IMG/VR virus record: IMGVR_UViG_3300036784_000179 | Span: 1-59,390 of that record | Source: a virus | Taxonomy: Duplodnaviria > Caudoviricetes | Length of the DNA: 59,390 bases | Direction: 5' to 3' (one strand) | Made by a program: the position numbers and the translations under genes | Shown: positions 1 through 59,390 of the stretch, in pieces | How the letters are laid out: each line of letters starts with the position of its first letter | Position numbering within the stretch: position 1 is the stretch's first letter | Notes under the pieces: generated by a model | What the model was told of the DNA's origin: nothing | Database searches by the model: none | Seen by the model: only the letters and a program-made list of their open reading frames with translations

Positions 1-175
1 CACGACACTGTCGGCGGTAAACCCGCGCCCGGTCACCGTCCCGCCATCGACCAGGCGGGCAAAGGCCGCGGCGTCAAGCACGACCCGCACGGGACCGCTC
101 ATCGAGTGGTGCGGCGAGCGGCGGGGAGAGCCACGACGCTATTTCTTGGTTGGTGCTATGGGGGGGTCGGTTTGC
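1..175 (+). repeat. Terminal direct repeat, left copy (circularisation overlap)
   Basis: Matches 59216-59390 except A127 vs G59342; cuts through the ORF 59120-59317. Confidence 0.97.
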
Positions 176-381
176 GTGCCGGGTTGAGAAGGAATCCCCA
201 TTGCAATCTCATCGCGCGGGCCATCCGGTCGGGGATGGCCCAGCGCTTGCCCGGCACGCAACTCTGTTGCGGAGGGCCGCTGAAAGCGCCGGCTGGCGCC
301 AACACCGGTGCGCTTGCTCCGCAGATAGGGGACCGACAGGTGATATTGCCGATCGCCGATGATCGAGCCTGCTTTGGCCAT
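139..381 (-). CDS. Hypothetical protein
   Basis: 80-aa ORF packed directly downstream of 384-737 in the leftward early operon. Confidence 0.5.
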   Translation of the reverse strand: MAKAGSIIGDRQYHLSVPYLRSKRTGVGASRRFQRPSATELRAGQALGHPRPDGPRDEIAMGIPSQPGTQTDPPIAPTKK

Positions 382-383
382 GA

Positions 384-737
384 TTACTCCTCGCGCTTGA
401 TCAGTCGAGCCAGGTGCGGCCCGTGCTCGATTTCCAATGCCGTCACCGCGGCCAGTGCGGCGGCCAATAGCGAAGGCGGCCGCTCGCTGAGATTGCGCAA
501 CAGATCGCGCGCCGACAATCCGCGCTGCAGACAGTCGCGGCTGATCACGATCGCCATATCATGGACCAACGCGTCGAACGGCGCGCCGGCGCGCCCGCTG
601 CTGTCGAGAAAGAATTCACGGCCCCGCCCGTCGGTGCTAAAGCCAGTCGAGAGATGCCAGCTGTGACCGGTCACTGGATCGGCCAGACGGTCGGTGATGA
701 TCGGCCGCCGCGTTGGCAGCCGCACTCGTTCAGACAT
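384..737 (-). CDS. Stand-alone TSCPD-like (class II RNR C-terminal-like) protein
   Basis: R.RLP.RR...G...DGR.REFFL...AG...DALVHD.AIVIS..LQ.G pattern; ATG at 737 with AAGGGGA RBS. Confidence 0.7.
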   Translation of the reverse strand: MSERVRLPTRRPIITDRLADPVTGHSWHLSTGFSTDGRGREFFLDSSGRAGAPFDALVHDMAIVISRDCLQRGLSARDLLRNLSERPPSLLAAALAAVTALEIEHGPHLARLIKREE

Positions 738-739
738 GA

Positions 740-1285
740 GGTCCCCTTTCACGACAGTGCATTTCCTGCAGTGGCGGGATTGCTTTTGGCAGCGGACCAG
801 ATATCGCGCCAATAGCCGGTATCGGCCATTGGGGCGCCTAGTCGGGTGTCGATAATCCGCCGATGTCAAGCGGTTATTTTACTGCACCGACAATCCACAG
901 AGTTTTCCCCAGAAGGGCGACAAACGCGTGCCTCGACGCCGCGAAGATCACAAATACCACCCTCTTTAGAGGGGCATGTGATTATCACGTTTTGGGTTTG
1001 TTCGATCGCGGCGACAATTGGCGCCAAGACTAGAGATATCCTGGCATTTTGCTTACAACAAGGTTACGCCAACTTGACAGCCATCCTGGAACCCATTGAT
1101 TATACGAACGACAGCGAGCCCGCGGGGAATGTTAAAATATCGTGAAAAAACCGTGAAAAAAACCGCGTTGAGTATCTTTTGCGCACTGCAAAAATCTATC
1201 GCGCTTGACAACCGGCGCAGAACGCCCTGCCATAAAAGCGACATAAAACCCAAAAGCAGTTCCAGAACAGGCATGACCCCAGAAC
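740..1285. promoter_or_regulatory. AT-rich divergent promoter/control region
   Basis: Lower-GC gap between leftward replication operon and rightward xis/int operon; TTGACA hexamers near 1074 and 1205 (+) and 865 (-); palindrome GTGAT-T-ATCAC at 978-988. Confidence 0.6.
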
Positions 1286-1289
1286 AGAC

Positions 1290-1547
1290 ATGGCAGTCCC
1301 CCCGGAATTTACCGCCGAGGTGATCTTTGAGCAGGCGACGCGGTTAAAAAGCGCGCTCGCCGGCGCCGGTCTCTCGCCCGAGCTCTGCGCCACCCTCTTT
1401 GGTGCGGCTTACCTGCTGTCACTGCACTACCTATCTGACAAAACACGCGCCGCGGAGCTCGCCGAGTGTATGGACATGCTGGTCGACACCTGGATCGAGG
1501 CCGCCTCGCCCCCAGCAAATACGGACGGCGATGACAGCCCCCGATGA
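1290..1547 (+). CDS. Hypothetical protein
   Basis: 85-aa ORF, first of the rightward operon. Confidence 0.6.
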   Translation: MAVPPEFTAEVIFEQATRLKSALAGAGLSPELCATLFGAAYLLSLHYLSDKTRAAELAECMDMLVDTWIEAASPPANTDGDDSPR

Positions 1548-1752
1548 ACTCTCGGGCCGCCCTCTAGGGCTGGTCAGCGACGCCGATGTCGACACCATTG
1601 CGACCCGAGGCGATATCATGGCCGCGGTTCTCGCACTGGGAAACGCCATCGAACGGCTCGAGCGCGCACAATATCGGCTGATGGCGATGATCATCGGCCT
1701 CGCCATCAGCCTGATGGCACTGGCGGTGCTGTTGGGCCTGATCATGCGCTAA
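1531..1752 (+). CDS. Small coiled-coil protein with C-terminal TM helix (paralogue of 7105-7272)
   Basis: ATRGDI...ERLERA..RL followed by hydrophobic helix; start chosen at MTAPDE. Confidence 0.65.
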   Translation: MTAPDELSGRPLGLVSDADVDTIATRGDIMAAVLALGNAIERLERAQYRLMAMIIGLAISLMALAVLLGLIMR

Positions 1753-1770
1753 ACCACCGGGAGACCGCTC

Positions 1771-2064
1771 GTGAGCGAATTTGAAACCTTTCAAGCCTAT
1801 TTCCGCGAGCAAGCCGCCGACGAGCATCACCCCAGTGCCGGTGCCTTTGCGCTGGCTTATGCGGTGATGCGTCTGTCGCAGTCATTGGACGGACTGTCCA
1901 CGAGCTTTGCCCCAGAGGGGCTCGGCACCTTTAACGTCGATTATTTTCTGGTGCGTGTGGCCCGCCGGCTCGACGAGCTGTCCAAACAAATCGGTAGTCT
2001 CGACCCCCCCGAGGCCGCCGAATTGCTGCGCCGCCGGCCGGCGGGAAAGGGGCAGCGCAAATAA
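1771..2064 (+). CDS. Hypothetical protein
   Basis: 97-aa ORF, GGGAG RBS before GTG. Confidence 0.65.
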   Translation: MSEFETFQAYFREQAADEHHPSAGAFALAYAVMRLSQSLDGLSTSFAPEGLGTFNVDYFLVRVARRLDELSKQIGSLDPPEAAELLRRRPAGKGQRK

Positions 2065-2074
2065 GGAGGTTGAA

Positions 2075-2467
2075 GTGGCCGTACATTCCCCCCAAATTTG
2101 GACGGTCGAGGAGATCGCCGCGCGCTACAAATACACCACCCGGCACATCTTTGAGTTGATCCGCCGCCACAAATTGCCGGTGCTCGGCACGAAAACGCAG
2201 ATCCGCTTTGACGAGACCGCGGTCGCCGCTTTGGAGGAAGCCATTCGATGCCCCTCACCATCGTCCGACGACGAAATCGGGCCGGAGCCCTCACGATCTC
2301 GGGGTCGGTCGACGGGCAGCGGGTACAACGCCGTGCTGGATCGAATGACCCAAAGGTTGCAGCAAAAGAAGCCGCCCTCCTCGAAGCCGAGCTCCTCAAC
2401 CAACGATACCACGGCAAACGTCGTGGGGTTTGGAGTTTCGCGTTTGCCGCAGAACAGTACGAGCTAG
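2075..2467 (+). CDS. xis: Excisionase-like HTH protein overlapping the integrase 5' end
   Basis: AAGGAGG RBS before GTG 2075; WTVEEIAARYKYTTRHIFELIRRHKLP..G...IRF is an HTH_17/MerR-like xis signature; directly upstream of int. Confidence 0.8.
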   Translation: MAVHSPQIWTVEEIAARYKYTTRHIFELIRRHKLPVLGTKTQIRFDETAVAALEEAIRCPSPSSDDEIGPEPSRSRGRSTGSGYNAVLDRMTQRLQQKKPPSSKPSSSTNDTTANVVGFGVSRLPQNSTS

Positions 2468-3336
2468 CCACCGCACCGAGCAGTGCCACGGTCAAGCGGT
2501 TGGCCCGCTTGATCACGGCCGTCGGCGACACCCCGTTGCGCGAGATGACCCAAGAGACCTTGAACCGGTTGCAGCGCAAATTGTTGCGCCCCAACCCGGC
2601 ACCGGCGACGGTGTTGCGCGAGATCATCACCCCGGTGCGCGCGGTGGTCAATTATGCGGTCGAGCAGGGTGAGGCCGACCCGATCCGCTTGCGCTCGCCG
2701 CGGGTTCCCAAAGGCCGCACGCTCTATTTGTTGCCGCACGAGGCCCAGCGTCTGGTCGCTGCCGCCGCCCCGCATCTCAAACCCTTGTTGGTCTTTCTGT
2801 TGGGCACCGGGGCCAGGCTCAGCGAAGCGCTCGAGCTCGACTGGCGCGATGTCGGATTGAGCGAGGGCCGGGTCAGTCTACGCAAGACCAAAAACGGCCG
2901 GGAACGGCATGCCCATCTGCCGCCCCATGCGGTCGCCACCCTGGCCAATCTTAAAGACCGCGAGGGGCCGGTGTTTTGCTGGACCCGGCGCCGCGGCGGT
3001 GGCGAGTTGAGGCGCGCTTACGCCGCCGCGGCGCGGGCCGAGCGCGATGGCGGCGGCCAAATCAAACGCGCCTTTCAAGGTGCGGTGCGGCGCTCGGGGC
3101 TCGCTATTCCGGGGCTCAGCCCGCATGTATTGCGGCACACCTGGGCGAGCTGGCACTACGCGACCTACAAGGACCTGTTGCGATTGCAGATCGAGGGCAA
3201 TTGGTCGTCGATCAACCTCGTCGTGCGCTACGCTCATCTGTTGCCCGAGGGTCAAGAGGCGGCGATCGCGGCGTTTTGGAGCCATGGCAGCGAACGAGGT
3301 GACGAAACCCCGGTCGAGCGCCGGCAGACAGCCTGA
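2248..3336 (+). CDS. int: Tyrosine integrase
   Basis: TGARLSEAL (catalytic R), KTKNG, HVLRHTWASW (HxxR), GNWSS...VRYAH (catalytic Y); adjacent tRNA-derived attP. Confidence 0.95.
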   Translation: MPLTIVRRRNRAGALTISGSVDGQRVQRRAGSNDPKVAAKEAALLEAELLNQRYHGKRRGVWSFAFAAEQYELATAPSSATVKRLARLITAVGDTPLREMTQETLNRLQRKLLRPNPAPATVLREIITPVRAVVNYAVEQGEADPIRLRSPRVPKGRTLYLLPHEAQRLVAAAAPHLKPLLVFLLGTGARLSEALELDWRDVGLSEGRVSLRKTKNGRERHAHLPPHAVATLANLKDREGPVFCWTRRRGGGELRRAYAAAARAERDGGGQIKRAFQGAVRRSGLAIPGLSPHVLRHTWASWHYATYKDLLRLQIEGNWSSINLVVRYAHLLPEGQEAAIAAFWSHGSERGDETPVERRQTA

Positions 3337-3349
3337 TCGGGAGAACCCG

Positions 3350-3634
3350 ATGATCGACGATGATTTGCGGGAATTATTCCCCGAAGCCGAACAGGCGGGC
3401 GACAAGGTCCTGCAAGCGCTCAGAACAGGCAAAATTCACGCCTGGAAAGACGGCAAGCAGCTCTCGAAGCGTTTTTGGCGCGGCAAGGATCTGGCCGACC
3501 TGATGCGCAGCGGATGTAGCTTTAAACCGTCCGAAGTGATCGCGGCGTTTCCGCCGTCGGTGCGGCCGGGGCAACCGGTGGCGGCGCAGTTTGGCACAAA
3601 ATCCGTCCGTATCGTGCGGGGCGGCGGTGCGTGA
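3350..3634 (+). CDS. Hypothetical protein (cassette 1), 94 aa
   Basis: ATG and GGGAG RBS supplied by repeat copy 1; stop overlaps the start of repeat copy 2. Confidence 0.7.
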   Translation: MIDDDLRELFPEAEQAGDKVLQALRTGKIHAWKDGKQLSKRFWRGKDLADLMRSGCSFKPSEVIAAFPPSVRPGQPVAAQFGTKSVRIVRGGGA

Positions 3635-3681
3635 GGAAACCCCGGCCGAGCGCCGGCAGATGGCCTGATCGGGAGGAACAA

Positions 3682-3927
3682 ATGAAGTCGTATCCCAAGA
3701 AGCAGCTTCAGCCTGGTGACAAGGAGGCGCCGCTCAGTGGCACGCCGTTGAGCGAGTGGCCGATCCTCAAGCGGGCGCAGATCGCCGAGCTCAATTACCG
3801 CAATATTCGCACCGTCGAGGACCTCGCCGACTTGTCTGATCTGGCGGTGCAAAACCTCGGCCTCGGCGGCCAGATACTGCGAGCCCGCGCGTGCGCCTAT
3901 CTCGGCAGGCCTTGGCCACCAAATTGA
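3682..3927 (+). CDS. Truncated copy of an internal domain of late gene 34028-34801 (cassette 2), 81 aa
   Basis: KEAPLSGTPLSEWPILKRAQIAELNYRNIRTVEDL..LSDLAVQNLG shared; GGAGG RBS from repeat copy 2. Confidence 0.8.
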   Translation: MKSYPKKQLQPGDKEAPLSGTPLSEWPILKRAQIAELNYRNIRTVEDLADLSDLAVQNLGLGGQILRARACAYLGRPWPPN

Positions 3928-3938
3928 CTGGCGAAAAC
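3720..3938 (+). repeat. Long dispersed inverted repeat with 34340-34571
   Basis: 6 mismatches over the first 185 nt, then a net 13-nt deletion, then ~30 nt more identity. Confidence 0.95.
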
Positions 3939-3990
3939 CCGTGACGAGACCCCGGCCGAGCGCCGGCAGACAGCCTGATAGGAGGAACCG

Positions 3991-4161
3991 ATGATCGAAT
4001 GGTTGATGGTGGTGTATTTGATGGACACCCACGAGCCGACCGGCACCCGCCACGTCTTTCCCGACCAAGAGGCGTGCGAGAGCGCGCGGAAATACTGGCA
4101 AGACTGGCAAGCCCAGACGTCTGGAACCTACGCGATCTGCAAGCCTGTGACCAGACTGTGA
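3991..4161 (+). CDS. Small protein with hydrophobic N-terminus and two Cys (cassette 3), 56 aa, absent from the ORF track
   Basis: AGGAGG RBS; MIEWLMVVYLMDTHEPTGTRHVFPDQEACESARKYWQDWQAQTSGTYAICKPVTRL*. Confidence 0.75.
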   Translation: MIEWLMVVYLMDTHEPTGTRHVFPDQEACESARKYWQDWQAQTSGTYAICKPVTRL

Positions 4162-4166
4162 CCAGG
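4145..4166 (+). repeat. Putative integrase arm-type sites (left arm), 2 x 11 bp
   Basis: CTGTGACCAGA CTGTGACCAGG about 60 nt left of the att core. Confidence 0.75.
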
Positions 4167-4223
4167 CCCCGCCCGAAAGCCCCAAGCGCCTGATATTGCG
4201 TGCTAAAAACCACTAGGTTCGGG

Positions 4224-4271
4224 CCCTTGGTAAGGGAGAGGTCGTAGGTTCGATACCCACCGGCAGCACCA
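4224..4271 (+). tRNA. 3' half of tRNA-Thr(GGT) serving as attP core (not a full tRNA)
   Basis: CCCT-TGGTAA-GGGAG anticodon arm, AGGTC variable loop, GGTTCGA T-loop, acceptor strand CGGCAGC-A-CCA; no D-arm or 5' acceptor strand upstream. Confidence 0.9.
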
Positions 4272-4378
4272 GCCTAACCCCTCGAAAAATCGCAGGTTCT
4301 TCAAGATCTTAGACCATCCCGCCAACGACCGAGAGAAGCCTCGCTCGACAGATCAAAACGGCAACATACCGCCAAACC

Positions 4379-4411
4379 CCGTGACCATCCTGTGACCACG
4401 CTGTGACCGCT
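4379..4411 (+). repeat. Putative integrase arm-type sites (right arm), 3 x 11 bp
   Basis: CCGTGACCATC CTGTGACCACG CTGTGACCGCT, same motif as the left arm. Confidence 0.75.
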
Positions 4412-4480
4412 ACGGCAGGGCGGGCGAGTCCCCCGCCGCGTCTGTTCTTTAGTTGTTCTCATCCTCAGGGAGTGATCAAA

Positions 4481-5233
4481 ATGGAGTTTGATCCGCGCGA
4501 GATCATCGAGGGTGTGCCGATCCGCCGGGTGCGGGATTGCCTGACCGCCGGCCAGATCGGCGAATTTGACGCGGTCTACCTGCAAGCTTGGCTCGGGCTA
4601 AAGAGCAAGATCGCGGCCCAGCGCTGGGCGATCGCCGCCATGCAGCGCGGACTGATCGAGCCGGGCCACCGCCCCAAGGAGTGGCGGGTCGCCAGCCTTG
4701 GCAAGAGCCTGGCCAACGCGCGATTTCTACCGCGCCTCAACCGCGCCAAAGCCGAGCGGCTGATCAGCGAGCTCGTCGAGCGGATCCGGCTCAGCGCGAT
4801 CAATTGCGCGCGCGAAGGTTACATCGAGGAGGTCGCCGCCGTCGCGCTCTTTGGCAGCTGCTATGCTCTCGACGAGGCCGACAATTTTGGCGATGTCGAT
4901 GTGCTCTTGGCTTGTCGAAGGCTCGCCGAATTCGCCGACCACAAAAGGTTCGTCGCCCATTGCCAGGCTCTGTTTGATCACGACGGCCGCACCAGCCGCA
5001 ACATCGCCGATGAATATGCCTGGCCGTCCCTAAAGTTGCGCCGCGCGCTCAAGGCCCGCAACCCCTACATCTCGCTGCACAATGTGGAGACCGAAGAGCT
5101 GACCAAGGATCTCGACCGCGTCCGCATCGTCTATTTGTTGCCCGATGGCGTGCTGACCGATCCCTGGCGCTGTACGGGACAAGAGTTTCTTGGCTTGCTC
5201 AAGGTCTCTCTGGGGATTGACGTGTTCTACTAA
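4481..5233 (+). CDS. Nucleotidyltransferase-fold protein (pol-beta/MNT-like) with probable N-terminal winged helix
   Basis: VALFGS...FGDVDVLL motif (GS + DxD); GGGAG RBS before ATG 4481. Confidence 0.7.
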   Translation: MEFDPREIIEGVPIRRVRDCLTAGQIGEFDAVYLQAWLGLKSKIAAQRWAIAAMQRGLIEPGHRPKEWRVASLGKSLANARFLPRLNRAKAERLISELVERIRLSAINCAREGYIEEVAAVALFGSCYALDEADNFGDVDVLLACRRLAEFADHKRFVAHCQALFDHDGRTSRNIADEYAWPSLKLRRALKARNPYISLHNVETEELTKDLDRVRIVYLLPDGVLTDPWRCTGQEFLGLLKVSLGIDVFY

Positions 5234-5270
5234 TCCCGCAGATCACCCCGGCGCCACCATGATCGAGAAA

Positions 5271-5295
5271 GGCCGCGCCCCCGCGAGGCGCGGCC
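5271..5295. terminator. Hairpin between convergent genes
   Basis: GGCCGCGCC-N7-GGCGCGGCC; TTTCT follows on the minus strand. Confidence 0.5.
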
Positions 5296-5404
5296 CGGGA
5301 ACGTGCTTTTTAGGGGCGCCGGCGGCGCCCGCTGCGCCGCTCACGCGCCGAAGTGCCTACCGGGACCGGAGGCTCGGGCTCCGGCGGTGACCCCGGAGGC
5401 TCGG

Positions 5405-6079
5405 CTAAGGGGCCGGCTTAGGCTCCGGCACACCGCTCGGCGGCGGCTTGAGCGGATCTTCGATCAGAAACCAACAATCGCCATACCCAACGACGTTGAC
5501 GTAGATCAAAGCCTTGTTCCCCGTCGACGGCTGGTCTGGCGGCAGGTAGATCGGATGCGAAGGGGTCAGGCCATTGCCCGGCGGGGGTATCTCCTCACCA
5601 GGTGGAATGACGATCGGGTGCGCCGGCCCGCCGCCGGGGGCGATCGGGTGTGCGGGATATCCGGGTGACGGCCAGATTTCCACGGGCGGCAACACGATAG
5701 GGTGCGCCGGAACCCCCGGTGCAATCGCATCGGGCGGCAGCACGATCGGGTGCGCCGGATGCCCGGGTGACGGCCAAATTTCCGGCGGCAGATAGATTGG
5801 ATGCGCAGGTACGCCCGGAGCAATTGCCCCGGGCGGTATCACAATGGGATGCGCCGGAAAGACCGGCAGGTAAATCGGGTGCGCCGGTACGCCCGGGGCA
5901 ATTGCGTCGGGCGGTATTACAATGGGGTGCGCCGGCCCGCCGCCGGGGGCGATCGGGTGTGCGGGATGCCCGGGTGACGGCCAGATTTCCACGGGCGGCC
6001 CGCCCGGCATTGGACCGCCGCCGACCTCCAGACCCGTGTAAGTCATTGTCCCGATAATGGTTACCGGAATAGATGCCAT
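5405..6079 (-). CDS. Proline-rich PAHPI-repeat protein
   Basis: Ten P(A/S)HPIxxP repeats; AAGGA RBS. Confidence 0.85.
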   Translation of the reverse strand: MASIPVTIIGTMTYTGLEVGGGPMPGGPPVEIWPSPGHPAHPIAPGGGPAHPIVIPPDAIAPGVPAHPIYLPVFPAHPIVIPPGAIAPGVPAHPIYLPPEIWPSPGHPAHPIVLPPDAIAPGVPAHPIVLPPVEIWPSPGYPAHPIAPGGGPAHPIVIPPGEEIPPPGNGLTPSHPIYLPPDQPSTGNKALIYVNVVGYGDCWFLIEDPLKPPPSGVPEPKPAP

Positions 6080-6388
6080 TATTTCGTTTCCTTTTCACTG
6101 GGAAAGCGCGAGGCCCCTCGCGCGGAGTACTCCCAACCCAGGCACCCACAGGGGCCTGCAGGTGCCGCCCTACCCTCTGCCAGACGGGGACCCCCGCCGG
6201 GCATACCTCGGGTTCCAAAGAAATTTGGGAAAAACGTTGATCTTGCCGGTCGTGGTTTGGCTGGCGATGCGGGGCGCTGTCGTCCTGGTGACGCGCTAGA
6301 CAACCGCCGGCGAAATGGCGTAACCCAGGGTCAACGCGATCCTCGCGCGTGCATCCCTCGGTTACAACCGTTTCAAAGGCACACCCTG

Positions 6389-7066
6389 ATGAAAACCCCC
6401 CTCCTCGCCGGTGCCGCCGCAATCGGATTGCTCGCCGCCCCCACGGCACAGGCCGACCTGGCCTTGACCGTCAGCGACAACGGCGTACCAATCGCCGGTT
6501 GCGCCACCACCACCCCCTCACCGCTCTCGATCACCTGCTCAAATGCCAATTTTAGCGCAATCCAGGTTGTCTCGCAGGGTGTCCCGACCCTGCCTTCGCC
6601 CGATCTCGGGACGATCTCGATCTCGGCGACCGCCGGCCCATTGGCCGCCGCGCACGACCTCGATTTGAGGATTGTGCAGACCGGGCTCAGCGACTTTCCG
6701 GGCGGCCCATCATCGACCACCTTTGCGCAAAATTCGCTAATCGGCATTCCCGGGCCGGCGAGCTATCACATGATCTTTGACGGAGTCGACATCGCCGACG
6801 CGATCTTGCCGCGGAGCCTCGACCCGCAGACCGCCGGCCCGTTCCTGGTCAACCTCGCGGCGGTCTCAAGCGCCTTTACCGACAGCCAAGAGATCATCGC
6901 GACCTTTGGCCCGTCGCTGCAGACCCAGCAATTGCAGTCGAACGCGCAGTTTCAGGTCATCTCACCCGCGCCCGAGCCGACCTCGCTCGCACTTCTGGGG
7001 GCGGCACTCCTCGGCATGGGTTGGCTGACCCGGCGGCGCCGAGGTGCCGATCAAGCATCGTGGTGA
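6389..7066 (+). CDS. PEP-CTERM sorting-signal surface protein
   Basis: Signal peptide MKTPLLAGAAAIGLLAAPTAQA; C-terminal APEPTSLALLGAALLGMGWLTRRRR. Confidence 0.92.
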   Translation: MKTPLLAGAAAIGLLAAPTAQADLALTVSDNGVPIAGCATTTPSPLSITCSNANFSAIQVVSQGVPTLPSPDLGTISISATAGPLAAAHDLDLRIVQTGLSDFPGGPSSTTFAQNSLIGIPGPASYHMIFDGVDIADAILPRSLDPQTAGPFLVNLAAVSSAFTDSQEIIATFGPSLQTQQLQSNAQFQVISPAPEPTSLALLGAALLGMGWLTRRRRGADQASW

Positions 7067-7104
7067 TCGCTAGCGCCGATCAGCGACAGGCTCGCTTTGC
7101 CGCG

Positions 7105-7272
7105 ATGACAGAGCCCGATGAGTCCGCGACAAAACCTGACATTTTGGCGGTGATTACCGCCGTCGAACGGTTGGAGCGCGCGCACATCCGGCTGATCGCA
7201 ATACTCATCGGCCTCACCGGCGGCACATTGCTCGTCGCGGTGCTGATTTTCGCCTTTTTGTTGAGGTTATGA
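7105..7272 (+). CDS. Small membrane protein, paralogue of 1531-1752
   Basis: MTEPDE.ATKPDI...ERLERAHIRL plus TM helix. Confidence 0.6.
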   Translation: MTEPDESATKPDILAVITAVERLERAHIRLIAILIGLTGGTLLVAVLIFAFLLRL

Positions 7273-7285
7273 CGACCGCTTGACT

Positions 7286-7648
7286 TCACGGGGTCTGGGT
7301 CTGGCCGGCAAGCACATAGCCCGCAATCGCGGCAATCGCGGCGATCGCCGCACTCCCCTGAATTTTATCGTCGATCGCCAAAATCACGATCGCCGGCACG
7401 ATGATCAGCAACGCCATCGCGCGCTGCAGCAATTGCCCGTGTGTGACGATCTTCGAAATCTCAACCATCGCATCGGTCGGCGCTTGAAAAAAAGCCACGC
7501 CGACGATCAGCGTGGCCGAGACAAACACCAACGCCAGCAGTCCAACGCATGGCCACGCCAACGCCACCAGCAATTTGCTGCCATTAGTGGCGTTTGGCGA
7601 CCCCGCGGGAGCCGCCGGGGCCCCCGGCGCCTCGTTAGGCGACAACAC
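7286..7648 (-). CDS. Membrane protein with ~3 TM helices (holin candidate)
   Basis: Three hydrophobic stretches; last gene of the late operon; holin role is only a guess. Confidence 0.55.
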   Translation of the reverse strand: MLSPNEAPGAPAAPAGSPNATNGSKLLVALAWPCVGLLALVFVSATLIVGVAFFQAPTDAMVEISKIVTHGQLLQRAMALLIIVPAIVILAIDDKIQGSAAIAAIAAIAGYVLAGQTQTP

Positions 7649-7656
7649 CGCCTCGT

Positions 7657-14010: not shown

Positions 14011-16662
14011 TCAGGGTGACACATGGTAGCTGCCATCAGGGGCCATGTAGACCGGCTTGCCGGTTGCTTTCTGGCGTCTTCCGGGAAGCACCCGCGAGCC
14101 TTCCGGTATCCCCGGCGGCGGCGGCAGCGGTGCCGTCGCATAGGGCATGCCGGATGGGCTTGCTCCCGACCGCTCAACGCTCGAGGGTGCCCCTTGGATG
14201 CGCGCAATATCGGCGTCCGTCATGCCCGAATCCCTAAGGGACTGGATCGTCGCCGGCGACAGGCCAGGCACCACCGGCGGCGCCGAAGAGCCGGGCAACC
14301 CAGGAGCCGCCAGCGGTCCGCCGGGCATTGGCGCGGCCTGTGCTCCGCCTGGCGTGCCAGGCAGAGGGCCAGGCGGCGGGGGCTGAGGTGCGGCGGCAGG
14401 CTGAGGTGCGCGAGCGGCGGGCTGGACCGGAACAATGTCGCCCTTAGCGTTGCGCTGCATCGGGATCCCGGCAGCGTCGGAGAATGTCGCGCCGCGCGGG
14501 ATCAAACGCAAGACTTGGTCGGTGGCACCGGTATCGGCGGCCCCCTGGTGCCCCTCCTTGGCAAAAACCGGGCTCATTATTTGCGCCGCTCGGTAATAAT
14601 TGATCTCGGGATTTTGCTCATTAAAAGCAGCCTGAAAATCAGTCAACGGATGATAGTCAAGAGTGCGCTGATTGCGGTAATCGCTCGCCGATTTGTTAAA
14701 GTAGGCGACCCCCTGCTTGGAATTGTCGAGGGCTCGCTGCGCTTGCATGTTTACGGTGTTCTCAAACATCTTGATCGCATCTTTTGAGGTCTCGAGTGAC
14801 GGCAAGTTACTGAGAAATTCATTAAACAGCCCCACCCCCTGACCGCTGCCCGCCATTTGCGCCGCCGCCTGTTGCAACAACGTCTTGATCAGAATGTCGT
14901 GATTGGGTGCCGTGGTGCCGGTCAGCGCTTGCGCCGCCTCGTCGCTCATCCCCAGCGCCCTGAGCCAGCCCGAGACTTGGCCGGCAAGCGGGCCGAGCTT
15001 ACCCGTCGTCACCCCACCGAGAAGACCGAGAACCGCCTGGGTATTAGCCTGCAGCCGCTGCGCGTCGCGCGCGGCGGCCTGCAAATCGTTGACGCTTTTC
15101 TGATCGCTGACGATCTGACCATTGATCGAGGTCTCGCCGCCGGGCGGCAGATAGCGCGTCCCCGTCAACCCCGGCGGCAACCCCGGACCAGCCGGCGGCG
15201 GCGTGATCACCGCCGGTCCTTCGGCGGGATGCTGCACGACCGGCATACCCGGAATGGCAGGTGCCATACCCGGCACCCCACCGGGAGCAACCACACCCGC
15301 TGCCGCACCCGCGGGTGGAGGGGTTCCACCCGCACCGGGCAAAACCGCTCCACCCGCGCCGGAAGCCCCACCGGTCGGCGCCGTCGGCGCGGCCGTCCCC
15401 GGTGCCGGCACGCCCGTCGGCGCCGTCGTCGCTCCAGCCGGGAAACCGGCACCCGGCGGCTGTTGCAGAAACGGGTACTTACGCTGCAGGTCGAGAACTT
15501 GGTCCTTGGGGACCTTTAACTCGGCCTGGCCATAAGGCGTGTTGACATAGACCTCCGTGAGCTCACCGGAGGCGCGCGCGTGCGCCTGCAGCAATTCGTT
15601 GTATTCGGCGCGCTTGGGATCGAGCAGACCACCTGGCTGCGGCAGCCATTGGCTGGTGCCGTCGGGCAACTGATAGAGCATCTTGCCTTCTTGCAAATTC
15701 CTCAGCTGCTCCATTTGCGCCGGGATAGGGCGGCGGGCGAAGGTACCGAATATCTCGGCGTCCCGCTGGACCTGCGCCGGATCGAGCAACGGCACGGACC
15801 CTTTGGGAATACCCAAGGTTTCCGAGTCCGAGGTCACCATCGAGGGCGATGGCCGCGCCAAGGCTTGCTCCGGGGTCATGCCCGCCGGCAGCCCGACGAT
15901 CGCCTGCCCGTTGCCAACCGCCTCGAGCTGACTTTTTTCATCGTCGCTGAGCGCGGTCGGGGTTGCCTGCGGCGCCGGCCCCGCCGCCGCGGCCAGGTGC
16001 ATCAGCCCTTCCTGCTGCGAGCCGGGCGGGGCGCCGGGAGCACCGGCGGCGACCTGCCACTGACCACCGCCGGGGCCCGCCCACTCGAAATGCATCGGGT
16101 CCTTGCGGCCCTGCCAGTTGCCACCCCAGATCATATTGTGGCCTGCGGCGATCTCGGAGATGTTGGCCGGGAGATTGGTCTTGACGTCGCCGTGCGTCAT
16201 CGGGTTGTCGTTCGAATTGACGTCGATCGCATTGCCGTAAGCATGCTCAGACAGATCGTGGCCGCCGCGGATGTCGCGCAGGTTGTAGCCGGAACTGTCA
16301 TCGGCATTGGGCTTGTAGCCGGTCGCTTCAAGGTCGTTGAGAAAACCCTGAAAGTCGTTCGCCGCCACCTTGTTGACTTGAAAGCCCACACCCGAGGGCG
16401 ACTTGACCGTCGTCAGATTGGCGTCCTGCCAGCCCGGCTGACGCGGGTCACCGCCAAATATCTCGGGGTGCGCCTTGGCGTAATTCGCCCGGACCCCGTT
16501 CTGCGGTGATGGGTATATGTCCGCCGGTGCTACACCGGCGGGCGGCGCTGCCCCGGCGGCTGCAGAGGGTGGGCGCAAGAGATCGGCTGGGATCTCCAGA
16601 TCGCCACTGCCGATTTGCGCGAGAACACTCTGCTCGTCATCGCTCAACGCTGCTTCAGGCAC
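14011..16662 (-). CDS. Ejection protein with N-terminal M15-family peptidoglycan peptidase
   Basis: GYN.R.......LSEHAYGNAIDVN...WGG.W...DPMHFE Zn-peptidase motifs; long Pro-rich and helical body. Confidence 0.85.
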   Translation of the reverse strand: MPEAALSDDEQSVLAQIGSGDLEIPADLLRPPSAAAGAAPPAGVAPADIYPSPQNGVRANYAKAHPEIFGGDPRQPGWQDANLTTVKSPSGVGFQVNKVAANDFQGFLNDLEATGYKPNADDSSGYNLRDIRGGHDLSEHAYGNAIDVNSNDNPMTHGDVKTNLPANISEIAAGHNMIWGGNWQGRKDPMHFEWAGPGGGQWQVAAGAPGAPPGSQQEGLMHLAAAAGPAPQATPTALSDDEKSQLEAVGNGQAIVGLPAGMTPEQALARPSPSMVTSDSETLGIPKGSVPLLDPAQVQRDAEIFGTFARRPIPAQMEQLRNLQEGKMLYQLPDGTSQWLPQPGGLLDPKRAEYNELLQAHARASGELTEVYVNTPYGQAELKVPKDQVLDLQRKYPFLQQPPGAGFPAGATTAPTGVPAPGTAAPTAPTGGASGAGGAVLPGAGGTPPPAGAAAGVVAPGGVPGMAPAIPGMPVVQHPAEGPAVITPPPAGPGLPPGLTGTRYLPPGGETSINGQIVSDQKSVNDLQAAARDAQRLQANTQAVLGLLGGVTTGKLGPLAGQVSGWLRALGMSDEAAQALTGTTAPNHDILIKTLLQQAAAQMAGSGQGVGLFNEFLSNLPSLETSKDAIKMFENTVNMQAQRALDNSKQGVAYFNKSASDYRNQRTLDYHPLTDFQAAFNEQNPEINYYRAAQIMSPVFAKEGHQGAADTGATDQVLRLIPRGATFSDAAGIPMQRNAKGDIVPVQPAARAPQPAAAPQPPPPGPLPGTPGGAQAAPMPGGPLAAPGLPGSSAPPVVPGLSPATIQSLRDSGMTDADIARIQGAPSSVERSGASPSGMPYATAPLPPPPGIPEGSRVLPGRRQKATGKPVYMAPDGSYHVSP

Positions 16663-16674
16663 GATTGGCCTCGC

Positions 16675-17445
16675 TCAGGTCGCGGTTGCCGGTGCATTTG
16701 ACATCGTAACACCCGGCACCGCGACCGGCGCAGCCAATGGCGCCGCCATCGGCGGCACACCACCCGCCGCCGGCGCAGTCGGGATGCGCCTCGATCGCCG
16801 GGCGATCATTTGTTGTTGGACAATCGGCAATTTGCTTATAGCAGCCATCCGGTCCGGACCGGGCGGCAATGCCAGCGCCGCGCTCACTTCGGGGGGCACT
16901 GGCTCGGGTGCTGGCGGCGCCGCCGTCGTTCCCACCCCACGCGCCGATCCGGGGATGCCTGCGCGGGAGGCACCAGCGCCGGGAACGCCAGCACCGGGGC
17001 CGCCAGCAGCGCGCAACCGCTCAAGGCCATACTGAGAAAAGGCGCTTTCGGCCTCCTCCCCCGGTATTTTGGCGCTCACCAGCCCGGCATTGGCGAGCTG
17101 CGCCTTGGTTTGCGCGACCTGCAGCGGGCTCTGGTTGCCGACCATAAATTTGGCGTAGGCCGGGGCCGCCGGGTCATTGGCGATGGCAGTAAACGGGTCC
17201 TCGCTGCTGTAGGCCTTGAGCAACGCCGGCAACGCCGCGCTGTGCGCGTCGGCGATCCGCTGAGCGGCGGCGCGCGCCTGGTCCTGGTAGAACCCGCCGC
17301 TGATCTGCCCCAACGCCTGGCCGACCGGCCCCGAGCTATAGGCGAGCTTCGAGGGGTCGCTAGCCAATGTGGCGGCGATCCCGCCCGAGACTTCGTCGGG
17401 TGCCGCCGGCGAGCCGCCCTGCAACATATCAAGCAGACTGGGCAT
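16675..17445 (-). CDS. Internal virion/ejection protein
   Basis: Ala/Gln/Pro-rich; GGGAGGG RBS; synteny. Confidence 0.6.
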   Translation of the reverse strand: MPSLLDMLQGGSPAAPDEVSGGIAATLASDPSKLAYSSGPVGQALGQISGGFYQDQARAAAQRIADAHSAALPALLKAYSSEDPFTAIANDPAAPAYAKFMVGNQSPLQVAQTKAQLANAGLVSAKIPGEEAESAFSQYGLERLRAAGGPGAGVPGAGASRAGIPGSARGVGTTAAPPAPEPVPPEVSAALALPPGPDRMAAISKLPIVQQQMIARRSRRIPTAPAAGGVPPMAAPLAAPVAVPGVTMSNAPATAT

Positions 17446-17461
17446 CTATTTCCCTCCCGTG

Positions 17462-18868
17462 CTAAGCCGGTGCCGCCAGCAACATCGTGCTCAACGCATC
17501 CAGGGCCGGCGGAATTGCGGATGGGGTGCCGGCGCCTGCGGCGCCGGCACCGCCGAGCAGACCAAACAATCCACGGCTGCCACCAAGCAGGGTGCTGAGG
17601 TTCTGCCCGGTCAATAGTTGCGAGCCCGTATTCGCGCCGCCGATCAGGTTGCTGAGCTGGGCCTGGCCGGCGTTAAAGCCGAACAGGTTTTGCCCGGTCG
17701 CGGCCCTTTGGGCATCGCTGAGATTGGTTGGCTGGGTGGCGATGTTGCCGGTGGCTCCAAAGGTCGGGATCGACAACGGCCAGGTCGGCGCCAAATTGCT
17801 CGTTCCGGCAGCCGCGCCGACCCCGCTGGTGCCGGTGCCAAAGAGCCCCTGGCCGATCCCGAGCTGGGCGTTCGCGGCGGTGAACGGCGCGCCGAACATC
17901 GCCTGGGAGCGCTGCAGGTTGGCCTGCTCGGCGTTGATGTTCTGACCGGCCGCCCCGGTCACCGCCTGGTTGTAGAGGTCGGCCAAGTTGAACCCCTGGC
18001 CAAACATTTGCCCCTGCGCCTGATTGGTGAACTGGCCTTGCGCGACGTTCTGGCCGAACCGCTGCTGCTGCGCTTGGTTAGCGAATTGGCCGGCGCCCAG
18101 CGATTGGCCGAACAGCGATTGCTCCTGCGCATTACCGGCCGCCACCGCGCTGTTCTGCGCCGACTGGTAGGCTTGCTGCTGCTGGCGGTCAAAATCGCCG
18201 GTCGCCCGATCATAAGCCTCGGTGCCGGGCTGCAACCCCTGATCAGCCAGCGCCTGAACGAGCTGCTGGCGGCCCTGCTTGAACTGGGGGTCCAAGTATT
18301 GCGTCTGCTGGTTGTAGGCGGCGTCCTGCGCCTGCTTGATGAGGGTCGGAAAATCGGAGCTGACGCCGGTCTGGATCGGGCCGCCGCCGGCGACGCTGGT
18401 CTGCACCCCCGGCAAAGCCTGCCCGCCGGCCCCGCCGCTGACATCGGTGCGAAACGAGCCCGGCGTCAGATAGCCCGCCGGCTGGACATTCGAGAGGTCG
18501 AGCCCGGTCGGCAGGTTGCCCGACTGAGTATAAGCCGCATTGAGCGGCCCGCGCGCCAACGCGGTCAGGTCGAGCCCTTGCGGCAACAATGTGTTGGCGC
18601 CGCCCGAAGCCAGATTGCGCACCAGGGATTGCTGCCGGTTGTAGAGATCTTGCAGCTCGGGGCTGAGCTGTTGGTTTAATGAATAGCGTTGCTGCCCGGT
18701 GGTCGGGTCGGTGTAGGGCGTAAAGGCGCTGGTACCCCAGGGCGAGGTCGCGTTGACATTGCTCAGCGCCGCGGTGTTTTGCGCGGTCGCGATGTTCGAC
18801 TGCGTTTGCGCATTGGCCAATGCGGTCGGGTCGACCGGCTGGGTCGCCTGGCTGCTCCCCTTCGACAT
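17462..18868 (-). CDS. DNA pilot/ejection protein
   Basis: MSKGS...DP...A.AQT..N..TA....N..PWG start; Gln-rich; L..QGL.PG.EAY.RA motif; follows the GNAT gene. Confidence 0.75.
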   Translation of the reverse strand: MSKGSSQATQPVDPTALANAQTQSNIATAQNTAALSNVNATSPWGTSAFTPYTDPTTGQQRYSLNQQLSPELQDLYNRQQSLVRNLASGGANTLLPQGLDLTALARGPLNAAYTQSGNLPTGLDLSNVQPAGYLTPGSFRTDVSGGAGGQALPGVQTSVAGGGPIQTGVSSDFPTLIKQAQDAAYNQQTQYLDPQFKQGRQQLVQALADQGLQPGTEAYDRATGDFDRQQQQAYQSAQNSAVAAGNAQEQSLFGQSLGAGQFANQAQQQRFGQNVAQGQFTNQAQGQMFGQGFNLADLYNQAVTGAAGQNINAEQANLQRSQAMFGAPFTAANAQLGIGQGLFGTGTSGVGAAAGTSNLAPTWPLSIPTFGATGNIATQPTNLSDAQRAATGQNLFGFNAGQAQLSNLIGGANTGSQLLTGQNLSTLLGGSRGLFGLLGGAGAAGAGTPSAIPPALDALSTMLLAAPA

Positions 18869-18878
18869 TCCCCGATCC

Positions 18879-19298
18879 TTACCAACGGCACTCCTCGGGC
18901 GTCATGCCAAAGATCACGGCATCGCGACGGCCGGGAAGGGCGGATTTCAGGAGGCCCTCTTGGCGAAAGCCAAGGCGCTTGAGAAAACCTCGAACGTCGT
19001 GGTTTTCGGCCGCGGTGACAGCGCCTAGCCGCGTGCAGCCGAGCTGCCTAAACGGGTAAGCAAAGATCGCCGCCAGATTGCGGCGCGAGCACCAGCTGGG
19101 CTCGGTCGAGGCGATTGAGGCCTCGATCGAGGGCCAGCGGCAATTGTTGTAGACCACCCCAGCGACGAGCTCGTCGCCGCGGGCGATGCCGATCGCCCGG
19201 CACGGCCCCCAGGTCTCGACATGCGGGGTGCGCTCGAGCACCCATTCGGCGACTGCGGCATCCCGGCCGACGACGACCTGCGTCGGCCGGTCGCGCAT
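18879..19298 (-). CDS. GNAT-fold virion assembly protein (P22 gp14/T7 gp13-like position)
   Basis: AGVVYN...IFAYPF.QLG..R......N......KRLGFRQEG.L. Confidence 0.85.
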   Translation of the reverse strand: MRDRPTQVVVGRDAAVAEWVLERTPHVETWGPCRAIGIARGDELVAGVVYNNCRWPSIEASIASTEPSWCSRRNLAAIFAYPFRQLGCTRLGAVTAAENHDVRGFLKRLGFRQEGLLKSALPGRRDAVIFGMTPEECRW

Positions 19299-19311
19299 TT
19301 GGCTCGGCGCG

Positions 19312-20928
19312 CTAGAGCCCTATTCCCGGCTCGATGCGAAAATCGGTGCGCGTCCAGATCCACGGTGCGATGTTTGAGGTGACCGTGTGCATGGCGACGG
19401 AGATCGCCGAGCCGTCACCCTCGGCGACGTACCACAAAACTTCGGTCGAGGTCGGGCGCTGCCACGGCGTGCCCCAGGGGGTCGTGTTCCACGGTGTGCG
19501 CACACCGTATTGCTCGACCGGGCTCGGTGTCTCGGGCTCGGCATAGTCAAAGCCGACACCAAATTCGTAATAGACCGCCGAGGCCGTGCGAACGACCGGG
19601 CGGATCGCCGCCACCCGCTTGTTGTGCGCGGTCCCCATCAGGCTCCACGCCTGCAGGGCAAAGGCGTCGATCGGTCGTTGCTCGGCATTGGGCTGCTCAT
19701 CGGCGGCGGCCACCCCAAACCGGTTGACCGTGCCATTCTCGGTGCCAAAAAAGATCTCGTCGTCGTCGACCACCCAGCAATACGCGTTCAACCCGCGATA
19801 GCGGGTCCAGGCGTCAATCCCGGTCAAGTAGATGTGTTGCTCGAAATTGCTGTAACCAGCGCCGGGATCGGGAGCGACCAACGGCACATTGACAATCAGC
19901 CGGCGCCCGCCGCCCCAATAGATCATTTGCCAACCGAGCAAGCTCTTGCCCTGCGCGGTCGCCGCCATGCATGCCCCGGAGGCCTTGGAGCGCGGCGGGA
20001 AAACACCCTCGCCGAGCGCTTTGATCAATTGCGAGAGTTTGACGTAATCGGTCGAGCTGATCATGTAGAGATCGCCGCCATAGCGGCACAACGCGCGCGG
20101 CAGAACGGCGCCGCCAAAGGCTGGCTGGGCCACCGTGTAGCTGCCCTGCAGGTTCCAGCCGGTCGCCGATCCCGAGGGGGGGATGTCGGGGTTGGTGCCG
20201 ACGTAGATCAGGATCTCGGCGCTCGACAGAAAAAACACCGTGTAGCTGGCGATCCCGGTGCCACCGTCATAGGTCAGCGCGCTGACCGAGATCAGATTGG
20301 CCCCGTCCGAGGTCACCATGTCAAACGGGAACCAGTGCAGGATCGCGCCCTGAAACGCGTAGGGCACGGACGAATACCAAAACCCCGGCGAATGCCCGTC
20401 CCACATAAACAACAGGTTATGCACGACCGCCAGCCCGATCATCGTCGCGCTGTTAAAGGGCGGGTAGATCGCGCTGCCGGCCGGCGGGCTCGGATCGACA
20501 GTGATGTTGAGCGCGGCCAGGCTCGCCCCGTCAAAGACCTGCAGCGGGTCGCGGCCATTGGCGAGCAACAATCGGCCGTTGAACATGACCGTGTTCCACC
20601 ACCCCGAGGCAAACCCGGCACCAAGATTGGTGGTCTCGCCAACCACCCACAGGTTGCCGCCGGCGCCCGCGATCATCTTCGACTGATCGCCTTTGCGCCA
20701 TACCGCAAGCGTGGTGACCGGGTTGCCGCCACCATGCTGATCAAAGATCTGGCTGCCCTCACGCGGGATGATACCTGCGTAATCGGGCTGAAAATTGTCG
20801 AGGGTGACCGCTTCTTGCGGGTCCATCGCCTCGTAGGGGTCGCGGGTGTTCCAGCCCTTGTAGGGTGCGGCCAATGGGAATGGCTCGGCGATCAGCGGGG
20901 CGGCCTGGCGCTGGCGGGGGACCGGCAT
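19312..20928 (-). CDS. Tail nozzle/packaged DNA stabilisation protein (P22 gp10/tail tubular B-like)
   Basis: AP.KGWNTRD...M....A..LDN.P N-terminus, beta-propeller-like composition, PW...PW C-terminus; follows adaptor. Confidence 0.8.
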   Translation of the reverse strand: MPVPRQRQAAPLIAEPFPLAAPYKGWNTRDPYEAMDPQEAVTLDNFQPDYAGIIPREGSQIFDQHGGGNPVTTLAVWRKGDQSKMIAGAGGNLWVVGETTNLGAGFASGWWNTVMFNGRLLLANGRDPLQVFDGASLAALNITVDPSPPAGSAIYPPFNSATMIGLAVVHNLLFMWDGHSPGFWYSSVPYAFQGAILHWFPFDMVTSDGANLISVSALTYDGGTGIASYTVFFLSSAEILIYVGTNPDIPPSGSATGWNLQGSYTVAQPAFGGAVLPRALCRYGGDLYMISSTDYVKLSQLIKALGEGVFPPRSKASGACMAATAQGKSLLGWQMIYWGGGRRLIVNVPLVAPDPGAGYSNFEQHIYLTGIDAWTRYRGLNAYCWVVDDDEIFFGTENGTVNRFGVAAADEQPNAEQRPIDAFALQAWSLMGTAHNKRVAAIRPVVRTASAVYYEFGVGFDYAEPETPSPVEQYGVRTPWNTTPWGTPWQRPTSTEVLWYVAEGDGSAISVAMHTVTSNIAPWIWTRTDFRIEPGIGL

Positions 20929-20929
20929 C

Positions 20930-21961
20930 TCAGGTCCCCGGCGGCAATTGCGGCTCGCGCGGCCGCGGCCGTAACGGACCCTCCTCGGGTACCGCCCCGC
21001 CACCCAAGGTCAGCCACTCCTGATGACGCAGGGCCGGGGTCTCGGGTGGTCGGGCATTCGCCGGGGTGGCCGGCGGTGATGGATGAGCCGTACCTGGTGC
21101 GGGCGGCAATGGCGGGCGCGGCGCCAGCAATGGCGGCAGGCCGAGATCAGGCGGCGGCTGCCAGTCCGGGCGCTCCATTGGTGCCACGATGCGGGCGATA
21201 TCCATCGGCAACGCCGGCGCCGGCGGCACCGGCGGAAACGCACCCAAACTGTATTGGCCGATAAAATCCTCGCGGTAGAATGGCACCAATTGCAGGGTCA
21301 TCATGCCGCCGACGCGGGCCACCGTCTTGTCGACCTCGCGGTCGTACTCGTCCTTTTCCTCGTCATAAGCGAGCCCGAGCCGGCGCAGCATCCGCCAGCG
21401 GGTGCCGAGCTCGACCAAGGTCTCGCCGATCAAGGTGGTGTCGTTGTCGTTGGTCCAGTCGGTTCCGGTGGTGCCGTCGGGATGCTGCACGGCATGTTGC
21501 GATTGGTACTCAAAGACAAACTGCGAGGTTTGATCGGTCGCCGCGACCAGCGGGTCGATCGAGAACATCGTCGGCGCGCCGACTTGGGCACCCGACGGCA
21601 CACGAATCCGCCAGCGCCGCCAGATCGTCGCCCGGCCATAGATCGAGCTGCGGTAGCGTTGCCATTGCTGCGGGCTGAGCGAGCCGCGCATCGCCCAATA
21701 GCGCGAGCGCTCCCACACCGTGTCGTCGATGATCTTGAGAAAATCGGGCGGCAGCGGGTAGTCCGAGGCGCCATTGGCGGTGAACTCGTATTCGATCACC
21801 AATTGCGCCCAGGCGGCCCTGCGGACCAACGCCCACAGGGCTCGGCGGGTCTGCTGGATCAGCCGTTTGGCCGAGGGCGAGCGCGAGCCGATGATCGGCG
21901 GCACCGGCTCGTCGATCCCGATATCCTGGGCCACATTGGTGCAGATTGTGGCAAGCGTCAT
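20930..21961 (-). CDS. Head-tail adaptor with Pro-rich C-terminal extension
   Basis: MTL.TI....A...G...YPLP.DF..I...T.W.R...W.M.G.LSPQQWQ...WR..R.LGL.Y. Confidence 0.8.
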   Translation of the reverse strand: MTLATICTNVAQDIGIDEPVPPIIGSRSPSAKRLIQQTRRALWALVRRAAWAQLVIEYEFTANGASDYPLPPDFLKIIDDTVWERSRYWAMRGSLSPQQWQRYRSSIYGRATIWRRWRIRVPSGAQVGAPTMFSIDPLVAATDQTSQFVFEYQSQHAVQHPDGTTGTDWTNDNDTTLIGETLVELGTRWRMLRRLGLAYDEEKDEYDREVDKTVARVGGMMTLQLVPFYREDFIGQYSLGAFPPVPPAPALPMDIARIVAPMERPDWQPPPDLGLPPLLAPRPPLPPAPGTAHPSPPATPANARPPETPALRHQEWLTLGGGAVPEEGPLRPRPREPQLPPGT

Positions 21962-21992
21962 GGCGGCCCTCCTCGGCGGTATCGCGCGCGCC

Positions 21993-22232
21993 TCACCCGC
22001 GGCCCTGGCGCTCGTCGATGCGCCGGCTGATCTCCTTGGCGAGCCCCCGGGCTGGCCGCCGCGACGGCGGTTTTGATTGTCCGGTCTGGCTCAGCGCGAT
22101 GGCGACAGCCTGCTTGGGGTTGGTCACCGGCGCGCCCGACGAGCTCTCGAGGTCACCCTCTTTAAACTCGCCCATGGTTTTGGCGACCTTGCGCTCTTTG
22201 CCGGCCTTGGTCTTGGGAATGGCCTTCGCCAT
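21993..22232 (-). CDS. DUF6496-like small basic protein
   Basis: KV.K.M.EFK.G.L.S.SG..VTNPKQAVAIALS. Confidence 0.8.
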   Translation of the reverse strand: MAKAIPKTKAGKERKVAKTMGEFKEGDLESSSGAPVTNPKQAVAIALSQTGQSKPPSRRPARGLAKEISRRIDERQGRG

Positions 22233-22235
22233 CGC

Positions 22236-22508
22236 TCACTCACGCGCGGCGAGGCCGCCCCCCTGCGTTGCCTCGGGAGGCCGCGGCTCGGCGGTCTCGG
22301 GCATTGCCTCCGGCTTGACACCCCAGAGCGCGCGATAGGCCGCATAGGCCGCCGGGTAGCGCACGGCATCCTCGGCATTGGCGAGCTCGACCGCTTCGCG
22401 GCGGCCACCATCGACCTCCCAGCTGTCCTCACAGGTGGCGATCCCGATCAGCAGTTGGCGAGTGCCGCCGCGTCCCTCGCGGTTCTCAAAAAAACGCACG
22501 GTTTGCAT
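22236..22508 (-). CDS. Hypothetical protein
   Basis: GGAGGA RBS; R.A..ED..RYP.AYAAY resembles the N-terminal half of 34028-34801. Confidence 0.65.
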   Translation of the reverse strand: MQTVRFFENREGRGGTRQLLIGIATCEDSWEVDGGRREAVELANAEDAVRYPAAYAAYRALWGVKPEAMPETAEPRPPEATQGGGLAARE

Positions 22509-22654
22509 GTCGTCCTCCTCTCGCTAGAAATTTCGATGGTGCGGCCCGCGCGGAGCGCCGCTGATGCACTAAACGGGAAATCACCCGGCAAACACCCGCC
22601 GAGAGTTCACGCTCACCAGCGGGCTTCCTAGAGGCTTTTCCGGGTAGAAATCGA

Positions 22655-22978
22655 TTAGGTGATTTCGCGAGCCTCGCGGATCGCCAACCCAAACTCGACG
22701 ATCGCCTCGTCGGCCACCCCAAACGGGTATTGCTCGAGCCGTGCGCACAGCGTGTGCCACTGCTCCTCGGTCAGGATCACGCTCTCGGCCTTATCTTCGA
22801 CCGCTTGGGCGATCGGCCGCATCGCCTCGACCGAGCGAAATACCAGCTCGAGGCTGAGCCCGCCCGGCGGCGCGCGGGTCAAGACCTGCTGCAGCACGTC
22901 GCTCCACGTAAAAGGTTCCGGCCGGGAGCCGTTGATCGGCCTCAAGACACCGCTGCGCAATTCGATCTTGCGTGCCAT
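22655..22978 (-). CDS. Hypothetical protein (possible assembly chaperone)
   Basis: 107-aa ORF tightly packed in the late operon. Confidence 0.6.
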   Translation of the reverse strand: MARKIELRSGVLRPINGSRPEPFTWSDVLQQVLTRAPPGGLSLELVFRSVEAMRPIAQAVEDKAESVILTEEQWHTLCARLEQYPFGVADEAIVEFGLAIREAREIT

Positions 22979-22983
22979 GAGCG

Positions 22984-23295
22984 CTACCCTTTGAGCGAGC
23001 GTGCGTCGAAATGCTCAACCGTCACGGTCTGATCATAGGCAAAGACCCCACGGCGCCGCCCGCGCGAATCGTAGTGCTCCATCAGCAGCTCTTTGACGCG
23101 GCCAAATAATTCGTCAAAAGCCTTTCCGGCGGCCTCGCGCCGCTCATGTTCCTCGCGCAAGGCATTGATGATCAGGTTGGCCGCCGCACCGACGACGTGC
23201 GCGCGCCCAAACCCGGTCGCCGCGCGCGACAGCGCGTCAAACAAGACGCGCTCGCGATCGCCGACGAGCCGCCGGTCGAGCAGCGGATCACTCAT
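22984..23295 (-). CDS. Hypothetical protein
   Basis: ATGA overlap with the upstream stop. Confidence 0.65.
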   Translation of the reverse strand: MSDPLLDRRLVGDRERVLFDALSRAATGFGRAHVVGAAANLIINALREEHERREAAGKAFDELFGRVKELLMEHYDSRGRRRGVFAYDQTVTVEHFDARSLKG

Positions 23296-23705
23296 AGATT
23301 GAAGATCCCGGCGGCGTTCCAGGTAATGGTTATGTTGCCGCCGTTCGGGGTCACCGAGGTAAACCCGCTATCCTCATACAACACCAGCCGCCAGGTGGTA
23401 TTGGCTCCGGAATTGTGCCGGTAGAGGATCAACGAGACGATCGCCGGGCCGGTGGCCACCGCGGTGTAGGTCAGCCCCCCGGTGCTGCCAAAGATGCCAT
23501 TGGCGATGCTCGGCGGGGTGATCCGCGCGTCGACCCCGGCCTGACCGGTGACCGAGGAATAAAACTGATGCGCCGCCGAATAGGTATAGCCCGCGGTCCC
23601 CAGCGCGCAAAACACCCCGTCCAGGGCCGTATCGGTGTCAAGATTGACGTTGGTGTCCGCGTGGAGCAGCGCTTGCTTGTAAAGCGGGTAGATTGCATTC
23701 GCCAT
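23292..23705 (-). CDS. Virion structural protein (MANAIY family)
   Basis: MANAIYP.YK..LL...Y.YSAAHQF...VTPNGGNITITWNA.GIF.L; GAGGAG RBS; the longer 484-aa track ORF is a shadow extension. Confidence 0.8.
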   Translation of the reverse strand: MANAIYPLYKQALLHADTNVNLDTDTALDGVFCALGTAGYTYSAAHQFYSSVTGQAGVDARITPPSIANGIFGSTGGLTYTAVATGPAIVSLILYRHNSGANTTWRLVLYEDSGFTSVTPNGGNITITWNAAGIFNL

Positions 23706-23736
23706 TTTGGGGAAACTCCTCTCTTCCCATTGTCCG

Positions 23737-25446
23737 TTAATCCGGCTGCACGTCGATCGCCACCCACCGGCCATTGCATCGGCCATAGACCCGGCTGTCT
23801 TGCGGCGCGTCCTCGATCCCGGCTCGTGTCGGCCCGGCTCGGCGGGTGACAAAATAGACGGGCAACGGGTTTGTGATGCTCGGCGGGTACCAGCCCTGCA
23901 CATTCGGGGGATCGCCGGCGCGCTGTATGATCGGGCCGAAGACATTGTCCGGATCGGGATACAGCGCGGGGGCAAGATTGACCGAACCCAACCCGATTGC
24001 CGGCGCAAAGACAGTGTCCGGATCGGAATACAGACCAGGGGCCAGGACGAGAGCGCCGGGGCCGACGGCAACCACCGGCGCAAAGACATTGTCCGGATCG
24101 GGGTACAGACCGGGGGCCAGATTGACCAACCCCCGCCCGATCGCCGGCGCAAAGACATTGTCCGGATCGGGGTACAGACCGGGAGCCAGATTGACCACAC
24201 CACCGCTGACGACCGGGGCATAGACATTATCCGGATCGGGATACAGACCGGGAGCCAGACCGAGAGGGCCCGGGCCGACAACAACCACCGGCGCAAAGAC
24301 ATTATCCGGATCGGGGTACAGACCGGGAGCCAGATTGACCAAACCCAGCCCGATTGCCGGCGCAAAGACAGTATCCGGATCGGGATACAGCCCGGGAGCC
24401 AGATTGGCCACACCACCGCCGATGACCGGGGCATAGACAGTATCCGGATCGGGATACAGCGCCGGGGCGAGATTGCCGGCAGCCGCACCCCCCAATACCA
24501 AGCGGCGGGTTTTACCCAGGGCGACGCGCCGGATGATGACGCCGGTTGATGGCGTGACCACACCACCGCCGATGACCGGGGCATAGATATTATCCGGATC
24601 GGGATAAAGCGCGGGCGCGAGATTGCCGGCACCCGGTCCCGCACCCGCCAATACCAAGCGGCGGGTTTTGCCCAGGGCGGTGCGCCGGATGATGATGCCG
24701 GTTGATGGCGTGACCACACCACCGCCGATAACCGGGGCATAGACATTATCCGGATCGGGATACAGCGCGGGGGCGAGATTGTCGGCAGCTGGAGCTAATG
24801 TGAACTGAATAAAGTATGCTGGCGTTGCCAGTGGGGAGGCCGGATAATTGATATTGAGGGTATTGTTGCCGGCCGGATGGATTGCTGCATTGTTATCAAA
24901 AATGCCGCTTATACCGAAAGTATCTTCGACCCGTAAGACTGTGCCAACCCCCGGGGTGGCTGCAGTAGTTCCAGTGACCACCCAAGCGTAGGCGAGATCC
25001 CAACAGTTATCGGCTATCGACGTAATCGTGATCGCCGCGCTGGCAGGACCGACGGGCTGATAGGTGACTTGGGAATGGTCTACCGGCAGAGATTGCGAGA
25101 CGCCTTGGTACTCGCTGACTACGACTCCTATGTAATGAGAAGTTGCTGCATTGACGACGACATTGTGACTGCCCGCGGCCGTATTGCCGAGAGGCAATGC
25201 ATAAGCATAGGTAAACCGGCCGCCTGCTCCAGAGGTAGTATTATTCGCCTTGGCAATGAGAGTAGCCGATACACCATTATAGGTAACTGACGTGATATCG
25301 TCAGCGCCCCCGGTAATATTGTCTCCAAAAATACCAATGACCAGAAAGCCATTGGTATCGGCACCTCGCGAATATGCTGCGGTATACGAGTTGGTGGTGC
25401 CCCCGTTATTTCCGAGGGCTGCCGCACCGACAAAAGCGATCGCCAT
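23737..25446 (-). CDS. Fibre-like protein: beta-sandwich head, ten LAPxLYPDPD repeats, C-terminal foldon-like motif
   Basis: MAIAFV N-domain; repeats; GIEDAPQDSRVYGRCNGRWVAI resembles the T4 fibritin foldon. Confidence 0.8.
   Translation of the reverse strand: MAIAFVGAAALGNNGGTTNSYTAAYSRGADTNGFLVIGIFGDNITGGADDITSVTYNGVSATLIAKANNTTSGAGGRFTYAYALPLGNTAAGSHNVVVNAATSHYIGVVVSEYQGVSQSLPVDHSQVTYQPVGPASAAITITSIADNCWDLAYAWVVTGTTAATPGVGTVLRVEDTFGISGIFDNNAAIHPAGNNTLNINYPASPLATPAYFIQFTLAPAADNLAPALYPDPDNVYAPVIGGGVVTPSTGIIIRRTALGKTRRLVLAGAGPGAGNLAPALYPDPDNIYAPVIGGGVVTPSTGVIIRRVALGKTRRLVLGGAAAGNLAPALYPDPDTVYAPVIGGGVANLAPGLYPDPDTVFAPAIGLGLVNLAPGLYPDPDNVFAPVVVVGPGPLGLAPGLYPDPDNVYAPVVSGGVVNLAPGLYPDPDNVFAPAIGRGLVNLAPGLYPDPDNVFAPVVAVGPGALVLAPGLYSDPDTVFAPAIGLGSVNLAPALYPDPDNVFGPIIQRAGDPPNVQGWYPPSITNPLPVYFVTRRAGPTRAGIEDAPQDSRVYGRCNGRWVAIDVQPD
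23930..24782 (-). repeat. Intragenic repeat, 10 copies of NLAP(A/G)LYPDPD(N/T)V(F/Y)AP, mostly 69-75 nt period
   Basis: Recurring TCCGGATCGGG(A/G)TACAG on the plus strand. Confidence 0.95.
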
Positions 25447-25503
25447 GGCCTACCACCTCCCCTCCCGCGAGTGGCAGGACCTCACATGCGCATGACTTAT
25501 GGG

Positions 25504-27216
25504 TTAATTTGGCGGCACCTTGACCATGCCACGCCAATCCAATCCTACACCCGTCGAGATCGCGTAAGCGGGCGAGGTGTTGCCGAGGGTCTGGGGGTAG
25601 GCACCGGAGCCGGTGACCGGGGGGTATCCGGCCGACGCGCGGTCCTGGAAAACGAAATTGGTGGTGCCGAGCGTCCCGAGGTTGATGTCGAAGGCGTTAG
25701 TGGCGGCATTATGAGACGTAGTACTGGTGACGACGGCCGAGCCGCCCCCATTCTGCATCTGAAATACTGTTCCCCCGCTCGTCCCATTATTGTATTGAGC
25801 AGCATTCCGGAACACGAAGGTATTGCCCGCGGCCGGATACGGAGGCGAAGGCATCATTGGCTGCCATAGCAAAATAAATTGTCTGAATGTGCCGCCGTCT
25901 GAAACAAACACATTGTTCTGGACATCTTCAAACGCATTTGGCAAGGGTGTGATGGGGTTGTTGTCAGAGGCATATCTAAGGATATCAAAGCTGTTGCTGT
26001 TACTCCAAGTATCATTACCCATGTCGCCATTGACGAGCAAGCTGTGGCTCAAGTGGAGAACGTATCCAGTAGACTGATCTATTACTTCAGAGCCGTTATA
26101 TATCGGATCGATGTTCAACAAAATCATCGTGTTGTCGATGGTGGTCAAGTAAGACCTAGTCTTGACGTCATGCCCTTGACCGGTCGCTTGCTGGATAATG
26201 CTGTTCTTGATAGTCAACGGTGAAGTTAAGTTACCCGCGCCAAAGTAAAGCACGTGCTCTTGGCCGCCGCCGCCGGCTCGCGCGAGCTGGCTATTATAGA
26301 TGTTGAGGCCACAATTATAATTATCCCCAGTTATTATCCCTTGAAGCGCATCGCGGATGTAGACGTTGCGCAGAGTGGTGAGCCCGCAATTCAACCCCCG
26401 CGCAAGCCACCCACCAAACCAAGGACCGAATTCGATATTGTCGACCGTCAATTGGCCTGGCCCGGTGCACTGGAGAAGGCCGCCACCCGTATGGTCTATT
26501 CCATACAAGTGTGGAAACACAGTCCCATCGGTGCCGCTGGAGCCAATGATCCCCTTTACCCAGAGGTGGGCAACGAGAGTCGTGTCTGGGCTGATAAAAG
26601 CCCCAGGCAGGATCTCGTGATCATAATCAGCGACTTGCACAGTCACGAGCACGTTGTCCCACGAATTGCTCTGAGCAAAACTGATGGCGTCAGCGGGAGA
26701 TGTGTACCCGCAACCGGAAGGACACACGGTGAGGGTGTGCGCGGGGACAAACGGGTCAGCCGCAACCGAGGCCGGCAGCGCGTTGCCGAGCGGCTGCACA
26801 TAGGATGGCGCGATCGTGAACGCCGTCCCGTTTGCGACGAACCCCAAGCCGCTGTCATCAAGCTGCGTCAGCACCGGCTGCGGGCGATCCGACCCGGCGC
26901 GCGGAATGGTAAACGCGTAAACGCCATCTCCGGAGATCGGCACGGCACCATAACCGCCATTGTTCATTGAATTGTAATTGAGCGTCAGCAAAGCCGCGGT
27001 CGGAGTGAGCGACGTGCCTACTACGGTGACATGGATGGTCTGGCCCGGAGACGGGTTGGTGTTGTCGGGGCAAGCGTTCGGGGAGGGGCCAGGGTTTAGC
27101 GCACACGTCACGCCGACCGGGGGGGTGCCGCCACGGGCCCATGCGAACGATCTGGCGTCCGCCGATCCCGCAAGCAGCGCCAGCACAGCCAGCAACAGCA
27201 AACCCCGGGCGATCAT
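25504..27216 (-). CDS. Signal-peptide-bearing right-handed beta-helix protein
   Basis: Leader ending ADA-RSF; LTVDNIEF, EHVLYFG, GHDVKTRS motifs; ATGA coupling. Confidence 0.75.
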   Translation of the reverse strand: MIARGLLLLAVLALLAGSADARSFAWARGGTPPVGVTCALNPGPSPNACPDNTNPSPGQTIHVTVVGTSLTPTAALLTLNYNSMNNGGYGAVPISGDGVYAFTIPRAGSDRPQPVLTQLDDSGLGFVANGTAFTIAPSYVQPLGNALPASVAADPFVPAHTLTVCPSGCGYTSPADAISFAQSNSWDNVLVTVQVADYDHEILPGAFISPDTTLVAHLWVKGIIGSSGTDGTVFPHLYGIDHTGGGLLQCTGPGQLTVDNIEFGPWFGGWLARGLNCGLTTLRNVYIRDALQGIITGDNYNCGLNIYNSQLARAGGGGQEHVLYFGAGNLTSPLTIKNSIIQQATGQGHDVKTRSYLTTIDNTMILLNIDPIYNGSEVIDQSTGYVLHLSHSLLVNGDMGNDTWSNSNSFDILRYASDNNPITPLPNAFEDVQNNVFVSDGGTFRQFILLWQPMMPSPPYPAAGNTFVFRNAAQYNNGTSGGTVFQMQNGGGSAVVTSTTSHNAATNAFDINLGTLGTTNFVFQDRASAGYPPVTGSGAYPQTLGNTSPAYAISTGVGLDWRGMVKVPPN

Positions 27217-29036
27217 GGGCAATGCACCACCGGCCCCGGCGCGCTAAAGGGACACGCGCCCGCATCGACCGCTCCATGTTGTTGCCATAGGTCAAATGCC
27301 TGGCCAAAGCCGATCGCTGGTGACCCATTCTGCAGCGCGAAATTCTGCCCGGTGCTGCTGTTCGGAACCAACGCCGTCATCAGCGGGTCGACCGCGATGC
27401 TGTTTGCTCCAGGACCGGTCGTCGGATAGGGCTGCGCCAGAGCCGCGAGACCGCTGCCACCCGCAGCGTAATAAGACAGATTGGTCTGAAGAACATTTTG
27501 CGGGGCCGGGAACGTTCCCCCACCGGAGACCTCGAGCATAACCGCGCATGTAAAGGTCACAGTCGTATCCTGAAGAAAATATTGATTACAAGAATTAGAC
27601 AGCGGAACCGTCTGCATCAGATTGTTTATGAACGTCCCCCGATACGAATCCATCACCAATAGTTCCCCGCCGTATCTGAACTTGGCGTTGCCGATGTTCC
27701 ATTTATTTGAATACATCGTATTGTTGGCAAACGTAGCATTCATCGTCGGCGCCCCAACCGCCTGGAAATACTCTATGCCGCTACCGCCGTTGTAATACGC
27801 CAGATTGCCCATCACCAAGATGTTGCCGTCGTACGGGCATACCCCTCCAAACCCGGCGCACCCGTCCTGTTGATGACTCAGGTCGTCGAGGATGAGCCCC
27901 TCGCCATCGGTGTTGGAGCCGCTGGTAAAGGTCGTGCCAGGGGCGATCGTTTGCGGTGATGGCGTGATCGTATAGGGGCCGCTACCGGCGGTGATGTGGG
28001 TGCCGTACGCGACACCGGGGCCGTCCATGTAAACACCAGGACCAAAATCCCCCGTGCCGGCCGGCTGCTTGCCGCCATTGATCCCCGAGCTCAGCGTCAG
28101 CGTCGATCCCGAAATCCCGCCTTGGAAGTTCCACACCGGGTTGTAGTTGTGGTACATGACGTTATAATTGAAGACCATCCGGTACTGGAGCCCAGTGGTG
28201 GCCGAGTGCCACATCTGATCTTGAGCGGTCGGCGAATAGCTCGGCGTTCCGACCGGGCCAAACAAAGACATCCCCGAGCCAGCATTCGCGCTGTTGCCGG
28301 AAACCCCGGATGCGCAGTCATGCCAGACGTTGTGCAAAATCCACTGCCAATCCTGACTCCAGATGACCACGCAAGCGCCAGAGTAATCGTGAATGTCGCT
28401 GTTCAGCAACATCACATGGTGGATTGAGCCCGCCAAGGAAGGCGTAAAGCCGGACCCTCCAATAAAATTACTCCATCCCCAGACGGAGTTGTTGACGACG
28501 TATGTATTGTTGGAATAAATCTCAAACCCGTCAAAAATTAGGTAGGCCGCCTGGGCGTCCATCCCCCCGCCGTTCGGCACGTAAATCTGGCAGCCGGTTC
28601 CTTCGCCTGTCAGAACACCATTTACAAACCCGGCCGACATGACGCCGCAGCGCCATGCGACGTAGCCGTTTACTGACGCCGCATTGCCGCCGTGAGTGAC
28701 ATTCAAACCAACGCCAAAGGTGCCCGGGGCCAACGTGTAAAGACCCACGGCAACATTCACGCAACTGCCGGCCGGTAGGGCTTGCCCGGCAGCGGTGAGG
28801 ATGTCCCACGGGGTGCCCGGCGATAGGCCGTTATTGCCACTGGTCCCGGTCGTCGAGACGTAATAATTCGAGCTGCAATTATAGAGCGGGTGAAGATTGT
28901 AGAAAGGCAGCCACGGACCCGGGGGCTCCAGCGCCGGAAGGGTCGCCGGCGCAGCACCGCCATGCGCTCGAATAAAAGACCTGGCTTGCACGCTCGCCGC
29001 TAGGCATATGCACAGGAGAGCGAGAAGTTTCCACAT
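27213..29036 (-). CDS. Signal-peptide-bearing beta-helix (pectin-lyase-like) protein
   Basis: Leader ending VQA-RSF; YYVSTTG..GN.G.SP.TPW, N.DIHD, TDGEGLILD, F.LQ.GSPAI..G...DAGA. Confidence 0.8.
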   Translation of the reverse strand: MWKLLALLCICLAASVQARSFIRAHGGAAPATLPALEPPGPWLPFYNLHPLYNCSSNYYVSTTGTSGNNGLSPGTPWDILTAAGQALPAGSCVNVAVGLYTLAPGTFGVGLNVTHGGNAASVNGYVAWRCGVMSAGFVNGVLTGEGTGCQIYVPNGGGMDAQAAYLIFDGFEIYSNNTYVVNNSVWGWSNFIGGSGFTPSLAGSIHHVMLLNSDIHDYSGACVVIWSQDWQWILHNVWHDCASGVSGNSANAGSGMSLFGPVGTPSYSPTAQDQMWHSATTGLQYRMVFNYNVMYHNYNPVWNFQGGISGSTLTLSSGINGGKQPAGTGDFGPGVYMDGPGVAYGTHITAGSGPYTITPSPQTIAPGTTFTSGSNTDGEGLILDDLSHQQDGCAGFGGVCPYDGNILVMGNLAYYNGGSGIEYFQAVGAPTMNATFANNTMYSNKWNIGNAKFRYGGELLVMDSYRGTFINNLMQTVPLSNSCNQYFLQDTTVTFTCAVMLEVSGGGTFPAPQNVLQTNLSYYAAGGSGLAALAQPYPTTGPGANSIAVDPLMTALVPNSSTGQNFALQNGSPAIGFGQAFDLWQQHGAVDAGACPFSAPGPVVHCP

Positions 29037-29049
29037 CCGCGGGCCACCC

Positions 29050-29835
29050 TTAGGGATGTTTGAATGCAGCGATCGACCCCGTTACTTGTTGCGATGCCAT
29101 CGCATAGGTGTGCGTTATTGTGCCAGAAGTAATAAGTTGATATGACGAATTTTTCCCCGTGTCGGACGTAAAGTCAATCTGGCTTCCTCCAATAGCAGTA
29201 GGGGAAGCGATGGTTACAATATTGGAAGACACCACCAGATCGTTGGTCTGGGGAACCGCTCCGGTTGTGGAGATACTCATAGACGTCGTTGACGCGTTGA
29301 AAGTGTTCCCAAGGCCCGCGTCAGCGGCAGTTGTCGCCACCCCAGAAAATTCACCGATCATCGCACGAGGGCCATTGACGCTATTGTCGGCTTGTGTGGT
29401 AAAGCCAAAATTAAAAGTTATGTTTGCAGAGGTAGGGTTGTTCATACAATACCAAATGTCGGAGAATTGCTCCGAACCAGTGACTCCGCTATTTATAAAT
29501 GTGCCGGGAGAATGCGAACAAGATGCGCCATTGCTCGAGCCGTTGAAGACGACAGCGGTAGCTAAATTGTTTTCAGCTGAAGCGTTGCCGGATATTAATA
29601 TGACAAAGAAGTTCCCCGCCGCAGTACCATTTATTATCGGCGTAAATGATGAAATACCACCCCCCGCATTGACCGTAAAGTTGTCCTGCACATGGGCAAT
29701 CGGACTGCCGCCACCGATCGAGCCACGCTGGACCATATTTGCGCTCGGATGGTCGGATAGATACGTGAAGCTCGCAACGAGAACTCCGACGTAAGCCGCG
29801 ACGCATAAGAAATGTCGAAATTCCATTGCTGACAC
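29050..29835 (-). CDS. Signal-peptide-bearing beta-sandwich protein, low GC
   Basis: Hydrophobic N-terminus; IAHVQ...AGN..VI...IWY...EFSGV pattern like the head of 23737-25446. Confidence 0.7.
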   Translation of the reverse strand: MSAMEFRHFLCVAAYVGVLVASFTYLSDHPSANMVQRGSIGGGSPIAHVQDNFTVNAGGGISSFTPIINGTAAGNFFVILISGNASAENNLATAVVFNGSSNGASCSHSPGTFINSGVTGSEQFSDIWYCMNNPTSANITFNFGFTTQADNSVNGPRAMIGEFSGVATTAADAGLGNTFNASTTSMSISTTGAVPQTNDLVVSSNIVTIASPTAIGGSQIDFTSDTGKNSSYQLITSGTITHTYAMASQQVTGSIAAFKHP

Positions 29836-29861
29836 GTCACTATGTTAGAGATTATTTGAAG

Positions 29862-30125
29862 CTAATCTGGGTTGCCGCCGTCGCGCAGGCACGCGTTGCG
29901 CCACCGCTGGATCGTCTGTGTGTCACAACTGCTAGGGGTACACTTCTGCTGCACGTCACGGTACAGTAGACAGGAAAAGGGGACCTCGCGCCTGTGCTGC
30001 ATCGGGGCAGGTTGCGCCCTGGCGCTGGCGCCAAAGACGACCAAGCAAAGCCCGATGATCAGCGCTCTGATCAGACCGACGCCGTGAATTACGGCCCGAT
30101 CCCAGCCCGACAAGTCGGCCCCCAC
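29862..30125 (-). CDS. Small secreted four-Cys protein (start uncertain), paralogue of 53437-53646
   Basis: Leader ending ARA-Q; PxSC..R..Q.KC....C....I.RWR..C.RD. Confidence 0.65.
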   Translation of the reverse strand: MGADLSGWDRAVIHGVGLIRALIIGLCLVVFGASARAQPAPMQHRREVPFSCLLYRDVQQKCTPSSCDTQTIQRWRNACLRDGGNPD

Positions 30126-32065
30126 ACATTCATTGTCGTGGTGCCGTCGCCGGTATAATTAAAATTGCCGCCGCTCTGGTAGGGGTTCTTCGACATATAC
30201 AGGGTCTGAGCAACAGCAACCGGGCCGCCCGAGGCCGCCGTCATGTCTGAGGAAATCCACACTCGCCACCATCCCCCGCCCTCGGGGGCAGAGCCCGGCG
30301 TGCCTAGCACCACCGCACCATTGCTCACGTAATATGGCGGCTGAAATGCGCCCGTGGTTAGGTCAAACACTGCTTCGGCATGGGCGCTTGAGGAGAACAT
30401 AGCTGCCACCGCATACCGCGTGGCTCCAGTGCCGGCCTTTACGTCCCACGCGCAGGTAGCAATGCTCTCTCCAAGAGTCGTGGCCTGATCAACTTCGTGA
30501 CCGCCGTTGCTCGTATCCTCGGTCATCCGTGCGGCTGTGCTCGTGCCAATCGGATCGCCCGCAAGACCCGTCGTAAACGACGTGAGCCCCACCGTAGTCC
30601 ACCCGCTGGTCATTCCGTTGCCGCCCGTCAGCTCGTTGGCTGGCGGGGTCACCGAGGTTTTAGCGCCGACGATGGTCTTGCCGCTTGCCGTCACCGTGTA
30701 GGTTGTATAATCGCAAACCCGCGCCCCGGTGCTCAGGGTGGGGGGGTTCAAATAGCTCGCGTTGAACGCCGCCGCATCGCTGCCGGCGGCACTCTGACAG
30801 GTCTGGAGCATCCCGCCATAGCCCGGCTGAAACGGCACAGGTGCGGCAATGGTGTAGGGCCCGCCGGTGTGCGGCAGATTGAACAGGACATTGGGGGATG
30901 CCGCAAAATTTGGCGTGTATACGCTCCCGCTGAGCGATGCCGATCGAAACGCCACACCATAGGGTGGGCTCGTGAATTGCGGCGCCAGCGCTTGCTCGGT
31001 CGCCAGATTAAAGAACGCCGGCACGGTGGTCGGGATGACCGAGAACTGGCTACTCGTCACCGAACCGCTCTCGATCCAGAACGCCGAGAGCATCCCGCCC
31101 TCAAAATCGTTGCTCGCGTCCACCCGGATATTGTTGTTTGATCCATTAAACCGAAACGCGGCGTTCATGCTCGTATGCGAGGTATCGCCGTAGCCGTATA
31201 AGCGGTTGCCGAGAAACGTCAGATGCTGACCATTGGTGATCAGAAACATCTGGTCTGAAAGCCGGTCAAAGTAGTTGTTGGCGATGATTACTTCTTGGCA
31301 ACTTCCGCAGTAAATGCTGTCGCCGCCATCTTCAACCCGGTTGTTGATGAATTGGCCAGACGAGCCGAGTTGGACCTGCCCTGCTGTCGTGCCGCCGCCC
31401 CCGGATCCGTTGGCGACAATCCAATTGTCCTGAATGATGTCGTCGGTTGTGGCCGGTGAACTCGCCAAGCCCCAATGAACATTGCCATACATAAAATTAT
31501 GCACAATCCAAGCGGTTTGCGCGAGACCGGAAATCTTCTGATGCGAAATACCAATGTCGCAATTGGCAGTCTCCGTCCACATTACGGTTACGCCAATACC
31601 TCTGTCATCTATGTTGATGCATTTAACCTGGTTGCCATCGCCAAGATTACCTACGACAGTAATACCCCCGACGACACTATTATTGCCTGGCGTGATGTAT
31701 CCACTGTTAGGGTTGAACCTCGCTCCGGAACTATCAGGACAATAAATCAGGGTCTTTACGCCATTTGAGGAGTAGCCATTCGAGCCCGGGTTGGAATTGC
31801 TCATCACGCCCCAAAGGACTTGATGATCGGGCATTATCCCGGCCGCGTCGGAGCAGATCCGCCACGGCGTTGGCACGCCGGCCAAATTGACGTTTGACAT
31901 AAACACCGGCTGATTGCCGGCGAGCGCCGTCTGCAGCGTGGTCTCGTCCTCGATCGTGTTTTTTGGGATAATAAAATTCCAGCCGGCAATCGGCCCAATT
32001 TCCTGGGCTTTGAGGGTCGTGGCAGCACAAACCGCAAGCAAGAACAGCGCGAGCGGCACTCTCAT
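30089..32065 (-). CDS. Signal-peptide-bearing beta-helix/tailspike-like protein with C-terminal carbohydrate-binding-like domain
   Basis: Leader ending LKA-Q; I..N repeats; C-terminal DP.G...A....EDTS...H...FDL.TG...GWWR.W head-fibre-like motif. Confidence 0.75.
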   Translation of the reverse strand: MRVPLALFLLAVCAATTLKAQEIGPIAGWNFIIPKNTIEDETTLQTALAGNQPVFMSNVNLAGVPTPWRICSDAAGIMPDHQVLWGVMSNSNPGSNGYSSNGVKTLIYCPDSSGARFNPNSGYITPGNNSVVGGITVVGNLGDGNQVKCINIDDRGIGVTVMWTETANCDIGISHQKISGLAQTAWIVHNFMYGNVHWGLASSPATTDDIIQDNWIVANGSGGGGTTAGQVQLGSSGQFINNRVEDGGDSIYCGSCQEVIIANNYFDRLSDQMFLITNGQHLTFLGNRLYGYGDTSHTSMNAAFRFNGSNNNIRVDASNDFEGGMLSAFWIESGSVTSSQFSVIPTTVPAFFNLATEQALAPQFTSPPYGVAFRSASLSGSVYTPNFAASPNVLFNLPHTGGPYTIAAPVPFQPGYGGMLQTCQSAAGSDAAAFNASYLNPPTLSTGARVCDYTTYTVTASGKTIVGAKTSVTPPANELTGGNGMTSGWTTVGLTSFTTGLAGDPIGTSTAARMTEDTSNGGHEVDQATTLGESIATCAWDVKAGTGATRYAVAAMFSSSAHAEAVFDLTTGAFQPPYYVSNGAVVLGTPGSAPEGGGWWRVWISSDMTAASGGPVAVAQTLYMSKNPYQSGGNFNYTGDGTTTMNVWGPTCRAGIGP

Positions 32066-32220
32066 CGGGTCACCACAGCGCCGTGATAGGTCACCGGATT
32101 ACCGTGGTAGGTGATGATGTGCGCCGAACCGCCATGTCTGCCGCGAAGCAATCCCTTCGCCGTGGCGGATGTGAGAAAAATCGCGATGGCGATCAAAGCC
32201 ACCGCAAGACACGCCCTCAT
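32062..32220 (-). CDS. Small secreted peptide, 52 aa
   Basis: MRACLAVALIAIAIFLTSATA-KGLLRGRHGG..ITYHGNPVTYHGAVVT; ATGA overlaps at both ends. Confidence 0.65.
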   Translation of the reverse strand: MRACLAVALIAIAIFLTSATAKGLLRGRHGGSAHIITYHGNPVTYHGAVVTR

Positions 32221-33254
32221 CGCACCATTGCCTGGATCTTGCCGCGCCCGGTGGTGCCGGTGCATCCGGCTCCGGTGCACACCGCGTAGAGCTCGGTATT
32301 GGCGGCAATCTGCGCCGCGGCGCTGATCACCCCCAAATCCTGAAACGAGATGCTGCCGGCACCGGCGGTCAATGAATTAGCATTGCACGGGGTAACGCTG
32401 AGCTTGGTCCCCGAAGTCGTCACACTCGCCGGAGCCACCGTGTTGGCCGCCGCCCAAACATCGATCGAAGCGGCGGCACCCTCGACGGCAGCGATGATGC
32501 AGTTGAGTAGGTAGAGCGTGTGCGGCTTAAAAAAGCCCACGATCGACAAGGGTGTGGTCGACAGATCCGCACCCCCTGACCAGGTCAACGGATAGGACCG
32601 CGTCGGCGCTAACGGCAGGTTGATTGCGTTGGCAGCGGTCGAGGTGATCGGCATCAGCGGTGTATCGGCCGGGATCGTGACCGAGCCGCCGGGCGACCCG
32701 TTGTCGATCGCATCGACGGCATTGGGGGTTACTGTGGCGGTGACGCCAATCGTCGAGACTGTGACGCAGCCGCTGCCCGGCAAGGTCGACACCGGCGGGA
32801 TCGTCAAAATCCGGCCGGCCACGGTGAACATATAGCTCTGGCAGGACGACCACTTGCCGACATCGATCGTGTCGGAGATCGTGATCGCCGGCCCCGAGAC
32901 GAGCGGCGACTGGTTGATAAAATTGGCGCCGTCATAGACCAGGCACACCGTCGAGGGTCCGCGGATATCGCCGAGCCCGACGGCGAGCGTACCGACCCCG
33001 GTGTTAAAGGCGATCGGCTTGGCCGCACCATTGTTGACCCGCAAGGTGGGGGCGGCCCCGCTCGTCGTCGCGATCAGACCGCACACGCCATGCCCGGGCG
33101 ACAGGGTGAACCCGGGTGCGGTCGCTGTGTAGGCGGTCGAGGTGCCGCCAAAGGTGGCGGCGAAGAGAGCGACACTTTCCGCCGACACGCCCTGGCCGCG
33201 CGCCGGCACACCGGCCAGCAGGATCGCTGCGGTCAGCGACAGAAGTTTTTTCAT
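32217..33254 (-). CDS. Signal-peptide-bearing fibre-like protein
   Basis: MKKLLSLTAAILLAGVPARG-Q; GGT.TAYT...GA.TL.VN..AAKPI...GDI....LVYDG.NF fibre motif. Confidence 0.75.
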   Translation of the reverse strand: MKKLLSLTAAILLAGVPARGQGVSAESVALFAATFGGTSTAYTATAPGFTLSPGHGVCGLIATTSGAAPTLRVNNGAAKPIAFNTGVGTLAVGLGDIRGPSTVCLVYDGANFINQSPLVSGPAITISDTIDVGKWSSCQSYMFTVAGRILTIPPVSTLPGSGCVTVSTIGVTATVTPNAVDAIDNGSPGGSVTIPADTPLMPITSTAANAINLPLAPTRSYPLTWSGGADLSTTPLSIVGFFKPHTLYLLNCIIAAVEGAAASIDVWAAANTVAPASVTTSGTKLSVTPCNANSLTAGAGSISFQDLGVISAAAQIAANTELYAVCTGAGCTGTTGRGKIQAMVR

Positions 33255-33264
33255 GCGCGTGGTC

Positions 33265-33741
33265 CTAGGCATAGCTGACCAACGAGTGGCGGGCGTAAAA
33301 ATTGGTCAGTGTCGCGTCGAGCGCCGCCCCGCTCTGGTTCAAGACCACCAGCGCCCAAAAGCTCGGCATAAAGCCGAGGATCGAATACACCGAGAACTCG
33401 GGGAAGATGTAGTTGGTCGCGTTGGCGACCACCCCGAGCACCGGCTGTAGCGGCGTCAGACCAGTGAGCGAACCGGCCTGGTCGGTCGTGGCATTGGGGT
33501 TGATGCCGTTGGTCCAGTTGGTGCCGTCCTCGCTGCACACCAGAAAAAACGACACCGTGCCCGAGGCGCTGACGCCGGACACCCCCGACCTGATGGTAAT
33601 CGGGGCGACATTGTCGTCGTAATACTGCGTAACCGATGCGCCCAGCGAACCCAACCCCTTGGCCTGGGCGGTCGGCAAGCTTTGAAGATTGCTGGTTAGC
33701 GAAAACGCGGTTAGTGCGGCCACGTTAAAAGGATTTGCCAT
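33265..33741 (-). CDS. Virion structural protein
   Basis: Start at MANPFN; Ser/Thr-rich beta protein ending P.FW.LVV.N.SGAAL. Confidence 0.7.
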   Translation of the reverse strand: MANPFNVAALTAFSLTSNLQSLPTAQAKGLGSLGASVTQYYDDNVAPITIRSGVSGVSASGTVSFFLVCSEDGTNWTNGINPNATTDQAGSLTGLTPLQPVLGVVANATNYIFPEFSVYSILGFMPSFWALVVLNQSGAALDATLTNFYARHSLVSYA

Positions 33742-33752
33742 TACTCTGCCCC

Positions 33753-34028
33753 TTAACCCTGCTGCCCGCCGATCGCCACCCACTGACCATTGCGCCGGGC
33801 ATAGACCCGGCCATCCTGCGGTGCCTCGTCGATCCCGGCTTGCCGCACCTCCGGCTCGCCCGGCTGCTGTTCCGTGGTCGCCGGACCGCTGACGACGGCG
33901 ACCGCCAACGGATTGGCGGTGGTCGGCGGGTACCAGCCCTGGACATTGGGCGGCGGTCCGGCGACCTGGACCACCGGCACCGGATTGTTTAGCGACCAGG
34001 GTCCGCCCACAACACTGCGCCCGCTCAT
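33753..34028 (-). CDS. Small protein with C-terminal foldon-like motif
   Basis: PPNVQGWYPP and GIDEAPQDGRVYARRNGQWVAI shared with the end of 23737-25446. Confidence 0.75.
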   Translation of the reverse strand: MSGRSVVGGPWSLNNPVPVVQVAGPPPNVQGWYPPTTANPLAVAVVSGPATTEQQPGEPEVRQAGIDEAPQDGRVYARRNGQWVAIGGQQG

Positions 34029-34801
34029 CAGCAGGCCTCCTGGCCAAGCTGGAGCGGTGCGCCATCCTCGACCCGCGGCATGCGCAATTCGCGCGGCGGT
34101 GCCATCGCGGCAAACTCGTCGAGTGCCGAGACCACCGGGGCGCCGACGGTGAGCGCTCCCGAAAAGTTCGCCGCCGTCGCCGCCTTGGCGATCTCGACCG
34201 GGTCGTGCAACGCCGGGATATAGGCTGGTAGCTGCGTCTGCTGGCGTTGATACTCGACCGCGCGGGTCATCTGCAAGAGCTGCTGGCCGAGTGCGTCGAC
34301 CTGGTTTTCCAGGGTCGAGATGCGCAGCCGCAAGGCGTCGTTCTCGCCAGTCAATTTGGTGGCCAAGGCCTCGCGCTCGGCCTCGTCGAGATAGGCGCGC
34401 GCGCGGGCTCGCAGCATCTGGCCGCCCATGCCGAGGTTTTGCACCGCCAGATCAGACAAGTCGCCGAGGTCCTCGACGGTGCGGATATTGCGGTAATTGA
34501 GCTCGGCGATCTGCGCCCGCTTGAGGATCGGCCACTCGCTCAACGGCGTGCCACTGAGCGGCGCCTCCTTGCCGGCCTTAAACGCGGCGTAAAGCTCGGG
34601 CCAGCGCTCGGCATGCCCCTCGTTGACCCGCTCGACCAGGATCGTGCCCGAGCCGGGGATAAAGATTTTGACAAAATCAACATCGCGAAAGATGTCGCGC
34701 CCGGCCTTGACCGAGGCAAAACCGTCGCGCTCGGCGTCGGTGTAAAATTCGGCGCGGGTCTGCCGCGCCGGCCCGTCATAGCTTCGGCTATAGCCCAGCA
34801 T
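34028..34801 (-). CDS. Late-region protein with HhH-like domain and coiled coil
   Basis: GAGGAG RBS; FVKI.IPG...RWP..YAAFK.G....GTPL.EWP...I.TVE.L..LSD. Confidence 0.8.
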   Translation of the reverse strand: MLGYSRSYDGPARQTRAEFYTDAERDGFASVKAGRDIFRDVDFVKIFIPGSGTILVERVNEGHAERWPELYAAFKAGKEAPLSGTPLSEWPILKRAQIAELNYRNIRTVEDLGDLSDLAVQNLGMGGQMLRARARAYLDEAEREALATKLTGENDALRLRISTLENQVDALGQQLLQMTRAVEYQRQQTQLPAYIPALHDPVEIAKAATAANFSGALTVGAPVVSALDEFAAMAPPRELRMPRVEDGAPLQLGQEAC

Positions 34802-34837
34802 GGGCTTTCTCCTCGATTTGTAAGGGAGGGGAGGGGT

Positions 34838-35989
34838 TTAGGTGGCGACGTAGAGGGCGCGGCCCGAGCCCGCCGGCCCCGAGCCCGCCGGCCCGACCAA
34901 GACCTGCTGATAGACGACCGTCCCGGCCTCGTTGGTGGTCAGCAAGATGTTGGTCTGACCCGGGCTCAGCTGATCGGCCGCGAGTGCCGCAAAAAATTCG
35001 GTCACCGGTGCCAATGGCGCACCCGCGGCACCGCTCGGCGCGCTGCGCACATGCATCCCCGATGCGCCAGCGGACGGGAAGACGATGCGATAAGCCGGCC
35101 CGGTGGCCGCGTAGCGCAGCACCAGACCCCCATCAAAGTAGCAATTGAAGTTGACCCGCGCCCCGTCCCCCCCGGCGCCGCTCGACCACGGCACATTGAG
35201 GTAATTGGCAAACAGCGAGCTCGCCGCGACATCGCTCGGCGGCGGCGTACCGAGACTAACCGCGTTGGGCCCAAAGACCGCGATCGGGTTCTGCGGGATC
35301 GGGTCCCATGAGGGGATTGCCTGACCGGCCAGCCCGCTCGGTGTCGTGTGCAACGCGAGCTGGCCGGTCACGCCGTCAAAGCGCCATTGCAAGGCCGGCC
35401 CATTGCCGAGATAGTGCCAGGTCCCGGCGGGGGTGTTGTCAAAATAGGCGTTAAAGGTCATCCGCCCGCTGGGTGGCGGCCCTTGCGACCCGCGCAGACC
35501 AAGTGCGACGCACAACACATCGCTGACAAACAAATCGCCATCGGTCGCGTCGGTCGGTGGAAGCGCGCCACCAATCACCAATGGACCGGGGATCGTCAAG
35601 GCGCGGCCGGCCTCGCCCAGCATATTGCCGACCAGCCACTGTTGGCGCGCCGGGATAAAAAACCCGGTTGAGGCCGGGCTTATCGCCCAGCTGGCCCCCG
35701 GCGCGCGGTCATTAAACCAGTCGGTGCTGTGGGGCCACACATTGATCGTGTTGGGCCCCGTATTGCGGATGACATGAATAAATTGGCCACTCGCCGGGTG
35801 CAGCCGCACCCCGCGGATCGCCGCCGTGTCGCCAGCCACTCCCTGGACCAGGTTGAGATTGGTTTCGAGAAGTGTCGCGTCGAGCAGGGTCGAGCCCGCC
35901 GGGGCGACTATCACCGGCACGTCGGAGGCCAGCATATGCGCCGCTTTGGCCGCAAAGCCGGTCAACATCAGCTCGCGCTTGGTTGCCAT
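34838..35989 (-). CDS. Virion protein (probable capsid fibre)
   Basis: N-terminal LM.TG.AA.AA motif shared with neighbours; two internal FN.YFD repeats; C-terminal GPAGSGRAL.V. Confidence 0.65.
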   Translation of the reverse strand: MATKRELMLTGFAAKAAHMLASDVPVIVAPAGSTLLDATLLETNLNLVQGVAGDTAAIRGVRLHPASGQFIHVIRNTGPNTINVWPHSTDWFNDRAPGASWAISPASTGFFIPARQQWLVGNMLGEAGRALTIPGPLVIGGALPPTDATDGDLFVSDVLCVALGLRGSQGPPPSGRMTFNAYFDNTPAGTWHYLGNGPALQWRFDGVTGQLALHTTPSGLAGQAIPSWDPIPQNPIAVFGPNAVSLGTPPPSDVAASSLFANYLNVPWSSGAGGDGARVNFNCYFDGGLVLRYAATGPAYRIVFPSAGASGMHVRSAPSGAAGAPLAPVTEFFAALAADQLSPGQTNILLTTNEAGTVVYQQVLVGPAGSGPAGSGRALYVAT

Positions 35990-35990
35990 C

Positions 35991-36227
35991 CTAGACCCCC
36001 AACCGAAAAGCCTGGGCGGGCGGCATGCCGACCCCGGTCAAGGCCCGCATCGGCACATTGACGCCGCCCCCCGGCTGATCGGTGCCAAGCAGCCGCGCCT
36101 GCGGCGCCGGCATCCCGACATGCTGCAACAGCTGAGCCGGCGCGCCATTGGCACCATCGCTGCCGAGTAATCTCGCCATCGCCGGCGCCATCTTGAGACC
36201 GACCAGATCAGCCACCGTGGCGGGCAT
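35991..36227 (-). CDS. Small GMPxAQARLLG-repeat protein
   Basis: Three copies of the motif; paralogue of 40889-41128. Confidence 0.7.
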   Translation of the reverse strand: MPATVADLVGLKMAPAMARLLGSDGANGAPAQLLQHVGMPAPQARLLGTDQPGGGVNVPMRALTGVGMPPAQAFRLGV

Positions 36228-36234
36228 ACCCGCT

Positions 36235-36747
36235 CTAGTTCACAACCGGGCGCGAGATTTGCACATTGACCGTGGCGTCACCCGCCAGCGCGGCCCCGTT
36301 CACCACCGACCCGGTCAGGGCCCCCGCGGTCGCCGCCCCGCCAGCGCTCGAGGCGACCTGACCACCGGTCGCCGAGACCCCGACCGCGGCCGCGAGCGCG
36401 ATCGCCGCCCCGCTGGTCTTGGCGATCAGGGCATTGCCGCTGATCTGAAACCAGCCAAACTGACCCGCACCGATCGCCGCCATCGCGACCGCCACCGGCG
36501 AGCCGCCTTTGGCGCCGGTCGCCGCCAGGGCGGTCGCCGGGGTCAATTGGTTGTAGGTCACCAGCGAGCCCACCACCGTGTTGGCCACCCCCGGCAGATA
36601 AATAAACTCGCCGCCGCCGCCATTGACGCCCAAAGCCGGGTCGACGCCGTGCGCGAGCAAGCCCGGGTAGGCCGGCGAGCGCGGAAAAGTATCGACCTGG
36701 CGCATCGCTGGCAAACCGATCAGATCGTCTTGAAACGCCCAAGCCAT
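36235..36747 (-). CDS. Capsid decoration/cement protein
   Basis: Directly after MCP; GEFIYL.GVA.T..G..V.Y...PVAVAM.A....Q.GW.QI.G. Confidence 0.8.
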   Translation of the reverse strand: MAWAFQDDLIGLPAMRQVDTFPRSPAYPGLLAHGVDPALGVNGGGGEFIYLPGVANTVVGSLVTYNQLTPATALAATGAKGGSPVAVAMAAIGAGQFGWFQISGNALIAKTSGAAIALAAAVGVSATGGQVASSAGGAATAGALTGSVVNGAALAGDATVNVQISRPVVN

Positions 36748-36760
36748 TGATTGCTCCTCA

Positions 36761-36787
36761 AAATAAAACCCGGCTAAAGCCGGGTTT
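36761..36787 (-). terminator. Terminator after the major capsid gene
   Basis: AAACCCGGCT-AA-AGCCGGGTTT followed by TATTTT on the minus strand. Confidence 0.7.
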
Positions 36788-36809
36788 GCCGCGGGTTTAC
36801 TTACACCAC

Positions 36810-37841
36810 CTAGTTGATCAGCACGCCTTGCAAAAACGCGTTAGACATGGTCATGTTGCCGGCCCATCCGACAAGTTTGACCATCGCGTCTTGATTGACG
36901 GTAAATCGGTCAGGATTGAGCGGCGTCATGTTGCGCTCGCGATGTGGTCTTAGAAATATATAATCTGTATTCAGAAAATACATATGGTTTGACGGCGCAC
37001 CCGATAAGGTTGCCCAGGTGATGCCGCCACCAATCGGCCCCCCGGTGCCACCCGCGACCCCCTGAAAACCACCATCGAATACGACATCGGCATCCATGAA
37101 TTTGAGCGACTGAAAACCAGCAACACCCTCGCCTGGGCTAGTAATACGTTGTATAGCTTGCAATGACTCCCAATAAAATGTAAAGTAGGCGTTATCAGCG
37201 ATAATTAAATCTGGTCGATCTGTACCACGCACTTGGTTGAGCCATTGCCTATTCATCATGGTTTGCATCGTGGCAGTACCTGCGGTGAGCCCGGCCGCAG
37301 TAAACGAACCAATATAGGCGCGCCAGAACGGCCACAGTCCGCGATCGATACCGCCGACCACTCCCGAGGTCTCGACATCGGCGACCAGCAACTGCAGACC
37401 GCCGATCTGCTTGCCGCCGTCGAGCGTGCCATTGCCGTAGCAGTCGCCCGAGATGCCGTTGGTCATCGTCCGTTCGGCGTTGCCGATGCGGCTTTCGAGC
37501 AGGTCGATCATGCGCTCGACCCCGCTGTTCTGCAATTCCTCGAGACCGCTGATCGAGACCGCCACCGCAGCCTGCGCCCACGGGTATTGAGCCGCAGTAA
37601 ACACATCGGAGGGTGAAAGATTGAGGACGTCGTATCCTGAATATCTCTTGTAAGTGCCGTTCTCCGAGTATTCGAGCTCTTGGACAATTGCTTGCCCACC
37701 GTCGACCGGCTTGACTTTGTTGCGCTGGCTGAGACGGGCGAGGATTGCGTTGTTTTTGGTGACGTTGTCGGCGAGCTTGCGCGACCGGCTAAACAAGGTG
37801 GTGGTCGTGATTTCACCCCAGTTTGGATTTGGCGAGGGCAT
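36810..37841 (-). CDS. Major capsid protein
   Basis: 343 aa after scaffold; TTT...R...LADNV...NA.L..L...GG..I...LEY..N....YSGYD.L...YFLNT.YI...GN.T.SN...QG.L. Confidence 0.92.
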   Translation of the reverse strand: MPSPNPNWGEITTTTLFSRSRKLADNVTKNNAILARLSQRNKVKPVDGGQAIVQELEYSENGTYKRYSGYDVLNLSPSDVFTAAQYPWAQAAVAVSISGLEELQNSGVERMIDLLESRIGNAERTMTNGISGDCYGNGTLDGGKQIGGLQLLVADVETSGVVGGIDRGLWPFWRAYIGSFTAAGLTAGTATMQTMMNRQWLNQVRGTDRPDLIIADNAYFTFYWESLQAIQRITSPGEGVAGFQSLKFMDADVVFDGGFQGVAGGTGGPIGGGITWATLSGAPSNHMYFLNTDYIFLRPHRERNMTPLNPDRFTVNQDAMVKLVGWAGNMTMSNAFLQGVLIN

Positions 37842-37891
37842 GCTTTCTCCCCAGGAATAGGTTTGCGGAAAGGCCTACGCGGTCAGCGCGC

Positions 37892-39184
37892 CTAGCGGCG
37901 GTCGCCAGCCAATTGGGCCCGGATTTCATCGCGGATAGAGCGGTCGGATCCGGCGAGGTCCTGGGGCGCTGCACCGGGTCCGGGGGAGCCAGTGACGCTT
38001 GAACCCGCGCGGCGCGCGGCCTCGGATCTGGTCTTCCGCTCGTCTGCCGCTTTCCTTGCCTCGGCATCTCCACGTTGCTCAAGGAGGCGTTCACGGGTTG
38101 AGGGGAGGGACCATGCGGCTTCGTCGTAGAGCGACTGCAGATTGAATGACCGACCCGCCTCTTTCTCGATCTTGAGGAGTTCAGCCATGCGGTTCTCTAC
38201 TTCGGAAAACAACGGATGCAATAATTCGCCGGCACTGTTGCGGGCATCGGCAAACTCTTGATAGACCCGCCGCGCATTCTCGACCTCGCTGCGGAATTGC
38301 GCCTCGGCGCGGCCGCGCTCGGCACCCTCTAATGCCCGAAAACGCGCCTCCAGCGCCGGATCGAGCTGGGTCCGCCCGCCATTGGGCGACGGCAGATATT
38401 GGTCGTACCCGTCCGGGTGCGGCACATAACCATTATTGGACGGCAGCTGCCGCTGCGGCTGTGCGTCACCACCGGCGGTCGGGGCAAAACCGCGTCTGGC
38501 GTTGAGATGCTCGGCGATTTTAAACGGATCGGCTTGGTAGCCCGCGATCAGATTGGCGATCGTCTGGTCGCGGGTCGCCGGATCGGCGAGCCCGACCTCG
38601 GTGTTGTACCAAACCTGCAGGATTTCCTTGGGGCCGCGCCCCTCGCCGCGCAGCCTCTCACGGTGCGGCGCAAACAGCCGGTCGATATCGGTATAGTCGC
38701 GGTCATAGACCCCGACCCGCTCCTGCATCGCCGGCAGATCCTTTTCAAGCGCCGCCAATTTCTCCAGCCGCGGCTGAAAACCGCGCTCCATGCGTTTGTA
38801 GAGATCGAGAAACGGCGCCTTGGCGGGCTCGGGCAAGGCCTCAAACGTAGATTTATCGGCGGCCGCCCAATGCTGCGGGGCGCCGGTGCCGCCAGTCTGA
38901 TCGGCTCCCGCCCTGTCGCCGGAACCCGGCGATGGCGCATCGGCCGCCGCCGCCGGCGGCCGGTCGCCGGTGGACGACCCGCCAGCGGTCTCGCCGACCG
39001 GGGCCGCACCGCTCGGCGGCTCGCCCTCGCGCGGCGGCTGCCCGGCATTGGCCGGCTGATCAATACCCGCTCGGTCATCACCCGCCGGCCGCTCGGTGGT
39101 CTGCTCGCGAAAGGTCTCGGCGATCAAATCGCGCAATTCGCTGGGTGTGTTGCCGGTCGGTGGCAATTCGCGTTCTTCGGACAT
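37892..39184 (-). CDS. Capsid scaffolding protein
   Basis: Acidic disordered N-terminus, P..W....K..F..LP, HP.F..V...M, C-terminal SIRDEI; precedes MCP. Confidence 0.85.
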   Translation of the reverse strand: MSEERELPPTGNTPSELRDLIAETFREQTTERPAGDDRAGIDQPANAGQPPREGEPPSGAAPVGETAGGSSTGDRPPAAAADAPSPGSGDRAGADQTGGTGAPQHWAAADKSTFEALPEPAKAPFLDLYKRMERGFQPRLEKLAALEKDLPAMQERVGVYDRDYTDIDRLFAPHRERLRGEGRGPKEILQVWYNTEVGLADPATRDQTIANLIAGYQADPFKIAEHLNARRGFAPTAGGDAQPQRQLPSNNGYVPHPDGYDQYLPSPNGGRTQLDPALEARFRALEGAERGRAEAQFRSEVENARRVYQEFADARNSAGELLHPLFSEVENRMAELLKIEKEAGRSFNLQSLYDEAAWSLPSTRERLLEQRGDAEARKAADERKTRSEAARRAGSSVTGSPGPGAAPQDLAGSDRSIRDEIRAQLAGDRR

Positions 39185-39190
39185 GGCTTT

Positions 39191-39622
39191 TTACCCCTGG
39201 TAGCGTGCCGGCAGCGGCGGCGTGCCATTGGAGCGGCGCGCCGCACCGATCGATGGCGCGGTGCTGCCACGCGCCCGGTGGTGGGCGTCTTCGAGCTCCT
39301 CGCGGATCGACTTTTCCTTGGGTTGCTCTTCAGCGTCGGTCTTCTCGGCACCGAGCTTGTGCAAGACGAGCCCGACCCGGCGGTCGGAATTCTGGTCGGT
39401 GTCGCGCTGCTCGGCCGATGTCACATGCGCCTCGCCCTCGATCCGAAAATGATCGCCGGGTTTGGGCATCTGGTTGATGCCGAGCTTGCGCAGGCAGTCG
39501 TCATCGAGATTGATCACCAGCCCGTGGTGATAGTCCTCAGCCTCCGGCTGGTAGTGGCGGCCATAATTCTCCGCAGCGTTTTTCTTCTCGCGGTCGGAGC
39601 GCTTCATCACGACGGTCTTCAT
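39191..39622 (-). CDS. Capsid staple-like protein
   Basis: Y..GL.I.LDDD.L.KLG....P..G....I...A.V.S...V.L pattern; start at MKTVVM. Confidence 0.7.
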   Translation of the reverse strand: MKTVVMKRSDREKKNAAENYGRHYQPEAEDYHHGLVINLDDDCLRKLGINQMPKPGDHFRIEGEAHVTSAEQRDTDQNSDRRVGLVLHKLGAEKTDAEEQPKEKSIREELEDAHHRARGSTAPSIGAARRSNGTPPLPARYQG

Positions 39623-39790
39623 CGCCGGTTCCCCAATTGGTGACCTCGTAGGGCCCGCCGACCGCCCCCTCGCAACACGACAGGGTGGCGCACCCGCCGC
39701 AGGCCGGGCACCACCCCGGCGGCGCCACAACTGGCGGATTCCGCCAGTTGCAACCTAACTCGTTCAAACCATGGCAGAACGGGCAGGGCA

Positions 39791-40177
39791 TCAGGCCGGA
39801 TCGGGGCCCAAGATCCGCTCGACCTGGGGGCCTTCATAGCCTTGCTGACGCAACACCTGGGTCGCCTCGGCGCGGCGCTCGCCGGGGTCGCGCTCGATCT
39901 GGCGCTTGATGTCCCGGGCGATTTCGCCGGGTGCCCCCTCGACCATCGGCCGTGGGGCGAAGACCGCACGCTCGTTGCCGACCTCGATCAACTCATGCCG
40001 GTGCAAATGCTCGCGGTGCTGCGCCCGCCCGTCGATCGTCTCGCCAGTGCGTAGCGAGCGATAGGGCGCCAAATCGCCCTGCACCAGCGGTGCCGGCAAA
40101 TCCGAACGCGCCAAAGGGATCGCCGGCGGCTGCCACTCGACGAGCACGCCGGCGCGCATGACATAGCGTCGCCGCAT
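39791..40177 (-). CDS. Conserved-looking head-region protein
   Basis: D..PYRS..TGE.I.GR.QHREHL.RH...EVGNE motif between portal and scaffold. Confidence 0.75.
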   Translation of the reverse strand: MRRRYVMRAGVLVEWQPPAIPLARSDLPAPLVQGDLAPYRSLRTGETIDGRAQHREHLHRHELIEVGNERAVFAPRPMVEGAPGEIARDIKRQIERDPGERRAEATQVLRQQGYEGPQVERILGPDPA

Positions 40178-40290
40178 GAGATATATCCGTTGCTTTAGGA
40201 GCGATCAGCTGCGGGAGGCTGTGCGTCCGTGCGCGGCGCTTCTTGCCCCCTCGCAGCGCCGTCAGATCTCGGCCCTCGATTTCCGCTGCT

Positions 40291-40716
40291 TCAAGCCCTT
40301 CCTGGGCGCTCGCGAACCTCGGCGGTCAGCGCCAACCGATTGATCTCGTCGATCCGCAGCGGCCGACGCCAGTGCACCGCGATCGCAGCACGGCCCAGCT
40401 CGCCTGTCATCTCTTCAGTAAACCACGGCTCTCCGGTGCCCAAACCACGTGTTACCTGGTCGCGCGCCGACGCCGCTTGGCGCCACATTGTTGGGCTCCA
40501 ACGGAGCACCGGAACCGGCCTCGGCTCGGCACGGCGCCACAGCGCAACACTGAGGTGCCAGAGCGGGCGTCCGCCGGCATAGCGCACTCACTCCATTCCG
40601 ATATTTGCCGTCAGCAGAAACGACAGCTCGCCTTGTCGCCAACCATGGCCCAGCAGGATCTGATGCTCCGGATCAAACACCGGATGCTCCAGCGCGAACA
40701 ATATGTGGGAATTCAT
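40291..40716 (-). pseudogene. Hypothetical gene interrupted by one in-frame TGA (40588-40590), or two abutting in-frame ORFs
   Basis: MNSHILFALEHPVFDP...LTANIGME-TGA-VRYAGGRPLWHLSV... reads in a single frame. Confidence 0.45.
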
Positions 40717-40717
40717 C

Positions 40718-40885
40718 CTAAAGCGCTCCTACCAGCAGCAAGATCAGCACGACGATCAGCACGGTTCCCAGCATGCCGGCCGGATAGTAGCCCCATTGCT
40801 GGCTATACGGCCAGCGCGGCAATCCGCCGGCGATCAAGAGCACCAGCAACACAATCAGGATGACCGCGACCGGCGAAGCGTGCAT
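40718..40885 (-). CDS. DUF3309-family small membrane protein, 55 aa (absent from ORF track)
   Basis: ILIVLLVLLIAGGLPRWPYSQQWGYYPAGMLGTVLIVVLILLLVGAL. Confidence 0.85.
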   Translation of the reverse strand: MHASPVAVILIVLLVLLIAGGLPRWPYSQQWGYYPAGMLGTVLIVVLILLLVGAL

Positions 40886-40888
40886 CGG

Positions 40889-41128
40889 CTAGACCCCGAG
40901 CCGGCGCGCCAGGGCAGACGGCAGACCAGCCCGCATCAGGGTCGCCATCGGGGTGGTTTTGCCGGCACCCGGTGTGTCCGAGCCCAATAGTTTGGCTTGT
41001 GCGGCGGGAAAGCCGACCCCAAACAATTCGATCATCAAGGCGCCATTTCGTCCGTCGGTGCCGAGCAACCGCGCTTGCGCGGCCGGCATGCCCGACGCCA
41101 CCAAATCACGCATCACCGCTGCCATCAA
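40889..41128 (-). CDS. Small GMPxAQARLLG-repeat protein
   Basis: Three motif copies; GGAGGG RBS. Confidence 0.7.
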   Translation of the reverse strand: MMAAVMRDLVASGMPAAQARLLGTDGRNGALMIELFGVGFPAAQAKLLGSDTPGAGKTTPMATLMRAGLPSALARRLGV

Positions 41129-41141
41129 ACCCTCCCCGGGA

Positions 41142-42005
41142 TCACACCATCCCGCCGAGATCGCGTGACAAGAGATGGGTCGCGCGCGCCTGTTCCAATG
41201 CCGCGCGCTGCTGGATCTCCTGACCCTCCTGGTTGAGCTCGGCGACGCGCAACGCGCCGTCCTGCTGGATCTTGCGGGTGTCGGTCTGCGCCTCGATGTA
41301 GGCCTTCATTAGTTCGACCGAGTTTTTCTGCTGCTGCGCCTGGACCTTGGCGGCGTCGATCGCCTGGTCGCCTTGCGCGGTTTTTGCCTCGACCATCAAT
41401 TCCGCCGGCGACTTGCCGCCGCCGCCCTTTTGCTGCTGCCCATCCGGCGGGGTCGGCGGCGACTGGGCGAGGATCCGGAATGCTTGCTCAAACACCGGTT
41501 CGAGACCACGCGCCGAGGGAAACGCCCGCACCCCAAACATGACCAACGCCGCGGCCAGCGGTGCCACCGCCGGGTTTTGCTGAACTTCGGGGATGATCAT
41601 CTGCAGCATTGGCATGATTGCCTGGAGAAACTCGCTGCGCGCGGCTTTTTCGGCCTGCTCGTCGGGCGCCACCGTCGAATCGGCCTCGATGTCGATCTTG
41701 TAGCCGGTCGAGACATCGTGGCGGAGCAGGTGGCAGCCGCCGAGGAACTCGGTGCGCCGCCGTGTGGTTTCGGCATCCCAAGCGGCTTTTTGCTGGCGCC
41801 ACTGGGCAAACGCCGGATTTAGCATCATCCCCGGCGGCACCATGCCAAAAGGCGCCCCCCCGGTCACCGAACCCGGCGGTGGGCCGGGCCGTCCCAGGGC
41901 AGGCGGCCCGGCCATCCCCGATGCGGGGCTCGGTCCCGCCGTCCCCCCCGGCGGCATCGGGCTGCCGCCCGGAAAGCCGATCACGTTGCTACGCTGTTCG
42001 GACAC
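41142..42005 (-). CDS. Portal protein, C-terminal part (separate ORF)
   Basis: LLR.D...Y.IDIEADST...DEQAEK..R.EFL motif and Gln-rich coiled-coil barrel typical of portal C-termini; AAGGA RBS before GTG. Confidence 0.7.
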   Translation of the reverse strand: MSEQRSNVIGFPGGSPMPPGGTAGPSPASGMAGPPALGRPGPPPGSVTGGAPFGMVPPGMMLNPAFAQWRQQKAAWDAETTRRRTEFLGGCHLLRHDVSTGYKIDIEADSTVAPDEQAEKAARSEFLQAIMPMLQMIIPEVQQNPAVAPLAAALVMFGVRAFPSARGLEPVFEQAFRILAQSPPTPPDGQQQKGGGGKSPAELMVEAKTAQGDQAIDAAKVQAQQQKNSVELMKAYIEAQTDTRKIQQDGALRVAELNQEGQEIQQRAALEQARATHLLSRDLGGMV

Positions 42006-42080
42006 GGCTAAATCCTTTCGGCCATGGCCTTACACCCCTCACCAATCCAGGCGGCTCGGCGCAAACATCGCCAAGCCCAA

Positions 42081-44231
42081 TTAAAAAGCCGGCGGCGCGC
42101 CGGCAAACGGATCGTGATCGACCGGGATTAGCCGCCACGGGCGTGGCGGGTTGGGGACTACCCCGTATTGCTGGATTTGCGGGCTGGTTTCCCAGACTCG
42201 GGTGCCGCGGTCGGGGCTCCATCCGTGGGTTTGGGCGAAGTGTTCTTCGATTTGAGATACGCGCGGCCCCAATGCGGCGAGTAACTCCGCGGACCTTCTC
42301 TGTAGATCGGGTCGTCCGGTCCCGGCGATGGCTTCCAGATAACCTTGACCATTGCCCTGCTTGCCCCAATCGTTGGTCAGATAACCATTATCGGCAAAAG
42401 CCGGCGTCAATTCAGCCTTGTCGACACCTGCAAAATCAGCGCTATCGAGCGCTTTTGCAACGTGCTTTTGAAAATCGATATTTTTGATCCCCGAGACCGC
42501 CGGGACGTTGAGCAATCGGAACCCGTTCTGGGTGGCGATCGGCGAGAAGAAATCCGAGCCGGTGGTCTGGTGCATCGCCTCGACCACCGCGCGCGCCTCG
42601 GCAGCGTCGAGCCCGCGGCCGATATCGACATCGACCATGTTGCTGTCGCCCGGTTTGAGGCTCTCCCGATAGGCCGGCATGTGCCAGGCGCTGGCGTCCT
42701 GGCGCAACAGCAGCCCACGGGTCGCCTCGGCAGCGGTCAAGAGATCGCGGGTCGACGGATCGACCCCACCGAGATAACCACCTTGCAATGCCGCGCCGGC
42801 GAGGCTTTGCGCCTGACTGCCCGGCCGCACCCGGCCCTCAAAGACCCCGGGGCCTTGGAACGAGGGTGTGATCAGATCGCGGCCCTGCGGGTCCTCCAAT
42901 ACCCCGCGGATCGCGGTGTGATAGGCCTCTTGGTCGATCGGTGCGGCCTGGTGGTACTCGGGCAGATGCGCCGCCGCGGTTTCACCGGGCGCACTCTCCC
43001 AGCTCTGCTGAGCAAAGCGCGATTTTAGCGCGTCGGCAAAGTTGAACGCGGCATCGCCGACTGGGGTGCCTTCGACGTCCGCTTTCTTGCCGGCCCAGAC
43101 CGCGGCCTGGATCTGCTCCGGGCGCCAGTCTTCGCCGGTCCGAGCATTCAATACGTCGGCCGCCCGGTCGGCCAAAATTCTGGTGAAATTGTGCTGCCCC
43201 AAACTCGGCGCGCCGGTGTAGTAGGCCGCGTCCTTTTCGGCGCCGAGCTCGGGCGGGTACTCGGCTGCACGCATGTTCCAGATATCGTTGACAAAGGGAT
43301 GCCCCTGCGGGTCGGGGTTCCAGGTCAGACCCAATGCAGTATGAAAGGGTCCGGTCTTCTCGCCGGTGATCGGGGCACCCTGGTAGAGCAGCGGGGCGGC
43401 GCGCGCGCCGATCTGCCGGCCACCCTGACCACCAACCGCCAACACCGGTTCACCGGTCATCGCCTGGTTCCACAGGGTGACGGCCTTGGCTGCATTATCG
43501 GCGACACTGGTGCGCGGCGAGGACACCGCCAGGGCCGCGGCGAACCGATCGGCCGCCTCGGGATTGCCCGCCGCCGCGAGGATCGCCTGTCCGCTTTTGG
43601 CGTACCAGTCGCGCGCCGCCGCACCGGTTTCGGCGAGGCCGGCATAGCGGTTGACCAGCCCGTCCATGTCTTCCGGGGTTTGGATATGGGGCGGCGGGCT
43701 AACCGGCTGCTGGGCGCCACTGAGCGGCAACCCGTCCTCGCGTGCCAGATGCTGGGTGCGCAAATCCGCGGCAAACTGAGCGGCTTTGAGCGTGTCGTCG
43801 ATCGGTGTCTCGAGCGCCCCCGCCGCGCGACCGACCCGGGGTCCGGCGCCGAGCACCACCCCGGCGCCGCCGCCCGGCACCGGACCGGCCAGACCACTGC
43901 GCACGATGTCGGCGAACGCCGGCACGCGCCCGGTCAATTCCCCGCTCTGCGGGTCGAGACCGATCAACGGCTGGGTCGAGTAGTCGCGGCTGAGCAACCC
44001 CGCCTGGCTTTCCAGACCGCCGCGCGCGACATCGGTAAATGACTGACCGATATCGCTGAGCCGCTGCTTTACGTGCGCTACCGGCTGCTGCCAGAAATCG
44101 GCGAGGTCGTGACCGATCTTCTCGAGATAGCCTTGTGGCGGCGGCTCGGTGAACGGATCGTGGTCGACCGGGACCAATGTCGCACCGCTGCCGCTCGGGT
44201 CCAAATACGGGTCGACCCGATCTTCCGACAT
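42081..44231 (-). CDS. 716-aa protein flanked by L(V/I)PVDHDPF motifs with a central putative DNA-acting helical domain
   Basis: Motif at both termini; core DWY...A..SPRT.V..N...K..PF..AL...VND.W..R...Q.QAAVW. Confidence 0.75.
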   Translation of the reverse strand: MSEDRVDPYLDPSGSGATLVPVDHDPFTEPPPQGYLEKIGHDLADFWQQPVAHVKQRLSDIGQSFTDVARGGLESQAGLLSRDYSTQPLIGLDPQSGELTGRVPAFADIVRSGLAGPVPGGGAGVVLGAGPRVGRAAGALETPIDDTLKAAQFAADLRTQHLAREDGLPLSGAQQPVSPPPHIQTPEDMDGLVNRYAGLAETGAAARDWYAKSGQAILAAAGNPEAADRFAAALAVSSPRTSVADNAAKAVTLWNQAMTGEPVLAVGGQGGRQIGARAAPLLYQGAPITGEKTGPFHTALGLTWNPDPQGHPFVNDIWNMRAAEYPPELGAEKDAAYYTGAPSLGQHNFTRILADRAADVLNARTGEDWRPEQIQAAVWAGKKADVEGTPVGDAAFNFADALKSRFAQQSWESAPGETAAAHLPEYHQAAPIDQEAYHTAIRGVLEDPQGRDLITPSFQGPGVFEGRVRPGSQAQSLAGAALQGGYLGGVDPSTRDLLTAAEATRGLLLRQDASAWHMPAYRESLKPGDSNMVDVDIGRGLDAAEARAVVEAMHQTTGSDFFSPIATQNGFRLLNVPAVSGIKNIDFQKHVAKALDSADFAGVDKAELTPAFADNGYLTNDWGKQGNGQGYLEAIAGTGRPDLQRRSAELLAALGPRVSQIEEHFAQTHGWSPDRGTRVWETSPQIQQYGVVPNPPRPWRLIPVDHDPFAGAPPAF
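42158..42352 (-). CDS. Possible small overlapping ORF (PDDPIYxEGP) nested in the 3' end of 42081-44231
   Basis: Same strand, different frame, ATG start; no independent support. Confidence 0.3.
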   Translation of the reverse strand: MVKVIWKPSPGPDDPIYREGPRSYSPHWGRAYLKSKNTSPKPTDGAPTAAPESGKPARKSSNTG

Positions 44232-44296
44232 CGGCCCTCCCGTCCGCGGCTTGCGATTTCAGGCATATGGCCGTACATAACGGCAGAGGGGTGCCC

Positions 44297-44599
44297 ATGA
44301 ACGAGAACAAGTTCGTCAACGCGGTCTTTCAGGTCGAGCAGCTGGTCGGCCGCTTTTCCCGCTCGCCGACCCGACAACGCCAGGTGGTGACCAGAGCACT
44401 CGCCGACCTGATCGCCACCCTGCCTTTTGAGGAGCATCCCAGCTTTATCGCCGCGGTCGTCAGCGAGCTCGTGCTGTTCAGCCAGATCAGAACCATCGAG
44501 GACAACGACATCGAGCGCGATATCGACCGGCTCGACGAACTCGAAGAAGATCTCGCCGCCGCGAGCCTGGCGCTCATCAAACCCTCCGGGGAGGCCTGA
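44297..44599 (+). CDS. Hypothetical protein (moron)
   Basis: AGAGGGG RBS before MNENKF; opposite strand to flanks. Confidence 0.7.
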   Translation: MNENKFVNAVFQVEQLVGRFSRSPTRQRQVVTRALADLIATLPFEEHPSFIAAVVSELVLFSQIRTIEDNDIERDIDRLDELEEDLAAASLALIKPSGEA

Positions 44600-44621
44600 G
44601 TTCCTAGGAGCGACAAAGACC

Positions 44622-44864
44622 ATGACGGGCACCGAATTGCGCGCCTTCCGCAAGCGATTGGGCGTCTGCTTTGCGGCGCTCGCACTGATGTGCTCCCTAC
44701 CGTTTCTTGCCCCATGGGGTAAGTACGCAGAGAACGACACGCTATATTTCTACCGCTGGAATAATGGTTTTACGATCCGAGTCTTGCACTGTGGCGTGAT
44801 GATCCACTGGGAAGATGGACTCCGCGTCCACCCGCTCGATCCGTTGTGCTATTTCCATGATTGA
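44622..44864 (+). CDS. Hypothetical protein (moron)
   Basis: AGGAG RBS; begins like an HTH helix 1 (MTGTELRAFRKRLG) then becomes hydrophobic. Confidence 0.55.
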   Translation: MTGTELRAFRKRLGVCFAALALMCSLPFLAPWGKYAENDTLYFYRWNNGFTIRVLHCGVMIHWEDGLRVHPLDPLCYFHD

Positions 44865-44875
44865 GTGACAGCAGG

Positions 44876-46645
44876 CTAGGCCACCATCAGGTATTTGCCG
44901 GGGCGCCTGGGGTCGGGCACGTAGTGCCGGCCGTCTGGCGCCCGGCGGGCACCAGGGACCGAGGAAACAACCGGGGGCCCCGGCCGTCCGGGAACCCCGA
45001 TGCCCGGCCCCGGTTGAGCGGGACCAGGCGGTGCCGCGGCCCCGCCGAACATCGGTCCGGGCCCGGGCGGTCCCGCTGCCGGCGCTACTGCGGGGGCACC
45101 CGGCGAGGGCAATGCCGGGCCACCGCTCAACGGACCCGGCGCGGGGGCGGGCGCCGGAACAAACATTGGCGGCGGCGGCGGAAGCACCGGCAGCGGTTGC
45201 GGCAACCCGGACATCCGCTCGAGGGTTTCCGGGTCAAAATGGCGTGCCATGACGGCCCCGCGCAAGCGCATCAAATCGCGGGCAAACCGCGCCACGTCCT
45301 TTTGCGCGCGGGTGATCCGGCGGGTGGCGAATTGGGTTTTGAGCTGTTGGGCGCCCAAGGTCTCGATCGGGTTGGTCTCACCCCGCAGAATGTCGGCGAT
45401 GCCGGTCGTCTGATAGATGATCCGCAGAATGCGCTCGCGGCTGTCGTAGAGCTGGGTCAACACCCGCGCGATTTGCTCGACCGGCAGCCACTGGATGAGG
45501 TTCTGCAACCCGCCCTTGTCACCGGCAAACCCGGCCCAATCCTCGACCGGAAAAAGGCGGTTTTCGCTCGAATCGTCGACCAGTTGCTGGAGCACCATCT
45601 TCTCCGACCCGGCATAGACGCCGGCGACCTTGAGCGCGCGGGTCAATTTGTCGATCCGGCTGGTGATTACATCGAGTTCCTGACCTTGGTCTTGATATTC
45701 GATGTAATCAGCGACCGCCACCCGCTGATTGTTAGTCGTCGTCGCGCGCAGACAAGGTGGCGATGGGAAAAAGTCAGGTAATTCGAGCGGATCTTCTTGT
45801 GTATCGAGCGGCCCTTCAGAATAAGACTTGGCAATCCACACGGTTTTTTTGGTCTTTTTGTCCCAAATCTCCCAGACCGTCGCTTTTTTAAACATATCCG
45901 CGAGCGGGCCCTGAGTCGCCTCGCTGGCCACCGCATGCACCCCCGAAGGGGTGTAGTCAAGCCCGACCTTTTTGCCGATTTGCGACCCAAAGCGCGCGAC
46001 GAGCTCGTCGCGAATCATAAACACTCGGTAAGCCTTCCACCAGATCTCGTCTTCGGTTCTGGCCGGGGTTTCCCGGTAATCCTCCCAAAAGACATAGCGG
46101 ATCGGAGCGCGCTCGTTGGCCACCGGGCGAAAGCCCGGCTTTTTGCCGTCTTCGTCCTCTTCGCCGTTGGGGTCCTCTTCTTCGGCGCCAAATTCGGGCT
46201 CGTAAAACACCCGCGCCACCCCGCGACCGGGCAATAACCGGTCCTCGACAACCTGCTGCATGACCGCGTCAAATTCCTCGATGTCCTGCTCGTAATCGAG
46301 GGCGGCCTCGAGGATCTGCGCGCCCAGGCTGGCGACCGGATCATTCTCGTCACGGTGGCGTCTTGCAACGTCAGGTTGTGGCGTACGCCCGTAGAGCACG
46401 GGCTTGAGGGTCTCTACATTTGACCATAAAATGTTGTATTTTGCGACCCGCGCCTCGTTGGCGTCGCGCTCGTCGCGAAACCGGTCGACGATGCGCCGAC
46501 CGCGCTTGATAAAATCCTCGTCCTCGCGCTCGGCCAGGCGCAATTGCGCATCCCAAAACTGCCAAATCGCCGAGGGCTCGGTGCCGAGGTCCGAGCGCTC
46601 CTCGATCGTGCCGGCGACCACGGCCGCCACCGCGAGATCAGCCAT
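44876..46645 (-). CDS. Portal protein, N-terminal part
   Basis: YNILWSNVETLKP.LY..TP.PDV.RR, D.LLPGRG.ARV.Y, DPL.L..FFP.P, IYQ.TGI.DI.RG, ET.GAQ.LK; downstream of terminase. Confidence 0.9.
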   Translation of the reverse strand: MADLAVAAVVAGTIEERSDLGTEPSAIWQFWDAQLRLAEREDEDFIKRGRRIVDRFRDERDANEARVAKYNILWSNVETLKPVLYGRTPQPDVARRHRDENDPVASLGAQILEAALDYEQDIEEFDAVMQQVVEDRLLPGRGVARVFYEPEFGAEEEDPNGEEDEDGKKPGFRPVANERAPIRYVFWEDYRETPARTEDEIWWKAYRVFMIRDELVARFGSQIGKKVGLDYTPSGVHAVASEATQGPLADMFKKATVWEIWDKKTKKTVWIAKSYSEGPLDTQEDPLELPDFFPSPPCLRATTTNNQRVAVADYIEYQDQGQELDVITSRIDKLTRALKVAGVYAGSEKMVLQQLVDDSSENRLFPVEDWAGFAGDKGGLQNLIQWLPVEQIARVLTQLYDSRERILRIIYQTTGIADILRGETNPIETLGAQQLKTQFATRRITRAQKDVARFARDLMRLRGAVMARHFDPETLERMSGLPQPLPVLPPPPPMFVPAPAPAPGPLSGGPALPSPGAPAVAPAAGPPGPGPMFGGAAAPPGPAQPGPGIGVPGRPGPPVVSSVPGARRAPDGRHYVPDPRRPGKYLMVA

Positions 46646-47067
46646 CAGGCAGCCACCGGCGGCGGGTCGAGGTCTTCGAGTTCGGCGGCGAAGAGGCTCT
46701 CCTCGGTCTCGACAACATGAAACTGGTCGCCGTCATTAACCTTGCGGCCCTGACCGCCGCGAAAGCGGATCACCCGCTGCGCCACCGGATGGCGCAGCCA
46801 CTGGTCCCACACCAGAAGCCCCTCGGCGGTCCGTTCGACAAAAACCGCGGCGTGCGAGCGCCCGTCGGTGTGGTTGCCATAGCGGCCGTTGGGGTCAAAG
46901 GTCGCGATCACCGTGCCAAGCGGCAAATCGCCGTCGCGCGCCTTTTTACCGGGTCGCCATCGAGCGGTGTGCGGCAGCTCGCCGACCTCCTGGACAAAGC
47001 GCACGCAATGCCCGTCGGCGATGACCCGGCCGGCATGGCGCTCGGGGCGGTCGACGACAAAACTCAT
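46645..47067 (-). CDS. BPSL0067/Tae-like cysteine peptidoglycan amidase (endolysin candidate)
   Basis: GHCV.FVQ...T..W..G...GT.IATF...G.Y.N......HAA.F......G..V.DQW with Cys/His dyad. Confidence 0.8.
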   Translation of the reverse strand: MSFVVDRPERHAGRVIADGHCVRFVQEVGELPHTARWRPGKKARDGDLPLGTVIATFDPNGRYGNHTDGRSHAAVFVERTAEGLLVWDQWLRHPVAQRVIRFRGGQGRKVNDGDQFHVVETEESLFAAELEDLDPPPVAA

Positions 47068-47108
47068 TCCGACCCCGCCCCCCTTAAAAACCGCAATATC
47101 TTACAAGA

Positions 47109-47900
47109 CTAAAATATGGCACCTTCCGGCGGCCGCACGCCGTGCGCGCAGCACACCTCGCACAACTCGCGAAGGCATTTTTTCCCGAAGTTCGGGACGC
47201 GCAACAGCTCGGCGCCGCGCATTTTCGCCGCCGCGCGCAACGTGGTGATCCCCTCGTAGGTCAGCGCGTTTTTTAGCCGGGTGCTGACCCCCAGGTCGGC
47301 GATCGGCCAATCCTCCAGCGCCGGTTCCGCCGGTTCCGCCGGTTCGCCGCGCAGTCGGCTGTTCTCCTCGGTCAGTCGGCTGTTCTCCACGGTCAGGGCG
47401 CGCCAGGAGGCCTCGACCCGCGCCATCTCCTGGCGATGTGTCCGCCTGGCGTACTCCAGACGCTGCTCGAGCAACGCCGTTCGCTGTTTGAGGGCCTCAT
47501 TTTCCGCCGTCAGCTGCCGGGAGGCCTCGACCCCCGCCATCTCCTGGCGCTGCGTGCTCCAAAAACTCTGCTCGAGCTCTGTCGTCCGCAGTTTGAGGGC
47601 CTCATTTTCCATCGTCAGGCGCCGCGCCAGGTTTTGCAGGTCGATGATCGTTTGATTGACCCCGCCCCGGTCCCAGCCGGCGTCCCAGCGGTTCCCACGA
47701 TCCCATGAGGCAAACACCGGCGCCGCAACCGGCGGCGCCTGGCCACTGGCCACCAAGCTCTTCAGATCGACCCAGCTGAGCCCAGCCTCGCGCAGCATCG
47801 CTTGCGCCAAATCGCGGGCGTTTAGCGCCTCGCCCGCGGCCGAGGAGCCCATCATGCCGACGATTTTGGCGAGTTTTGACCAATCGAGCGGGGCTCCCAT
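47109..47900 (-). CDS. Coiled-coil protein with C-terminal RNA polymerase alpha-CTD-like domain
   Basis: PIADLGVSTRLKNAL..EGI......ELLRVPNFGKKCLREL matches alpha-CTD; N-terminal KL.K..G...S...GEA.NA motif. Confidence 0.85.
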   Translation of the reverse strand: MGAPLDWSKLAKIVGMMGSSAAGEALNARDLAQAMLREAGLSWVDLKSLVASGQAPPVAAPVFASWDRGNRWDAGWDRGGVNQTIIDLQNLARRLTMENEALKLRTTELEQSFWSTQRQEMAGVEASRQLTAENEALKQRTALLEQRLEYARRTHRQEMARVEASWRALTVENSRLTEENSRLRGEPAEPAEPALEDWPIADLGVSTRLKNALTYEGITTLRAAAKMRGAELLRVPNFGKKCLRELCEVCCAHGVRPPEGAIF

Positions 47901-47912
47901 GGGCGAAGATTT

Positions 47913-50117
47913 TTAGATGCGCTCGGCGCGGCCGTCACCAATAAACCGCCCACCCCGGTAATAGCGCTTGTCGACCTTGTAGAGCTCATCGAGGGTCATC
48001 CCCTCGATCCCCCGCCCTTGCTCCTCGACGGGCTTGGGTTTGGAGCCGGGAACCATCTCGTCGAGCATCCGGCCGACCAACGAGAGGGTATCGATTTGAT
48101 CGTCATACTTGCCCGCCGGAAAGCGCAGCATCTCATCGAGCAGCCCGGCCGCCCAGGGGGCCCGCTTGGGCAGATGGACCTTGCCCATCGCGATGCGCCC
48201 GCGGATCGCCTGAGCGCGCACCGCCTTGTCGGCGCCCGAGCTAAATTGCCTGCGAACGGCGTAGACCTTGCGCTCCAACTGGCGCTTGGTCAGAAACGGT
48301 CCGACACCCTTCTCGATCTGCCCGGCTTCCTCGGCCCAGGTGATCGTTTTCCACAGTTCCATCAAGTCGATCGCCGCCTCGACCCACTCGTTTGAGGCGG
48401 CCTGCTTGCGCCACAGATCGAGCACATAGAAATCATCGTTCGGGTCGAGCCCGCCGACCATGTGCACGGTAAAATCGCCGGCATTCGCCTTGACCGCATA
48501 ATCCGAGGCGCCATAGGTGCGCAATTGGTCGCGCGGCGGCGGGCTGTCGTACCAGCGCACCCAATCGTTCTTGAAATAGTCCCCCGATTCGGGCATCGGC
48601 CGCTGCTGGTAGAGTGCGGACCAGTTGCGCGGGTCGCGCCGGGCCTGCGCCAGCATCTCATCGGTGTACCACTCAGCCCACAAACGCTCACCGGGGAGCC
48701 GACCCAGCGCATCGTTCTCCTCGGCTTCGGCCGGCAGACTGACGACCTCCCACTGCTCGCCACCGGTCTTGGCCTCCTCGAGGAGGCGCCCGGCGAGATC
48801 GTCCTCGTGCCACCGGGTGCCGATGTAGATCAGCGGTGCGTCGGGAACCAAACGAGTCCAAAAATCCGATTTATACCAATCATGTACGTGTTGCCTGATG
48901 GTCGCGCTATCCGCCTCGGCGCGGCCTTTGACCGGGTCATCGATGATCCCCAGATAGGCCCGCCGGCCGGTCACCGAGGCGTCCACGCCCACGGCAAAAT
49001 ATTCCCCGCCACGGGCCGTCTCCCAGCGCCCGGCAGCCCCGGAATCGCCCGACAGCCCAAACCCAAACGTGTCGCGAAACACCGACGAGCCGACGATGTT
49101 GCGGACCCGCCGGCCAAACCGTTCGGCGAGCTCTTTGGAATGGCTGGCGGCAATCACCGAGTGGGTCGGGTGGTTGCCGATATACCAGGACGGGAACAAC
49201 ACACTGCCATAGGTGCTTTTGGCCGCACCTGGCGGCAAAAAGAACATCAGCCGCTTGATTTCACCGCGCGATACCGCCTCCAGCTTGGCGATCAGCAACT
49301 GATGATGGCGTGCCGGCACGATTTCAGGCATCGCCAAGCCAACCCAGCGGGTCAATTGCTCGCGCGCCGCCACCCGAGTGGCCTCGGCCGCCGCTTCGCT
49401 CGCGGTTTGTCCCAATTCGGCGTCGATATTGACCCGGATCCAATCGGGATCGCGCTCGCTGGCAAAGGCGGCGTAGGAGAACCCCTTTTTTTCGAGCGCC
49501 GGGAGATTCTCGGCTTCGCTCGTGCGCCCGCCGGGCTGACGAAAGAGCAAGAGATCGCCCGGGTCGTCGGACCTGCGCACCAACCAGTGCCCCGGCGGCG
49601 GCATCCGCGAGGAGCAGATCACCCCCGACCAAATCGCCCCGCCGGCGATCGGCGCCGGAAAGGTGCCAACGACCCGCAGCGCATCCTCGAGGATTGTTTC
49701 ACTGAGATTTCTTGCGTCGTCGAGCCAAACCCCGGTCGCCGAGGCCGACGCCAAGCGCTTGCGGTCCCCAGCATCGTCCATCCCGAGAAAATCGAGCTCG
49801 AGCGAGCGCTGGCCGCCGTCCCCCACCAATTGATAGCTCAACGCAAAATGGCGCAGTTTCTCGTCATATTCGCCCAAATCGAGCCAGGTTTTGATCGCCG
49901 GGACCGTATAGCGTTCGAGCTCACGCCGGATCGGCGCCACGACGAGCCAGCGCCAAGCGGTCTGCTTGGCGTAGCGGCGATCGGTGGCGCGGCGGATGAT
50001 ATCGTTGACGCAGGCACTCTTGCGACCGCCATAGATCGGCCCGATCAGCGCCCGCAAAAAGGCGTTGGAGGCCGAAAATGCGCGCAGCTGCGCGCCCTGC
50101 GGCTCGTAGCTCTGCAT
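47913..50117 (-). CDS. terL: Terminase large subunit with extra N-terminal degenerate terminase ATPase domain
   Basis: PPGAAKST (Walker A), IIDDP (Walker B), TRWHEDDLAGR, ALYQQRP, nuclease D and FP.GK.DDQID. Confidence 0.93.
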   Translation of the reverse strand: MQSYEPQGAQLRAFSASNAFLRALIGPIYGGRKSACVNDIIRRATDRRYAKQTAWRWLVVAPIRRELERYTVPAIKTWLDLGEYDEKLRHFALSYQLVGDGGQRSLELDFLGMDDAGDRKRLASASATGVWLDDARNLSETILEDALRVVGTFPAPIAGGAIWSGVICSSRMPPPGHWLVRRSDDPGDLLLFRQPGGRTSEAENLPALEKKGFSYAAFASERDPDWIRVNIDAELGQTASEAAAEATRVAAREQLTRWVGLAMPEIVPARHHQLLIAKLEAVSRGEIKRLMFFLPPGAAKSTYGSVLFPSWYIGNHPTHSVIAASHSKELAERFGRRVRNIVGSSVFRDTFGFGLSGDSGAAGRWETARGGEYFAVGVDASVTGRRAYLGIIDDPVKGRAEADSATIRQHVHDWYKSDFWTRLVPDAPLIYIGTRWHEDDLAGRLLEEAKTGGEQWEVVSLPAEAEENDALGRLPGERLWAEWYTDEMLAQARRDPRNWSALYQQRPMPESGDYFKNDWVRWYDSPPPRDQLRTYGASDYAVKANAGDFTVHMVGGLDPNDDFYVLDLWRKQAASNEWVEAAIDLMELWKTITWAEEAGQIEKGVGPFLTKRQLERKVYAVRRQFSSGADKAVRAQAIRGRIAMGKVHLPKRAPWAAGLLDEMLRFPAGKYDDQIDTLSLVGRMLDEMVPGSKPKPVEEQGRGIEGMTLDELYKVDKRYYRGGRFIGDGRAERI

Positions 50118-50212
50118 CGCAATCTCGGATTTGGGGAGGGGGCGAGGGGAGGGGGCTCGGATGCACCTTTCCGAACCTGGGGCAAAAGGCTTTTACTGCC
50201 CGCGGGCAGCTG

Positions 50213-50773
50213 TCAAGGGATGCTGTAATAAGTTTGCAATATCCCTAAATCGGTCAACAGGATACCGGTCGCGATCCGGGCATCGATGCGGCCAGTCCCC
50301 CAGCCTCGCGATAGGGCGAATGATTCTATAGTCATTTCGCAGCCCAAAACGTGCCAGGCGCAGGACCCTCCGGGCGAAGACATCCCGCCGAGTTGCCGCA
50401 AGGAGTCGATCACCATCTCGAGCGCCGTCGCCGAGCCGCGGCAGGCGAGCGAGGCCCGTCCGTTATTATGGCTCAGCACGGGTATCCGCGTCGGGTCGCT
50501 CGCCCACAAGGGGTCGAGCCCGGCCTCGGTGAACCATTCGTGGAAGAGCGCGCCGGCGGCCTGCATCCCCCCCGAAATCGTCCCAGCGCGCTCCATACGG
50601 GCAAGCGTATCAAGCCGCTTCCACGGCCTGCCGATCCCGCCATTGGCATCGGCGATCCGCTGGGGCAGCCGCACCACCACGCCGCCGACATGATCGGCGC
50701 GAAACCGTGCCGGCGCCGGCTCGACAATGTCGGCTCCCTTGACCTTCGCTCGCCGGGCACGCGCAGTTCTCAT
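50213..50773 (-). CDS. DUF6456-like putative late transcription regulator
   Basis: DTL.RM...G.I.....AG..F...VLG.E.......GW...L...L..L..YY; upstream of terminase. Confidence 0.7.
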   Translation of the reverse strand: MRTARARRAKVKGADIVEPAPARFRADHVGGVVVRLPQRIADANGGIGRPWKRLDTLARMERAGTISGGMQAAGALFHEWFTEAGLDPLWASDPTRIPVLSHNNGRASLACRGSATALEMVIDSLRQLGGMSSPGGSCAWHVLGCEMTIESFALSRGWGTGRIDARIATGILLTDLGILQTYYSIP

Positions 50774-50793
50774 CGTCTTCTTCCCCCTGGATT

Positions 50794-51150
50794 TTACAAA
50801 GGACTTGGTTCCCTCGGATTATTCTTCACCAGCGCAGCGTGCGCGGCGCACCAGCTGCCCTCAGCCAATGGCTGACCGCACCAGTGCCACGCCCCCGACG
50901 GATCACCAACCACCCACCTGCACCCGCCTTGAGTCGCCCGCGCGTAGCCGAGCCGCCGCTCGAGGCGCCGCATCGCCCGCCCGGCGACCGCCTGGTCGGC
51001 GAGCTCGGGGGGCGCGCGGCGATGCAATCGGCCGGCCACCGCCGAGGTGGTGCAGCCCAGCTCGCCGGCGATCTTAGCATAGCTCGCTCCCTCGCCGATC
51101 CGGCGGTCGACATAGCGGTCACGCTCGGGGGTCCAGAATTTTTTTTGCAC
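50794..51150 (-). CDS. gcrA: GcrA-family cell-cycle regulator homologue
   Basis: WT.ER.......EG.S...IA.ELG.T..AV.G.LHR and CRW..GDP.....CG........C..H. Confidence 0.88.
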   Translation of the reverse strand: MQKKFWTPERDRYVDRRIGEGASYAKIAGELGCTTSAVAGRLHRRAPPELADQAVAGRAMRRLERRLGYARATQGGCRWVVGDPSGAWHWCGQPLAEGSWCAAHAALVKNNPREPSPL

Positions 51151-51261
51151 CAACCCCCTCAAAGATTGTCTCGCGCGCATTGCATTCGTGACAGATGGGC
51201 TTATGTTGTCATGGATGCGTCACGAATGAATACGGAATTCCAAGTCCCAGGAGGAGAACCA

Positions 51262-59390: not shown

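Follow-up and report, generated by a model that had tools for sequence, protein, structure and literature searches.

Three small open reading frames, each headed by a copy of the integrase gene tail, between integrase and attP in a phage from soil metagenomes

Between the integrase gene (int) and a tRNA-Thr attachment site (attP), the 59,390-nt stretch of phage DNA analyzed here (the window) carries an array of three small open reading frames (ORFs), each headed by a repeat of the int tail. The array seems to have arisen once, through repeated duplicating insertions, and does not look like a working integron-like capture system of the kind that an earlier sequence-only reading of this DNA had proposed. 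Our best explanation, to which we give an even chance of being right, is that accessory genes accreted in the 3′ tail of int by duplicating, non-site-specific recombination.

The array is part of a recognizable integration module. An xis-like HTH ORF (2075..2467, plus strand) overlaps the start of int; it matches HTH_17 (E value of 2.9e-4; 21.5 bits against a cut-off of 27 bits) and the excisionase/regulator family phrog_66 (E value of 2.2e-4) and is 73% identical over 130 amino acids to its counterpart in the nearest relative, L008. int itself (2248..3336, plus strand; 362 amino acids) matches PF00589 (5.3e-20) and the integrase family phrog_1 (9.3e-41), has 485 relatives at E ≤ 1e-20, and retains the catalytic columns R190, H293, R296, and Y328, which are invariant in a 30-sequence alignment. 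Judged by sequence, it is a tyrosine recombinase with a lambda-type (heterobivalent) module at a tRNA gene. The attP core (4224..4271, plus strand) covers the 3′ portion of tRNA-Thr(GGT), anticodon loop through CCA; it is 89.6% identical to the tRNA-Thr of phage CcrBL9 and 87.8% identical to the phiU lysogenization core, and the same 48 nt occur in L008. No complete tRNA gene was found in the window. The earlier placement of the array between int and a bona fide attP is upheld. Copies of C(C/T)GTGACC flank the core as putative Int arm-type sites: two to the left, in the P arm (4145..4193, plus strand; CTGTGACCA at 4145-4153 and 4156-4164, inside a putative relic int tail), and three to the right at an 11-nt period, in the P′ arm (4379..4410, plus strand). 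Elsewhere in the window the motif occurs only twice, once per strand. In mycobacteriophage Pixie, attP likewise has two arm-type sites on the left of the core and three on its right, all direct (PMC3203893). The window shares with it the 2 + 3 arrangement of direct sites, the 11-nt period, and a tRNA-derived core, but in the window, as in compact relatives, the two left sites are embedded in the sequence encoding the int tail.

A repeat search detected a single family of 55-nt direct repeats with three members, all on the plus strand, at 3299-3353, 3631-3685, and 3941-3995. Copy 1 consists of the last 12 int codons (GDETPVERRQTA), the stop codon TGA, 13 nt including the Shine-Dalgarno (SD) sequence GGGAG, and the ATG of ORF1 at 3350; the first 38 nt of the repeat are therefore int tail, and SD and ATG stand at its end. 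Copy 2 is a noncoding copy of the tail followed by SD and the ATG of ORF2, and copy 3 provides the same elements for ORF3. The description of three ~55-bp repeats made of the int end, a stop codon, a ribosome-binding site, and a start codon was thus borne out. Identity to copy 1 is 85% for copy 2 and 80% for copy 3, which has a 1-nt deletion, and the spacing is 332 nt between copies 1 and 2 and 310 nt between copies 2 and 3. The edges of the repeat are sharp, and the left and right flanks of the copies are mutually unrelated. A 30-nt repeat core, allowed up to three mismatches, matched three times in the 59,390-nt window, all at the array, and in 0 of 100 shuffles. Separate searches of the window with the 5′ and 3′ halves found no site outside the array; the 1-nt deletion in copy 3 hid that copy from the 3′-half search. 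A 5-bp hairpin (CCGGC..GCCGG) is present in all three copies, with a G-U pair in copy 1. However, the repeats did not fold better than shuffled sequences as RNA (z scores of −1.4, +1.7, and +0.8), and neither strand showed an attC-like or otherwise significant fold as single-stranded DNA (z scores of −1.2 to +0.7). Rfam gave no match at E ≤ 1 over 3000-4700. Scanning for consensus motifs revealed neither a sigma-70-like promoter nor a terminator within the units or between them, and no sigma-70-like site on the plus strand of 1500-5500, with the limit that the consensus may not be that of the host. Together, the Rfam, promoter and terminator, and folding results led us to reject a regulatory RNA as the main reading. 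ORF1 to ORF3 are probably cotranscribed with xis and int.

The three ORFs are mutually dissimilar in pairwise comparison and take their starts from the repeats, in agreement with the earlier reading of an unrelated small ORF behind each repeat. All three have a gene-like GC content at third codon positions (0.71 to 0.79), and none matched PADLOC or NCBIfam. ORF3 (3991..4161, plus strand; 56 amino acids), which ends in the second arm site, is 41% identical over 54 amino acids to P0127, a protein encoded in another IMG/VR contig, L096. AlphaFold predicts a beta-beta-alpha-beta structure (pLDDT of 86.4; pTM of 0.67), a fold like that of many uncharacterized phage proteins of 50 to 70 amino acids, none of them at E ≤ 0.001; a Foldseek search of the PDB likewise returned no match at E ≤ 0.001. 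With a homologue in a different context and a confidently predicted fold, ORF3 is by these criteria a genuine, complete small phage gene. The SD regions of ORF3 and L096 have only GGAG(G/A)AAC in common, which is too generic, so the start of the ORF3 module is not decidable from this likeness. Four other candidate matches to ORF3 (P0124, P0125, P0126, and P0128) were dropped; the two inspected, P0125 and P0128, are low-complexity repeat proteins.

ORF2 (3682..3927, plus strand; 81 amino acids), which ends 14 nt before copy 3, is a composite of a new 13-amino-acid head, a truncated phrog_20268 middle (9.6e-11; profile positions 87 to 150 of 227), and a frameshifted end. A tblastn search within the window matched it at 93% identity over 61 amino acids to 34570-34388. 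This locus belongs to a gene of 257 amino acids (34028..34801, minus strand; phrog_20268, 1e-26), two genes downstream of the major head protein gene (36810..37841); homologues of this source gene come after capsid genes in Mx8 and in a Bradyrhizobium phage. At the DNA level, 3720..3938 (plus strand) is a copy of 34571..34340 (minus strand), aligned locally in blocks of 185, 2, and 32 nt. The copy is in frame and ~96% identical, with six substitutions in the first block, one in the last, and 13 nt missing. Four of five changed codons are nonsynonymous and the end is frameshifted, a pattern that looks relaxed rather than selected; by this comparison, ORF2 derives from a head-module gene of the same phage and is both truncated and decaying. 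The earlier suggestion that the units are captured fragments thus holds for at least one of them, its body deriving from 34571..34340. No near-length protein relatives of ORF2 were found, because its relatives are longer proteins. An origin by diversity-generating retroelement (DGR) or other retro-copying was rejected: the record has no match to the reverse transcriptase family PF00078, and the six substitutions of the 185-nt block, where the source has C, G, A, G, G, and C and the copied piece has T, C, C, C, A, and T, are not confined to adenines. The source gene matched PDB sequences at E > 0.3 only, and its single-sequence structure model was poor (pLDDT of 48.9) and was set aside.

ORF1 (3350..3634, plus strand; 94 amino acids) has a GC content of 0.64, 0.48, and 0.71 at the three codon positions, and its stop codon sits within the GTGA of copy 2. 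Protein homology search, phage tblastn, metagenome_contigs, and viral_contigs yielded no homologue, and the best score in the protein atlas (0.80) is at chance level. Run X3, from another soil sample, contains a 323-nt contig ~96% identical to ORF1, which matches 3355-3630 with 11 differences; third codon positions account for five of the seven differences listed. ORF1 is, on present comparisons, an orphan coding piece with a relative in another soil sample. The similarity begins at 3355, 2 nt past copy 1, and the contig stops at 3630, immediately before copy 2.

Every junction of the array falls on GTGA(C/G) in one orientation (3299, 3631, 3716, 3941, and 4147). Apart from the remaining arm sites, 1500-5500 has a single further plus-strand GTGAC, at 5387, and none on the minus strand. 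The motif at 3299 also marks the end of int homology with L008, that at 3716 the left edge of the piece copied from the phage's own gene, which is flanked on its other side by GTGAC at 3941, and the right edge of the ORF3 module is the first P-arm site. The sequence to the left of 3716 (AGCCTGGTGAC) is similar to that of the first P-arm site and its flank (AAGCCTGTGAC), and the starts of copies 1 and 3 (GGTGACGA and CGTGACGAG) match the arm site of L008 (GGTGACGAG). The sequence-only reading had likened the GTGA(C/G) starts of the repeats to the arm motif; the link is stronger than it supposed, as the other junctions lie there too.

The array was found in this phage only. L008, with an Int 77% identical to that of the window, has xis, int, and the core in common with it but carries other cargo (1.15 kb) and no ORF1 to ORF3, and int homology stops exactly at the first base of copy 1. 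The int alignment therefore led us to reject the idea that the L008 int ends in the same surrogate tail as copy 1. The L008 record is partial (46% complete), and its lack of a second copy of its cargo and of a source-gene homologue is uninformative. int-end repeats were present in none of the 55 to 61 integrase relatives. Their absence from relatives had been named beforehand as a finding that would count against capture; it is a weak test, because the closest Int is only 77% identical. Neither the repeat nor two degenerate patterns of it matched the viral_contigs (IMG/VR) or JGI metagenome_contigs. A looser 20-nt pattern returned five loci (L091 to L095), which we dismissed as chance matches with dissimilar flanks.

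The left two units of the array are supported by contigs from two sequencing runs, and the rest by one run, which may be the source sample. In run X1, contigs covering 2000-3749 and 3832-5200 showed 0 differences to the window, as did contigs covering 2000-3166 and 3143-3749 in run X2. In both runs, contigs span copies 1 and 2 as well as the left end of the copied piece; those of X1 also span its right end and copy 3. Contig depth is even (~11 to 12 over the array and ~10 over the source gene). X2 has no listed contig on ~3939-4241, with flanks covered at 0 differences, a gap that is evidence neither way, and runs X3 and X4 cover small shares of the window only. This comparison is one of contigs, not reads, and is blind to cassette loss, circles, and expression.

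Comparison with the integrase family suggests where the original int end went. In this family, putative P-arm Int-binding sites normally appear within the last ~15 int codons, ~30 to 40 nt from the core. Tails reading [CG]D..VT, the peptide pattern that two GTGAC sites 11 nt apart encode, make up 8 of 107 in the family. In L054 and L075, the distance from the int stop to the start of a tRNA-Thr-like core is 29 to 41 nt, and words of the int tail recur in the P′ arm; among 61 relatives with downstream DNA, 13 have a 14- to 26-nt word of the last 70 int nt recurring 44 to 300 nt downstream. In the window, the frame across the two P-arm sites reads CDQTVTRPRPKAPSA and stops at 4191-4193, 31 nt before the core start, compared to offsets of 29, 40, and 41 nt in L054, L071, and L075, respectively. 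Scored against the 107 family tails, the peptide at this ORF end ranked 5th of 1,449 ORF ends, a rank that owes much to CDxxVT words, because the arm sites themselves encode them. The same rank test on the presumed relic of L008 was not significant (55 of 308), and a general profile of all family tails failed to detect the relic. At the DNA level, copy 3 and the P-arm/relic region gave a local score of 26, which is background (29 to 32 for the best of 2,945 other tiles); the idea that the P arm contains a degenerate fourth copy of the repeat was rejected on this result and on the lack of a tail-profile match. It is the peptide rank test and the geometry that point to a relic tail, and from them we infer that the tail at 4145-4193 is the displaced original int end. 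With such a relic and its P-arm sites beside the core, the array would sit inside the old int tail and the repeat would be a surrogate tail. The earlier equation of the repeat with the int 3′ end stands in that copy 1 ends the present int; it requires amendment in that this end appears to be a surrogate and the family-typical tail the relic beside the core.

We propose that in this phage, a temperate one that integrates at tRNA-Thr, the relic tail, with its two predicted arm sites, stays as the P arm beside the core while the surrogate tail (copy 1) ends int. Further DNA would then have been inserted by duplicating exchange, leaving two more copies of surrogate tail, SD, and ATG, so that a piece landing behind a copy would gain a ribosome-binding site and a start codon. 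Candidate routes are unequal or short-homology exchange and replication template switching, with insertions probably at the GTGAC arm-like motif. Such accretion would account for heterogeneous pieces: a complete gene in ORF3, a decaying copy in ORF2, and an orphan coding piece in ORF1. Intermediate states are absent from the relatives, which leaves the order of events unsupported. Random illegitimate recombination, for its part, would not predict that all junctions fall on GTGA(C/G).

That regularity counts for a different reading, in which insertion favors the GTGAC of the int tail, DNA (pieces of the phage's own genes included) is brought in by Int bound there or by pairing among arm sites, each insertion duplicates tail, SD, and ATG so that the new piece is expressed, and units can be lost or exchanged at the repeats, much as in a working integron. 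The shared orientation of the junctions, the own-gene piece set between GTGAC at 3716 and 3941, the arm-site likeness of the 3716 flank and of the starts of copies 1 and 3, and the limits of X3 similarity at the repeat edges (3355 and 3630) all fit it. However, lambda-type integrases bind arm sites and are not known to cut them, and the repeats contain nothing like the core (anticodon stem-loop). Moreover, there is no second example in the 55 to 61 relatives or in IMG/VR or JGI contigs, one of the "cassettes" consists of a decaying fragment and not of a gene, and the divergence of the repeats (10 to 15%) exceeds that of the ORF2 copy (~4%), with no recent turnover visible. We therefore regard Int-assisted capture directed by arm sites as unlikely, and consider it unlikely too that an Int arm-type site in the int tail is a genuine capture point yielding an integron-like expression array without IntI or attC. 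Should the GTGAC junction rule stem from a process that is active, arm-type sites would be linked to a recombination activity that is new. Integrons are defined by intI, attI, Pc, and attC cassettes (PMC2791841). The array resembles them in having ordered, unrelated units beside a tyrosine recombinase gene, a short boundary repeat, and expression signals supplied by the platform. In contrast to integrons, the repeat itself carries the start codon, no attC-like hairpin is present, and the integrase is not of the IntI type, matching the integron integrase models TIGR02249 (38.6 bits; cut-off of 265) and NF011946 (32.8 bits; cut-off of 435) only in part of the catalytic domain. Neither mobility nor a cassette pool was found for the array in relatives, IMG/VR, or JGI contigs. 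With no IntI-type integrase, no attC fold, and no repeat elsewhere, the claim of functional similarity to an integron was not sustained.

At the opposite extreme, one complex rearrangement, such as repeated template switching at a stalled fork, could have made all units at once, with ORF1 and ORF2 as functionless by-products. A templated insertion from 30 kb away in inverted genomic orientation, the singleton status of the array, the relaxed and frameshifted ORF2, and an ORF1 with no family would be expected of such an event. Yet copy 2 is ~15% diverged from copies 1 and 3 while the ORF2 piece is ~4% diverged from its source, a difference that points to different ages, if on small counts. In addition, the ~96% relative of ORF1 elsewhere has mainly third-position or conservative changes, and all three ORFs fill their units and have gene-like third-position GC. 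A single event is thus improbable. It is very unlikely that the repeat is instead a conserved cis-acting leader under selection, a translation or RNA-processing signal modeled on start-associated sequences or RNase III sites, and not an insertion footprint: SD and ATG do end each copy, the hairpin is kept in all three, and GTGA provides stop/start overlaps, but there are only three copies at one locus, 38 nt of each are int tail, folds resemble those of shuffled sequence, and Rfam has no match. An assembly artifact or chimera is extremely unlikely. Although the record is a metagenome assembly and Logan contigs break within the ORF2 body where it is identical to the source gene, contigs of X1 and X2 cross the junctions with 0 differences at even depth, and the repeats are only 80 to 90% alike, so collapse or misjoining is not expected. 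Accretion by duplicating insertions remains our preferred reading.

If P-arm sites lie in the int tail, cargo between int and attP is possible only if a second tail, made by duplication, closes the int frame, a constraint that seems little discussed. Arbitrary DNA can become translatable behind a duplicated gene end that brings along a ribosome site and a start codon, which would be one concrete route to new small phage proteins, possibly including dominant-negative fragments; the array is so far a single example, from soil metagenomes. Phages that integrate at tRNA genes enter the 3′ end of the gene and carry a replacement 3′ end. The array would resemble this arrangement in that a duplicated end keeps the interrupted gene whole and the displaced end is left downstream as a relic, retained because it holds the P-arm sites. 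It would differ in that the interrupted gene is the phage's own int and the duplication is reiterated three times. Morons are lysogenic-conversion cargo that temperate phages carry beside their attachment site. Like morons, ORF1 to ORF3 are extra relative to L008, lie at the int-attP end, and are heterogeneous in content, partly of unknown function. Unlike morons, the units have no promoter or terminator of their own detected in the consensus scan, appear to lie inside a former int tail, and are each headed by int tail, SD, and ATG, and one of them is a truncated gene of the phage's own structural module. The start-associated sequences (SAS) and extended SAS (ESAS) of Cluster K mycobacteriophages are genome-wide repeats, half of them with 17-bp inverted repeats (PMC3203893). 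As with those sequences, the repeat is a short conserved element directly 5′ of the start codons of unrelated genes, but it is confined to three copies at a single locus, and two thirds of each copy is integrase tail.

The record of 59,390 nt (annotated as "linear"; CheckV, 99%) is complete-looking in IMG/VR, and its minus strand encodes the terminase, portal, and major head protein. The tyrosine integrase gene int lies at 2248..3336 (PF00589, 5.3e-20; phrog_1, 9.3e-41). The attP core (4224-4271) corresponds to tRNA-Thr(GGT) from its anticodon loop to the 3' end. It matches tRNA-Thr genes and also the sequence labelled "core sequence for lysogenization" in Rhizobium phage phiU; ARAGORN detected no whole tRNA in the window. 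Direct C(C/T)GTGACC sites with an 11-nt period flank the core, two in the P arm on its left (4145-4165) and three in the P' arm on its right (4379-4410), the same 2+3 layout as reported for the attP of mycobacteriophage Pixie (PMC3203893). Judged from its sequence, the attP of the window appears intact. An xis-like HTH ORF (2075..2467) overlaps int by ~220 nt in another frame; all 130 of its amino acids are 73% identical in L008 (4828-5214), the nearest relative, and matches of 100 to 140 aa occur in many relatives. The long overlap may be genuine, or the int N terminus may have carried the conservation with it.

Between int and attP are three direct copies of a 55-nt repeat, as the sequence-only reading had described. 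Copy 1 (3299) takes in the final 12 codons of int (GDETPVERRQTA) with their stop, then a Shine-Dalgarno sequence of the GGGAG type and an ATG at 3350. Copies 2 (3631; 85% identity to copy 1) and 3 (3941; 80%) are non-coding versions of the same string, ending in ATGs at 3682 and 3991, respectively. The copies are spaced by 332 and then 310 nt, and all of their edges are sharp. The repeat is confined to this locus (3 matches in the window versus 0 in 100 shuffles), each half also having been searched separately. The GTGA opening copy 2 (3631-3634) holds both the ORF1 stop TGA and the in-frame GTG of a longer ORF2 (3631..3927, 98 aa), and in copy 3 a 17-codon frame from GTG 3941 ends in the ATGA that starts ORF3 (3991-3994). 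These GTGA and ATGA stop/start overlaps would be of the kind used in translational coupling.

Each repeat was said to precede an unrelated small ORF, and indeed ORF1, ORF2, and ORF3 (94, 81, and 56 aa) share no similarity. Their GC by codon position is gene-like (GC3, 0.71 to 0.79; GC2, 0.46 to 0.48), a pattern absent from the long antisense ORF. At the DNA level, the ORF2 body (3720-3938) copies one of the phage's own genes (34571..34340, minus strand). The two align in blocks of 185, 2, and 32 nt that contain 7 substitutions; the copy lacks 13 nt and is in frame with the borrowed ATG. The source gene (34028..34801, minus strand, 257 aa; phrog_20268 member, 1e-26) sits two genes downstream of the major head protein gene, and in Mx8 and in a Bradyrhizobium phage its homologues (~195 to 210 aa) follow the capsid genes. 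ORF2 is thus a truncated middle piece of the source protein, and its unit may express, or may have expressed in the past, a truncated virion-module gene copy. Four of the five changed codons in ORF2 are non-synonymous and the end is frameshifted, a pattern that looks like relaxed change and not conservation. Copy and source are identical over the first 87 nt, every difference falling in the last 130 nt; gene conversion between the two could explain this, as could a related phage as donor.

ORF3 shares 41% identity over 54 aa with P0127, a protein encoded on another IMG/VR contig (L096); no integrase was found near the P0127 gene in the ORF list or among six Pfam-scanned ORFs within 4 kb. Its confidently predicted beta-beta-alpha-beta fold (pLDDT 86.4) resembles many uncharacterised phage proteins of 50 to 70 aa (none at E ≤ 0.001). 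We conclude that ORF3 encodes a genuine small protein. In L096, one string of ~30 nt (..CTTATTTTTATAGCCTCGAAAAACCCGATCCC..) and another of ~45 nt each occur twice within 200 nt (4220-4410) downstream of the P0127 gene. No family was detected for ORF1. A 323-nt contig of a third soil run (X3) matches 3355-3630, the ORF1 body between copies 1 and 2, with 11 differences, of which 5 of the 7 listed are at third codon positions and the others conservative; its 47 nt upstream of the match are unlike the window.

The possibility of misassembly, raised with the original reading, was checked with Logan contigs. Those of run X1 (possibly the source sample; 2000-3749 and 3832-5200) and of run X2 (other sample and study code; 2000-3166 and 3143-3749) show no differences from the window. 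The contig breaks fall where the ORF2 body equals the source gene, and source-gene contigs show the expected 13-nt difference. An assembly artefact is unlikely.

The proposed functional likeness to an integron was not supported: the integrase scores far below both integron-integrase models. No reverse transcriptase was found. The claim that attC structure is absent stands, the repeats holding only a 5-bp hairpin with fold energies like those of shuffles (RNA and single-stranded DNA, either strand). The array has no Rfam match, and a consensus scan returned no promoter or terminator. The suggested comparison with related phages gave no such repeats: 0 of 61 relatives had a match of at least 30 nt to the int end, 0 of 55 had any int-end direct repeat of at least 25 nt, and searches of IMG/VR and JGI contigs did not return the repeat. 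The array is no integron but a lone case, a variant of known att-proximal phage cargo.

The integrase family provides the main context for the array. In 13 of 61 relatives with downstream DNA, a 14- to 26-nt word of the last 70 int nt recurs 44 to 300 nt further on; in two (L054 and L075) the words can be seen to be arm-type sites, which sit in the tail-coding stretch and recur in the P' arm. The int stop of these two and of L071 precedes a tRNA-Thr-like core by 29 to 41 nt. Of 107 family tails, 8 read [CG]D..VT, exactly the peptide encoded by a pair of GTGAC sites at 11-nt spacing. In the window, the two P-arm sites lie in a reading frame, ..CDQTVTRPRPKAPSA, whose stop at 4193 is 31 nt short of the core; the end of this frame ranks 5th of 1449 in similarity to family tails. 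We read this frame as a probable relic of the original int tail. A general profile of family tails misses it, the similarity ranking applied to the presumed relic of L008 was not significant, and DNA similarity between repeat and relic tail is not above background. Homology between the window and L008 integrases (77%) stops exactly at the first base of copy 1, and at that position L008 carries 1.15 kb of different cargo, after which come its own arm sites (GGTGACGAG) and an identical core. The relic tail beside the core and the end of int homology at copy 1 together suggest that the array lies inside the former int tail, the repeat supplying a surrogate tail that is itself family-like (cf. ..ERRINA and ..ENRATA). 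L008 also carries exact tandem duplications at 6068-6092 (11 nt ×2, overlapping the int stop) and 6666-6697 (15 nt ×2), directly upstream of the ATGs of cargo ORFs that both begin ATGAGT; these too hint that duplicating events have occurred at gene starts within the int-attP interval.

The array is a real, unusual structure, a small accessory-gene array inside an integrase tail built of reiterated units of surrogate tail, Shine-Dalgarno sequence, and ATG. Its most likely origin, held at about an even chance, is repeated duplicating insertion through non-site-specific recombination, at a site that would be constrained because the arm sites must remain next to the core. Capture directed by arm sites would be the more interesting outcome, if true, and several junctions carry the arm-site motif. 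Between 1500 and 5500, the plus strand has GTGAC at 3299 (where copy 1 starts and int homology ends), at 3716 (left border of the piece copied from the phage's own gene), at 3941 (start of copy 3, 2 nt past the right border of that piece), in the five arm sites, at 5387, and nowhere else; the minus strand of this interval has none. Copy 2 opens with GTGAG, and homology of the ORF3 module with P0127 stops at the first P-arm site. Since the whole genome has about one GTGAC per 940 nt of each strand (63 plus-strand sites), its coincidence with 3716 is roughly a 1-in-100 event by simple, post hoc arithmetic, and is the main fact without explanation under simple illegitimate recombination. Even so, we consider it improbable that arm-site-directed capture built the array.

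The first ORF past the P' arm (4478-5233, plus strand) contains a GS...GDVDVLL stretch reminiscent of minimal nucleotidyltransferases; it has no Pfam or PHROG match and only a weak PADLOC row (PDC-S09, E 0.0067). Also just beyond attP, the gene at 5405-6079 (minus strand) is full of PAHPI(V/Y)(L/I)PP-type repeats, and the product of 6257-7066 (plus strand) ends in PEPTSLALLGAALLGMGWLTRRRR, which we take to be a PEP-CTERM-like sorting signal. Such repeat-rich and sorting-signal genes are unusual cargo for a phage end; in L008, a signal-peptide ORF likewise follows attP.

Follow-up and report, generated by a model that had tools for sequence, protein, structure and literature searches.

Our analysis covered an IMG/VR virus record of 59,390 bp in its full length (hereafter the window), with a completeness rated at 99%, a G+C content of 63% and a terminal direct repeat of 175 nt that contains one mismatch. 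The phage comes from soil. A late module is encoded on the minus strand and includes the large terminase (47913-50117), portal pieces, the major capsid protein (36810-37841; phrog_9953, E 4.8e-113), a decoration-like protein (36235-36747), a 78-aa ORF, a 383-aa ORF, fibre-like genes and a gene for a 257-aa protein (34028-34801) that is termed the donor below. The plus strand carries the lysogeny end of the genome with an excisionase-type HTH, an integrase, three short ORFs and a probable attP. The match to the excisionase-type HTH (in 1907-2467) is weak and under the cut-off (E 5.8e-4). The tyrosine integrase of 362 aa (2248-3336) was recognised by PF00589 (E 5.3e-20) and by phrog_1 (E 9.3e-41), the latter match stopping at residue 351, and NCBIfam returned just generic, sub-threshold tyrosine-recombinase matches. 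Relatives of this integrase were absent from viral contigs, and the best match in genome contigs was 29% identical.

Past the short ORFs, a 48-nt stretch on the plus strand (4224-4271) and the GTGACC motifs on both sides of it are probably the attP, with a core common to a host tRNA-like gene and with arm-type sites. In all four soil runs many contigs pile up on 4224-4271 and diverge on both sides (summed depth 18-147), and the core, read by eye, resembles a tRNA 3′ end (GGTTCGATACC ... CACCA). ARAGORN reported 0 tRNA genes at the core; Rfam gave nothing at E ≤ 1 over 3000-4600 and chance-level rows only at E ≤ 10 over 4170-4290. Two plus-strand GTGACC motifs spaced 11 nt apart (4147-4163) and three more with the same spacing (4381-4408) are the probable arm-type integrase sites of the P arm and the P′ arm, respectively. 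The region between integrase and attP is a well-known cargo slot of temperate phages.

The three short ORFs (cassettes 1-3) are all encoded on the plus strand, each behind one copy of a linker repeat. The linker copies (3299-3353, 3631-3685 and 3941-3995, plus strand) are 80-85% alike over about 55 nt, and in each of them TGA occurs in two frames and a purine-rich ribosome site is followed after 5-6 nt by an ATG. Copy 1 is made up of the 3′ end of the integrase gene, TGA, GGGAG and ATG; it includes the final 12 integrase codons with their stop, and the conserved part of the integrase ends at about residue 351. Copy 2 supplies the sequence GGGAGG and, after 5 nt, the ATG of cassette 2. A search of the window with the 21-nt linker core, allowing up to three mismatches, yielded the three copies and one 3-mismatch site at 33190. 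The linkers do not fold better than shuffled sequences (z -1.18, +1.03 and +0.28) and form just a 5-bp hairpin. They contain neither promoter-like nor terminator-like sites; the two promoter-like sites (1074 and 2651) and four terminator-like sites that were detected in 1000-5500 all lie outside the repeats. Searches with the linker gave 0 matches in viral contigs and 10 chance-level matches in metagenomes, 0 of them with common flanks. An origin of the array by tandem duplication was ruled out, since the three units are alike in nothing beyond about 55 nt.

Cassette 1 (3350-3634; GC3 0.71) encodes a small protein of 94 aa, for which a search against 1.84 billion representatives found relatives of 88 and 100 aa (E 5e-5 and 3e-4). 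Because these relatives are of the same size, we regard cassette 1 as a whole small gene. It had no match in Pfam, PHROG, PADLOC or NCBIfam. A contig of 323 nt from run X3 is 96% similar to 3355-3630, with 47 letters that did not align to the window, and cassette 1 may therefore be present in a second context too. Cassette 3 (3991-4161; GC3 0.79) encodes an orphan of 56 aa, the 3′ end of which overlaps the first set of GTGACC sites; its best Atlas value was 0.87, under the 0.9 mark, and no relatives were found. Neither cassette 1 nor cassette 3 had a tblastn match at E ≤ 1 in 50,697 phage records, a related viral locus or a paralogue within the window. Furthermore, PADLOC models, a library of described systems only, matched with 0 families at E ≤ 0.1 for the three cassette proteins and the donor. 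The initial annotation had proposed that the array is a protein-level memory of related phages and had suggested checking whether cassettes 1 and 3 are fragments as well. The results do not support this proposal: cassette 1 is a whole gene with relatives of its own size, cassette 3 has no relatives, and only one of the three cassettes, cassette 2, is a fragment of a phage gene.

Cassette 2 lies between int and attP, outside the late module and on the strand opposite to the donor. A BLAST search of 3682-3938 against the whole record returned a second location (E 1.7e-93), and the match was resolved into two inverted arms that lie 30.5 kb from their counterparts. Arm 1 (3720-3904) is 97% complementary to 34387-34571 over 185 nt with six mismatches (3807, 3827, 3862, 3864, 3876 and 3892), and its longest identical run measures 87 nt (3720-3806). 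Arm 2 (3907-3938) corresponds to 34340-34371 over 32 nt (97%), the only mismatch being at 3935. The arms are separated by 2 nt (GC) in the cassette and by 15 nt in the donor, which amounts to a net loss of 13 nt. The best account of this loss is that 12 nt were deleted between two direct repeats of GAGGCC and that a further 1 nt was lost separately; a donor contig aligned on the cassette showed exactly these two insertions (12 nt and 1 nt). The copied donor segment thus spans 34340-34571 on the minus strand, corresponding to codons 78 to about 154. The next-longest inverted pair elsewhere in the window is merely 48 nt at 77%, so that the copy is far beyond chance. The homology ends at 3938, leaving a gap of 2 nt to linker copy 3 (start 3941), and the edges show little microhomology, no more than 1 nt on the left and a loose GACG on the right. 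The inverted match with six mismatches in 185 nt and a net 13-nt deletion, and the end of homology 2 nt before the third repeat copy, had been put forward in the initial annotation and were recovered by repeat search, script and BLAST.

The ORF of cassette 2 (3682-3927, plus strand, 81 aa) consists of 13 leader codons, 61 codons in the donor frame and 6 shifted codons followed by a stop. As had been claimed, the donor frame is kept behind a new 13-codon start until the frameshift. The stop (3925-3927) lies within the out-of-frame arm 2, 11 nt before the end of homology. The leader (3682-3719) does not derive from the donor and is possibly a remnant of an older cassette gene; blastn-short found no other match better than 10 nt within the window. 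Antisense control of the donor by the cassette was ruled out, because the plus-strand transcript of the cassette has the sense of the donor mRNA.

The donor belongs to the Mx8 p50 / phrog_20268 family (E 1e-26, profile positions 22-178 of 227), which has no assigned function. A search at E ≤ 0.001 matched 58 proteins including the donor, and 37 full-length members picked from these were aligned. Cultured phages contributed eight records of relatives, none of them reaching 60% identity: Mx8 p50 itself and unnamed proteins from phages of Bradyrhizobium, Stenotrophomonas, Ruegeria and Rhizobium. The p50-like genes of Mx8 and of the Bradyrhizobium phage come after the capsid gene and a second structural gene, and the donor occupies the same family position in the late module, at least two genes after the major capsid gene. 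The gene order of decoration protein, 383-aa ORF, donor and 91-aa ORF is conserved in one relative (L005). Database names give little indication of function: every Atlas cluster of donor relatives is named 'hypothetical protein', and the 11 BFVD matches at E ≤ 0.001, all from uncultured phages, are named 'Uncharacterized protein' (10) or 'PI-PLC Y-box domain-containing protein' (1). Searches of the donor against NCBIfam gave a sub-threshold HpaR row only, sequence searches against the PDB coiled-coil noise only (best E 0.018), Foldseek searches against the PDB 0 matches at E ≤ 0.001, and a literature search on Mx8 p50 nothing.

The donor protein is composed of an N-terminal beta/alpha domain, a middle domain, a long coiled coil and a C-terminal tail. 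Its AlphaFold2 model (pLDDT 84.2) has strands in residues 16-58, short helices in 95-123 and a long helix in 127-189. The middle domain is present in 37 of the 37 aligned members, with G84, L87, W90, E110, D117, G126 and A134 invariant and M125 nearly so (at least 90% of the aligned family). When the modelled residues 84-145 were superposed with VIA-align, they matched the NusA AR1 domain (1u9l_B; Z 7.9, rmsd 1.9 over 61 residues) and the RAD51C N-domain (8gj9_B; Z 7.4, rmsd 1.8 over 57), Z values below 8 being in the range where a match may be merely a common arrangement. The model points to a helix-hairpin-helix-type fold. Pfam had no match to the middle domain above its curated cut-offs; sub-threshold rows were SAM_EPH (E 0.023, 14.9 bits vs 27) and RAD51D_N (E 0.085, 13.5 vs 27.3). 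The coiled coil is the likely oligomerisation part. Several shorter family members end in basic tails containing GRP, and it is only a guess, based on these tails and the fold, that the p50-like protein binds DNA. The p50-like family is widespread and has a separable middle domain.

This middle domain and nothing else is what cassette 2 retains (donor residues 78 to about 142). Its product matches phrog_20268 at profile positions 87-150 of 227 (E 9.6e-11) and does not contain the N-terminal domain and the coiled coil of the donor family; it is a fragment of a family member and not a member itself. Folding of the 81-aa product with AlphaFold2, using the family alignment, gave an overall pLDDT of 81.4 and values of at least 90 over residues 21-70, with helices at 31-39, 45-49, 53-59 and 63-74 and low confidence for leader and tail. 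The donor region 84-145 has a predicted helix-hairpin-helix-type fold and the product was modelled with the same helices, in agreement with the earlier claim that the copy is trimmed to a single domain. The edges of the copied piece appear to match a whole fold unit rather neatly, judging from the models. For a G-h-G hairpin, the replacements M125L and M129I (see below) are conservative, and model confidence remains high.

Identity between copy and donor is 97%, as against 82-84% in DNA between the donor and its three nearest sampled relatives. With these three relatives as outgroups, the changes were polarised. The branch leading to the copy carries a synonymous change at I106, M125L (2 nt), M129I, R135C, the change at 3935 and the 12-nt and 1-nt deletions, the donor branch A113G alone. 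From these polarised changes we conclude that the copy is the derived sequence, that it arose after the nearest relative had split off and that it is the faster-changing of the two, mostly in amino acids. The direction of copying also agrees with the occurrence of the domain in every aligned family member and with the conserved gene order around the donor in relatives. The claim of a recent copy of the phage's own late gene is therefore well founded, with 97% identity to the donor as opposed to about 83% between donor and nearest relative. Over the 61 codons the copy branch shows five nucleotide changes, about 1.5 synonymous to 3.5 non-synonymous, and comparisons of the donor with the relatives gave synonymous to non-synonymous ratios of 22:14, 13:12 and 14.5:11.5; the difference is not significant (binomial P about 0.1, estimated by hand). 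The same is true for the number of changes per branch, six on the copy and one on the donor (two-sided P about 0.13, an estimate). The copy has lost the nearly invariant M125, and both methionines of the 61-codon segment are among its three replaced residues, with a chance of about 0.002 when calculated by hand and post hoc. This pattern of methionine replacement could hint at selection.

The arrangement was compared with Logan contigs, which are built by a different assembler, from four soil runs. In run X1, which may be the source sample, contigs covered 2200-3749, 3720-3861 and 3832-5300 with 0 differences, and the last of these includes all cassette-specific letters from 3862 on as well as the deletion and continues into unique right-hand sequence. 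In run X2, from another study, a contig covering 3143-3749 again had 0 differences; it contains the leader and 30 nt of homology, one letter under the 31-letter bridging rule. Both edges of the copy thus find support in independent contigs. The 87-nt perfect run is unbridgeable with 31-letter words, and the contigs therefore leave the left flank unconnected to the letters specific to the cassette. Depth on 3720-3861 is 17.4 in the X1 contig as compared to 11-12 in its flanks, that is between one and two times the flanking depth, which fits two copies. About 70% of run X2 was read, and in this part there was no contig on 3968-4175 and, among the contigs listed, none of the cassette variant after 3861, a gap that is no evidence against the cassette. 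The arrangement in the window is taken as the canonical one, because the neighbours of the donor are collinear with those in L005. It had also been suggested that the inverted pair could invert the approximately 30 kb in between. The contigs of the four runs gave no support to this suggestion, since no inversion joint was seen in them, rare forms being dropped from contigs and invisible there. The product of such an inversion would have a truncated donor, and the downstream late genes would be cut off from their operon and placed behind the integrase.

Among related virus records, three out of three have exactly one copy of the donor gene with no second piece at E ≤ 1, and this integrase occurs in none of the three. 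Only one relative carries an integrase at all; it differs from this one and has no comparable linker repeats next to it. The cassette ORFs are absent from the relatives. The 81-aa protein forms a singleton cluster and had no relative of near length among 5.8 billion clusters (two candidates, of which the one match was the protein itself). A search with the domain profile gave 312 candidates, among them 21 other proteins of 84-142 aa. No domain-only ORF was present among the 14 of these 21 that were inspected: they keep the coiled coil and the native C-terminus, or the N-domain, come mostly from contigs below 2 kb and look like cut gene calls. Among the papers listed in literature searches, judged by title and abstract, none described a phage in which a truncated copy of one of its own late-gene domains forms a cassette.

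In several respects the locus resembles systems that are known from other mobile elements. Like morons between int and attP, the cassettes are small lineage-specific ORFs that are co-directional with int and absent from close relatives. However, one of the ORFs originated from a late gene of the phage itself, in truncated form, and is not foreign cargo, and each unit stands behind a private 55-nt linker copied from the 3′ end of int. Dedrick et al. (2017) reportedly studied prophage-encoded defence in actinophages. An integrase of the tyrosine recombinase type next to an array of short ORFs with a repeated element is also reminiscent of an integron. In integrons, IntI is divergent from the array, attI and a promoter lie on its 5′ side, and the attC sites are imperfect palindromes. 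In contrast, the phage integrase is a generic one with its own attP and is not of the IntI type (TIGR02249, 38.6 bits against a cut-off of 265; PRK15417, 32.8 against 435), the repeats are no imperfect palindromes and fold no better than shuffles, and int is co-directional with an array that follows its 3′ end, with no promoter-like site there. As the array fails all three tests, an integron was ruled out.

The inverted arms themselves can be compared with the G segment of Mu, the C segment of P1 and shufflons, with which they have in common inverted repeats in a virion gene and a second partial copy. Those systems combine short sites, a dedicated invertase, segments on the kb scale and productive swaps of C-termini, whereas the arms described here are 30.5 kb apart with no adjacent invertase, and the product would probably be a broken late operon. 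Two near-identical copies, one of them inside a gene of the structural module, are also found in diversity-generating retroelements. Here, however, the mismatches are not confined to adenines of one copy (cassette/donor pairs T/C, C/G, C/A, C/G, A/G and T/C) and there are indels too; no reverse transcriptase was found among about 30 ORFs of the window that were scanned against Pfam or PHROGs. As for protein families, the donor is a full member of the Mx8 p50 / phrog_20268 family and cassette 2 matches its middle domain, but cassette 2 has neither the N-terminal domain nor the coiled coil nor M125. As far as they are described in PMC2839356 and PMC4122927, the PeSL cassettes of T4-type phages consist of a strong early promoter and a terminator stem-loop, occur in many copies per genome and across phages, and are found on either side of small non-essential ORFs within a plastic region. 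Of the systems compared, these cassettes are closest to the linker-flanked units in the way they work, since here too repeats flank small variable ORFs in a plastic region and recombination between the repeats could add, remove or replace the ORFs, but the units fail the promoter and terminator test: the linker has no promoter-like or terminator-like site and no significant fold, carries a stop, a ribosome site and a start instead, and occurs in three copies in one phage and nowhere else in our searches.

The data show that the segment was copied, in which direction, which domain it holds, where it lies and that it is unique, whereas the recombination mechanism, the replacement of an older cassette and the relaxed constraint are inferred. 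We see about even chances that cassette 2 is a young chimeric ORF that arose by illegitimate recombination and evolves under relaxed constraint, and hence is a by-product or at most a nascent gene. A donor piece of about 232 nt encoding the helix-hairpin-helix-type domain was copied in inverted orientation into the cargo slot between int and attP. The near-absence of microhomology at both edges makes illegitimate recombination or template switching the probable mechanism. The piece probably replaced the body of an older cassette, of which the first 13 codons would remain, and the fragment became an in-frame ORF of 81 aa because the 55-nt linker supplies stop, ribosome-binding site and ATG. Subsequently, most changes fell on the copy, which acquired three amino-acid replacements, lost 12 nt by slippage and was shifted in frame by the loss of 1 nt, and since it was the copy and not the donor that took most changes, relaxed constraint appears plausible. 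We therefore read the copy as not an established exclusion gene and the 185-nt inverted pair with its 87-nt perfect run as a liability rather than a switch. If this plain reading is right, the locus offers a clean snapshot of a phage minting a new small ORF, with a copy young enough that donor, edges and later decay are all still legible, and with a cost to the phage in the form of an inverted 185-nt repeat spanning half the genome. Some observations do not sit easily with a by-product. The piece is in frame, for which the chance was only 1 in 3, but the neat domain edges are unexplained by chance, a strong GGGAGG site precedes the ORF by 5 nt, and the left junction recurs letter for letter in the study of run X2, so that the lineage persists and spreads; the methionine pattern could hint at selection as well, and the change counts behind relaxed constraint are too small for a test. 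The possibility that the locus is an assembly artefact, in which a chimeric join has brought the late gene of a variant strain next to the integrase, is suggested by the origin of the record as a metagenome assembly and by the 87-nt run that contigs do not bridge. It is scarcely credible, given that a second assembler found the same path in X1 with 0 differences, that the left junction was found again in X2, that the X1 depth fits two copies and that the copy has private changes and indels not present in the donor.

A function for cassette 2 is a possibility that we consider rather unlikely. As a functional moron, a narrowed form of the superinfection inhibitor proposed in the initial annotation, the free 81-aa domain would be made in the lysogen from the integrase-side transcript and would be a competitive decoy for the DNA or protein partner of the donor domain and would disturb virion assembly or DNA handling of superinfecting relatives, and the replacements would tune the choice of partner. 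The intact ORF with a strong ribosome site from the linker, the complete fold unit with pLDDT of at least 90, the location next to int and attP at the end of the prophage, a classical place for cargo, the occurrence of the junction in two studies and the replacement of both methionines of the segment all favour this possibility. Moreover, prophage-encoded defence genes of actinophages that are expressed in lysogens and block other phages are known, according to the description in PMC6426606. On the other hand, there is no promoter-like site within or near the cassettes, no domain-only relative among the short proteins inspected and no match to a PADLOC defence family, a nearly invariant family residue is lost, and the other two cassettes are not fragments. 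Without the coiled coil the usual dominant-negative poisoning of oligomers does not apply, and the product could therefore at most be a competitive decoy for the ligand of the domain and not a classical dominant negative. A bolder version, in which the lysogen's decoy binds the partner of the p50-like proteins of incoming relatives, M125L, M129I and R135C spare the phage's own assembly and the linker serves as a capture device, seems improbable to us. If it were true, whatever DNA landed between int and attP would be made into an expressed ORF by the linker and temperate phages would mint exclusion genes from their own parts, and such a self-derived decoy would be a simple route to superinfection exclusion. 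Very unlikely is a role of the copy as a recombination substrate, either as a silent archive that patches the donor by gene conversion or as a switch for the inversion of approximately 30 kb. Arms of 185 nt at 97% identity that include 87 nt of unbroken match suffice for homologous recombination, and a contig of run X2 with donor flanks and the 12 and 1 nt of the donor has only five differences from the cassette, showing the cassette letters at 3807 and 3827 as a conversion tract would. The same pattern is, however, equally expected from bubble-popping during contig building. Furthermore, no strand-changing joint was reported for the contigs of the four runs, an inversion would probably truncate the donor after the domain, there is no invertase beside either arm and just three residues of variation are on offer. 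For annotation it is of relevance that a small ORF next to an integrase can turn out to be a piece of a late gene, and that the middle domain of the p50-like family is separable.

Our analysis revealed, beyond the cassette carrying an inverted partial copy of the donor late gene (257 aa, 34028-34801, minus strand), what reads at the sequence level as a second, older case of domain sharing inside this genome. It involves a repeat-rich, fibre-like ORF of 569 aa (23737-25446, minus strand) and a 91-aa ORF located immediately downstream of the donor (33753-34028, minus strand). Approximately 60 C-terminal residues of the fibre-like ORF are similar to the 91-aa ORF, the two share DNA repeats with identities of 82% and 74% (families D8 and D11), and a weak fibritin-C-like match falls in the part they have in common.

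A contig from the soil metagenome run X2 with donor flanks and the donor's extra 12+1 nt, the bases deleted from the cassette copy, differs from the inverted copy in the cassette (3720-3938) by only 5 letters. With so few differences, it must have the cassette letters at 3807 and 3827, two positions at which cassette and donor disagree; these could stem from strain variation, a conversion tract or simplification of the contig. In run X3, from a third soil study, a 323-nt contig was 96% like cassette 1, an ORF between integrase and attP, over 3355-3630 (11 differences). The remaining 47 letters had no placement on the window, and cassette 1 may therefore occur there in another setting.

Matches to the portal family phrog_12082 (715 positions) were divided over two separate minus-strand ORFs within 41142-46645, with profile positions 14-474 on 44876-46645 and 527-711 on 41142-42005. 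The 716-aa ORF between them (42081-44231, minus strand) had no match in PHROG or Pfam. This pattern may represent a split portal or a portal with an insertion. Further along the minus strand, an 883-aa ORF (14011-16662) matches phrog_1768 (E 1.1e-18) through an endolysin-like domain spanning residues 71-233, and is probably a wall-degrading protein carried in the virion. A 269-aa ORF on the plus strand (6257-7066) ends in a PEP-CTERM sorting motif, a match that passes the cut-off (E 7.8e-5), and is a putative phage-borne cargo gene for the cell surface. A 224-aa ORF (5405-6079, minus strand) is composed of proline-rich repeats of the PAHPI(V/Y)LPP type, visible in the DNA as repeat families D4, D7 and D9, and gave no Pfam match.

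The record is classified as linear but has a terminal direct repeat of 175 nt with 1 mismatch (1-175 and 59216-59390); a closed circular genome of about 59.2 kb is probable. Directly upstream of the ORF at 10781-11449, the 21-nt unit CCGCACAGGCGGTGCGTCAAT is repeated head-to-tail in six copies (10594-10743), an array of iteron-like or operator-like appearance. The probable 48-nt attP core (4224-4271) was found as the same stretch in host DNA on contigs of all four soil runs. It is surrounded by GTGACC motifs (4147-4408), two before and three after, spaced 11 nt apart within each set, with the pair ahead of the core overlapping the 3' end of cassette 3 (3991-4161, plus strand).

Follow-up and report, generated by a model that had tools for sequence, protein, structure and literature searches.

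Two reading frames with portal homology

The 59,390-nucleotide stretch analysed here (the window) is a viral record of the Caudoviricetes (IMGVR_UViG_3300036784_000179) that is rated 99% complete; its terminase, major head protein and other structural genes are intact. Between terL (47913-50117, minus strand) and the scaffold and major head protein genes (the latter at 36810-37841, minus strand), the minus strand carries an ORF of 589 aa (44876-46645; portal N-half) and one of 287 aa (41142-42005; portal C-half). Both match the PHROGs profile phrog_12082, residues 21-482 of the former aligning with profile positions 14-474 of 715 (E 1.6e-137) and residues 92-275 of the latter with positions 527-711 of 715 (E 4.7e-24), indicating that they are the front and the back of one portal. 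When the two are combined, only the linker (positions 475-526) is left without a match. A portal of this family would be expected to have one polypeptide per subunit. Here a stop at 44876 and a separate start at 42005 intervene, and because this is the point of difference, we file the putative two-chain portal as a variant of the phrog_12082 family.

From the N-half stop to the C-half start the gap measures 2,870 nt, and three genes lie inside it: a 716-aa gene on the same strand (42081-44231) and two plus-strand ORFs. An earlier note, made from the letters of the window, had described this layout, with a 589-aa frame that loses its portal likeness and ends Pro-rich, a 287-aa frame that starts Pro-rich and continues as a portal, the peptide GRPGPP in both linkers, and two plus-strand genes plus the 716-aa gene between the halves. 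The profile matches and translations bear out all of these points.

The folded core of the N-half (residues 1-482; 45200-46645, minus strand) comprises, by homology, most of the wing, the stem, the clip and the long wing helix. It shares 35-50% identity with single-chain portals up to residue ~480; over the N-half, identity to the portals of Mx8, Mx9 and Brucella phage is 30-35%. Its dN/dS was 0.08-0.19 against five relatives; a sixth pair, with L021, was saturated at silent sites and yielded no ratio. The portal match ends right after ...HFDPETLERMSG, and the ORF extends ~105 codons beyond it, with ~80 Pro-rich residues followed by ...PDGRHYVPDPRRPGKYLMVA. The Pro-rich spacer (residues 483-560; 44966-45199, minus strand) differs in length between relatives and is the most variable segment (dN/dS 0.26-0.47). 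The C-terminal tail behind it (residues 561-589, ...VPGARRAPDGRHYVPDPRRPGKYLMVA; 44879-44965, minus strand, stop at 44876-44878; dN/dS 0.02-0.37) is conserved: its motif DGRHYVPDPRRPGKYLMVA is near-invariant in 22 of 26 split-type loci. We found the tail in 29 of the best 120 portal-N clusters (25 by pattern, four variants by eye) and once in the six-frame translation of the window.

The C-half opens with a GTG codon and a short head peptide, M-SEQRSNVIGFPGG (41958-42005, minus strand), assigned from the ribosome-binding site (AAGGA-N7-GTG) and from recurrence, as NV[VI]GFP-like heads are also present in L005, L007, L017 and several database homologues. The choice between GTG 42005 and Met55 is uncertain because the database gene call begins at Met55 (233 aa). 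A Pro/Gly-rich spacer of variable length and sequence (residues 17-58; 41832-41957, minus strand) leads into ...LLRHD..YKIDIEADST..DEQAEK. The folded part (41142-41831, minus strand, stop codon included) holds, by homology, a long helix, the wing strand YKIDIEADS, three crown helices and a long barrel helix. An alignment to intact portal homologues, proposed as a check in the earlier note, places 41142-42005 on the C-terminal parts of single-chain portals (L029, L032, L035, L040 and Mx8), for L029 at residues 598-812. The body evolves faster than the N-half (dN/dS 0.19-0.52). Its best conserved part is the strand motif, in which I106, A108, D109, S110 and T111 are invariant in 52 sequences. 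In a set of 5.8 billion proteins, 81 clusters of stand-alone C-halves (157-503 aa) were present.

Position and age of the break

Fold prediction was made on a single-chain relative, P0187 (53% identity to the N-half), and the two halves of the window were placed on it by homology. The P0187 model (pLDDT 78.3) has a portal fold, with a VIA Z score of 31.1 to Pan3 (9vyf_H), 26.3 to N4 (9yf5_PA; rmsd 4.4) and 22.6 to P22 (5jj3_A). The seam corresponds to coil 491-521 of this model and the C-half to H522-565, E570-574, H584-649 and H666-744. The break is thus placed, by the model, in a disordered Pro-rich loop of the canonical podophage portal fold. The loop has ~10 residues in distant relatives and a floppy Pro/Gln-rich insert of 70-100 residues in the single-chain sister lineage.

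We collected 66 viral loci with an N-half homologue, all from metagenomic contigs or MAGs; no isolate is known among the relatives of split-portal phages. In 16 of the 66, the two halves are distinct ORFs of the same strand, with N first, then the gap and then C, and in ten more the N-half stops in the linker and the contig ends 968-2,072 nt later. These 26 loci make up the split type. The contig runs out inside the N-half in eight loci, and the remaining 32 are single-chain and more distant. Many loci are near-duplicates (L011-14, L020-23, L030/31/33 and L006/7), so the counts overstate the number of independent cases. Every split locus with enough sequence kept the C-half (16/16, and L077 and L078 in addition).

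The tail-bearing split loci all fall into one clade (23 rows, SH-aLRT 99), within which N-half identity goes down to 58%; in a tree with L077 and L078 added, the clade has 17 rows and a support of 98. The split is ancestral to this whole clade of soil phages, for which MAGs labelled Stellaceae (Alphaproteobacteria) are the nearest records that bear a name. A second break was found in L030/31/33, which are nested among the single-chain L029 and L032, and the portal of Bradyrhizobium phage ppBjS10J-1 lies in two overlapping frames; the same loop has therefore been broken at least twice.

Across loci the gap between the halves ranges from 1 nt to 4.5 kb. In L017 the seam is empty, the stop being followed by a start 1 nt later, and in L077 the gap is 104 nt. 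The earlier note had taken the portal to be split around a 2.9-kb insertion. The split layout stands, but the insert as its cause does not: since relatives share the seam with nothing or with other contents in it, the insert is what now occupies a seam that predates it.

Taken together, these data make it likely that the window encodes a conserved two-chain portal whose seam serves as a slot for accessory genes. The earlier note had raised a two-chain portal as a possibility, and the idea gains support from the alignment of the C-half to intact portals, the recurrence of the layout and the purifying selection on both halves (dN/dS of the N core, the C body and the 716-aa gene was measured at dS 0.6-1.9). 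The gene would have broken within a surface loop, and the seam would later have taken up accessory genes. The portal would then be made of two separately translated polypeptides that co-fold, the N-half contributing the clip, the stem and most of the wing, and the C-half the long helix, one strand of the wing sheet, the crown and the barrel. The halves presumably join non-covalently into the ring.

Alternatively, the C-half may have left the ring, leaving the N-half as a crown-less ring and the C-half as a separate, perhaps optional, inner-head or ejection protein. We consider this improbable. It would accord with the higher dN/dS of the C-half (0.19-0.52 vs 0.08-0.19 in the N core) and with a separation of up to 4.5 kb, to which a terminator-like hairpin is added in the window, and the P22 portal is reported to assemble without its barrel. 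However, the P0187 counterpart of the C-half includes wing parts that precede the crown, a 44-residue helix and the strand FRIDIE, and the structural alignments of P0187 to solved portals continue across the seam (model 16-645). Moreover, the strand motif is the best conserved part of the C-half, and the C-half itself is never missing from the split loci that are long enough.

Rejoining of the parts, by a self-splicing intron, an intein or split intein, DNA excision of the insert or ribosomal bypass, is highly improbable. In its favour, GRPGPP is common to both linkers, and structural genes fragmented by introns, with splicing seen in RNA reads, are described for some huge gut phages in the available part of one report (PMC12880540). 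In the window, however, the two GRPGPP sites have just eight bases in common at the DNA level, and no direct repeat of at least 14 nt exists between the linkers; we read the shared peptide as a low-complexity coincidence. A 2.9-kb bypass would lie, to our knowledge, far outside the range of any known case. Rfam families, and thus the group I and II intron models, gave no match in 40800-47000 at E<=1 with permissive filters, apart from a chance snoRNA match. Such a negative is no proof, but the opposite-strand ORFs and the conserved ends of the portal ORFs also speak against an intron. The insert holds two opposite-strand ORFs and a conserved same-strand gene, and none of its three ORFs (716, 100 and 80 aa) has a Hint/intein, recombinase or homing-endonuclease domain in Pfam, PHROGs or NCBIfam. 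Purifying selection acts on the tail of the N-ORF, and the C-ORF carries a conserved head preceded by a ribosome-binding site of its own. The earlier note had proposed a check for a joined form; none of the contigs searched joins the two portal parts across the insert.

An intein or split intein was rejected as a candidate in its own right: stop codons lie between the ORFs, Pro-rich low-complexity sequence and short peptides make up the new ends, and no Hint or intein family was found by Pfam.

It is hardly credible that the window derives from a dead or dying prophage, with the portal inactivated by an insertion and both pieces decaying. One relative (L021/L022) does carry an IS1595 transposase in its seam, but dN/dS is well below 1 for both pieces, the same break is found clade-wide in N-halves as divergent as 58% identity, and the near-complete record with its intact structural genes and the 81 stand-alone C-half clusters also argue against decay. 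An assembly chimera or sequencing artefact, which the earlier note had named as a possible refutation, is extremely improbable: the window is a metagenomic assembly and both runs containing it may be its own source, but the contig of a second assembler (Logan, 12,530 nt; run X2, possibly the source sample) has 0 differences over 41000-46800, and the same architecture recurs in contigs of many other metagenomes.

Contents of the seam and terminal peptides

The 716-aa seam protein (42081-44231, minus strand; start signal GGGAGGG-N3-ATG; dN/dS 0.19-0.31) has one recognisable core module and disordered ends. Tagged at both ends, it represents, according to a profile search, a stand-alone copy of a core module of ~500 aa that belongs to phage polyvalent proteins. 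A profile built from 14 homologues matched 1,802 representatives (E<=0.001), and 45 of the best 150 are longer than 2,000 aa and have the module mid-chain; proteins of 1,000-4,100 aa carry it mid-chain together with LPD38, ART-PolyVal or InPase domains. Six relatives were scanned. Three pass the DUF7178 cut-off (46-58 bits), two have LPD38 (P0228 and P0231), one ART-PolyVal (P0226) and one InPase (P0224). The 716-aa protein itself scores 14.6 bits against DUF7178 (PF23802; E 0.032), below the 27-bit Pfam cut-off, and seven of its 14 homologues match at E<=10 (best 5e-4). Under the criterion set by Pfam the protein falls outside DUF7178, of which it is a divergent relative. The most fitting label is that of a polyvalent-protein module in solo form, and the protein is probably injected cargo.

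The two plus-strand ORFs, whose bounds use the most likely ATG starts, lie in a patch of lower G+C (0.59-0.63 vs 0.64-0.73 in the surroundings). The ORF of 100 aa (44297-44599) has GAGGGG before its ATG and a coding-like third-position G+C of 0.77. It gave only a sub-threshold match to DUF7737 (E 0.023) and has no relative in viral contigs; the nearest relative of the window, L028, lacks it, its next gene following directly after the N-half. The ORF of 80 aa (44622-44864), preceded by AGGAG, has a hydrophobic N-terminus and a weaker coding signal, with a G+C of 0.68 at third positions of the longer frame 44427-44864, and neither a Pfam or NCBIfam family nor a relative in viral contigs was found for it.

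At the 3' end of the 716-aa gene, a consensus scan marked a putative terminator-like hairpin of seven G-C pairs followed by TTTTT (42088-42104, minus strand). It is one of eight such sites in the region, a number not above that in shuffled sequences (6.1±2.6). Just upstream of the C-half, such a hairpin would be odd within a late operon if it were strong.

Other seams hold different genes, namely an Acb2/Tad1-hairpin protein in L007 (E 1.3e-9), the IS1595 transposase in L021 (E 3.7e-39) and a 60-aa protein built of three tags in L024. The seam thus appears to have become a slot that takes up accessory genes.

Pattern scans located one tag near each end of the 716-aa protein. The N-terminal one (core P-V-D-H-D-P of ..LVPVDHDPF..; 44154-44171, minus strand) is found at the same position in the seam proteins of 22 related loci. 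The C-terminal one (..LIPVDHDPF..; 42108-42125, minus strand) lies seven residues before the end, in a region that matches the C-terminus of the L005 seam protein at 16 of 19 residues; the bodies of these two proteins have no significant pairwise similarity. A six-frame translation of the window contains the pattern P[LIVM][DE]H[DN]P at exactly these two ends and nowhere else, and across the related loci the pattern is confined to seam proteins, in which tags are sometimes doubled. Among the best 150 core-module representatives, five carry the tag and 145 do not.

The tail of the N-half and a tagged protein occur together in 22 of the 26 split loci, and both are missing in L017, L030, L031 and L033. 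Both are also missing in L077 and L078, and no locus has just one of them. This co-occurrence suggests that the tagged protein may be a cargo tethered to the portal. On the tree it amounts largely to one gain and two losses, and because the tail, the tagged gene and the seam lie side by side, one deletion could account for each joint loss (L017; L077/78).

We tentatively propose that the N-half tail, on its Pro-rich tether of ~80 residues, and the L[IV]PVDHDPF tags form one docking system. It would fasten a cargo protein to the portal, so that the cargo is packed and leaves first with the DNA. It is conceivable, at a still modest level of confidence, that the split portal is a cargo-loading device in which twelve N-half tethers with DGRHYVPDPRRPGKYLMVA catch the tags of the seam-encoded protein, holding a swappable anti-host effector at the DNA exit channel to be injected first. 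With the cargo gene placed after the N-half and before the C-half, the locus would then work as a modular 'plug-in' site for injected proteins.

The tags may, however, have nothing to do with docking to the portal. They could instead be address labels for the scaffold or capsid interior, maturation protease sites (Asp-Pro bonds) or peptides that, once injected, bind a host target, and the tail would then do something unrelated, for example contact the coat or scaffold at the portal vertex; this, too, is a possibility that we hold only tentatively. Basic tail and acidic tags are compatible with several partners, and the internal proteins of T4, which bear a short N-terminal capsid-targeting sequence that the prohead protease cuts off, provide a precedent. 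Against these roles, no prohead protease was recognised in the head module, the tags are absent from head proteins other than the seam protein, and tags and tail were gained and lost together.

Significance and comparison with known systems

Assembly of the portal 12-mer nucleates head assembly. A conserved natural two-chain portal would reveal a point at which the fold can be cut, of use for engineering and for studies of assembly, and would mean that accessory genes can find a slot within an essential structural gene. Both halves are labelled 'hypothetical protein' in public records, and phage completeness and portal counts are therefore under-called in soil viromes. If the terminal peptides are a docking code, they would provide a simple, transferable rule for which proteins this phage group loads and injects, and an alternative to the covalent portal or MuF fusions of polyvalent proteins. 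New here are the terminal L[IV]PVDHDPF peptides of the seam protein, one at each end, the near-invariant tail of the N-half and their co-occurrence. We found no published description of such a split portal in the full-text literature (subscription journals lay outside its coverage), and the portals returned by our sequence and fold searches were all single chains.

The closest structural comparators are the single-chain podophage portals with a crown and a C-terminal barrel, P22 gp1 (5jj3, 3lj5), Sf6, N4 (9yf5, 9lc1), Pan3 (9vyf) and PaP3 (7sxk), and the neighbours by sequence are Mx8 gp45 and the Brucella phage Tb portal (phrog_12082). The window agrees with single-chain portals in profile family, in fold as modelled for P0187 (Z 22-31) and in gene position. 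In contrast to the solved and annotated portals compared, all of which are one polypeptide, the chain is interrupted here in the loop that follows the long wing helix, Pro-rich extensions with conserved terminal peptides mark both new ends, and genes lie between the halves.

The capsid-targeting sequence of T4 is likewise a short terminal peptide on a presumed head-loaded protein. The T4 tag is N-terminal only and is removed by a protease, whereas here tags are present at both ends, no protease was recognised and the presumed partner is the portal tail.

Genes in pieces are described for T4-like phages in the available part of a review (PMC2988022): nrdA of Aeh1 is split by mobE, topoisomerase genes 39/60 of T4 are accompanied by mobA, and the polymerase of phage 25 is divided into 43A/43B. 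According to the same text, the pieces of the Aeh1 reductase and the phage 25 polymerase have been shown to reassemble. The portal resembles these cases in that an essential single-chain protein is encoded by two ORFs with foreign DNA between them, and reassembly is expected. The T4-like splits covered there are tied to free-standing homing endonuclease genes and hit enzymes; here, the insert has no nuclease domain, the protein would be a 12-fold structural ring, and the break is old and clade-wide with changing cargo.

Polyvalent proteins combine two to fifteen distinct domains in one polypeptide, and the available text of Iyer et al. 2017 (PMC5512222) describes direct fusions of effector domains to portal domains and predicts that these effectors are packed and injected. 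Like these proteins, the 716-aa protein is encoded among packaging genes, and its core module is found in giants with LPD38, ART-PolyVal and InPase domains. Unlike the polyvalent and MuF fusions set out in that text, the module stands alone here, unfused, within the portal seam and with terminal tags. In the Jug phages, as far as the accessible part of their description goes (PMC12880540), the portal and other marker genes are fragmented in annotation and RNA reads show splicing. In contrast, the searched region of the window gave no match to an intron model, and each portal piece comes with a start, a stop and conserved ends of its own.

Two portal genes in the head module

The record (59,390 bases, completeness rating 99%) carries its head genes on the minus strand, beginning with the large terminase (47913-50117, 734 aa). 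Terminase profiles begin to match at about residue 227, which leaves some 225 N-terminal residues unassigned; in some relatives this part is missing from the match. Between terminase and portal, on the same strand, are a 263-aa RNA-polymerase alpha-CTD-like protein (47109-47900; PF03118 at the C-terminus, E 2.5e-11), which also has repeated coiled-coil segments, and a 140-aa BPSL0067-family protein (46645-47067; NCBIfam NF033857, E 7.6e-21). The BPSL0067-family gene is directly upstream of the portal, with base 46645 common to both genes. Its product is kept in three relatives (L005, L007 and L028) at 67-80% identity, and its Cys/His pattern is one that we take to be peptidase-like in appearance.

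An earlier note had proposed that the portal gene is split into two ORFs around an insertion of 2.9 kb containing a 716-aa gene and two plus-strand ORFs, and every detail was borne out. Both portal ORFs, on the minus strand, match one profile, phrog_12082 (715 positions): the 589-aa N-half (44876-46645) covers positions 14-474 (E 1.6e-137) and the 287-aa C-half (41142-42005) positions 527-711 (E 4.7e-24). The 2,870 nt between the halves, here called the seam, hold the 716-aa gene (42081-44231), on the same strand as the halves, and, read in the opposite direction within a patch of lower G+C, two small orphan ORFs (44297-44599 and 44622-44864). Just after the C-half, again on the minus strand, follow a 79-aa protein with the internal repeat ..AQA[RK]LLG[TS]D.. 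(40889-41128), homologues of which follow the C-half in L005 and lie within the seam of L010, and a 55-aa DUF3309 membrane protein (40718-40885; E 7.8e-19). Past these small ORFs come a probable scaffold (430 aa, minus strand) and the major head protein (36810-37841, minus strand). The sole gathering-level Rfam match in the window was an int-alpA RNA (10458-10529, plus strand; RF02996, 36.2 bits, gathering score 35.8), consistent with a temperate, integrase-bearing phage.

Both portal halves are kept by selection, and each would be translated separately. In pairwise Nei-Gojobori comparisons of the window with six relatives (dS 0.6-1.9), dN/dS was 0.08-0.19 for the N core (five of six pairs; the pair with L021 was saturated), 0.19-0.52 for the folded C-half and 0.19-0.31 for the 716-aa gene. 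The C-half has its own start signal (AAGGA, 7 nt, GTG), as has the 716-aa gene (GGGAGGG, 3 nt, ATG). The public gene call puts the C-half start at Met55 instead; we favour the longer ORF because its N-terminal peptide MSEQRSNV[IV]GFPGG recurs in L005, L007, L017 and several database homologues.

Pfam returned no family at E≤0.01 for either half or the 716-aa protein, and a sequence search of solved structures with the same three proteins gave no meaningful match. The fold was therefore predicted for P0187, a single-chain relative of 746 aa with 53% identity to the N-half, from an alignment of 42 rows. The model (pLDDT 78.3, pTM 0.69) matched the Pan3 portal 9vyf (Foldseek E 3e-12; VIA Z 31.1 to 9vyf_H), the N4 portal 9yf5_PA (Z 26.3, rmsd 4.4, model residues 16-645) and the P22 portal 5jj3_A (Z 22.6 over 23-634). 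As modelled, P0187 has the canonical podophage portal fold. The seam corresponds to a coil (491-521). A helix of 40 residues (441-480) and a short one (483-490) come before it; after it the chain runs through a 44-residue helix (522-565), the strand FRIDIE (570-574) and a set of three helices (584-649), and ends in a helix of 79 residues (666-744). In the usual portal nomenclature these elements presumably are the long wing helix, wing strand, crown and barrel. Since part of the wing, one helix and one strand, would come from the C-half, this half would not be an autonomous domain and the two chains would have to co-fold, as judged from the model of this relative rather than from the window's own proteins. 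A co-fold of both halves with residues 681-716 of the 716-aa protein (the only scored partner), run without controls, reached 0.07 and 0.05 where the mark was 0.32, a result that speaks in neither direction. The loop that is broken in the window's clade measures about 10 residues in the distant single-chain portals of L035 and L040, and 70-100 Pro/Gln-rich residues in the single-chain sister group (L029, L032).

The split across relatives and its alternatives

Searching viral contigs with the N-half yielded 66 loci, which we sorted by following each reading frame with a script. Both halves were present as separate ORFs on one strand, in the order N, gap, C, at 16 loci; at a further 10 the N-half ended in the Pro-rich linker and the contig ended 968-2,072 nt further on. 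The contig ended inside the N-half at eight loci, and 32 had a single continuous portal ORF. Wherever the N-half was at least 51% identical to that of the window, the portal was split, bar those loci with a contig end inside the N-half (L015, L016, L026 and, at 50%, L037, which could not be classed); the remaining loci, at 50% or below, were single-chain. Because several loci are near-copies (L011-14, L020-23, L030/31/33, L006/7), the independent split cases are fewer than these counts. The gap between the halves ranged from 1 nt in L017 (TGA, G, then GTG) through 104 nt in L077 to 4.5 kb in L021 and L022.

In a quick maximum-likelihood tree of the N core, with SH-aLRT support only, the split loci whose N-half bears a conserved C-terminal tail (described below) formed one clade (23 of 65 rows, support 99); with L077 and L078 added, the clade (17/23 rows) had a support of 98. 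Its sister group comprised the single-chain L029 and L032, with a second split lineage, L030/31/33, nested among them, and the same portal loop was thus broken at least twice. In the seam of this second lineage are two unrelated ORFs (169 and 133 aa) and no PVDHDPF-tagged protein. Another group of split N-halves (clusters P0130-P0164; L077, L078) ends in ...GGNVVPHPAM..AA, which resembles the NVV[GP]F head of C-halves elsewhere, so the cut point within the linker seems to depend on the lineage. On a distant branch, the portal of the cultured Bradyrhizobium phage ppBjS10J-1 (L002, OP596615) occupies two overlapping frames within 5938-8213, one spanning 5938-7506 and one open from 7374 to 8213. 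These are annotated as two 'hypothetical proteins', the second beginning only at 7692 and hence without the conserved strand motif. This arrangement may be a third true split, a -1 frameshift site or a sequencing error.

A collection of 5.8 billion proteins contained 81 clusters of stand-alone C-halves (157-503 aa). Among the best 120 relatives of the N-half, 31 were single-chain portals of at least 700 aa and most of the other 89 ended in the linker. A few records with both halves are MAGs labelled Stellaceae bacterium (Rhodospirillales, Alphaproteobacteria according to NCBI), with adjacent locus tags for the halves. By these comparisons the portal break is clade-wide and no accident of the window's contig.

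The earlier note had allowed for an assembly chimera, in which the layout would be an artefact. A 12,530-nt contig from a second assembler reproduced 41000-46800 without difference, which speaks against misassembly, with the qualification that the run may be the source sample. The runs listed as containing the stretch were two from soil DNA, either of which may be its source, and none from RNA; the other of the two yielded only short unrelated pieces. Excision of the insert from DNA would restore a single chain. No contig joined across the insert, at a level at which rare forms would escape; two apparent joints had sides of 22-23 nt from unrelated contigs and were disregarded. In addition, no direct repeat of 14 nt or longer joins the two linkers. 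GRPGPP does occur in both linkers, as the note had observed, but rests on just 8 shared bases with no repeat, and we rejected it as a recombination scar. Removal as an intron is opposed by the Rfam search, in which no model, including all intron families, matched 40800-47000 at E≤1, and an intein or mobile element by the insert ORFs, none of which has an intein, recombinase or homing endonuclease domain. Decay of the halves as pseudogenes is excluded, since both are under selection and are conserved throughout the clade.

Contents of the seam

The 716-aa protein had only 14 close homologue clusters and matched no family above threshold. A profile built from the 14 homologues, matching over positions ~170-673, recovered 1,802 representative proteins at E≤0.001 (597 at E≤1e-30). 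Of the best 150, 70 had up to 1,000 aa, 35 had 1,000-2,000 aa and 45 more than 2,000 aa, and in large relatives, of up to 4,111 aa, the module lay mid-chain. Six module relatives were scanned for domains: DUF7178 was above the Pfam cut-off in three, LPD38 in two, and ART-PolyVal and InPase in one each. These are signature domains of the polyvalent proteins of Iyer et al. 2017 (PMC5512222), which that paper predicts to be packed into heads and injected; it also notes fusions of effector domains with portal or MuF domains. The 716-aa protein is therefore best read as a solo copy of a polyvalent-protein core module and as a probable injected cargo. Its AF2 model was poor (pLDDT 56.6) and Foldseek found nothing in the PDB at E≤0.001. 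Against BFVD the model matched only uncharacterized large phage proteins and a few with polyvalent-protein names (TM≤0.29), a lead that the profile and domain scans then confirmed by sequence.

Other seams are filled differently. L005 and L018 carry a highly divergent protein of 933 or 841 aa. In L007 a 77-aa Acb2/Tad1-hairpin protein (L007:11974-12207, plus strand; PF24729, E 1.3e-9) is encoded beside the 716-aa homologue, so the seam carries counter-defence genes; PF24729 is a family of anti-CBASS/anti-Thoeris nucleotide sponges. The 4.5-kb seam of L021 contains, on the opposite strand, an IS1595-family transposase (L021:6670-7626, minus strand; PF12762, E 3.7e-39, plus a zinc ribbon), and the same is found in L022. 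The seams of L017 and L077 are empty. The two opposite-strand small ORFs occur in the window alone: they matched no family, and viral contigs yielded no relatives. In the nearest relative, L028 (N-half 93% identical), the next gene comes straight after the N-half.

The strongest terminator-like hairpin of the region (42088-42104, minus strand; seven G-C pairs, then TTTTT) lies over the final codons of the 716-aa gene, immediately before the C-half. This hairpin could determine how cargo and downstream head genes are balanced, or be due to chance; eight such sites were found in the region against 6.1 expected.

Terminal peptides and comparison with known systems

Peptides at the ends of the proteins go beyond what the earlier note had observed. 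The first gene after the N-half encodes a protein that opens with the tag L[IV]PV[DE]HDPF and in most cases closes with it as well; the C-terminal copy is present wherever the contig extends that far, and L020-27 have two N-terminal copies. Translated in six frames, the window contains the core pattern twice, once at each end of the 716-aa protein, and among the loci the pattern is confined to seam proteins. It is found in just five of the best 150 module representatives. Between the 716-aa protein and its L005 counterpart significant similarity is limited to the tag end, where 16 of 19 residues agree (E 3e-6); an alignment of the bodies reaches 23% (E 0.26). In L024 a 60-aa protein (L024:9683-9865, plus strand), whose ATG overlaps the N-half stop, comprises three PV[DE][HY][DN]PF copies and short linkers; it is the tagged seam protein in a natural minimal form.

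At 22 of the 26 split-type loci the N-half in turn ends ...PGARLAPDGRHYVPDPRRPGKYLMVA (residues 561-589 in the window), after a spacer freely variable in length and sequence; dN/dS of this tail is 0.02-0.37. The 22 are exactly those with a tagged seam protein. Neither tail nor tag is present in the other four (L017, L030, L031, L033), nor in L077 and L078. On the tree, L017 and L077/78 fall at separate places among tail-bearing loci, implying that tail and tag were lost together twice. As tail, tagged gene and seam are adjacent, each such loss could be one deletion, and the linkage is suggestive only. N-halves of the L030 lineage have their own conserved tail, ...EGRVTRFGNGQRWT.Q.G.P..., in five clusters (P0175, P0189, P0191, P0205, P0214), which hints that new C-termini at the seam tend to gain a function.

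The tags and the tail, the latter tethered by the Pro-rich spacer, might form a docking pair, directly or via the portal body, that would fasten cargo to the portal; we treat this as a tentative working model and consider it somewhat unlikely. A likeness of DHDPF to the tip of the SSB C-terminus or to the C-terminal peptide of FtsZ, and FrpC-type self-cleavage at Asp-Pro, are speculative ideas that we did not adopt. The tags stop short of the very C-terminus, and no processing module follows them.

Sequence comparison and one relative's predicted structure support a two-gene portal with a seam slot, and we found no paper in open-access text describing such a portal. The window's portal belongs to the P22/Mx8-type family but departs from one family trait, the single chain. 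It would work like the genes-in-pieces of T4-type phages, whose split enzymes reassemble according to PMC2988022, and the 716-aa cargo would work like portal- or MuF-fused effectors.
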